The notes below the pieces were generated by a model that was not told the DNA's origin, searched no databases, and saw only the letters and a program-made list of their open reading frames with translations. From assembly GCF_003428155.1 (NCBI RefSeq), contig NZ_QLIR01000012.1:1-32000 (forward strand): a stretch of DNA of 32,000 nucleotides, read 5' to 3'. Positions 1 through 32,000 of this stretch are shown here, in pieces; the stretch's first letter is position 1, and each line of letters begins with the position of its first letter. The DNA comes from Fastidiosibacter lacustris. GTDB taxonomy: Bacteria > Pseudomonadota > Gammaproteobacteria > Francisellales > Francisellaceae. Made by a program: the position numbers and the translations under genes.

Positions 1-174
1 TCAGTATAATCATCAAAGGACTCATCAAGGCAAAATGTGTTGTGGCAGAACACCAATAGCAACTTTTACTGATGGGAAAACGCACTGGCAAGAGAAGGTT
101 GAATTGCTCAACCATATCTGACAAAAACCGCGTTTGAAAAACAGGCAACTGTCAGGTCAAGTCTAAACTTATAC
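1..174 (+). mobile_element. 3' end of an insertion sequence (5' part lies outside the window)
   Basis: A transposase C-terminus in + frame 2 ends at 121. A non-coding tail follows and ends ...GTCTAAACTTATAC at about 174. The last 62 nt (113-174) recur at 969-1030 with 2 mismatches. The element abuts and truncates a resolvase ORF. Confidence 0.7.
2..121 (+). CDS. transposase, C-terminal fragment (rve/DDE integrase-core type, IS481-like tail)
   Basis: Translation is QYNHQRTHQGKMCCGRTPIATFTDGKTHWQEKVELLNHI*, with stop at 119-121. The YN-x-x-R-x-H-Q-G...TP pattern is the conserved C-terminal tail of rve-domain transposases. It is absent from the ORF track because the window edge truncates its 5' end. 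Confidence 0.7.
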   Translation, partial: QYNHQRTHQGKMCCGRTPIATFTDGKTHWQEKVELLNHI

Positions 175-296
175 ACATCAACACCACTGACTTTTTCTTG
201 ATATATTTTTTGACAGCCATAAGCTTGGAGCTTTTCTATTTGTATATCTAATGATTGTTCTTTAGTAGATACTCGCGCATAACCAATCAATGACAT
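175..296 (-). pseudogene. serine recombinase (resolvase/invertase) N-terminal remnant, truncated by the IS
   Basis: MSLIGYARVSTKEQSLDIQIEKLQAYGCQKIYQEKVSGVD carries the catalytic-Ser motif (GYARVS). It aligns with about residues 14-52 of the intact paralogue at 1034-1636. After about residue 40 the tracked ORF (108-296) simply reads into the IS tail. Confidence 0.8.
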
Positions 297-596
297 TTAC
301 TTAGCTCCAAAATTATAATGCTCATGGTTATTAGTGTTTTTAAGAATCATTAATTTTTCTAAGATATACTCAGGCGCTAAATCAAGTTCTTCTTGAACGT
401 GTTGCTCACTATCTCTAACTCGCCAATATACGGTATCGAGTAAACCATATCTGATAAAATTATCCTCTTCCTTTAAAAAGGAGAATTTTGGCTTGTTTAC
501 TATGGGCGAAAAATCAGCAACACCTTTCACACCATTATCAAACTCTAACCACATTAAATAGTCTTTTATATAATCCGCTGAATCAATCCTAAGCAT
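297..596 (-). CDS. DUF2442-family small protein
   Basis: 99 aa. The pattern ...YLMWLEFDNGVKGVADFSPIV...F..L.....F......DTVYW......DLAPEYI matches the DUF2442 signature (strand-rich N-terminus, conserved W...D(L/I).P(D/E).(L/I) C-terminus). It sits immediately downstream of a DUF4160 gene, which is its usual partner. Confidence 0.7.
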   Translation of the reverse strand: MLRIDSADYIKDYLMWLEFDNGVKGVADFSPIVNKPKFSFLKEEDNFIRYGLLDTVYWRVRDSEQHVQEELDLAPEYILEKLMILKNTNNHEHYNFGAK

Positions 597-606
597 AATT
601 GCACCT

Positions 607-840
607 CTAATCTAATTGATAGTTATTCCACGTGTCGATTAAATAACTTTTATTATCTAGTACCCAGCCTTTCAATAAGGCCTTATCTTTAACTTTAAGA
701 TTACCTTGAAGAATATTGCCAGTACTTATTTCTAATATCGCAACACAATCATGCTTTTTGTAGACATGAATGTGTGGTGGGTTATGGTCATCAAAAAACA
801 TTCTTATATAATAACCAAATATTTCGGCAATGGTTGGCAT
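607..840 (-). CDS. DUF4160-family small protein
   Basis: 77 aa beginning MPTIAEIFGYYIRMFFDDHNPPHIHVYKK. The MP.I..f.G..I.My..DH.PPH(F/I)HV motif is diagnostic of DUF4160. It lies 10 nt upstream of the DUF2442 ORF on the same strand. Confidence 0.8.
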   Translation of the reverse strand: MPTIAEIFGYYIRMFFDDHNPPHIHVYKKHDCVAILEISTGNILQGNLKVKDKALLKGWVLDNKSYLIDTWNNYQLD

Positions 841-968
841 AATCCTAAAACCTTTTAAATTATTCTAGATTTTTATTTTAGACTATCATTTTCAGACTAG
901 TCAATTAATGTGGTCCCACTTTGAGCGATAAAAGCGGGTCCGAGTGATTATAAAAGCGAGCCCTAACA

Positions 969-1030
969 CATATCTGACAAAAACTGCGTTTGAAAAATAG
1001 GCAACTGTCAGGTCAAGTCTAAACTTATAC
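969..1030 (+). repeat. orphan copy of the IS 3' terminal 62 nt
   Basis: CATATCTGACAAAAACTGCGTTTGAAAAATAGGCAACTGTCAGGTCAAGTCTAAACTTATAC differs at 2 positions from 113-174. There is no transposase sequence upstream of it. It ends 3 nt before the stop codon of the intact resolvase gene. Confidence 0.85.
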
Positions 1031-1033
1031 AAA

Positions 1034-1636
1034 TTAGCAAAGTTTTTCTTTGTATTTTCCTGTTTTTATTGAATAGTAAGAACGCCTAGATATATCATGT
1101 TTATCCATAATAGCTTGGACACTTAAATCTGTACCTATATCTTCTAATACTGCTGCTGCTTTTTCCATTGATAGCGTTGATGGTCTGCCAAACTTTACAC
1201 CATTTTTCTTTGCTTGCTTAATTCCATCCATTTGCCTTTCTTTCCTTAATGATTGCTCAAACTCAGCAAATGAAGCGAGCATCTGGAACATTAGTTTGCC
1301 TTGAGGTGTTTTTGTATCAATATTTTGATCAATGACAACAAAATTAACTTCTTTTACTTCCAATAACTCGACTATTTGACCAAGATGCAATGCAGAACGA
1401 GCCACCCTATCCAATCTTGTTACGACTAAAGTGTCACACTCTCTAACATAGTCTAAGCATTTTGCTAATTCTGGTCTGTTCTGATCTAATCCTGACAGTT
1501 TTTCTTTGTATATTTTGTCGCACCCATAAGCCTTTAACTTAGATAACTGCACATCTAAATTTTGCCCCGCTGAAGATACTCGAGCGTAACCTATAAACTG
1601 GCTTTTATGTGATGCCAATAATTTATCTGCTGTCAT
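1034..1636 (-). CDS. serine recombinase (resolvase/invertase family)
   Basis: 200 aa. The N-terminal FIGYARVSSAGQNLDVQ is the catalytic Ser motif. VVTRLDRVARS and the C-terminal HTH-like DKHDISRRSYYSI fit the typical small resolvase architecture. Confidence 0.9.
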   Translation of the reverse strand: MTADKLLASHKSQFIGYARVSSAGQNLDVQLSKLKAYGCDKIYKEKLSGLDQNRPELAKCLDYVRECDTLVVTRLDRVARSALHLGQIVELLEVKEVNFVVIDQNIDTKTPQGKLMFQMLASFAEFEQSLRKERQMDGIKQAKKNGVKFGRPSTLSMEKAAAVLEDIGTDLSVQAIMDKHDISRRSYYSIKTGKYKEKLC

Positions 1637-2019
1637 GCCTGAGATTCCAATCTTTCAAATAAATCCGACATCACATTGCTAAGCTTATCAATATCTACAC
1701 TTGTTAGGGTTCCAAGTTTTTTTAAGATATTATCTTGCTCTATCGTAGCAATCAAAGGTTTAAGCATTGATGGCTTGGGTAAACCAGCTTGTTTCCATTG
1801 ACATAGCACACACTCACCATAGCCCAGTGGCATTTTTATTTGACTTGTAATTGCCATTAAAATTATATCTCGCCTTTCATTCTGATAAGATTGTTTGCTT
1901 ACAACCACCGCAGGTCGCCTTTTAGAAGCTCGTAGATTGGTAAATGGAAATGGCACCAATATAACATCGCCAACATTATAAATTGTTATAGATTTCATCT
2001 TCGTCATTATCCCATACAC
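1633..2019 (-). CDS. MazF/PemK-family type II toxin (endoribonuclease-like)
   Basis: VGDVILVPFPFTNLRASKRRPAVVVS is the MazF/PemK N-terminal signature. It overlaps the upstream small antitoxin ORF. The true start may be an internal Met (1998 or 2007). Confidence 0.75.
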   Translation of the reverse strand: MYGIMTKMKSITIYNVGDVILVPFPFTNLRASKRRPAVVVSKQSYQNERRDIILMAITSQIKMPLGYGECVLCQWKQAGLPKPSMLKPLIATIEQDNILKKLGTLTSVDIDKLSNVMSDLFERLESQA

Positions 2020-2179
2020 CTTTAAAACTAGATTCAGACATTGCAGAAAAGTCTTTACGTAATTTTTGATTAGTATCTTTTTGTTGAAGAAAATCTATAA
2101 AGTTTTCAACTTCTGAAAAATATTTAGCTGGCAAATGATTAAGTTTTTGGTTAATCAAATGAATTTGCTTTGGTTGCAT
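1976..2179 (-). CDS. putative antitoxin (DUF2281-like)
   Basis: Small ORF directly upstream of and overlapping the MazF-like gene. The FSEVENFIDFLQQK motif resembles DUF2281 antitoxins. I place the start at Met10 of the tracked ORF (ATG 2179), which is preceded by AAGGGG 7 nt upstream. Confidence 0.55.
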   Translation of the reverse strand: MQPKQIHLINQKLNHLPAKYFSEVENFIDFLQQKDTNQKLRKDFSAMSESSFKGVWDNDEDEIYNNL

Positions 2180-2302
2180 AACAAACCCCTTAAAGTTTTG
2201 ATACATTTAATTATGGACTACATTTTGAGAAACGTCAAATAAAGGTTTGTAAATAGTTACGTAAGGTATACTTTTTGGGAAATTTGAAAGGATTATAATT
2301 TC

Positions 2303-2318
2303 AGTTACGCGCGTAACT
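2303..2318. promoter_or_regulatory. 16-bp perfect palindrome AGTTACGCGCGTAACT, copy 1 (candidate parS/ParB site)
   Basis: Exact palindrome at the 3' boundary of the par operon, overlapping the stop codon of the 2317-2529 ORF. It is identical to the copies at 3447 and 4168. Confidence 0.6.
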
Positions 2319-2529
2319 ATTTTTTGTTTGTATGCTCTTCATAGTAATGGGATACAATTTTATCTATCACTTCACCCTTTCTTCGAAAATTTAAAGCTTT
2401 CTTCAACTCCCCAATTTTCTCTAAAGTGTCTCCATTCAGCCAATCGGAAAATTGAACTTTTCCAGATTCTTTTAAAGCTTCCCTGATTTTTCTTTGACTT
2501 TTTTTAAGTGTTTCTAATCTATCAGACAT
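2317..2529 (-). CDS. small hypothetical protein, third gene of the par operon
   Basis: 70 aa from ATG 2529 (the tracked ORF starts at a TTG at 2541). It starts 4 nt after the parB stop on the same strand. It is charged and helical, with no family recognised. Confidence 0.5.
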   Translation of the reverse strand: MSDRLETLKKSQRKIREALKESGKVQFSDWLNGDTLEKIGELKKALNFRRKGEVIDKIVSHYYEEHTNKK

Positions 2530-2533
2530 TGCT

Positions 2534-3430
2534 TTACCCAAAATATTGAATCATTAATTTTTCAAGATCATTTATAAACACATCATAGTTATCTTTAGCT
2601 ATAATATTGTTGTCTAAATTAATTCTTCTTCCTGAAATACGAGCTAAAATTTTATCATTGCTTTTTATCGTTTTTTCTTTATTTTCCACACTCTCTTTTT
2701 TATTTAAAATTTTATCGACTTCTTGCTTAATTCTTTTTTCACCATATCCAAATTTAATCTTATCAGCTATAGCTATTAATGCTTTGTGGTATTTGTCGCC
2801 TTTGTTTGCTAGCGAAACAATTTCAATTGATGTCCGTGATGATACTTTACTCATATCATTAATAGCATTAACTATATCACTTGGTATCCTTGAAAAGGAT
2901 ATAAAATTCTTAATAGACGAGAGTGTTAAACCTACTTTGTGTGCTAAATCATCCTGTGTTATTTTTTCTGAATTTAAAATATTTGAATAGAAAATACCTT
3001 TTGAATAGTCAGATACACTTTCTTTTCTATTTTCATCTACAACACAAGCAATTGCATCACGGAATGAAAATTCTTTAACAATAGCTTCAACTTTTATATT
3101 TATGCTTTTACAAGCAAGCCATCTACGATAACCAGCGATTACAACGTATTTTGCTTCTTTGTTAGATTGGGCTTTAAATACATCATTTTGATTAGTTATT
3201 ACTATTGGCTGAGCTTGTCCATTATTTTTTATACTGTAGGCGAGTTCTTCTATATTCCCTAGCTCAAATTCTTTTCTGTCTCTATATTCCCAGTTATCAA
3301 TTTGACTTGTCTCAATAACTTCAACAGAACCAGCATAGCCCATAGCGCTTTTAGCATCTGCTAACCTTTCCACTATAACTTTATTTTCAGTTTCGGACTT
3401 TAAACTAAATCCATTATTTTTTTTACTCAT
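2534..3430 (-). CDS. parB: ParB-family partition protein
   Basis: 298 aa. The ParB/Srx box is PIVITNQ...YVVIAGYRRWLACK (GxRRxxA motif), followed by an HTH-like QDDLAHKVGLTLSSIKNFISFSRIP. It lies directly downstream of parA, and GGAG sits 9 nt before the ATG. Confidence 0.85.
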   Translation of the reverse strand: MSKKNNGFSLKSETENKVIVERLADAKSAMGYAGSVEVIETSQIDNWEYRDRKEFELGNIEELAYSIKNNGQAQPIVITNQNDVFKAQSNKEAKYVVIAGYRRWLACKSINIKVEAIVKEFSFRDAIACVVDENRKESVSDYSKGIFYSNILNSEKITQDDLAHKVGLTLSSIKNFISFSRIPSDIVNAINDMSKVSSRTSIEIVSLANKGDKYHKALIAIADKIKFGYGEKRIKQEVDKILNKKESVENKEKTIKSNDKILARISGRRINLDNNIIAKDNYDVFINDLEKLMIQYFG

Positions 3431-3446
3431 ATTAAAATCTCCAGAA

Positions 3447-3462
3447 AGTTACGCGCGTAACT
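3447..3462. promoter_or_regulatory. 16-bp perfect palindrome AGTTACGCGCGTAACT, copy 2 (20 bp with AAAG/CTTT flanks)
   Basis: Lies in the 33-nt parA-parB spacer. The extended palindrome AAAGTTACGCGCGTAACTTT spans 3445-3464. Confidence 0.6.
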
Positions 3463-3463
3463 T

Positions 3464-4093
3464 TTAATTTATATATTCTATAACTTCTTTTGCCAAACTT
3501 TTGAATTCTCTGTGTGAATCACTATCTGGCTGGTATTCTCCAACCCATAAACCATGAAATTGTGCTTCCATAACACAAGACTTTAAAGTTATATTAGTTT
3601 TAAATCCATTAAGCTCTGAAATCGAGCTTATTAATTCTTGAGATAAATTATGCCGTTTTTGTGTTCTTACTGCTAATAATCTATAAGGTTTCCTGCATTC
3701 ATCTGCAATTTCCATAGATTTAATTAAGGCTTTTTGGTCACTTAGACTAGGTGAAGATGGAATAATAACAAAGTCACTTGCCAAAGTTGCTTTAAAAGCT
3801 TCTCCTTGAAAATTTGGTGGCGTATCAATAATAATAAAATCATACTCATTTCTTAACTGATTAATCATTTCTTTTGGAGAGTCTTCACACAATAATGTAT
3901 CAACATCAAAGTTAGATATTCCAGTAGCCATACCCTGCTCTTTCCAACCTAATGCATCAGGCTTATCTTTATCAATATCTACAATTACAACTTTATAGTT
4001 AAAATCTTTAGCTAGCGACCACGCTAAGTTTACACTTGTTGCTGTTTTCCCTGCTCCACCTTTTCCTGAAATAACAGCTATAACTTTAGACAT
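3464..4093 (-). CDS. parA: ParA-family partition ATPase
   Basis: MSKVIAVISGKGGAGKT is the deviant Walker A (KGGxGKT). VVIVDID and FIIIDTPP are Walker A'/B-like. I prefer the start at ATG 4093 with GGAG upstream, because the tracked 20-aa N-terminal extension would cover the promoter. Confidence 0.9.
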   Translation of the reverse strand: MSKVIAVISGKGGAGKTATSVNLAWSLAKDFNYKVVIVDIDKDKPDALGWKEQGMATGISNFDVDTLLCEDSPKEMINQLRNEYDFIIIDTPPNFQGEAFKATLASDFVIIPSSPSLSDQKALIKSMEIADECRKPYRLLAVRTQKRHNLSQELISSISELNGFKTNITLKSCVMEAQFHGLWVGEYQPDSDSHREFKSLAKEVIEYIN

Positions 4094-4124
4094 AATTAAT
4101 ACTCCATTAATGAAACACAAAAAT

Positions 4125-4153
4125 ATTATATTATCTTTATAATTACTAGTCAA
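4125..4153 (-). promoter_or_regulatory. sigma70-type promoter of the par operon
   Basis: The minus strand reads TTGACT (4153-4148), a 17-nt spacer, then TATAAT (4130-4125). This lies about 30 nt upstream of the parA ATG. The palindrome copy 3 starts 13 nt upstream of the -35. Confidence 0.6.
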
Positions 4154-4167
4154 CTATTTAAATATAA

Positions 4168-4183
4168 AGTTACGCGCGTAACT
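4168..4183. promoter_or_regulatory. 16-bp perfect palindrome AGTTACGCGCGTAACT, copy 3 (operator/parS candidate)
   Basis: Lies between the rep stop (4189) and the parA promoter. The extended 20-bp palindrome spans 4166-4185. Confidence 0.6.
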
Positions 4184-4188
4184 TTTTA

Positions 4189-5724
4189 CTAAACCAAATC
4201 CGCAATAGCCACTCTAAGCATCATGATTTCTTTTTCTACCAGTCCTTTAGTTTGCTCGCTCGCTTCCATCAATTCTGATTTTTTCGCTTCTAACTCTGCT
4301 TTAAGCTTTGCAATCCTTTCTTCCTTGCTAGCAACTTCTAGTTCATCAACAAAAGACTTAATCTTACTGTAGTTTAAAATATCGCCCTTAAATCTAAGTG
4401 TTAAGTAATATGGCGACATACTTTCTAAATCTTCATACTGAGCTACAACATCTTTCAAGCATCTAAGCATATCAATCTCTAGTTCATCAGTAATTTTTTC
4501 TTTAACTTCATGTCTTGATAGTAAAACAAGTATTTGCTGTTCATTTTTATTTATATATGAATCAAAACTATTAAACCTTTCCATTTTTTGAGCTTTTCGA
4601 GCTTGTGTTGATTCCTCTACTGCATCCATTGTTGCTTTTATTTCTTGAGAACCAGAATTATTGCTTGCATTTTCAATACAAGAAACAAGGTAACCACTAA
4701 TATTATTGATTTCTCTGCCTTTTTGTATTTCGCCTAATAGCTTTTCAATTCCTAACTTACAAGCGTCCACACCATAGTTAGAAATATACTCTAAAACTTT
4801 CTTTTTAGGTATACCGTAGGCATGAAGTTGCGCTGATACAATTAGTGTTTGACCATCAAGTTTTATAATTGCTTTTTCTGATACTATTGAATTTTTATCT
4901 ACTTTATCAGTATATAATGATTCTAGTTTTTCACTAAAAATAGATTTTTCACCAAACTCAAATACAATTGTAGTAACTTTTCTTCCTGTTTTAATCTCCT
5001 CTAAGTTAACATATATATCAGTCTCATTTATTTCACCTATTATTTTATGTAGCACAGCTTTTTTAAACATTGAATAATTTGTACTGTAGACATTATGTAG
5101 ACCAACTCTAGTTTTATAATCCTCAACCGCTAATTTTAATTCATCTTTTTTTTTGTATTGATTAAGCCTCAACTTTAGAATGATGTATGTATCAAAAGTA
5201 TAATTATTTTTAAACTTAAGTACATCTGATATTTTAATTCGTGTGTAATGACAAAAAACTAATAAGTAAGGAAAAACTTTTTTGTCTATCTCAACTTCTA
5301 TACATCCAACAGTATCATTATATTTAAATTCTTCAAACCAACTTCGCTGTATATATGATTTTTTATTTAAAATATCATCAAGATTCGGTAAAGTTGCTAT
5401 GGAAGATTTTAATCCCTCGGTTATTTTTCTAATATCTCTAGCAAAATGTGCTTTTGTGATTCCAGTTAACGAAATAATGTCATCTTTAGAGAGCTTAAGA
5501 TTCCTAGATAAATGCCCAAGATCAACACTCTCAATATCTTCATTAGTCAATTCTTTTGATGTTATCTTTATTTTCTCTCGATAATAGTGTGATAGTATAT
5601 ATACAAACACCTTTATTTGATTGACATTCCATGTACTATGACCTCTTATCTCAGATAGTAAAGATGGGATGTAAGCCTGCATTTTATCTAGATCAATTTC
5701 CTGATTATTAATCATCATTCTCAT
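4189..5724 (-). CDS. rep: plasmid replication initiator (Rep_3/RepB-like winged-helix N-terminal half with a long coiled-coil-like C-terminal extension)
   Basis: The tracked ORF (to 5742) starts at TTG, and the first ATG is at 5724. The N-terminal half has Rep_3-like features (...YTRIKISDVLKFKNNYTFDTYIILKLRL...YKTRVGLHNVYSTNYSMFKKAVLHKIIGEINETDIYVNLEEIKTGRKVTTIVFEF). Tandem iterons lie immediately upstream. Confidence 0.8.
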   Translation of the reverse strand: MRMMINNQEIDLDKMQAYIPSLLSEIRGHSTWNVNQIKVFVYILSHYYREKIKITSKELTNEDIESVDLGHLSRNLKLSKDDIISLTGITKAHFARDIRKITEGLKSSIATLPNLDDILNKKSYIQRSWFEEFKYNDTVGCIEVEIDKKVFPYLLVFCHYTRIKISDVLKFKNNYTFDTYIILKLRLNQYKKKDELKLAVEDYKTRVGLHNVYSTNYSMFKKAVLHKIIGEINETDIYVNLEEIKTGRKVTTIVFEFGEKSIFSEKLESLYTDKVDKNSIVSEKAIIKLDGQTLIVSAQLHAYGIPKKKVLEYISNYGVDACKLGIEKLLGEIQKGREINNISGYLVSCIENASNNSGSQEIKATMDAVEESTQARKAQKMERFNSFDSYINKNEQQILVLLSRHEVKEKITDELEIDMLRCLKDVVAQYEDLESMSPYYLTLRFKGDILNYSKIKSFVDELEVASKEERIAKLKAELEAKKSELMEASEQTKGLVEKEIMMLRVAIADLV

Positions 5725-5743
5725 AAATTTATAAATCCACAAC

Positions 5744-5783
5744 TACTCTTAACTATAATTTCTCATACTCTTAACTATAATTT
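5744..5783. repeat. two 18-bp direct repeats TACTCTTAACTATAATTT (period 22) in the rep leader/promoter
   Basis: Copies at 5744-5761 and 5766-5783, between the iterons and the rep start. Each contains TATAGT on the rep strand. This could be a duplicated -10 or a Rep operator. Confidence 0.5.
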
Positions 5784-5819
5784 TTATTTAACTAAATGTA
5801 AATATATATATTTTATTTT

Positions 5820-6050
5820 TAGTTTATCTCACCATTCTTTTAGTTTATCTCACCATTCTTTTAGTTTATCTCACCATTCTTTTAGTTTATCTCACCATTC
5901 TTTTAGTTTATCTCACCATTCTTTTAGTTTATCTCACCATTCTTTTAGTTTATCTCACCATTCTTTTAGTTTATCTCACCATTCTTTTAGTTTATCTCAC
6001 CATTCTTTTAGTTTATCTCACCATTCTTTTAGTTTATCTTACCATTTAGT
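5820..6050. repeat. iteron array: 10 perfect + 1 degenerate tandem 21-bp repeats (TAGTTTATCTCACCATTCTTT)
   Basis: Counted by hand: units start at 5820, 5841 and so on up to 6009 and are all identical. The 11th unit (6030-6050) is TAGTTTATCTTACCATTTAGT. The units are head-to-tail with no spacers, adjacent to an AT-rich stretch (5786-5819) and upstream of rep. Confidence 0.9.
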
Positions 6051-6201
6051 TACTTTTATAAATATAATCAAACCTCTATAATCTCCTTATATAATAAGGT
6101 GTACAGCAAATAATAGCTAAAGCTAATTAATTAAGCTTTTAAGTTAGATTGTTTTATATTCAGCGTTTTGCAATCTATCTAATGGATAAATAATATAATA
6201 G

Positions 6202-6226
6202 ATCAATCTATCTAAGATAGATTGAT
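6202..6226. promoter_or_regulatory. 25-bp palindrome (12-bp arms ATCAATCTATCT / AGATAGATTGAT) followed by T6
   Basis: Inverted repeat with a 1-nt centre, followed by TTTTTT (6227-6232). A third, direct copy of the arm (CAATCTATCTAA) is at 6171-6182. This is either a protein-binding site in the ori region or a hairpin terminator on the + strand. Confidence 0.45.
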
Positions 6227-6275
6227 TTTTTCTTTATTACACTCTGTATCTTGAATATTTGATAAGCGTGTATAT

Positions 6276-6671
6276 ATGAAAAAGGGAATTTACTTTTCTT
6301 TCGATAAAGTAGGTGGTATTGAAAGATTAATTGAAGAAAAACCTACAGCGGCGAGAATATTCCTATTTCTATCAAAATATAGTAATGACGATAATGTAGT
6401 TGTTGCCTTAAGCTCTGTCTTAGAAACTGCTTTAAAAAAGACAAGACCATATTTAGCTAAGTGTGTTAAGTATCTAAAAGATAACGGATATTTAGCAGTA
6501 ATAAACTCAGGGCAAACATCAGTATACATTTTTAATAATGATATATTGATTTCAAATAAGTACGATAATGAATATAAAAATATTGAAGTGTTAAATGCAA
6601 CCTTGTTTTTATCGCCAAAAGAGTCAATAGCCAAAAATAAACAACGTCAAACCTTCAATGAAAAGGTCTAA
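6276..6671 (+). CDS. hypothetical winged-helix protein (RepL-like / MarR-like wHTH)
   Basis: 131 aa. AARIFLFLSKYSNDDNVVVALSSVLETALKKTRPYLAKCVKYLKDNGYLAVINSGQTSVYIFN has the pattern of a wHTH (helix-turn-helix then a beta-wing). It is divergent from rep across the iterons. The antisense ORF 6290-6634 looks like low-complexity noise. Confidence 0.5.
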   Translation: MKKGIYFSFDKVGGIERLIEEKPTAARIFLFLSKYSNDDNVVVALSSVLETALKKTRPYLAKCVKYLKDNGYLAVINSGQTSVYIFNNDILISNKYDNEYKNIEVLNATLFLSPKESIAKNKQRQTFNEKV

Positions 6672-6676
6672 GTAGA

Positions 6677-7477
6677 ATGAGAATAATAAAAATCATCACT
6701 ATCTATACTTTAATTTTACCAACAATTATTTTAGCCTATGATTTGTCGCAAAAAACTCAAGCAGATCAAATAATACGATTAAGTAAGGAAGATGGTGTAT
6801 ATCACCCTAAATTAAAAATAAAAGGAATCGATAATAAACAAAGCAAACGTAATGTATATCAAAATGAGTATGGTGTTGTTGTTATTGTCTCCAACCAAAG
6901 CTTAATTAAAATATTACATAAAGCTAATGACTTAGCATACCAAAACCCTAAATTTCGTCCAACAACAACTCCTCATATTACTATAGTTCAAGGGGTGTAC
7001 AAAGGCGATAAATTTATTCAGTTACAAAAAGCAGTTAAATCAATTGCTGAACATACGTTTCCATATGTAGTTACGATGCAAAACAGCTTCACTAAAGGTG
7101 GCGGTGGAAATACATTTCTCAATGTATCTGATGGCAAATATTTTTTTGACAGATTAACAACCTATATGACGAATAAAGTTCAACCAGATGCACCAATGAA
7201 GCAAACACTTGACGATATTGAAGCTGGAGTTGCAGATTTAAAAGAGATGCATGTTGGTGGAGCATGGAGAGATTTTAATTTGCCATATAATAATAATCCT
7301 CATATTACAGTTGTGTACGGTAAGAATGATCCAAGTTTACTGAGGAACCTAAATGAAATTATTCAACCACAATCACTATCATTCATAGCAAAAGCAATAT
7401 CTATTTATCAAATAGATGAAGTTGGCAATTTATATGGTAAGCCATTATATCAAGTAAACTTTAACTTAGAGCCATGA
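6677..7477 (+). CDS. exported 2H-phosphoesterase superfamily protein (LigT / cyclic phosphodiesterase-like)
   Basis: 266 aa. The N-terminus is hydrophobic (MRIIKIITIYTLILPTIILAYD). Two H-x-T-x motifs, PHITIVQG and PHITVVYG, lie about 110 residues apart, which is the defining feature of the 2H fold. Confidence 0.6.
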   Translation: MRIIKIITIYTLILPTIILAYDLSQKTQADQIIRLSKEDGVYHPKLKIKGIDNKQSKRNVYQNEYGVVVIVSNQSLIKILHKANDLAYQNPKFRPTTTPHITIVQGVYKGDKFIQLQKAVKSIAEHTFPYVVTMQNSFTKGGGGNTFLNVSDGKYFFDRLTTYMTNKVQPDAPMKQTLDDIEAGVADLKEMHVGGAWRDFNLPYNNNPHITVVYGKNDPSLLRNLNEIIQPQSLSFIAKAISIYQIDEVGNLYGKPLYQVNFNLEP

Positions 7478-7526
7478 TTAAAGAGTTAGAAACAAAAGGC
7501 GCTTTGCATTATCAGATGTTCAACGA

Positions 7527-8021
7527 ATGTCGGAAATAAACTCATGCGAAGAAGTTATGAGATTTTTTCCGAAGATATACACATTTGAGGATACATTAAA
7601 CTTTGTTAAAAATGTGATAAAAAAGTATGAAAATAATGACTTAGCGGTATATGCTTGTGTATCTAAATCAAACAATACTTTTATTGGTTCTGTTGGGATT
7701 ACATATCATAATTTTAAATCTTTTTTTACGCCATGTTATGAGGTCGGTTGGAGGCTTGATAAACAATATTGGAACGAAGGGTATGCTACCGAAGCAGCTA
7801 AGGGTGTCCTAAATTATGGATTGATCGAATTATGTATCGATGAGATTGTTTCTTATTCGCCAGTTATAAACACAGGATCAATAAGGGTAATGCAGAAAAT
7901 AGGTATGAAGTTTTATCAAGAATACTTCAATCATACGTTGTGGGATAAAAATAGCCCGCTATCAAAACATATTTTGTATAGAATAACCCGCGAAGAGTAT
8001 TTGCGAGATTTGAAAAAATAA
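7527..8021 (+). CDS. GNAT N-acetyltransferase (RimJ/RimL-like, Acetyltransf_3), apparently 5'-disrupted by a frameshift
   Basis: VGWRLDKQYWNEGYATEAAKGVLNYGL...IRVMQKIGM is a typical RimJ/L-like GNAT core. The expected N-terminus (M.KELETKR...L) is encoded upstream in another frame from ATG 7474 (see findings). Confidence 0.75.
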   Translation: MSEINSCEEVMRFFPKIYTFEDTLNFVKNVIKKYENNDLAVYACVSKSNNTFIGSVGITYHNFKSFFTPCYEVGWRLDKQYWNEGYATEAAKGVLNYGLIELCIDEIVSYSPVINTGSIRVMQKIGMKFYQEYFNHTLWDKNSPLSKHILYRITREEYLRDLKK

Positions 8022-8252
8022 ATAGAGATATTAAGCAAACTTAAAATGATTAACCAGACACAGCTAAAGCAAATAAATAAACAACAAAATGGCTGAATGT
8101 GTAATGTAAGCTTGATTTTCAAAGGATAGTTTTGTAGTTTTGCGGTTAGAGAATTTAGTATGTATGAAAATCGACACTAAAAATCGGTTGAATGATGCGT
8201 AAAGTAGTGACTTATATTGAAAGATAGTGCCTTTTTTTGCAATAAAAAATAT

Positions 8253-9536
8253 ATGACTGATAACAAATTGGTGCTGTATTTCTGTACTATTTTTTTAGCC
8301 ATTGCACTTTACATAGACCTGTCATCCTTGTATAAGGATAAAAAATATGAATTTTTCCAACAACAAGCTACAATAGATGAAAATTTACAGTATCTTCAAA
8401 GTGGTTATGTTCATCTAATTGATCAATTGACCGAAGCGATTGTACAGAATAAAAAGCAGAAAAATCCTTCTGAGGAAGTGATATTACAAACCATCAGAAA
8501 GTATTACGCGACTTTAGAAAAAATAAGTGCTGAATGGGTCAATATTGTCTGGTATGACGGAAATGATTCAATGTTTATTAATCAACTTGGAATTGCTAAT
8601 TATCGCAATAAAAGCAAGGTTAATAACCTTTTTAGTTACTGCAAACCTCTAATTTACTTAGATAATACTATTAATGGCAGAGTCTGTATTGAAGTTAGTT
8701 TCAACGCATTAGAAAATTACCTTTCAGCGTTATTGTCTGAGGATGTATTATTGTTTGAAGACCACTATGCGGTAGAAAGGCATTATGATAAGAAAGTTTT
8801 TACAATCCAATTTTTAAATAAAACAACGTGGGTATTAGTGCCTGATAAACCAATATTTTCGCAATTTAATATCGCAAAGTATGTTTATTTCTTTATCGGC
8901 AGTAGTATTGTGGTGCTGATAATTAGAAGACATAAACGTCAATTAATGCGTCAACACAAAAAGCATCAACGAGTTGTCAAAGCGTTTGCGGATGAAAAAG
9001 GATTGTATTGTCAATTATTGCAGTATCACCATGGTGCCAATTATTGTGATTTTATTGACCGATATAGGATTGATTCATTGGTTAACGCTTTTGATCAAGA
9101 GATACGTTCTTTGAATTTAAACGTTGTTACTTCTATTGATGAAGCGGTCTACCAACATCAATTTAATATTTTTGCATTGCAAACTTTGCTGTTGCATTTT
9201 ATAGGAGAAGCAATTTCTAATATACAGAAAAAGGGTGAAATTAGTATTAAGCTTGATGTGGAAAATGATAATTATATTCATTGTGTTTATTCTGATAATT
9301 GTTATGTTTTTGCTGAAGAAAACCGATTTAGTGGCAAAGAAGTGACGCAATCAGATTATTTTCATTACTTTAAACTCACTAATCAACAGATCATTTGCTT
9401 TATAGAAAAGCATTATATTGAAATTGTTACAGAAGTATCAAAGTATCAGGGAAAGCAGATACTGATAAAGTTACCTTTGAATCAAACGACCAAAGAATAT
9501 AATGTTGTAGCTATGTTTGATAAGGAAGAATTATGA
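8253..9536 (+). CDS. membrane sensor-like protein with a degenerate histidine-kinase ATPase-like C-terminal domain
   Basis: The tracked ORF starts at TTG 8217, and the first ATG is at 8253. There are two predicted TM helices (LVLYFCTIFLAIALYIDL and YVYFFIGSSIVVLII) bracketing about 185 aa. The C-terminus resembles HATPase_c: LLLHFIGEAISNI (N-box-like), IHCVYSDNCYVF (in place of DxGxG) and GKQILIKLPL. I see no H-box. Confidence 0.5.
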   Translation: MTDNKLVLYFCTIFLAIALYIDLSSLYKDKKYEFFQQQATIDENLQYLQSGYVHLIDQLTEAIVQNKKQKNPSEEVILQTIRKYYATLEKISAEWVNIVWYDGNDSMFINQLGIANYRNKSKVNNLFSYCKPLIYLDNTINGRVCIEVSFNALENYLSALLSEDVLLFEDHYAVERHYDKKVFTIQFLNKTTWVLVPDKPIFSQFNIAKYVYFFIGSSIVVLIIRRHKRQLMRQHKKHQRVVKAFADEKGLYCQLLQYHHGANYCDFIDRYRIDSLVNAFDQEIRSLNLNVVTSIDEAVYQHQFNIFALQTLLLHFIGEAISNIQKKGEISIKLDVENDNYIHCVYSDNCYVFAEENRFSGKEVTQSDYFHYFKLTNQQIICFIEKHYIEIVTEVSKYQGKQILIKLPLNQTTKEYNVVAMFDKEEL

Positions 9537-11899
9537 AGATGCTGCAAAAAGTACCAATAGTGCTATTTTTAATATTTAAAACTTTTTCGATTTGTTTTGC
9601 GGATATTGCTTTAATGGTAAATGTCCCGATGGCTAACAATCTGTTTGTTGGTAGAGATGATTATTTAACAAATATGCACACTTATTTATTAAAGCACAAC
9701 ATAATCACACTGTATGGCTCTGGTGGTATTGGTAAAACACAAATTGCAAAGCAGTATACTTATAGATATCACAATGATTATGAGATTGTGTGGTGGATTA
9801 AATCAAACGAAGATTTGACGAAACAGATTCAGTTGATGATAGAAAAATGGAATGAATCTGCTTCTGTTGAAAATAAGATCATCCTCAGCAAGCAAATTGA
9901 GGTTGATCTAAAACATCTTCAGGAAGTTATTCAATCATCTCAATATCATTGGCTGATTATTTTAGATGATTATGATAAAAATTTAATTGTATTAGAAAAA
10001 TTTGTTGCACAGATTGCTAAAATGGCTCAAGTTAAGCTAATTTTGACCAATCGTGACGGAACCGTAATTTTAGGTGATCATAAAATGAATATTAAGCAAT
10101 TTACTCGAAAGGAATCGTTGGAGTATTTAAAGCAATTTTCTAATCCAGAGAATAGGGATGATCTAATCAGTCATCAGATGTTGGCGGAATTACTTAGTGA
10201 TTATCCTTTGTCAATAGCGTCTGCTTTTGCCTACATAGAAACGTTGCCCATCACGGTGAAAGATTATATAGGATTATATAAGAGTTGTGTTGGTGATATT
10301 AAGAAAATAGAGGGAGATGTCGTTTCACGTCTTGGTAAAAACTATGTTGATCGGTATGGGATGACATTACAGACAACCGTTAACATTTCATTAGAAAAAA
10401 TAAGTCAAGATTATCCTTTGGCGATCGAGATATTAAAATTGATGACACTGGTTGATAATAAAAGCATTCCTGAAGATTTACTTCTGAACTATTTATCTAT
10501 TGATAAGGTAAAATATAGCGAGGCAATACATATTTTGATGGCATATGGTTTAATTGAGTATTCTGATAGTAAAGCATCTTTTAGATGTCATGATGAGCTT
10601 CATAGAGCGTTTAATTTTTACTTTGATGAGAATGAGTTAAAGTATTTATTGCCTAAGATTATTGCTAGTATTAATTCATTACTTTCAGAAGATATTTTCT
10701 ATCTAAATGTGTTTATAGCGAAGCAGCGAAGTTTTATTAAGCACATTGAGAAATTGTATCAGCATGCGCAACGGTTTGGCTTTGTTAATAATGAGTTAAT
10801 TCGATTAAAGACTAAACAATTGGAATTTGTACTGACTAATCAGCGAGATAAGCAAGCAGCAAATAAGGTGATAAATGAAATAACTCAGTTAATAGCGAAA
10901 CTTGAAGATCAGAAAAGTAAGGTAGATAGTTTGGTTAAGGCAAGATTTTTATTAATGCAGAGTACCTATACAGACTGGATGTTAGCAGATTATAAGCTTT
11001 CAACACAGCAAGCAAAAGAAGCTGAGTATTTAATTGAACAAATTCATTCGCAGTCGATTAATAGAGAAAAATTAATGTTGGCAACAAGACTGTCTCAGGT
11101 GTATGCATATCAGGGTGATTATAATAAAGCATTAATCTATGTTGCTAAAGGTGAAGATATTATTGCTAAAGATAAGTCAGCAAATATAGCTTTTTTAACC
11201 ATTTTAATGGCTTCAAAATCAATAGGTTATTACCATCAGGGAGATTTTAAAAAAGCGGCAGATATTGAAAAAACAGCTACCGAGTCGGCATCTTCTAATG
11301 ACAGTAATAACATGGTATATCAAAAAGGGAATGTGTTTGCCATTCCTTTATTACTTGATAAATATCGTATGATGATTAAGGCAAAAGAATCGCTAAACGA
11401 GAGTTTAACGAAATTAACTGAAATGGAACACGATATTATCTCATTTTATGGAGAGCATAATTATTTTCTGAATAAGCTGTATTTTGCTAAAGCAGATTGT
11501 CTTTTTGCACTGGGTGAGTTTACTGAAGCCAATATTTATATAGACAAAGTATTACCACATATTCAAGGTGATGATATATCGAATGCTAAAATTAACCCTA
11601 TTATTGTGATACAGGCAATTAAGCTAAAAGGCGATATACTGAGAAGCTTAGGCAATTATGTTGAAGCAGAGTCTTATTATCTGTACGCAGAAAGATTATC
11701 AAATAAATATTTCACCTATAAAGCAGTACAGGATATTAGTGATTTATATATCAGCATGGTTATCAACAAATTAGATAGATATGATATTCATGGCGCGTTA
11801 GCGTATAAACGCAAGCATGATAAGCTTTTTGGAAAGCAGCATTCGGGTTATTATAAAATTACTTTGTATTTAAAGGAAAAAAGCTCAGATGGACAGTAA
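9533..11899 (+). CDS. STAND NTPase: NB-ARC-like P-loop domain + C-terminal TPR array, with an N-terminal hydrophobic helix
   Basis: 788 aa. Motifs: FVGRDDYL...LYGSGGIGKTQIAKQY (Walker A), HWLIILDDYD (Walker B), KLILTNRD (RNBS-B-like) and LSDYPLSIASAF (GxPL-like). Several TPR-like units are present (SQVYAYQGDYNKALIYVAKG, GYYHQGDFKKAADI, CLFALGEFTEANIYIDKV, LRSLGNYVEAESYYLYAE). The start ATG overlaps the upstream stop (ATGA) and is preceded by AAGGAAG. Confidence 0.8.
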   Translation: MKMLQKVPIVLFLIFKTFSICFADIALMVNVPMANNLFVGRDDYLTNMHTYLLKHNIITLYGSGGIGKTQIAKQYTYRYHNDYEIVWWIKSNEDLTKQIQLMIEKWNESASVENKIILSKQIEVDLKHLQEVIQSSQYHWLIILDDYDKNLIVLEKFVAQIAKMAQVKLILTNRDGTVILGDHKMNIKQFTRKESLEYLKQFSNPENRDDLISHQMLAELLSDYPLSIASAFAYIETLPITVKDYIGLYKSCVGDIKKIEGDVVSRLGKNYVDRYGMTLQTTVNISLEKISQDYPLAIEILKLMTLVDNKSIPEDLLLNYLSIDKVKYSEAIHILMAYGLIEYSDSKASFRCHDELHRAFNFYFDENELKYLLPKIIASINSLLSEDIFYLNVFIAKQRSFIKHIEKLYQHAQRFGFVNNELIRLKTKQLEFVLTNQRDKQAANKVINEITQLIAKLEDQKSKVDSLVKARFLLMQSTYTDWMLADYKLSTQQAKEAEYLIEQIHSQSINREKLMLATRLSQVYAYQGDYNKALIYVAKGEDIIAKDKSANIAFLTILMASKSIGYYHQGDFKKAADIEKTATESASSNDSNNMVYQKGNVFAIPLLLDKYRMMIKAKESLNESLTKLTEMEHDIISFYGEHNYFLNKLYFAKADCLFALGEFTEANIYIDKVLPHIQGDDISNAKINPIIVIQAIKLKGDILRSLGNYVEAESYYLYAERLSNKYFTYKAVQDISDLYISMVINKLDRYDIHGALAYKRKHDKLFGKQHSGYYKITLYLKEKSSDGQ

Positions 11900-11931
11900 T
11901 AGTGATTATTTAGCAGGTTTTTTTATACTAT

Positions 11932-12435
11932 TTAGAAATATTGCTTAATAATCCATTCTGCAAAAACCTGATCAGGTGAATTTAGTTTTTTTGAGAGAGA
12001 AAATTCATAAATTTCGCTGATGGCTTTTACAGAAGTTTTGGTATCTATAAAAGGAATATTTTTTTCTTTAACTATTTTGTCATAAACTTCGACACATTGT
12101 AAAAAATACTTTTTATGCCATTCTAATTTCAGGTCAATTTTGCTTGAGGTATCACGTAAAGATGGGAAAACTTGGTAGTTTAATTTTTCTTCTCCTATAA
12201 TTTCTTCAATAGAAACATGAAAAAATCTGGCTAATGGAATTAACGTTTGAACTTTGGGAATACCTCTAGCCATGGTAAGTTGATGCAGAGTATTTGGTAA
12301 AATACCTGTTGCATCAGCTAATTCGCTGATAGTAATACCTCTTTCGATAATGAGTCTTTTTAAAATGACGGCAAACTTTTTGGTGAGAGTGTTGACTTCA
12401 AGAGGTTTTATTTCAGGTTCTTTTTGTGCAGACAT
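11932..12435 (-). CDS. XRE-family HTH transcriptional regulator with an uncharacterised C-terminal domain
   Basis: 167 aa. ILKRLIIERGITISELADATGILPNTLHQLTMARGIPKVQTLIPLARFFHVSIEEII is a classical HTH_3/XRE domain. It is convergent with the STAND gene and divergent from the transfer region. Confidence 0.8.
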   Translation of the reverse strand: MSAQKEPEIKPLEVNTLTKKFAVILKRLIIERGITISELADATGILPNTLHQLTMARGIPKVQTLIPLARFFHVSIEEIIGEEKLNYQVFPSLRDTSSKIDLKLEWHKKYFLQCVEVYDKIVKEKNIPFIDTKTSVKAISEIYEFSLSKKLNSPDQVFAEWIIKQYF

Positions 12436-12523
12436 TATTTGAATATCTATATTTTATCATGAGCTATAAAATAGCAAAAAATGTGTTTAAAAACAAATTA
12501 AAAAGAATTATGCAAAAAAGTTG

Positions 12524-12552
12524 TTTACATACAAATTAATTGTTAATACAAT
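12524..12552 (+). promoter_or_regulatory. candidate sigma70 promoter facing the transfer region
   Basis: TTTACA (12524-12529), a 17-nt spacer, then TACAAT (12547-12552). It lies in very AT-rich DNA, so a chance match is possible. It sits about 360 nt upstream of the first tra-side ORF. Confidence 0.3.
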
Positions 12553-12911
12553 AAATTAATGTTATTTTATAATTTGTTTAACTATTGATGTTTAAACTTA
12601 GAAGATGGGTTTCAACTTTGCTGATAAAATTTTAGCGGAAAAAGACTTATGTTATCTAGGCAGTAATTGAAAAGCATATCGTTTAGCCAGCATTGTTAAA
12701 GTTAAGATTTAATTAAATGACTAAAAATTTACAAGAAGGACTTCACCGAAAGTTTGGCGACTAGAGAGTGAAGCCCTAAGAAAGAACTGATCAAAGATCA
12801 GCAGGTCAATATTAGACGAGATTTGCTTATTCGTAAATAGGTCTATCCGATTCGCTTTTCTTTATTTCAGTCAAATGAACCTGTTTAACAACGAGAATAA
12901 AGGAGTGTTTT

Positions 12912-13094
12912 GTGCTAACAAAAAACATCCAGCTTCGTGCAAAGGTACATCGACCATTGCGTCAATATTGCCTGGATCACGATACAACGATTACGGATGC
13001 TATCAGTGAGATTGTTGGCAAGTATTTGATTAGCAAGGGTTATACGCTGGCTGATCCAAGAAAGTTAAGCGGTGATTTTAAACAGAGCAAATAA
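12912..13094 (+). CDS. ribbon-helix-helix-like small DNA-binding protein (TraY-like position)
   Basis: 60 aa with a GTG start, preceded by AAAGGAG 6 nt upstream. KNIQLRAKVHRPLRQYCLDHDTTITDAISEIVGKYL fits the strand-helix-helix layout. It is the first ORF on the transfer-operon strand. Confidence 0.5.
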   Translation: MLTKNIQLRAKVHRPLRQYCLDHDTTITDAISEIVGKYLISKGYTLADPRKLSGDFKQSK

Positions 13095-13413
13095 GTTTAT
13101 ATCCAGTTTTGAACTGGTCGGTTTATCACACCGTCAACCTGATCACTCTATAGCGGTCAGGTAAAAGTGAGCTTGCAATTATTAGCACTAACAATAATGC
13201 AAAAAATAGAACAACCGCTGTGATATGATGTTGGGAAAGTAACAAGTACCGTCAAATCAGCCTAAAGCGTTAAACGCGTGACTAAAGTCGAGGCTCATCT
13301 AGCAAGTTGCCCAAATGGAGTGGGGGATTTTTTTATCATTAAATATATCAATGTGCATTGATTATATAGGCTCAGTGTTCATTAGTGTATTTAATGAAAA
13401 GGAGAGAGACAGG

Positions 13414-13734
13414 ATGATTTTAAAATTCAATAAATCAAAACTCAAGTTAATTCAGTCACATAAAACCTATACTGGAGCAAGTGAAGAATATAATAGTGAT
13501 AAGATCAATTGCAAAGCAAAAGAGCTAATGAATACCAATCCCAACATCACAAGACAAAGCGCTTATGATAAAGCCAGACAAATTTGCAACAAAGGCAAAA
13601 ATATAGGTAAAAAGATTAAGCTTGCTATTCATGACGAAACAGTGCGCAGCTTAGCACTTGCCTATAAGAGGACTAAGGGGATGTCAAATCGACAAGCTTA
13701 TCGTCAGGCATGTAGGCAGCTAGCAATAAATTGA
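13414..13734 (+). CDS. hypothetical basic protein with an internal duplicated motif
   Basis: The start is taken at Met34 of the tracked ORF (ATG 13414), preceded by AAAGGAGAGAG. It contains two similar segments, ITRQSAYDKARQIC and MSNRQAYRQACRQL. Confidence 0.5.
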   Translation: MILKFNKSKLKLIQSHKTYTGASEEYNSDKINCKAKELMNTNPNITRQSAYDKARQICNKGKNIGKKIKLAIHDETVRSLALAYKRTKGMSNRQAYRQACRQLAIN

Positions 13735-13994
13735 TAATTCTAAACAACTTTTAGCAAACACAAATATCCTTAACTAATTGTCCTTATAAATCGTATTTAG
13801 TGGGGGCTGACAACAATCAGGCACTTTAAGCTATTTGTGTTTGTAAAATTATAATATTAGGGAAGTTAATCAAGTCAATAAGGTCATTAAAGCCATTCAA
13901 TTAAGCACAGTTATTGTTTTTTACAAAAAACCATTTGATAGCGGTAGCTGTTCTTAATGTGGGGTTTTTGTTTTAAATCAAGAGGTCAATAATT

Positions 13995-14078
13995 ATGGAC
14001 GGTGAAGACGTTACTGAAAGTGAAGAAGCAGAAAAAATTGAAATTGAGTTTAAAGCAGCTCAACAGCTGTTTGAGTAA
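13995..14078 (+). CDS. possible 27-aa acidic micro-ORF
   Basis: MDGEDVTESEEAEKIEIEFKAAQQLFE*, preceded by AGAGG 8 nt upstream. It is too short for the ORF track, and there is no other support. Confidence 0.25.
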   Translation: MDGEDVTESEEAEKIEIEFKAAQQLFE

Positions 14079-14133
14079 GGCTATACTCTAAAAATTTAAA
14101 CACTCTACAGTGAGGTAATAAAGTGAGGTAATT

Positions 14134-14382
14134 ATGTCCAAATCATTAGATAAAGTGAAAAAAGGTTGGAAAACCTACCGCAAGTACGAAAATAAAGCAT
14201 CGGTACCGATTTTTCTGTTTTTTAAGCTTGTGTTGATTGTATCTGTTTTATTTTATGTGACCCCTAGCGCAAGTGATAAAAGCTATTTTATTGCGTTTGT
14301 TGTACTGGTTGTCGTGGTGATATCCTCATGTATTGGCGTATGGGTAAAAAAGAAAAATCAATATAATCGCAAGGATAAGTAG
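14134..14382 (+). CDS. small two-TM membrane protein
   Basis: 82 aa with Lys-rich termini and two hydrophobic helices (VPIFLFFKLVLIVSVLFYV and YFIAFVVLVVVVISSCIGVWV). TGAGGT lies 5 nt before the ATG. Confidence 0.55.
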   Translation: MSKSLDKVKKGWKTYRKYENKASVPIFLFFKLVLIVSVLFYVTPSASDKSYFIAFVVLVVVVISSCIGVWVKKKNQYNRKDK

Positions 14383-14487
14383 CAGCTAAGGTACAGTATT
14401 TACTGCGCTTATTTTCTTTATTTTTAAATATATTTTATTTTTTTAGTTTTTAGTTAATTCAATATTCATTCAATCTAAGGAATCATC

Positions 14488-15204
14488 ATGAGAATATTTA
14501 AACCTATTGGCTTTTGTCGTGCTATGCATAGGGTAGCAGTGATCTCGCTTTTTGCTTTTGGCAGTGTAACGATTCATCCGTTGTATGCGGCAAGCTATCG
14601 GCTGGAGCCAATTAATGATTTAAGCAGTTATTATCAAGCAAACGATCATCAAGATTATTATGGTGATGATCCTCATGGTAAAAATGATAAATCGTTTTTA
14701 GGTGGCACCTTTAATTACTCAATACCACAGGCATCATTAGCTCATTCAAGCAAAAGTAGCGGTCATTATGGTTTTGGTGTGTTTGGCGGACAGGCATTTT
14801 ATTTGAATCAAAAGAATCTATTGGGGTATCAAATTGGCTTAAATGCCAATGCCAAATCGAGTTTTGCACAATTTGGGACGTTAAACAGACAGGTCAACGT
14901 GTCATTGTATGATCTTTACCTGCTTGGACAATATCATTTTGCGGTTAGTAACACATTTTTAGTGGGAATATCGGTGGGGGCTGGGTACGTCTACGGTTGG
15001 GTTGAAAACAATCCAGCCATAGGCTACTTTGGTCGATTTGAACCGATTGTTGGGGCGCAAATGGCGTGGTCAATCACAAATCAGGTTGCGTTGAATGCAA
15101 GCTACTTGCATTACTTTGGTGTTGCTAGTGATCGAGCTTATCAGTCGCGTCAGGCTTCACCATCAATCGATCGCATCAGTATCGGGGTGAGTTATGTATT
15201 CTAA
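14488..15204 (+). CDS. outer-membrane beta-barrel protein (small OMP, OmpX/Ail/OmpA-barrel-like)
   Basis: 238 aa. Signal peptide ending ...IHPLYA|AS, alternating aromatic/Gly-rich strands (GFGVFGGQAFY, GISVGAGYVYGW) and a C-terminal ...ISIGVSYVF with terminal Phe, as in OMP beta-signals. Confidence 0.7.
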   Translation: MRIFKPIGFCRAMHRVAVISLFAFGSVTIHPLYAASYRLEPINDLSSYYQANDHQDYYGDDPHGKNDKSFLGGTFNYSIPQASLAHSSKSSGHYGFGVFGGQAFYLNQKNLLGYQIGLNANAKSSFAQFGTLNRQVNVSLYDLYLLGQYHFAVSNTFLVGISVGAGYVYGWVENNPAIGYFGRFEPIVGAQMAWSITNQVALNASYLHYFGVASDRAYQSRQASPSIDRISIGVSYVF

Positions 15205-15502
15205 AAAGCATTCGATATTAGGCGATAGCAACTTACGTTGGCGGTGGATCTCATCGTTTATTGGTATTGCAATAGCGATTATGGTTTTAGTTTTTTTAAT
15301 GTTGATGACAGGCTGTGCCAGTCAAACCAAGCCGTTACCGATTTATAAACAAGTTGAAGTGCCAACGGTTAAAGCCTATCAGGAGAAAGTCAATCATGTA
15401 CAAAATTATGTGTATCGTGCAGATCATTCGGCACGTTTTAAGTCGTTAAGTGAATCAATGAGTGAAAAAAGAGGGGATATGAAGATGCAAATACAATTTT
15501 AA
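15194..15502 (+). CDS. putative lipoprotein
   Basis: 102 aa. A hydrophobic leader is followed by the lipobox-like LMTGC|ASQ. It overlaps the OMP gene end by 11 nt. Confidence 0.55.
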   Translation: MYSKKHSILGDSNLRWRWISSFIGIAIAIMVLVFLMLMTGCASQTKPLPIYKQVEVPTVKAYQEKVNHVQNYVYRADHSARFKSLSESMSEKRGDMKMQIQF

Positions 15503-15600
15503 TCAGAAGCATCGATTATTCATTCAGACATTAAAGGTAATGAATTAGGTAGAAAAAAATAAACCAAAATTAAAAAATCAAACAAAGAGGATAAACCATT

Positions 15601-15975
15601 ATGAATCATCAAATTTTTAATCTTACAACCGAAATAGACGTAAAAACAAAAGCAGAGGCAGGAACAAAAAACAGCCAATGGCGTGTGTTTTCTCAGCACT
15701 TTATTGAACAGAGTAAATTATGGTTGGTAGCACTGTGTTTTGTCATGGTGGTGATGATGCTGATGACTGGATTCAGTTATGCTGGTAATAAGGAAATTAT
15801 AGTACAAATTGATACGGTGACAGGTCCTGCTTCCTGGATTCAGAAGATGTTTGCTGTAGGGGCATTAGTTTCTGGCTTGATTGTCATGTTTGTGCAAAAG
15901 CATATTGTGTTAGGTATTGGTATTATTGGTTCGGTGTGGGGTGCTTTAGCCGTTTATAACGCTGGTTTATTTTAA
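15601..15975 (+). CDS. traA: F-type pilin precursor (TraA-like)
   Basis: 124 aa. A long leader ends ...GFSYA|GNKE. The roughly 63-aa mature part has two hydrophobic segments separated by a basic QKH, as in F propilin. It lies immediately upstream of traL-traE. Confidence 0.7.
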   Translation: MNHQIFNLTTEIDVKTKAEAGTKNSQWRVFSQHFIEQSKLWLVALCFVMVVMMLMTGFSYAGNKEIIVQIDTVTGPASWIQKMFAVGALVSGLIVMFVQKHIVLGIGIIGSVWGALAVYNAGLF

Positions 15976-16000
15976 CTGATCTTAACAAGAGGTATTGAGG

Positions 16001-16309
16001 ATGGATCGCTCAGAACAAGGCGATTTTTATCGCGTATCTAAATTTCTGAATCAACCACGGCGTATTTTAGGCTGTACGATGGATGAGTTTATTCCTGCAT
16101 TTACAGCTATTTTGGTGGGCTTGTTTTTATCGTGGTTATTAAGCTCACTTATTTTTGCAGGCACGTGGGTGTTTACCATTAAATATCTCAAAAGCAAATA
16201 TGGCGCTTCCTTTTTAATGGTAGGGATTTATTGGTACACGAGCGCGACCATTTCACGCAACTTTTTCCCGAAAACGCCACCCTCTGACTATAAGTATTGG
16301 TTGAGTTAG
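16001..16309 (+). CDS. traL: type-F conjugative transfer protein TraL
   Basis: FYRVSKFLNQPRRILGCTMDEFIPA...KYLKSKYGASFLMVGIYWY parallels F TraL ([24 protein letters not shown]...KKLKKGRGSSWLRDLIYWY). The ATG at 16001 is preferred over the tracked TTG at 15995. Confidence 0.9.
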   Translation: MDRSEQGDFYRVSKFLNQPRRILGCTMDEFIPAFTAILVGLFLSWLLSSLIFAGTWVFTIKYLKSKYGASFLMVGIYWYTSATISRNFFPKTPPSDYKYWLS

Positions 16310-16404
16310 TTTGTTTGATTACGCTCATCTTTTTTATTTTTTAATTAGCGCATAACAACAGACATATTGAACAATAATTTTCTTGGGTATAACGAGGATA
16401 AGGC

Positions 16405-16986
16405 ATGGAATATCAACAGTATCAAGGTTCATTAGCACATTTTAAAAAAATGAACCGTTATTTAACCATTGTGCTTTTGGCAATGGCAGTGGCTTTAGTT
16501 GGGATGAGCATTGCAGTCTATCGTGCGATTGGACACAAATCAGTGGTATTGATGCCACCTGTTTTAACCCAGCAGATGACCATTTCAGATGTCATGCCTG
16601 ATGCGGCTTACTTGCAGCAAATGGGGTTGTTTTTGGTGAGTTTGCGTTTAAACATCACCCCAAGCAATATTGACAATCATTTTAAAACCTTTTTAACGCA
16701 TGTTAATTCAAGCATCTATGGACAAGTGTCAGTTGAATTAGATGAGGAAATCAAGGCGGTACAGCGTGGACGGATTACCTCAGCGTTTTACCCACGAGAA
16801 CAATTAATTAATCCGCATGACTTATCGGTCAAAATCACGGGGCGCTTGGATAAATATGTCGGTAATCGACAGATATCCAGTAAAGATCAAACGTATCTTT
16901 TAACTTTTGATTACAACCAAGGTCATCTATCTATCATTGATTATTATCGTTTAGAGAGTAATCAAGATAAGGCAACAAAAAAATAA
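16405..16986 (+). CDS. traE: type-F conjugative transfer protein TraE
   Basis: An N-terminal TM, then DAAYLQQMGLFLVSLRLNITPSNID, close to F TraE (DASYLQQMALSFIALRLNVSSETVD). Synteny is traL-traE-traK. Confidence 0.9.
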   Translation: MEYQQYQGSLAHFKKMNRYLTIVLLAMAVALVGMSIAVYRAIGHKSVVLMPPVLTQQMTISDVMPDAAYLQQMGLFLVSLRLNITPSNIDNHFKTFLTHVNSSIYGQVSVELDEEIKAVQRGRITSAFYPREQLINPHDLSVKITGRLDKYVGNRQISSKDQTYLLTFDYNQGHLSIIDYYRLESNQDKATKK

Positions 16987-17008
16987 AGCTATAAAAAGAG
17001 GATGTCTC

Positions 17009-17794
17009 ATGGCGATTAACAAGATTGTATTAGGCTTATTGGTGACGGTAAGTGGCATTAGTATTATGTATGCAAATATCATCGATAAAACCGATGCAAT
17101 GGTTATCCCCCTTAAAAACAATCAAACGGTGGTAGTGCAGTTATCCAATAGTGACCCCAATCGTTTGTTTGTAGAGAATGACAAAATCAACAATGCCAAT
17201 TGTTTACAGGGTTTTTGTGGGGTGAGTTACGACCCTTCAGGTAGTGTGTATTTAACGTTAGGAGAAGCAGCACGCTATTCTTCTGGGTTTAGTATTTTCT
17301 TATCGACCGAATCCGGGCGGCATTTTACGGTGATTGGGATGCCAGAGCGTGCAGTCGGGAAAACCGTTGAGTTTAGTATTTCAGGTGGTAGCAGTGTTAA
17401 AGCGCGTGAATTTGAGAAGAAAACGCCTTATCAGGAAATGTTAGTACAGATTATTACCATGATGATTAATTATCGTGATGGTGAGCCGCTAACCGATGGT
17501 TGGAGCGTGGTTGATCTTCCTAATGATCAAAAGGATAAAAACAATAAAAACAAGCAAAAGGTTGAACCCGATCAACAAGGCTTACTGATTCAACCTGTAC
17601 AGATTTTTAGTGGTGGCATATTTCAGGGGATTGTTTATGCGGTAAAGAACACGGCAAATACACCAGCCAACTTAAGCACTAAAGCGTTTTATCAGCGCAG
17701 CATGGTCGCAGGTGCCTTGTCACATAAGGTACTAAAGCAAGGTGAGGTTGGGTATTTTTATGGCGTGATTCAATCAGAGCAAGATAATCCATAA
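17009..17794 (+). CDS. traK: type-F conjugative transfer protein TraK
   Basis: Signal peptide; KTPYQEMLVQIITMM matches F TraK STPYESLLVTISQAV; synteny agrees. Confidence 0.85.
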   Translation: MAINKIVLGLLVTVSGISIMYANIIDKTDAMVIPLKNNQTVVVQLSNSDPNRLFVENDKINNANCLQGFCGVSYDPSGSVYLTLGEAARYSSGFSIFLSTESGRHFTVIGMPERAVGKTVEFSISGGSSVKAREFEKKTPYQEMLVQIITMMINYRDGEPLTDGWSVVDLPNDQKDKNNKNKQKVEPDQQGLLIQPVQIFSGGIFQGIVYAVKNTANTPANLSTKAFYQRSMVAGALSHKVLKQGEVGYFYGVIQSEQDNP

Positions 17795-17877
17795 CACCAG
17801 TGTGTTAAACGTCTAACTATTCAAAAGCGAAAAAAGCGAAAAAAGGAAAAGTGCGCCAGTAATCTATGAGGTAAGCC

Positions 17878-19602
17878 ATGCTAAGTAAATTAAAACAGTT
17901 AAGACTATTACAAAAAACACAAGAAACACAAAAAATAAAACGATCAAATAAAGGAAAGGAAGAAAACGAAGAAAAGCAAGAGAGCCGTCAGACGATACAA
18001 TCTAAGCACGATGATAGCGGCAGTTACGGTGACGATATTGATGCAGTCGATTCGGCAGACAACCCCAACCAAGATCGCCGAAAGGTGATTATTCTGGTGG
18101 TTGTGAGCATTGTTGTTGGATTCGTATTTTATGCGGCGTATTCTTTTTTGTTTTCAACACCAGAGCGCGCTCATCAGGTGAGTAAGGCTAAAGCAAAAGA
18201 TCACTTTATTAAAGTAAAAGATCGCACCTTTACCGAAGAGGATAACACCTCTGCCTTATCTGCTCAGCAGGCGACTATTGATGAATTACAAAAGCAATTA
18301 CGTATCATCTCAATCAAAAGTGACGAGTTGGGTCAATCACAGATAAAACAGCAAGCGCAATGGGATAAGCAAAGGATTGAGTTGCAAGCGCAATTAAACG
18401 ATGCCCTTAAAAAGGTGGCAGACTATCAGACAGTGGCACCATCCCATATAAGCTCGGAGCTTACCAACACCCCATCTCAACCGAAAGGACAGCGACTAGA
18501 TGGTACACACAGTCAATCAAGTAAAGAGAGTGAACAAAAGAATCAAAACAATCAAAACAATCAAAACAATCAAAACAATCAAAACAATCAAAAAAATGCG
18601 CAAGCGTTAGGTTTACCACAACCTTATTACCCTTCGGTGACCGCAGGAGAGATTCCAGTGATGCAGCACTTTAACAATCCGTTTATTGAGGCTGAACGTG
18701 CAAACAAAGCCCAAGCCGCGGCAGACAATCACTACAAACGCACGTGGAAGAACTTTGTGCCAACAGGGACGTTTTGTCGGGCGACTTTATTAGGTGGTGC
18801 TGATGCGAATGCTGGCGTTGATTCACAAGGGGATAGCTCCCCGATTATTTTTAAGGTAGATAACAATTGTATCTTACCTAATGGCAAGCATTCTCAGCTT
18901 AAGGGCGCATTTATTACGGCTTCGGTTTATGGTCGGATTTCATCTGAACGTGGCATTGTGCGTTTGGATAATATTTCGTTGGTACGTAAAGACGGCAGTA
19001 TTTTGGATATCCCTGTTGAGGGAACAGCCTTTGATGTGGGTGGAAAGAATGGTATCCGTGGGATCCCTGTGCTTAAAAATGGCAAGATTATTCAAATGTC
19101 GGGTCTATCAGGATTCTTATCAGGCGTTGGTGGGGCAATCAATCAGTCATCAACTACCACCAGTGTCTCACCGTTGGGTGCTACACAGAGTATTGATCCG
19201 AGTAAAGTGCTGCAAGCGGGCTTAGGGCAAGGTGGTCAGACGGCATTAGCTAAGGTTGCTGATTATTACCTGAAATTAGCTGAGCAGTATTCCCCGATTA
19301 TTCAGTTAAATGCGGGATCAATTGTTGATATTGTTTTTTTAAAGGGCTTCCCGATTGAAGATGAGAAAATGATGCAGCGTTATGAGGCAGCGGTCAATAG
19401 CGCACGTGAGCAAAAGCAAAATGGGCAAAATGGACAACCTTTGCAGCAAATGCTTCAGGCACCGACAAATCCGCTGATGCAGAATGTGCCGAAACCTTAT
19501 AGTCAGTCGCACGGTCATTCGATGTTAACAGGGGGAGCGCCTAGCTTGTCCTATAACCAACGCTTTAATAAAACGATGCAAGATAAATTAGGGGCATACT
19601 AA
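17878..19602 (+). CDS. traB: type-F conjugative transfer protein TraB (VirB10-like)
   Basis: 574 aa with an N-terminal TM (VIILVVVSIVVGFVFYAAYSFLF), a coiled coil and a conserved C-terminal VirB10-like region. Synteny is between traK and traV. It contains long N/Q repeat insertions. Confidence 0.85.
   Translation: MLSKLKQLRLLQKTQETQKIKRSNKGKEENEEKQESRQTIQSKHDDSGSYGDDIDAVDSADNPNQDRRKVIILVVVSIVVGFVFYAAYSFLFSTPERAHQVSKAKAKDHFIKVKDRTFTEEDNTSALSAQQATIDELQKQLRIISIKSDELGQSQIKQQAQWDKQRIELQAQLNDALKKVADYQTVAPSHISSELTNTPSQPKGQRLDGTHSQSSKESEQKNQNNQNNQNNQNNQNNQKNAQALGLPQPYYPSVTAGEIPVMQHFNNPFIEAERANKAQAAADNHYKRTWKNFVPTGTFCRATLLGGADANAGVDSQGDSSPIIFKVDNNCILPNGKHSQLKGAFITASVYGRISSERGIVRLDNISLVRKDGSILDIPVEGTAFDVGGKNGIRGIPVLKNGKIIQMSGLSGFLSGVGGAINQSSTTTSVSPLGATQSIDPSKVLQAGLGQGGQTALAKVADYYLKLAEQYSPIIQLNAGSIVDIVFLKGFPIEDEKMMQRYEAAVNSAREQKQNGQNGQPLQQMLQAPTNPLMQNVPKPYSQSHGHSMLTGGAPSLSYNQRFNKTMQDKLGAY
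18541..18594 (+). repeat. 9-nt tandem repeat AATCAAAAC x5 + AATCAAAAA (encodes NQN repeats in TraB)
   Basis: Units start at 18541, 18550, 18559, 18568 and 18577 (all perfect) and 18586 (variant). They are in frame. Confidence 0.95.
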
Positions 19603-19603
19603 C

Positions 19604-20098
19604 ATGGTCACAACAATGTTTAGAAAATTGAAAACAAGTGCACTGATACTGCTAGGATTATCGAGCGTATTGTTATCAGGTTGTGCGGTGATGAGTAATG
19701 ATTTTGATTGTACCAAAGTAGGTGGTATTCACGGTTGTGCTTCATTGGATCAGGTGTATCAGATGAGCAACCAAGGTCAGTTGCCTGATCAAATAAATCA
19801 AACAAATCAAACAAATCAGATCAATACATCATCACTTAACCACGGTGGGTCTGTTAATGCGGCAGGAAGTAGGTTCTCAGCACCTAGTCAGAGCGCGTTA
19901 AGTGGTTATAGCAACGCAATTCCTAATATTGGGCAACCTGTGCGTTTTGGCGATAAGATTCAGCAAGTGACGATTTTCCCTTATCAGGATAGTGCAGGAA
20001 ATTATCATGAAGCCAGTATCGTGTATACGGTACTGAAAAAATCACACTGGATTGATTATCCGGTGTCGCAAATTCAAACCGATGATAGTGAGGTGTAA
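19604..20098 (+). CDS. traV: type-F conjugative transfer lipoprotein TraV
   Basis: Lipobox LLSGC|A followed by FDCTKVGGIHGCASLDQV, compared with F TraV LLLSGCAGTSTEFECNATTSDTCMTMEQA. The start lies 1 nt after the traB stop. Confidence 0.9.
   Translation: MVTTMFRKLKTSALILLGLSSVLLSGCAVMSNDFDCTKVGGIHGCASLDQVYQMSNQGQLPDQINQTNQTNQINTSSLNHGGSVNAAGSRFSAPSQSALSGYSNAIPNIGQPVRFGDKIQQVTIFPYQDSAGNYHEASIVYTVLKKSHWIDYPVSQIQTDDSEV
19790..19825 (+). repeat. 9-nt periodic repeat CAAATAAAT/CAAACAAAT x2/CAGATCAAT (INQTNQTNQIN in TraV)
   Basis: Four consecutive 9-nt units read directly from the sequence. Confidence 0.9.
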
Positions 20099-20100
20099 TC

Positions 20101-22863
20101 ATGGGGTTTCTGTCATCAATTACTTCTAAATCAAATAAATCAAATAAAGTAAATAAAAGAGATAACAACAATAAAAATAAAGATGTGATCAAACAGATGA
20201 TGCAACAGCAATCGCCTAACATGCCGATGTTTCACCATGAATTACCTTACCGTTATTTTGATAGAGAGCATAAGATTTTTATCAATGAGCATCAAGGCGA
20301 TCTTATGGATAAACTCAAAGGCAATATGGGCAATAAAGTTGGGTTTGGTTTTGCGCACGAAATATCGCCTTTATCAGGCAGCTCTCCTTCGGTTGCAGAA
20401 AGTTTAAATGAAATGATTTGCAAGAAATTACCAACAGGTAAAAAGTGGGCGTATCAGTTTGTGCTAACGGCTGATCGTAAAGTCTCTGAAATGATTGAAA
20501 CCAATCGTGAGATACATGCTAAAAATGGTGGGATGTATGAGAAGCTGGCACAGTATCAAGCAGATATGGCGAATAAAGCGTTAACTGATGGCTTTAATCA
20601 TGGATTTGGTAAAGGGGCGCGATTTGACTTAAAAAACTATCGTTCGTATTTTTTTGTGAATACGGTTGAAGATAACTTAAAAAAGCTACTGGAAGTCAAA
20701 GAAGAAACTGAGAATGATTTATCAGCGATTGGTACCAGCTTTCGTGATATGGATGCTGAGGATTTGATTGCCTATGTTGAGGGGATGGTCAATCACAACA
20801 CGACTGAAACGACCCTGCCACGGATTAACTATAATCCGTATGAAGAATTAAGCCAGCAAGTCTATGATCGCACCACGCAAATCAATGCGTCCAATCCACG
20901 TTTTATCGATATTACTTTTCATGATGCAACAACGCATGACATCAATCAACCGATAAAAACACGTGTGGTTTGTTTGACCTTGAAGAAATTACCCAGTGAA
21001 ATTTATCATTGGCATTTACCGAAATATTTATCGTCTTTTAAAGCGATGGGTGCTGCGCTTGCTTGTCCTTTTATGTGGTCACTGAATTTCCAGATTGAGA
21101 GTAAAGCCACCTCTGAAAAAGAGGTTAATGGTAAGATTACCAGTTTAAATCGGGCAAAACAATCAGGGCTGGGGCGCTTTATGCCTTTTTTAGAGGATGA
21201 ATTGGAAGAGAATATGGAAGCACAACGCGGGTTGGCCGGGGATATTTATCGGTTGTGTAATTTCTCAGTCGATTTGATTTTGTACACCAATTATCAAAAC
21301 TGGCGGGCAGATGTATCGCGCGCGATGAATCTATTTCGTGATGGGTTAGAACTTTTTCATCCGATCAGGATGCAGAATCAGGTATTTTTATCGTGTTTAC
21401 CCTTTATGTATACACGTCTTTCTGATGATCGTAAAGTATCGGCAACCAGACATCGTGCCAAATCATCGAACATTGCCAATATGGCACCGATGATTGGTGA
21501 TTATAAAGGCGCTTATGATCAGAGTAAGTCAAGTCCTTATCGAGGCTTATCGTACGGGTTGTTAACGCCGACACGTACCAATCAGATTGCGTATTTTAGT
21601 CCCTTTATTATGGGCACGGACTCTTACAATATTGTGATTGCGGGATCAATGGGATCGGGTAAATCGGTCTTGGGGCAATCGATTATTTTAGACTTGTTGT
21701 CAAATAATGGGTTGGTTTTTGCCTTAGATAAAGGCGGTTCTTATCGGGATATGTGTCGGGCGATTGGTGGGCAGATGATTCATGCGGCGAGTTTACATTT
21801 AAACCCTTTTTCGCATTTGGACTATGAAGCGATGCAGCGTGATCCTGATTTAGTTAATGATCCTGATATCTCGATTGAAGCAATCTTCTTAAACTCGTTA
21901 TCGATGATTACCGAATTGTACGCGATGATTGGGCGACCGAATGAGATCGTGACTGACTTTGAGAAAAACTTTTTAAATGGTTGTGTGACACGTGCCTATG
22001 CCAAAAAGCAAACGAACACCTTAGTTGATGATGTGGTCGCAGAGATTGCATCCGAATTACACGCTGAACAGGAGAAAGGGTTACCCTTTGATCGCAGAAA
22101 AGCTGACTGGATTGATTATTTATACAAATATACTAGCCAAGGGTCATCACCTGAGGTATTTAATAAACCCTCTATGCTTGATCCGAAAGCGAATTTTATC
22201 TGTATCGAAACAGAGGGAGTGCCCGCGCATTTAAAAAACCCTGTGACGATGGCATTAACGATTGATATTGATCATCGGATTATCTTATCGGAAAGCGCAC
22301 GTCCTAAAGGATTTGTGATTGAAGAAGTTGGGGCAATCCTTAAGAATCTTAATTCAGACGCTTTGCGCCAAAAGATTGAGGAGGGCGCTGCCACCTATCG
22401 CAAGAAAGGGGCAACGTTAATCACGATCACACAGGAAGTTGAAGAGTTTTTTCATTCACCGTTATTGCAGGTGATCTATAACAAATCGGAGCTTAAAATG
22501 ATTATGCGTCAAGGAGATAGTTTTGCGGCGTTTGCCAAAGAAAAAGAATTGTTCGATACCGCTGATATTGAACAGATTAAGCGCTTTAAGAAATCCTCGG
22601 AAGCGATGTTTTCGACATTTTTGCTTAAAAATGGCAATGCCACGTCAATCCATCATTTCTATCTTGATCCGTATTCCAAGGTGTTAACCTCAACCAAACC
22701 AGAAGATATGGCAGCGATTAAAGCGTATCGTAAGCAAGGCTATAGCATAGGCGAGGCTGTGGAGCAGGTGATGTGGGATTACTATGGTGAGGAAGCCCAA
22801 GCGTTAATGGATTATCGTCAACATCAAGCGAATGCTGCGCTTAAGATTCAGGCTATTGATTGA
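20101..22863 (+). CDS. traC: type-F conjugative transfer ATPase TraC (VirB4 family)
   Basis: 920 aa with Walker A VIAGSMGSGKSV and a Walker B-like GFVIEEVG. Size and position (after traV) match TraC. Confidence 0.9.
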   Translation: MGFLSSITSKSNKSNKVNKRDNNNKNKDVIKQMMQQQSPNMPMFHHELPYRYFDREHKIFINEHQGDLMDKLKGNMGNKVGFGFAHEISPLSGSSPSVAESLNEMICKKLPTGKKWAYQFVLTADRKVSEMIETNREIHAKNGGMYEKLAQYQADMANKALTDGFNHGFGKGARFDLKNYRSYFFVNTVEDNLKKLLEVKEETENDLSAIGTSFRDMDAEDLIAYVEGMVNHNTTETTLPRINYNPYEELSQQVYDRTTQINASNPRFIDITFHDATTHDINQPIKTRVVCLTLKKLPSEIYHWHLPKYLSSFKAMGAALACPFMWSLNFQIESKATSEKEVNGKITSLNRAKQSGLGRFMPFLEDELEENMEAQRGLAGDIYRLCNFSVDLILYTNYQNWRADVSRAMNLFRDGLELFHPIRMQNQVFLSCLPFMYTRLSDDRKVSATRHRAKSSNIANMAPMIGDYKGAYDQSKSSPYRGLSYGLLTPTRTNQIAYFSPFIMGTDSYNIVIAGSMGSGKSVLGQSIILDLLSNNGLVFALDKGGSYRDMCRAIGGQMIHAASLHLNPFSHLDYEAMQRDPDLVNDPDISIEAIFLNSLSMITELYAMIGRPNEIVTDFEKNFLNGCVTRAYAKKQTNTLVDDVVAEIASELHAEQEKGLPFDRRKADWIDYLYKYTSQGSSPEVFNKPSMLDPKANFICIETEGVPAHLKNPVTMALTIDIDHRIILSESARPKGFVIEEVGAILKNLNSDALRQKIEEGAATYRKKGATLITITQEVEEFFHSPLLQVIYNKSELKMIMRQGDSFAAFAKEKELFDTADIEQIKRFKKSSEAMFSTFLLKNGNATSIHHFYLDPYSKVLTSTKPEDMAAIKAYRKQGYSIGEAVEQVMWDYYGEEAQALMDYRQHQANAALKIQAID

Positions 22864-22969
22864 TCCTGTGGATTGGGATGGTCTTATGACAGCCGCGCCG
22901 TGTTGCGTCAATAAAAGTAAAAAAGCAAAAAAAGTAAAAAAAGTAAAATAAAAAAAAGAGGGGTAACGT

Positions 22970-23326
22970 ATGTTTGACCTGATCTATCGGGGATTACAAG
23001 TAGTTTTGTTGCTGATGTTATCGATTATGTTGAGTGTAACATTTATCAAGCTGACAACACCGCCACCGATAAAGATGGTGAGTGTTGATGTGTCCAGCAT
23101 GATCAAAACCTTTGCCAAAGAAAGTAGCAAATTAAACTTAACTGAGCATCAACAAAAGGATTTATCACGTGATTTTGCCGATGCATTAACCCGCGTCAAT
23201 CAGGCGTATGGTAAAAAACATCATGCGATTGTGTTAGTCAGTGGGGCGGTGGTTGCGGGTGTCGAGGATGTGACGTCTGAGATTCAGGCGCAGGTTTTTA
23301 ATCAAATTGATTTTAAGATAGAGTGA
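22970..23326 (+). CDS. trbI: type-F conjugative transfer protein TrbI
   Basis: 118 aa with an N-terminal TM. GKKHHAIVLVSGAVVAGVEDVTSEIQ parallels F TrbI QQKHHAVILVSPAVVQGAPDITREIQ. Confidence 0.85.
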   Translation: MFDLIYRGLQVVLLLMLSIMLSVTFIKLTTPPPIKMVSVDVSSMIKTFAKESSKLNLTEHQQKDLSRDFADALTRVNQAYGKKHHAIVLVSGAVVAGVEDVTSEIQAQVFNQIDFKIE

Positions 23327-23334
23327 GGATTGTT

Positions 23335-23850
23335 ATGTTAAAGAAAATAAGTATTTTGTTCATAGGTCTTTGGTGTCTTAATCCTATGGCATTTGCAAAT
23401 AAAATAAATGAAAGCGGGGAAGAGCAATTTGCCAAAACCTATGCGTGTTTTTTAGATAAATATTCCAAAGACAGCAGGTTAATACAATCACTTATTCAGC
23501 CTGAGTCTGAAGATAGCCAGATGAATGCCAATGCGCTCATTCAAAAATATGGTAAAGAAAAATACGAATTAAGCATTAGTGCGTTAGTTGATTATTATGC
23601 ACAGTGCCAAGGGCTTTTGGTTAGACATAACGTGCGCTCAGATGTGATTAAAAATGAAGATCAGTGCTGGCTATCCATGATGGCAAAAGATAAAAGAGTT
23701 TTAAAACCAATGTTTCTATTTTTCTTTCCAAGTATATTTAATTCAGAAGAAGTGAGTGATTTTTTCACTTTAACCTCGAAAGAAGCAATACAAGAGAATG
23801 CTATAGCGATGTTTGAGATTGCGCAGAAGTGTAATCATTCGTCAACATAA
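23335..23850 (+). CDS. hypothetical exported protein (not part of the canonical F tra set)
   Basis: The start is taken at ATG 23335, after GTGAGGA. The signal peptide is MLKKISILFIGLWCLNPMAFA|NK. It has four Cys and no recognisable family. Confidence 0.55.
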   Translation: MLKKISILFIGLWCLNPMAFANKINESGEEQFAKTYACFLDKYSKDSRLIQSLIQPESEDSQMNANALIQKYGKEKYELSISALVDYYAQCQGLLVRHNVRSDVIKNEDQCWLSMMAKDKRVLKPMFLFFFPSIFNSEEVSDFFTLTSKEAIQENAIAMFEIAQKCNHSST

Positions 23851-24031
23851 GACTGTAAGCTGCGGAGAGTGTTTTAAACTTTCCGCATTCTAACTGTTGT
23901 TTTTTATCATCATTTACTTTTTTTGCGTTATCACATTGTTCTTTGTGATAGGCAATGGCTTCTTGCATATTGCTAAATGCAATTGCATTAGAAATGTTAG
24001 TAAGCAATATCAATGTTAATAATGTTTTCAT
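23801..24031 (-). CDS. possible small exported Cys-containing protein on the opposite strand
   Basis: 76 aa with a signal-like MKTLLTLILLTNISNAIAFS. It fills an otherwise 200-bp gap in a tightly packed operon. However, it has no obvious SD, and its 3' 50 nt overlap the convergent ORF. Confidence 0.3.
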   Translation of the reverse strand: MKTLLTLILLTNISNAIAFSNMQEAIAYHKEQCDNAKKVNDDKKQQLECGKFKTLSAAYSLMLTNDYTSAQSQTSL

Positions 24032-24051
24032 AGCACAATAAAGAGATAGAA

Positions 24052-24852
24052 ATGATTAAATTAGATAAAATTATATCGTTGCTGCTCAGACTATACAAGC
24101 TGGTTATTACTAGCCTTACGGTCTTGTTATTAATCAGCGGCATAAGCTTTGGCAAGAACTTAGGACAATATGGTCATGTATACGAAATACTTGAGCAGAA
24201 TATGCTGGACTTTATTCATGATCGATTACTGTATTTACAGGAAACAGGTGAGCTTGCCAAACTAGAAAGTGAGGCAAAGGCACGTGTTAAAGCCTCTATT
24301 TTGCGACCCAAACCGGTGCGTCTGGGGACGACAACTGATCCGAAAGTATTTTACTATACGCCAATGTATACCTTGCCACAGGATGTTTACGATGGCAAAG
24401 GCAATATCCTTTATCATAAAGGCACACGCTTTAACTCGATGGATAGTAGCACGTATCCTGAGCCTTTGCGTCAATATCATTTTGTACTACCGAAATGGCA
24501 AGGGCATTTCATCTTTTTTAATGGTGATGACATGCAACAGGTTAATTGGCTCAATAAAACCCTTGTTGAGATGAATGCCAAAAAGCAAAGTTATAAACTG
24601 GTGATGACCGGTGGAAATTTAAAAGACACGATAGCCGCAGTAAACACACGCGTTTACTTTGATCAATATGGCAAATTAAGTGATCAATTTGGCATTAAGC
24701 ATGTGCCAAGCATGGTATCTCAGGAAAATAACCAGTTCAAAATTCAATCGTTTAATGTGGCTCATGAGTCATTGAAATTAGCGGTTAATCACAAAGTAGA
24801 CGAACGAAATGAGCAAGCGGATCAAGTAGATCAAGTAGACAAAAACAGTTAA
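24052..24852 (+). CDS. traW: type-F conjugative transfer protein TraW
   Basis: Signal/TM, then NLGQYGHVYEILEQNMLDFIHDRL...RPKPV, the TraW N-terminal signature. It lies upstream of traU. Confidence 0.85.
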   Translation: MIKLDKIISLLLRLYKLVITSLTVLLLISGISFGKNLGQYGHVYEILEQNMLDFIHDRLLYLQETGELAKLESEAKARVKASILRPKPVRLGTTTDPKVFYYTPMYTLPQDVYDGKGNILYHKGTRFNSMDSSTYPEPLRQYHFVLPKWQGHFIFFNGDDMQQVNWLNKTLVEMNAKKQSYKLVMTGGNLKDTIAAVNTRVYFDQYGKLSDQFGIKHVPSMVSQENNQFKIQSFNVAHESLKLAVNHKVDERNEQADQVDQVDKNS

Positions 24853-24908
24853 AAACACTCAGAGATAAAAAATAAGTAAATGGAAAAAAAATAAAAAGAT
24901 GGTGAGAT

Positions 24909-25973
24909 ATGTTAGGCAAATGGATGCAGTTGATCAAAACAACAATAATCAAAATAGGATTGGGTTGTTGCTTGGCATTGTTGGTGCAGCAAAGCTATAG
25001 TGCAACAGGCACTTGCACAGGGCGTTTTGTTAACCCAATTACCGATATATCATGGGCAAGTATTTTCCCGATGACGATTGGTAAAGTGCCTGTTATTGCC
25101 AGTGCTTTAGGTTTACCTGATACGCCCAATCCGACCTCTCCTGTTGTGGGGTGTAATTTACCCCCTCCATTATTTTATCGTATTGGGATCACGATTGGTT
25201 ATTGGGAGCCTTATGCGCTAACGGATGTGACACGTATTCCCTATTGCATGGTCAATATGGGCTTTGAAATGCCATTGGGATTAAATATGCAGCAAATAGG
25301 CGGGGCAGCGACTGGGGGTACGGAAGTGGCATCAGCAGGGGGCAGACAAGACACGAATGCGCAGTTTTTTCATGTACATTGGTATAAATACCCTATTATT
25401 TACTGGTTGCAACTGATCCAATCGGCGGCGTGTATGGCAACGGACAACTATGATATTTTATACATGAGTGAACTTGATCCATTATGGGATGATGACTTAT
25501 TAGCCTTTTATTTAAACCCAGAAGCGATTTTATTTGGCAATCCAGTGATACAATTAGCCTGTATTGCCGAATCGGTATTAACCTCGGCTAATGTGGCATT
25601 GCCTTTGGATGTGCTATTTTGGTGCGCGGGCTCACAAGGCTCAATGTATCCGTTAACCGGCACTGTATCCAGTGCGTTTTCAGATGCGTCCAATGCGGTA
25701 CTATTAACTGAGCGCATGAATTATAAATTGCACCGTGAGGGATTGGTGTTAGAAACCGTGCCTGAATGGCCTGCGATCTGTTATCAGTATTATGCGCCGA
25801 TATTACCCAAATCACGTTATCGTTATCAATACACCAATGTCGTGCCAGAGCCGTATATTTCACACCCTTATACAACGACAACAATGATTTCAGAAGCGGG
25901 TAAAAACAATATTGTGACGGGTGACAATTTTGGGTTTTTAAACTTCAAAAAACGCAATTGTGTGTTTTTATAG
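24909..25973 (+). CDS. traU: type-F conjugative transfer protein TraU
   Basis: CTGRFVNPITDISWASIFPMTIG matches F TraU CEGRFVNPITDICWSCIFPLSLG. Confidence 0.95.
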   Translation: MLGKWMQLIKTTIIKIGLGCCLALLVQQSYSATGTCTGRFVNPITDISWASIFPMTIGKVPVIASALGLPDTPNPTSPVVGCNLPPPLFYRIGITIGYWEPYALTDVTRIPYCMVNMGFEMPLGLNMQQIGGAATGGTEVASAGGRQDTNAQFFHVHWYKYPIIYWLQLIQSAACMATDNYDILYMSELDPLWDDDLLAFYLNPEAILFGNPVIQLACIAESVLTSANVALPLDVLFWCAGSQGSMYPLTGTVSSAFSDASNAVLLTERMNYKLHREGLVLETVPEWPAICYQYYAPILPKSRYRYQYTNVVPEPYISHPYTTTTMISEAGKNNIVTGDNFGFLNFKKRNCVFL

Positions 25974-25995
25974 TACATGATTTAAGGAGATAGAC

Positions 25996-26247
25996 ATGGC
26001 ATTAACCAACAAGATAACTGTTTCTAACACAAGCAATTTACCCTATGCCATTGTGATTGGCTATATGGCGATTATGATTGTCGTCATGACTGTGATTGTC
26101 AGCCTGTCGATCAAGGAAGCTGAAAAGAAAAGCGTGCGTGAAGCAGCGCTTAGGGCAAGTATTGATGATCACTTTGCCAAAACGCGAGCTGAATTTGATA
26201 AGCAATTTGAACAAATCAGGCGTGATCGCGGTAGATGGGGAGGTTGA
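25996..26247 (+). CDS. small single-TM hypothetical protein
   Basis: 83 aa with TM LPYAIVIGYMAIMIVVMTVIVSLSI and then a charged helix. GGAGAT lies before the ATG. Its stop is 2 nt before the trbC ATG. Confidence 0.55.
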   Translation: MALTNKITVSNTSNLPYAIVIGYMAIMIVVMTVIVSLSIKEAEKKSVREAALRASIDDHFAKTRAEFDKQFEQIRRDRGRWGG

Positions 26248-26249
26248 TA

Positions 26250-27053
26250 ATGTATGCAAATAGTATAAGAGTAAAGAGAGTAGAAAAAATAACGTCACTT
26301 TTGTGTTTCTTGATTTGTCAGTTTAGTTTGCTTGGTGTATCTCAGCATTCTTATGCCACTGAAAATGTAAGCCAACCAACGTACTCACAACAAGATATTG
26401 AAGCGTTAAACCAATCTGCACAACAAAAAGCGCAAAGCTATCAAACTCAAGCATTACAACTTAATGAGCAGGCATTAGCAACAAGCAAGCAACATGAAGA
26501 TGCCGCACGTCAAACGGCTGAAATGGGCAAAGAAAAGTGGCTTGAAGCGATGGCAAAGCTTAAAAACCAGTACATTGATGATAAACAATTAGCGGCGATG
26601 CAAAAGCAGTATCATGGTTTATTGATTTTTGCGTCATTATGGATGCCAGAAGCCTCATTAAAAGCACTCGTTAAGCAAGCCGATCAAGTCGGGGCACCCA
26701 TTATTATTCAAGGCTTATATAAAAACAGTTTTCAACTGACTGCCGATAAAATATTTGATCTGGTGAAGCCCGAAAAAGCTGAAAAAGAGGGTGGCAAATA
26801 TCAAGGTGGCATTGTGATTGATCCGAATTGGTTCAAAATGTATGGGATTACTAAGGTGCCTGCCTTTGTCATCACCCATCAGTTTAATGCCTGCTTAGGT
26901 GGCAAAGATTGCAAGGTGGCAGATTATGATATATTGACGGGCAATATATCGGCTCAAGATGCATTAACTGTCTTTAAGCGTAAAGGGCAGCGGCAGTTTC
27001 AAGCCGTGGTTGAGCAGTTTTTATCTTTGACGGATCAAGCTGATCACAGGTAG
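26250..27053 (+). CDS. trbC: type-F pilus assembly protein TrbC
   Basis: LLIFASLWMPEASLKALVKQADQVGAPIIIQGL is the TrbC signature (iFvS.sMP...L). The start at ATG 26250, preceded by GGGGAGG, is preferred over the tracked 26235. Confidence 0.85.
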   Translation: MYANSIRVKRVEKITSLLCFLICQFSLLGVSQHSYATENVSQPTYSQQDIEALNQSAQQKAQSYQTQALQLNEQALATSKQHEDAARQTAEMGKEKWLEAMAKLKNQYIDDKQLAAMQKQYHGLLIFASLWMPEASLKALVKQADQVGAPIIIQGLYKNSFQLTADKIFDLVKPEKAEKEGGKYQGGIVIDPNWFKMYGITKVPAFVITHQFNACLGGKDCKVADYDILTGNISAQDALTVFKRKGQRQFQAVVEQFLSLTDQADHR

Positions 27054-27145
27054 TTTTTACCTTTTTTATCTTTTTTTACGTTGATTATGGTCTAATTTTC
27101 ATCATTGGATTTTGCCGTTTTATTTTTTTATGGGGGTTGCTCAGC

Positions 27146-29041
27146 ATGAGGGGTATTCATTATACGATGTGGTGTGCGGTAACATGGCTTTTTTGTATTA
27201 CGACCATCGCTGTTGTCACAGCAAATGAGATGCAACAACACTTTGATAATTATTCGACTGACTATCAGGATGTTGCAAAAAACATGATTACATCAGGTCA
27301 GCTTAATAGCAAGATCAATGCACAGGATTATACCAAAGATGATATCAATGCTATTGCTGTCAAGGGTTATTACGATAATCCTGATGCCATGACAGAAGAT
27401 AGTAAAAAAGCGTATAGAGAAAATACAAACACCCAAGCATTAAGTGATTTGCAGATCAATGGCAAACAAAAGATTGACCCAAATAATCCTGCATACAAAA
27501 AAGCGGCTGAAACCCAAGCGAATGCCGATAAAATCTTACATGAAACAATCGGTTCAGGTTATCAATGCACAGAAGTGTCAATGGGTTGCACTACAGAAAC
27601 AACGGTTAAAACCTGTCAGCAATCGAATCATCAGAATTTATCCTGTTATCTTTTGCCAAAAATTGAAGTGATTGACGTGCCCTATCTAACGCAAGATACT
27701 TTTACTGGACAACTAGCGAACATTGCAGGGGCTGTAGGCTATATCGTTGTACCTGAAAAGGGCACCATTATATCTGCGCATATACAGTTAAATAATTATG
27801 GACATAATATTTGGACATGTAAACGTAATTATTGGGGATTAGTCTCAGGCGATAGAACCAATACATTTTGGCCTGACTGTGGTGGCGGAACCGATGGATT
27901 TGGTGCGGGCTTTAGTGTCGGTCATATTAGTATTCCCGTAGCGTCTCAGCAAAGTGTTCCTTTTGAGCTTAAGTGTGACCCTGGTCGTTTGGGTATTCGC
28001 CATTGTGGAACGGTTGGTTCAGCATGGCGACAATGGACAATCGTCATGAATGTGACGCGATATAAGAAAGAAGCGCATGTCACATGGCAAGATACCTGTA
28101 CCAACTTACAAACCAGTGCTTGCGTTAAAACTTCAGAAGTCTGCACAGAAGGTGGGGGAACGCGCCATATCAGTGGTATTGATGTGACGTTAGATTGCTG
28201 GCGTTATGACTTAACCTATTCCTGTGGTTATAACAAAGTCGATTCATGCAAACCTTTTGCGGATAAGTGCAATTATGTTTCTCAACGTTGTATCGAACAA
28301 GACAGTGGGTTTTGTTTAACCTATGAGAAAACCTATCATTGTATCCAAGAGGATTGCGCTCACAAAGAATTGCGTTGTGGCGATCCAAATTCCATTCTCT
28401 TCACGCAAAAAATAGCGCATGGCACGGCAAATGGTTTTGGCAAAGCCGTTGCAGGGTTTGCGGGTGTTTCTGCCGCAGGGAATGATTTAAATAAAACCCA
28501 AGATCAGTTGCAAATATTTAAAGGGAAACCCAATGACTGTGGTGAAGCAGGATTGGGGCTTTATGATTGCTGTGATGGCGGTGGCAATATGCTACACCGC
28601 TGTTCAGAAACTGAAAAAGCATTAAAAGAAGCTCGTGATAAAAACTTAGCGACTTATGTGGGGCGTTATTGTGCTAAAAAAGCGTTAGGCGTTTGTCTTG
28701 TCTATCATCAATCATGGTGTATGTTTGAATCGAAACTGACACGGATTATTCAAGAACAGGGGCGAGCAGGACAGCTTCGCCTATCATTTGGTGACGGTGA
28801 GAATCCCAATTGCTCAGGGTTAACCCCTGAACAGTTGCAACAGATTAATTTTGAGCAAATTGATTTTAGTGAGATTTATGCTGATTTGTCGGTGCATAGC
28901 CCCAGTGATCAATCGATTGAAGAGGCAATGAGCAATAAGTTCAAAACGAATAAGGAAACACCGCAGTATATGAAAAAGAAGACTGAAGAAGCACAAGATC
29001 AGCCATTGAAAGATGAGGACATTAAATACCAAGGTGTATAG
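27146..29041 (+). CDS. traN: type-F mating-pair stabilisation protein TraN
   Basis: About 630 aa, signal peptide, many Cys residues clustered in the C-terminal two thirds. It sits between trbC and traF. The first ATG is at 27146 (the tracked start at 27137 is TTG). Confidence 0.85.
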   Translation: MRGIHYTMWCAVTWLFCITTIAVVTANEMQQHFDNYSTDYQDVAKNMITSGQLNSKINAQDYTKDDINAIAVKGYYDNPDAMTEDSKKAYRENTNTQALSDLQINGKQKIDPNNPAYKKAAETQANADKILHETIGSGYQCTEVSMGCTTETTVKTCQQSNHQNLSCYLLPKIEVIDVPYLTQDTFTGQLANIAGAVGYIVVPEKGTIISAHIQLNNYGHNIWTCKRNYWGLVSGDRTNTFWPDCGGGTDGFGAGFSVGHISIPVASQQSVPFELKCDPGRLGIRHCGTVGSAWRQWTIVMNVTRYKKEAHVTWQDTCTNLQTSACVKTSEVCTEGGGTRHISGIDVTLDCWRYDLTYSCGYNKVDSCKPFADKCNYVSQRCIEQDSGFCLTYEKTYHCIQEDCAHKELRCGDPNSILFTQKIAHGTANGFGKAVAGFAGVSAAGNDLNKTQDQLQIFKGKPNDCGEAGLGLYDCCDGGGNMLHRCSETEKALKEARDKNLATYVGRYCAKKALGVCLVYHQSWCMFESKLTRIIQEQGRAGQLRLSFGDGENPNCSGLTPEQLQQINFEQIDFSEIYADLSVHSPSDQSIEEAMSNKFKTNKETPQYMKKKTEEAQDQPLKDEDIKYQGV

Positions 29042-29042
29042 C

Positions 29043-29903
29043 ATGCAGAAAGTTAAAAACGTCAAAGACATTAAAGAGATCAAAAAAATAAAAAAAATAA
29101 AAAAACTGGCAAAAGTAAAAAGCCTGTTTTTAGTAAGCATTTCGTTTATGGTTTTTTTCTTTAGTACCGCATCACATGCTGCTTATCGCGCCCAAGGATG
29201 GAGCTGGTATAACGCTGCTATTGTCGATTATACGGACGATGATGAGCAACCAAAAAAAGAAAAACAACCAAAAGAAGTAACTGTGACGACACAATTGCCA
29301 ATGTCGTATTCCCAGCAGTTGGCGGATTTTCAGGCGTATTATCAAGAGGTTTATGACAAAGCATTGATTACACAAAACGTTGAAGATGTCGCTTATGCTG
29401 CTCGGCTCAATCAATGGATGATCGAGCAATCTAAAGGCTATGGACGTGCATACAAAGAAGCGTTATTAAAATACCCTGAATTATCGCATGAGTTGAAATT
29501 CCCAACGGCACAAGTGGCGCGTCAAGTGGCTTATCAGGAAGAGAAGAAAGAACAAAGTCGGGCAATTGAAACCTTATCCAAACAGTATGGTTTATTCTAT
29601 TTTTATCGTGGTGGCAATGCGTATGATCAAGCGATGGCTGAGTCTGTTCAGGATTTAGCGAATCAATATAAGATTTCATTAATTGGTTTTCCTGTTGATG
29701 GACAAGCGTTAGCCGTCATTAAAAATAATCATGCTCACACTAACCAGATGCAGACTGTAGGAGTTAAAGCCTTGCCAGCATTGTTTTTGGTTGACCCTAT
29801 TCATAAAAAATCACATCCCCTAGCGTATGGTTTTATTGCTCAAGATGATGTGAAAAAGCATTACGTTGATATTGCCACAAACTTTGGGCGGGAGGAAATA
29901 TAA
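29043..29903 (+). CDS. traF: type-F pilus assembly protein TraF (thioredoxin-like, no CXXC)
   Basis: YGLFYFYRGGNAYDQAMAESVQDLANQYKISLIGFPVDGQ...LPALFLV is the TraF signature. ATG 29043 lies just after the traN stop and is preceded by AAGGTG. Confidence 0.85.
   Translation: MQKVKNVKDIKEIKKIKKIKKLAKVKSLFLVSISFMVFFFSTASHAAYRAQGWSWYNAAIVDYTDDDEQPKKEKQPKEVTVTTQLPMSYSQQLADFQAYYQEVYDKALITQNVEDVAYAARLNQWMIEQSKGYGRAYKEALLKYPELSHELKFPTAQVARQVAYQEEKKEQSRAIETLSKQYGLFYFYRGGNAYDQAMAESVQDLANQYKISLIGFPVDGQALAVIKNNHAHTNQMQTVGVKALPALFLVDPIHKKSHPLAYGFIAQDDVKKHYVDIATNFGREEI
29061..29105 (+). repeat. 9-nt periodic A-rich repeat (GTCAAAGAC ATTAAAGAG ATCAAAAAA ATAAAAAAA x2; VKD IKE IKK IKK IKK in TraF)
   Basis: Five consecutive 9-nt units read directly from the sequence. 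Periodicity continues weakly to about 29123. Confidence 0.9.
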
Positions 29904-30640
29904 TGTTATTTTTATTATTTTCATTATTTTTTTTGTTTCTATTCTTTTTATTCTTTTTATTAACGACACTATCTAGCCAGTTCAGACAATTAAAAAGCGT
30001 AAACCGTTCTGTTGTCGGTGTTTTAAAACGCCTGATAGGTATGTCTGCACTATTGGGATTAGTCTCAATTAGTTGGGCAAATTTATCCACTGATAGTGTC
30101 TTTTTAAAAACCCAGTCAGCACGCCATACTCAATCTGTGAATAGCCAGAATATGCAGCAAACATCTTCTGACGTGATGATTGCTAAGCAGCAACCACGAC
30201 AGATAGATAAAGCATTACAAGTAGATGGAGTAAACGAGGTAAAAGAGGTAAAAGAAAGTAAAGAGGCTAAAGCAAAGACATTGATTGGGCAATTGGCACA
30301 GTCAGGCTATGCCTTGATATTTTTCTTTCACTCTAGCTGTGGGCATTGTCATCAGTTTGCACCGATCGTAAAGTCGGTATCTACTAAGTATGGGTTTTAT
30401 GTGTTTGACTTTAGTTTTGACAACCAAGGATTGCCAAGTTTCCCCACCCCTGCAACAGTGACCCAAGCAATTTACCGCGCCTATTACGGCAATGCTAAGC
30501 CATTTTATCCTGTGCTGATTTTACAAAACGTCAACACGATGGAATTTTATGTGGTGGCACAAGGGAACATTCCAGAGAGGTTATTAGAGCAACATCTGAA
30601 TCAATATGCTAAGGAGTTGTTACGTGATCATTCTCTCTAA
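29903..30640 (+). CDS. trbB: type-F thiol:disulfide isomerase TrbB (thioredoxin fold, CXXC)
   Basis: FFFHSSCGHCHQFAPIVK parallels F TrbB FFMQGHCPYCHQFDPVLK. The start is uncertain. ATG 29903 (TAATG overlap, GGAGG upstream) gives a poly-Phe/Leu N-terminus. An internal ATG at 30041 gives a classical signal peptide MSALLGLVSISWA|N. Confidence 0.8.
   Translation: MLFLLFSLFFLFLFFLFFLLTTLSSQFRQLKSVNRSVVGVLKRLIGMSALLGLVSISWANLSTDSVFLKTQSARHTQSVNSQNMQQTSSDVMIAKQQPRQIDKALQVDGVNEVKEVKESKEAKAKTLIGQLAQSGYALIFFFHSSCGHCHQFAPIVKSVSTKYGFYVFDFSFDNQGLPSFPTPATVTQAIYRAYYGNAKPFYPVLILQNVNTMEFYVVAQGNIPERLLEQHLNQYAKELLRDHSL
30230..30274 (+). repeat. 9-nt periodic repeat GTAAACGAG GTAAAAGAG GTAAAAGAA AGTAAAGAG GCTAAAGCA (VNE VKE VKE SKE AKA in TrbB)
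   Basis: Five consecutive 9-nt units read directly from the sequence. Confidence 0.9.
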
Positions 30641-32000
30641 ATTATTTTATCGTTTTTATACATTTTATAAACAAATAAAGCGTAAACGCTCAAATCATTT
30701 TGTTATTGTTTTGATTGCTTTGATGCGTTGGAGTATATTATCTTTCACGATGAGCCATTTGGCTTATGCTAGCTTTGCTGAAAGTTTAAATACCTACGCC
30801 AATGAAATTGGTTATGCCAATGTCACAGGTGCCACTGCGGCAATGACGCAATCAGGTGGGCATTTTTCAGCAGGCAGTGGTTACATTGCCACACCTGTTA
30901 AACAAATTCAGCTTGCTCATGTGCAAATGCCTAATATCAGTGCCAGTTGTTCAGGGATTGATTGGACAGTCGGTGGCATGAGTTTTATCAACTCTGAAAA
31001 ATTAACACAGTTTGGGCAAGCCATTGTACAAAGTGCAGTACCTTTTTCGATTGATTTAGCCTTGCAAACATGGGCACCACAAATCGCAGCGCTTAAAGGT
31101 AAGTTTGAAGCGATTGCCAATGCAATTAATAATTTAAACATTAGTTCCTGTCAGGCAGCCCAACTGGCTGTTGGTGCAGTGTCAGGGTCATTTATGGAGG
31201 GTAAGGGTAAGGAATATCTGTGCCAATCCTATAAGGCGCAAAATAGTCGTGCATCGGGTTGGCTTGCCAGTCAGCAAGGCTGTAGTAACACGGCCGATGC
31301 CGCAGCAGCGAATCAGGCAGCTAAAAATGATCCTAACCTTGATCATTTGATTAAGCAAGACCGTAATATTGTGTGGTATCAACTGATGAAAAATGACTTT
31401 TTACAAAAAAATCCTGAGGTGGCTGAATACTTAATGTCGATGACAGGCACCATTATTTATCCACCTATAGATAGCAGTGGACAGATGAAACCTGATCGTC
31501 GATCGCCTTTGATGATTGACAGTAAAACCGCAGGCTTTAACGAGTTGTTATTTGGCACCAGCACCAATAGCAAAATAGACGTGTATCGATGTGATGATCG
31601 TAACCAAGAAAAATGCCGAAATCCAAGCACTGTAAAACTCAATATTCCTAAAAATAAGGCATTAGTACCTAAAATCACCACGATATTAGAAAGCATGGGG
31701 CAGAAGTTTATCAATGATACCAAGTTATCCTCCGAGGAAGAAAACTTAATCAATGCGGTTAACTTTCCGTTACTTGCCATTATTCACGCAGAAATTCGCG
31801 CAGGATGGGTGCCTGAGTATAACCTCTATGCCGATATTGTCAGTCGTATTGTGCTATCAAGTTATATTGGGCAAATTATCCATCAAGCGATGGCTGCGAT
31901 TATTCATAATCCATCAGCATCCTCGGATGAAGACTTTAAATGGATTCGTGAGAATCTACAGAATGCACAACGCTTAATCGTGGGGCAATATCAAACACAA
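30624..32000 (+). CDS. traH: type-F conjugative transfer protein TraH (3'-partial, runs off the window)
   Basis: Open frame from GTG 30624 (AAGGAG 7 nt upstream, overlapping the trbB end) to the window edge with no stop, so it is absent from the ORF track. Signal-like ...LSFTMSHLAYA|SF, then PNISASCSGIDWTVGGMSFINSEKL, which matches the TraH P(S).AGCGGID.f.G.fSfIn motif. Confidence 0.85.
   Translation, partial: MIILSKLFYRFYTFYKQIKRKRSNHFVIVLIALMRWSILSFTMSHLAYASFAESLNTYANEIGYANVTGATAAMTQSGGHFSAGSGYIATPVKQIQLAHVQMPNISASCSGIDWTVGGMSFINSEKLTQFGQAIVQSAVPFSIDLALQTWAPQIAALKGKFEAIANAINNLNISSCQAAQLAVGAVSGSFMEGKGKEYLCQSYKAQNSRASGWLASQQGCSNTADAAAANQAAKNDPNLDHLIKQDRNIVWYQLMKNDFLQKNPEVAEYLMSMTGTIIYPPIDSSGQMKPDRRSPLMIDSKTAGFNELLFGTSTNSKIDVYRCDDRNQEKCRNPSTVKLNIPKNKALVPKITTILESMGQKFINDTKLSSEEENLINAVNFPLLAIIHAEIRAGWVPEYNLYADIVSRIVLSSYIGQIIHQAMAAIIHNPSASSDEDFKWIRENLQNAQRLIVGQYQTQ

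Follow-up and report, generated by a model that had tools for sequence, protein, structure and literature searches.

A three-gene cassette, possibly for sensing, on plasmids and mobile elements of host-associated bacteria

In Firmicutes, the membrane sensor kinase WalK has an extracytoplasmic Cache/PAS-like domain and is controlled by the outward-facing accessory proteins YycH and YycI, which are anchored by a hydrophobic N-terminus and whose genes directly follow that of WalK in one operon. The rhizobial protein ExoR (Rhizobiales) is reportedly Sec-exported, contains TPR/Sel1-like repeats and binds the periplasmic domain of ExoS, thereby setting its output. RetS, like other non-phosphorylating histidine-kinase-like proteins, uses its kinase fold for binding or transducing instead of catalysis, and acts on the kinase GacS. 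In ICEBs1 (RapI-PhrI / ImmR-ImmA), an element-borne TPR sensor controls an XRE-family repressor and hence the transfer genes. NB-ARC motifs with a C-terminal TPR sensor are found in FxsT, in HTH- or TIR-fused NB-ARC-TPR proteins and in Avs-like sensors. Lastly, the F-type conjugative elements of Rickettsiales, among them the Rickettsiales amplified genetic element (RAGE), encode HATPase_c-domain and TPR proteins, some having Sec signals (PMC10732058, PMC4316617).

The window, a 32,000-nt stretch of a Fastidiosibacter lacustris contig, represents an F-type tra plasmid and contains three linked genes that share features with all of these systems:

8217..9536, + strand: gene 1 ORF, 439 aa, membrane pseudo-histidine kinase
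9533..11899, + strand: gene 2 ORF, 788 aa, STAND NTPase with leader, NB-ARC and TPR
9522..9536, + strand: SD AAGGAAG (9522-9528) and ATGA stop/start overlap (9533-9536), from sequence reading
11932..12435, - strand: gene 3, convergent XRE-family regulator, 167 aa (Pfam HTH_3 5e-8, residues 25-79)

We tentatively regard this triad as a conserved sensing cassette on plasmids and mobile elements of host-associated bacteria, and a switch for sensing, carried by plasmids, seems to describe it better than a phage-defence system does. With identities of 15-35%, the triad recurs at ~22 loci, which are situated on plasmids or other mobile DNA from Fastidiosibacteraceae and Rickettsiales (Megaira, Midichloriaceae, Ac37b). 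Besides the window, these loci derive from Cysteiniphilum (L001/L014), metagenomes (L002-L013), a Midichloriaceae MAG (L015), alphaproteobacterial MAGs (L016-L025, L087), Megaira plasmids (L094) and an Ac37b plasmid (L095). Genes 1 and 2 are syntenic in unrelated genomes of two proteobacterial classes, and the triad proteins carry generic annotations only (hypothetical, TPR, ATPase, HTH regulator). The cassette is surrounded by genes for Rep, ParA, DnaB, a DnaA-like protein, an AlpA-like HTH protein and Tra proteins. The phosphoesterase/GNAT cassette that precedes gene 1 in the window is not conserved alongside genes 1 and 2 across the loci.

The junction sequence taAGGAAGaattATGAag and the ORF coordinates confirm that the ATG of gene 2 (9533-9535) overlaps the TGA of gene 1 (9534-9536), with the SD inside gene 1. 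An overlap of 4-40 nt is kept in divergent loci (L001, L006, L009, L010, L011, L013, L018, L094, L095). This is consistent with the coupling proposed earlier, and gene 2 is probably translationally coupled to gene 1. The start of gene 1 itself is uncertain, either TTG 8217 or ATG 8253, the latter being used by NCBI and giving 427 aa. An upstream start is favoured because the Cysteiniphilum orthologue has Ile where ATG 8253 encodes Met.

Gene 1 has the following layout:

8268..8330, + strand: TM1 (~residues 18-38), hydrophobic helix, AF2 model
8331..8870, + strand: predicted extracytoplasmic alpha/beta sensor domain (~residues 39-218), AF2 secondary-structure order
8871..8927, + strand: TM2 (~residues 219-237), then basic stretch RRHKRQLMRQHKKHQR, AF2 model and ORF translation
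8928..9110, + strand: DHp-like helical region (~residues 238-298), alignment to DHp alpha-2 of ThkA
9111..9479, + strand: degenerate CA (HATPase_c-like) domain (~residues 299-421), profile, Foldseek and family alignments
9480..9533, + strand: C-terminal tail N429-[IV]-[IV]-x-[LIMF], then acidic end ..FDKEEL, family alignments

The AF2 model (pLDDT 76) places ~180 aa with an alpha/beta fold between TM1 (~18-38) and TM2 (219-237), the same sensor topology as had been read from the sequence (TM, ~185 aa, TM), and a leader heuristic orients TM1 N-in. The order of secondary structures suggests that the outer domain is Cache/PAS-like; it can be aligned family-wide and G154 is invariant (alignment A1, 7 sequences). 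Profile and structure searches recovered a sensor-kinase fold. The gene 1 family profile matched ThkA among PDB sequences (E=2.4e-5), and also HprS, KinB and ZraS. Foldseek gave 183 PDB matches at E<=1e-3; sensor histidine kinases and phytochrome/LOV kinase modules make up the best 50 listed, headed by full-length WalK (1.2e-11). Pfam HATPase_c was hit below threshold in 6 gene 1 homologues, always with the N-box-to-G1 half of the profile. The HATPase_c outline that was noticed at first is therefore not due to chance. The family is rare, as 1.84 billion representatives yielded 11 clusters at E<=1e-3, and its gamma-type and alpha-type members align by hhalign over 378 columns (probability 99.3%, E=6.9e-21).

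The catalytic motifs are lost from this fold. The family alignments A4 and A6 contain no conserved His column in the DHp region, as expected from the missing H-box, and the Mg-binding N-box Asn is replaced by Glu331 at a position that varies across the family (E/N/S/K/R/M). The original prediction that the DxGxG box is lost holds in part: the G2 box is missing, as is the ATP lid, from the family alignments, but D360-N361-x-Y363 of the G1 box is retained. Having lost a conserved phospho-acceptor His as well as the N-box Asn and ATP lid, gene 1 cannot be expected to phosphorylate and is, judged from alignments and model, a kinase-dead homologue of sensor kinases, in agreement with its earlier description as a pseudokinase. 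The tail motif is the most conserved one of the family; its Asn does not vary in A1 or A6, and hhalign pairs it across the two subfamilies, gammaproteobacterial and alphaproteobacterial.

Gene 2 is divided as follows:

9533..9601, + strand: Sec-type leader MKMLQKVPIVLFLIFKTFSICFA followed by D (residues 1-23), n/h/c layout, leader heuristic
9620..10597, + strand: NB-ARC module (~residues 30-355), alignment A3 columns, Pfam and NCBIfam alignments
10730..11896, + strand: C-terminal helical/TPR repeats (~residues 400-788), Pfam

Pfam identified NB-ARC (3.7e-11), TPR_2 and TPR_12 in gene 2. The NB-ARC motif set is complete, as had been proposed, and comprises NxP..N..FxGR, Walker A (62-69, nt 9716-9739), Walker B LIILDD (141-146), TNR (172-174), PL (225-226) and an MHD-like H353. 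In A3, G62..K68-T69 of Walker A, D145 of Walker B, T172 of the T-x-R sensor-1 (R174 in the window), P225-L226 and H353 are invariant or near-invariant. TPR matches cover residues 484-540 (TPR_12), 649-674 (TPR_2) and 697-723 (TPR_16/8/1). NCBIfam FxsT matches the N-terminal half (2.2e-40) under its cut-off (139 vs 300 bits), and unlike FxsT, gene 2 has no Fxs neighbours. Gene 2 has no effector domain; nuclease, protease, TIR, SIR2 and HTH are all absent, which upholds the earlier reading. In distant relatives the corresponding N-terminal position is taken by HTH_3 or TIR, and those with HTH_3 tie NB-ARC/TPR modules to XRE-type outputs.

The ~30 hydrophobic residues that were originally reported at this position are more than a hydrophobic stretch. 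All 20 family members examined show the layout of a Sec-type leader: the n-region is positive (+1 to +7), the core is hydrophobic, and the (-3,-1) site has a small residue at -1. Among the window proteins, our own leader heuristic flagged the OMP and TraK, TraU and TraN, which are periplasmic or outer-membrane Tra proteins, but none of the cytoplasmic controls. Several cores have just 12-15 uncharged residues, too few for a stable TM helix; some leaders have 21-36, and those of L009, L018, L019, L021 and L022 are long enough for uncleaved anchors. Since the N-flank is always positive and its charge is at least that of the C-flank in 19 of the 20 (strictly greater in 16), N-in/C-out is predicted. 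The Sec-type layout therefore predicts a periplasm-facing NTPase, and gene 2 would be exported or anchored with a periplasmic face, unlike Avs-like sensors, which act in the cytoplasm. The periplasm normally contains no ATP. All nucleotide motifs are nevertheless conserved, which speaks for a cytoplasmic gene 2 unless nucleotides come from the host. Relatives with a fused HTH are cytoplasmic, which also counts against export.

Gene 3 had been taken as a flanking marker. By hmmsearch it lies convergently downstream of gene 2 in 19 of 22 loci, directly so except in L009, L024 and L095, where one inserted gene separates the two. In L012, L022 and L023 it is absent, and the place after gene 2 is taken by insertion sequences or other genes. 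Its C-terminal domain is family-specific, with invariant residues unique to it (E141, Y143, D155, F158, W161; alignment A7). On these alignments gene 3 is a co-evolving third member of the cassette and not its boundary. The HTH resembles SinR and prophage repressors, with the ICEBs1 Xre structure among weak matches. Gene 3 is divergent from the rep/tra leader genes (DnaA-like in Megaira, AlpA-like HTH in MAGs) and, in the window and L001, from the tra region. Two repeat structures flank it:

11904..11953, no strand: 12-nt inverted repeat 11904-11915 / 11942-11953, repeat search, spanning the 32-nt gap between the convergent stops
12474..12539, no strand: two 28-nt direct repeats, 12474-12501 and 12512-12539, 86% identical, repeat search

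The inverted repeat, which is weak and AT-rich and was not called by the terminator scan, is possibly a bidirectional terminator. Each 28-nt repeat holds a TGTTT..AAACA-type half-palindrome, and the second repeat overlaps a promoter-like site on the + strand (12524-12552). Together the two occupy the stretch from 39 to 104 nt upstream of gene 3, in its promoter region, and are a candidate operator.

With less than even confidence, we favour a mechanism in which an exported STAND/TPR co-sensor, a pseudo-kinase transducer and an XRE repressor as output control the mobile element. The Sec-type leader would fill the usual N-terminal 'effector slot' of the STAND NTPase, and gene 2 would be a ligand-sensing co-receptor for the outer domain of gene 1, as in YycH/YycI-WalK or ExoR-ExoS. 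Its TPR array would bind a cue while its nucleotide switch governs oligomerisation, and a conformational signal would pass the membrane via gene 1. The dead kinase module would then bind or release the gene 3 repressor, which would set expression of the adjoining replication and transfer genes. The export of gene 2, the contacts of gene 1 with genes 2 and 3, the ligand, the regulatory targets and the signal flow are all inferred. Besides the points raised on ATP, on uncleaved anchors and on cytoplasmic relatives, the lack of gene 3 in three loci and the gene inserted into the cassette in L009 and L024 count against this mechanism.

The likeness to WalK extends to structure, gene 1 finding its best match in the WalK-YycH model 9a5d_A (E=1.2e-11). 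WalK is however an active kinase with a response regulator, whereas gene 1 is dead and has no receiver protein nearby; YycH/I have no NTPase or TPR. ExoR likewise lacks NB-ARC and translational coupling to its kinase, and ExoS phosphorylates ChvI. RetS (6dk7/6dk8 among the Foldseek matches) keeps most catalytic motifs and acts on a kinase, whereas the ATP lid and His of gene 1 are gone and its likely partner is the XRE protein. In ICEBs1, RapI is cytoplasmic without an NTPase and ImmR is cleaved by the protease ImmA; no protease or peptide gene was seen at the triad. Gene 2 differs from other bacterial NB-ARC/TPR STAND proteins in its leader, its constant pseudo-kinase partner and the lack of a PADLOC match. 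The 'HK' and 'TPR' cargo of RAGE resembles the triad, which lies on an F-type tra plasmid in the window and also on Rickettsiales plasmids, in its described domain content. A tblastn search of gene 2 against the plasmid collection gave no record from the genus Rickettsia. We found no paper describing the three-gene cassette, nor one describing either a secretion leader on such a STAND NTPase or its constant pseudo-kinase partner, and with no credible PADLOC match for gene 1 or gene 2 (marginal NsnC for gene 2, E=0.021) the pair is, as first supposed, not a named system.

The original idea of a defence module is retained as an unlikely alternative. The cassette would be a cytoplasmic, membrane-tethered STAND module for defence or abortive infection, in which the uncleaved gene 2 anchor packs against the gene 1 TM helices, the TPR array senses an invader protein, and oligomerisation makes the pseudo-kinase or the helix damage the membrane; the XRE protein would only regulate expression, like CapH in CBASS. 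The intact nucleotide-switch motifs, an architecture typical of Avs/NLR-like sensors, the TIR of some relatives and the carriage as mobile-element cargo fit this, and the acidic gene 1 C-terminus (..EEL/..DEV) could dock into a TPR clamp. Leaders with 21-36 uncharged residues could provide the anchor, but cores of 12-15 residues hardly could, and the leader charges predict the opposite orientation. Moreover, gene 1 has the complete fold of a signal transducer, not that of a pore or enzyme, and many hosts are obligate intracellular bacteria. The proposed defence-island context was not borne out either: the cassette adjoins replication and transfer genes, and PADLOC, whose models match neither gene 1 nor gene 2, found no credible match among the window neighbours, only a weak CapH-like one for gene 3 (E=3.7e-4). 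The sole real defence match, which like the CapH similarity favours the defence reading, is a SoFic-type gene inserted in the L009 cassette (E=5e-119); L024 has a gene in the matching position that is counted with it (2 of ~22 loci), PADLOC having scored L009 only.

Rather improbable is that gene 2 is a host-targeting effector, secreted via Sec and then across the outer membrane (e.g., by TolC or vesicles) into the host cytosol, where its NB-ARC/TPR part mimics or hijacks Apaf-1/NLR-type signalling and genes 1 and 3 only regulate expression. The leader in every member examined and the occurrence in Rickettsiales, Midichloriaceae, Megaira and Fastidiosibacteraceae agree with this, and the host cytosol would supply ATP. 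There are also precedents, since TPR proteins of Orientia RAGE, some with Sec signals, are putative effectors (PMC10732058) and the eukaryotic association module of Wolbachia phage WO contains NB-ARC proteins (PMC6133264). Still, secretion leaves unexplained why gene 2 is so strictly linked to, and overlaps, the gene of a membrane pseudo-kinase that has an outer sensor domain itself, and why genes 1 and 2 co-diverge; no eukaryote-like motif was detected besides NB-ARC/TPR, and bacterial FxsT-type proteins are closest to its NB-ARC. Lastly, that the three genes are decaying or neutral cargo, hitch-hiking on plasmids with no coherent joint function, is very improbable: broken copies in L002-L005 (gene 1 truncated or split, gene 2 split into 617 + 159 aa), the split gene 2 of L020 (168 + 677 aa) and the three losses of gene 3 would fit, but order, orientation and start/stop overlap are kept at such low identity in both classes, and each of the three families has invariant functional motifs.

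The proteins encoded by gene 1 and gene 2 are identical to NCBI entries of Fastidiosibacter lacustris, and their source contig is 63.9 kb long. The window is organised like an F-type conjugative plasmid, in which both genes and the convergent gene 3 are flanked by Rep3/ParAB upstream and the tra region downstream:

1-5.7 kb, minus strand: resolvase, ParB, ParA and Rep3 initiator
8217-9536, plus strand: gene 1, 439 aa, membrane protein resembling a histidine kinase
9533-11899, plus strand: gene 2, 788 aa, NB-ARC and TPR STAND NTPase with an N-terminal leader
11932-12435, minus strand: gene 3, 167 aa, XRE regulator
From 17 kb onward: TraK, TraB/TrbI, TraC, TraU and TraN

The first 13 kb (replication and cargo genes) has a G+C content of 27-36%, against 36-44% in the tra part (14000-32000), and the GC skew switches sign near 6 kb, at the place where gene orientation flips. 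The original prediction placed the gene pair between a phosphoesterase/GNAT cassette and an XRE regulator. The phosphoesterase and GNAT genes do not accompany the pair in other loci and can be ruled out as members of the module. The product of 6677-7477 (plus strand, 266 aa) matches the 2H phosphoesterase/2'-5' RNA ligase superfamily weakly (PF13563, 3.5e-4, below the cut-off), and a leader heuristic flags its N-terminus (MRIIKIITIYTLILPTIILA, followed by YD) as leader-like. It may act on cyclic nucleotides or RNA ends as an exported phosphoesterase next to an exported NTPase. Between gene 3 and the tra region, a 139-aa ORF (13315-13734, plus strand) matches the Pfam family Mistic (membrane-integrating protein; 3.7e-6, 27.3 bits against a cut-off of 26). 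Mistic is unexpected outside Bacillus.

The three genes form a cassette that recurs in other genomes. Among contigs with gene 2 homologues at 25-86% identity (one genome scanned per species), about 22 loci have the same arrangement: a gene for a protein of 440-620 aa with two transmembrane helices lies directly upstream of gene 2 and runs 4-40 nt past its start codon, and an XRE gene of 143-184 aa lies convergently downstream, often overlapping the gene 2 stop. In the window the junction consists of AAGGAAG (9522-9528), four bases and ATGA (9533-9536), just as the original prediction had read the two ORFs, their overlap and the Shine-Dalgarno sequence. The upstream proteins of Alphaproteobacteria are too divergent for a simple HMM, but profile-profile comparison connects them with the gene 1 proteins across 378 columns (probability 99.3%, E=6.9e-21) that run from the outer domain of gene 1 to its C-terminal tail. 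Named hosts are Fastidiosibacter lacustris, Cysteiniphilum halobium, a Candidatus Midichloriaceae MAG, Rickettsiales bacterium UBA6177 and several uncultured Alphaproteobacteria. Complete plasmid sequences deposited for Candidatus Megaera polyxenophila (three records) and Rickettsiales bacterium Ac37b carry the triad too. Caedibacter taeniospiralis and Cysteiniphilum, an emerging pathogen, both belong to the Fastidiosibacteraceae (PMC7297999, PMC10228398).

Public records name these genes only generically, as hypothetical protein, TPR protein, ATPase or HTH regulator, and literature searches found no published description of the triad. A lead comes from the RAGE elements of Rickettsia and Orientia, which are reported to have 'HK' and 'TPR' proteins as cargo, some of them with Sec signals (PMC10732058, PMC4316617). 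Searching a plasmid collection with gene 2 matched no record from the genus Rickettsia, and neither the window DNA (nucleotide search) nor window gene 1 (tblastn) matched anything in that collection.

The surroundings of the cassette differ between hosts. In Cysteiniphilum it is flanked by ParA/DUF2786/DnaB upstream and TraL/E/K downstream. In Megaira a hypothetical gene and a DnaA-like plasmid initiator lie divergent from gene 3, and in the MAGs this position is taken by an AlpA-like HTH_17 gene together with other conserved genes that have no known function. Adjacency and overlap of the pair, which the original prediction had singled out for checking, hold across the loci, but the cassette adjoins replication or transfer control genes and not defence genes. 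In three loci (L012, L022 and L023) gene 3 is absent, and its place after gene 2 is taken by an insertion sequence or other genes. Decayed copies also occur. In the JGI metagenome loci L002-L005, gene 1 is split into 93 and 330 aa and gene 2 into 617 and 159 aa, and the start/stop overlap is gone; this broken form recurs on seven contigs. The gene 2 of L020 is in two pieces as well (168 and 677 aa).

Direct scans of window gene 1 against Pfam, NCBIfam, PADLOC and PHROGs families gave nothing usable, but three lines of evidence uphold the predicted HATPase_c outline. Firstly, a profile of seven members matched ThkA among PDB sequences across DHp helix 2 and the N-box (E=2.4e-5), and also HprS, KinB and ZraS. 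Secondly, six homologues have sub-threshold matches to Pfam HATPase_c (2.3e-4 to 0.03), which span only profile positions 1 to 59-72 and never the lid half; the family cut-off was not reached by any member scanned. Thirdly, in an AlphaFold2 model built from 11 family sequences (pLDDT 76), TM1 and a long helix precede an alpha/beta domain of about 180 aa, and TM2, which runs into another long helix, leads to a second alpha/beta domain. Foldseek returned 183 PDB matches to this model at E<=1e-3, and the 50 best of those listed all belong to sensor kinases or to phytochrome/LOV kinase modules. A full-length WalK-YycH model ranks first (1.2e-11), followed by HK853, RetS, the CA domain of ThkA (TM-score 0.66 on the target) and ZraS. 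Gene 1 thus has the overall TM-sensor-TM-DHp-CA fold of a sensor histidine kinase by both Foldseek and profile comparison.

The other three of four defining histidine kinase features are missing. No conserved column for the phospho-acceptor His (H-box, DHp helix 1) is present in two alignments of the family (A4 and A6): the sequence SLNH[NS]F occurs in L009 and L013, and L024, L025 and L023 have E or N at the same position. The N-box Asn position is variable (E/N/S/K/R/M) and reads Glu in the window. D360-N361-x-Y363 is the sole remnant of the G1 box, and the alignments lack the G2 and ATP lid segment. In the gene tables and the Pfam-scanned neighbours of the loci, which cover a subset of the flanking ORFs, there is no receiver-domain gene that could encode a cognate response regulator; the conserved neighbour is the XRE protein, which has no receiver. 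Since the catalytic motifs are lost, phosphotransfer by gene 1 is very unlikely, in agreement with the pseudokinase originally proposed. The best-conserved feature is instead the C-terminal tail N429-[IV]-[IV]-x-[LIMF]. The family is rare, with 11 clusters at E<=1e-3 among 1.84 billion representative proteins, and a word-indexed protein search with a seven-sequence alignment returned only three close relatives, all known before. In many members of the gene 1 family the invariant N-[IV]-[IV]-x-[LIF] motif is followed by an acidic C-terminal peptide (..FDKEEL in the window, 9480-9533; elsewhere ..EVEEEL, ..ESDEV or ..SNDEV). These ends resemble EEVD-type tails bound by TPR clamps, with L009 (..LFPSP) as an exception.

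Gene 2 proved to be the effector-less NB-ARC/TPR protein that had been predicted. It matches Pfam NB-ARC above the cut-off (PF00931, 3.7e-11), which places it among the STAND NTPases, and TPR_2 and TPR_12 matches between residues 484 and 723 form a C-terminal repeat sensor; no further domain was found. Across 12 family members (18-86% identity) the invariant positions are G62, G65, G67, K68 and T69 of Walker A, D145 of Walker B, T172, P225-L226 and the MHD-type H353, and the Arg of the sensor-1 T-x-R motif (R174 in the window) is not invariant. Because the motif positions are invariant, the sequences indicate that the nucleotide switch is under selection. Gene 2 also aligns to the NCBIfam model FxsT (NF040586, 2.2e-40), but only over profile positions 1-269 and with 138.9 bits against a cut-off of 300, and its neighbours are gene 1, the XRE gene and rep/tra genes rather than an Fxs peptide and a radical-SAM gene. 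It is therefore not an FxsT.

NB-ARC STAND NTPases usually, though not by strict definition, carry an N-terminal effector or DNA-binding output. Such a domain is absent from all 20 gene 2 members examined, in which only a hydrophobic leader of 23-56 residues precedes the NB-ARC start motif (N-x-P..N..F-x-G-R). By a heuristic, each of the 20 leaders shows all three elements of a Sec (SPase I) layout: a positive n-region (+1 to +7), a hydrophobic core, which in several members is down to 12-15 uncharged residues, and a cleavage site with a small residue at -1 and a permitted one at -3.

Ends of gene 2 leaders (slash, predicted cleavage)
Window: ..FSICFA/D
L006: ..IDVKA/N
L011: ..DTCYA/E
L016: ..QSASA/K
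L087: ..QDAMA/T
L025: ..TEANA/E
Megaira: ..NKAMS/S
Ac37b: ..NDCIA/I

Applied to the window proteins, the heuristic flags TraK, TraU, TraN, an OMP beta-barrel and a lipoprotein-like ORF, and none of resolvase, ParA, ParB, Rep, GNAT, XRE, TraB/TrbI and TraC. Its simple rules do not distinguish a cleaved signal from an N-in anchor. The charge of the N-flank equals or exceeds that of the C-flank in 19 of the 20 leaders (strictly exceeds it in 16), and this positive bias predicts an N-in/C-out orientation. Cleaved or anchored alike, the bulk of gene 2 is thus predicted to face the periplasm. A lipoprotein signal and a Tat signal were ruled out, as the lipobox and the twin-arginine motif are absent. 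An amyloid-signalling (BASS/HET-s-like) pairing of the gene 1 C-terminus (N-I-I-x-L) with the gene 2 N-terminus (I-I-N-L-P) was weighed and rejected, because N-L-P..N..F-x-G-R is the ordinary NB-ARC start, where the FxsT profile alignment begins. Since the periplasm is normally without ATP, the predicted location conflicts with an intact nucleotide switch, and this is the most interesting unexplained point of the cassette.

Each part of the triad belongs to a known superfamily with important departures from it, and the triad appears to combine known kinds, namely accessory-protein-controlled kinase-like sensors and STAND switches, in a new way. The component genes and the state of their motifs are shown here, as are the leader, the coupling and the synteny, whereas localisation, interactions and function are inferred. 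We tentatively propose that gene 2 acts as co-sensor, gene 1 as relay and the XRE protein as output for the mobile element. Gene 2 would be exported, or anchored facing outward, and form a stoichiometric complex with the outer alpha/beta domain of gene 1, which may be Cache/PAS-like. Ligand binding by the TPR repeats and the NB-ARC switch would alter the state of this complex, and the dead DHp/CA module and conserved tail of gene 1 would relay the signal by binding or releasing the XRE repressor, which would set the expression of neighbouring genes of the element. Precedents exist for the separate steps: WalK, controlled by YycH/YycI, and ExoS, controlled by the exported repeat protein ExoR, in which accessory proteins act on the outer face of a kinase; RetS, in which a kinase fold is used without phosphotransfer; and RapI/ImmR of ICEBs1, in which a TPR sensor controls the XRE repressor of a conjugative element. 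Distant gene 2 relatives have an HTH_3 domain fused at the position of the leader, which ties NTPases of the gene 2 type to XRE-type outputs but also fits a gene 2 that stays in the cytoplasm.

A cytoplasmic, membrane-tethered defence protein would solve the ATP problem and fit both the TIR-bearing relatives and a SoFic-type neighbour. It seems rather unlikely, as it requires a membrane orientation opposite to the charge prediction and has no database support. PADLOC gave no credible match for window gene 1 or gene 2 or for their L009 and L094 homologues (best NsnC 0.021 and mad8 0.006), nor for the window neighbours. A catalogued defence gene is credibly linked to the cassette in a single case, that of the SoFic-type Fic gene between gene 2 and the XRE gene of L009 (4719-5867; PADLOC SoFic E=5e-119, Pfam Fic_N and Fic). 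In L024 this position is occupied by a 382-aa gene (6486-7634); the PADLOC score is that of the L009 gene only. The defence module of the original prediction is not the best-supported reading.

The conflict between leader and switch could also be explained if gene 2 were a truly periplasmic STAND NTPase that is loaded with nucleotide only inside a eukaryotic host, although we consider this unlikely. The cassette-bearing lineages are intracellular or host-associated, and Rickettsiales import host ATP across the envelope via Tlc translocases, so a periplasmic NB-ARC could be loaded in the host cell alone. Host ATP/ADP would reach the periplasm through porins, and the cassette, as a sensor of host, energy state or ligand, would tell the plasmid or ICE when to replicate or transfer. 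If true, an NLR-type switch would be at work in a new cellular location and put to a new use. The leader and host range would likewise fit a gene 2 that is secreted as a host effector, but this is improbable as it leaves the obligatory pseudo-kinase partner unexplained. Neutral decay of the cassette is highly improbable, being contradicted by the conservation of motifs and gene order across two proteobacterial classes.

STAND/NLR-type NTPases are regarded as cytoplasmic sensors with their own effector. A leader-bearing member is surprising: in the whole gene 2 clade a predicted secretion leader replaces the effector, and the NTPase is firmly tied to a membrane transducer that is kinase-dead and to an XRE repressor, in a cassette that is well defined and testable. 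If export is confirmed, an NLR-type switch would work outside the cytoplasm, and gene 1 would be a concrete case of a pseudo-histidine kinase serving as transmembrane relay. It would also provide a handle on how plasmids and ICEs decide to replicate or transfer in Megaira, Midichloriaceae, other Rickettsiales and Fastidiosibacteraceae, intracellular bacteria that are hard to study.

The putative output protein of the preferred co-sensor reading, gene 3, matches HTH_3 above the cut-off (PF01381, 5e-8), as expected for the XRE/Cro-CI class, and its profile matches the SinR, 434 and P22 repressors. Its homologues form a family of their own, set apart by a unique C-terminal domain. Invariant residues of this domain are E141, Y143 and D155, while F158 and W161 are nearly invariant. 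By sequence, gene 3 is a plain XRE HTH joined to a new C-terminal domain. Two direct repeats of 28 nt lie 39-104 nt upstream of it, in a 476-nt gap to a 60-aa ORF (12912-13094):

12474-12501: first repeat, with a TGTTT..AAACA-like dyad
12512-12539: second repeat, 86% identical and 38 nt apart from the first, with a similar dyad

Together they (12474-12539) are a candidate operator.

In the alphaproteobacterial elements, a conserved protein of about 200 aa that starts with M-[LF]-x-[VI]-I-E-P is encoded after the AlpA-like gene downstream of the XRE gene, sometimes in two copies:

L017: 7382-7990
L018: 7376-7972
L019: 7365-7973
L021: 7320-7928
L025: 6215-6793 and 6973-7686

It has no Pfam match in the two loci scanned (L017 and L025), and neither has, in L017, the protein of about 450 aa encoded after it. 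Lastly, plasmid 1 of Rickettsiales bacterium Ac37b is the only locus with an extra TPR-repeat gene (427 aa, L095 6308-7591) between gene 2 and the XRE gene.
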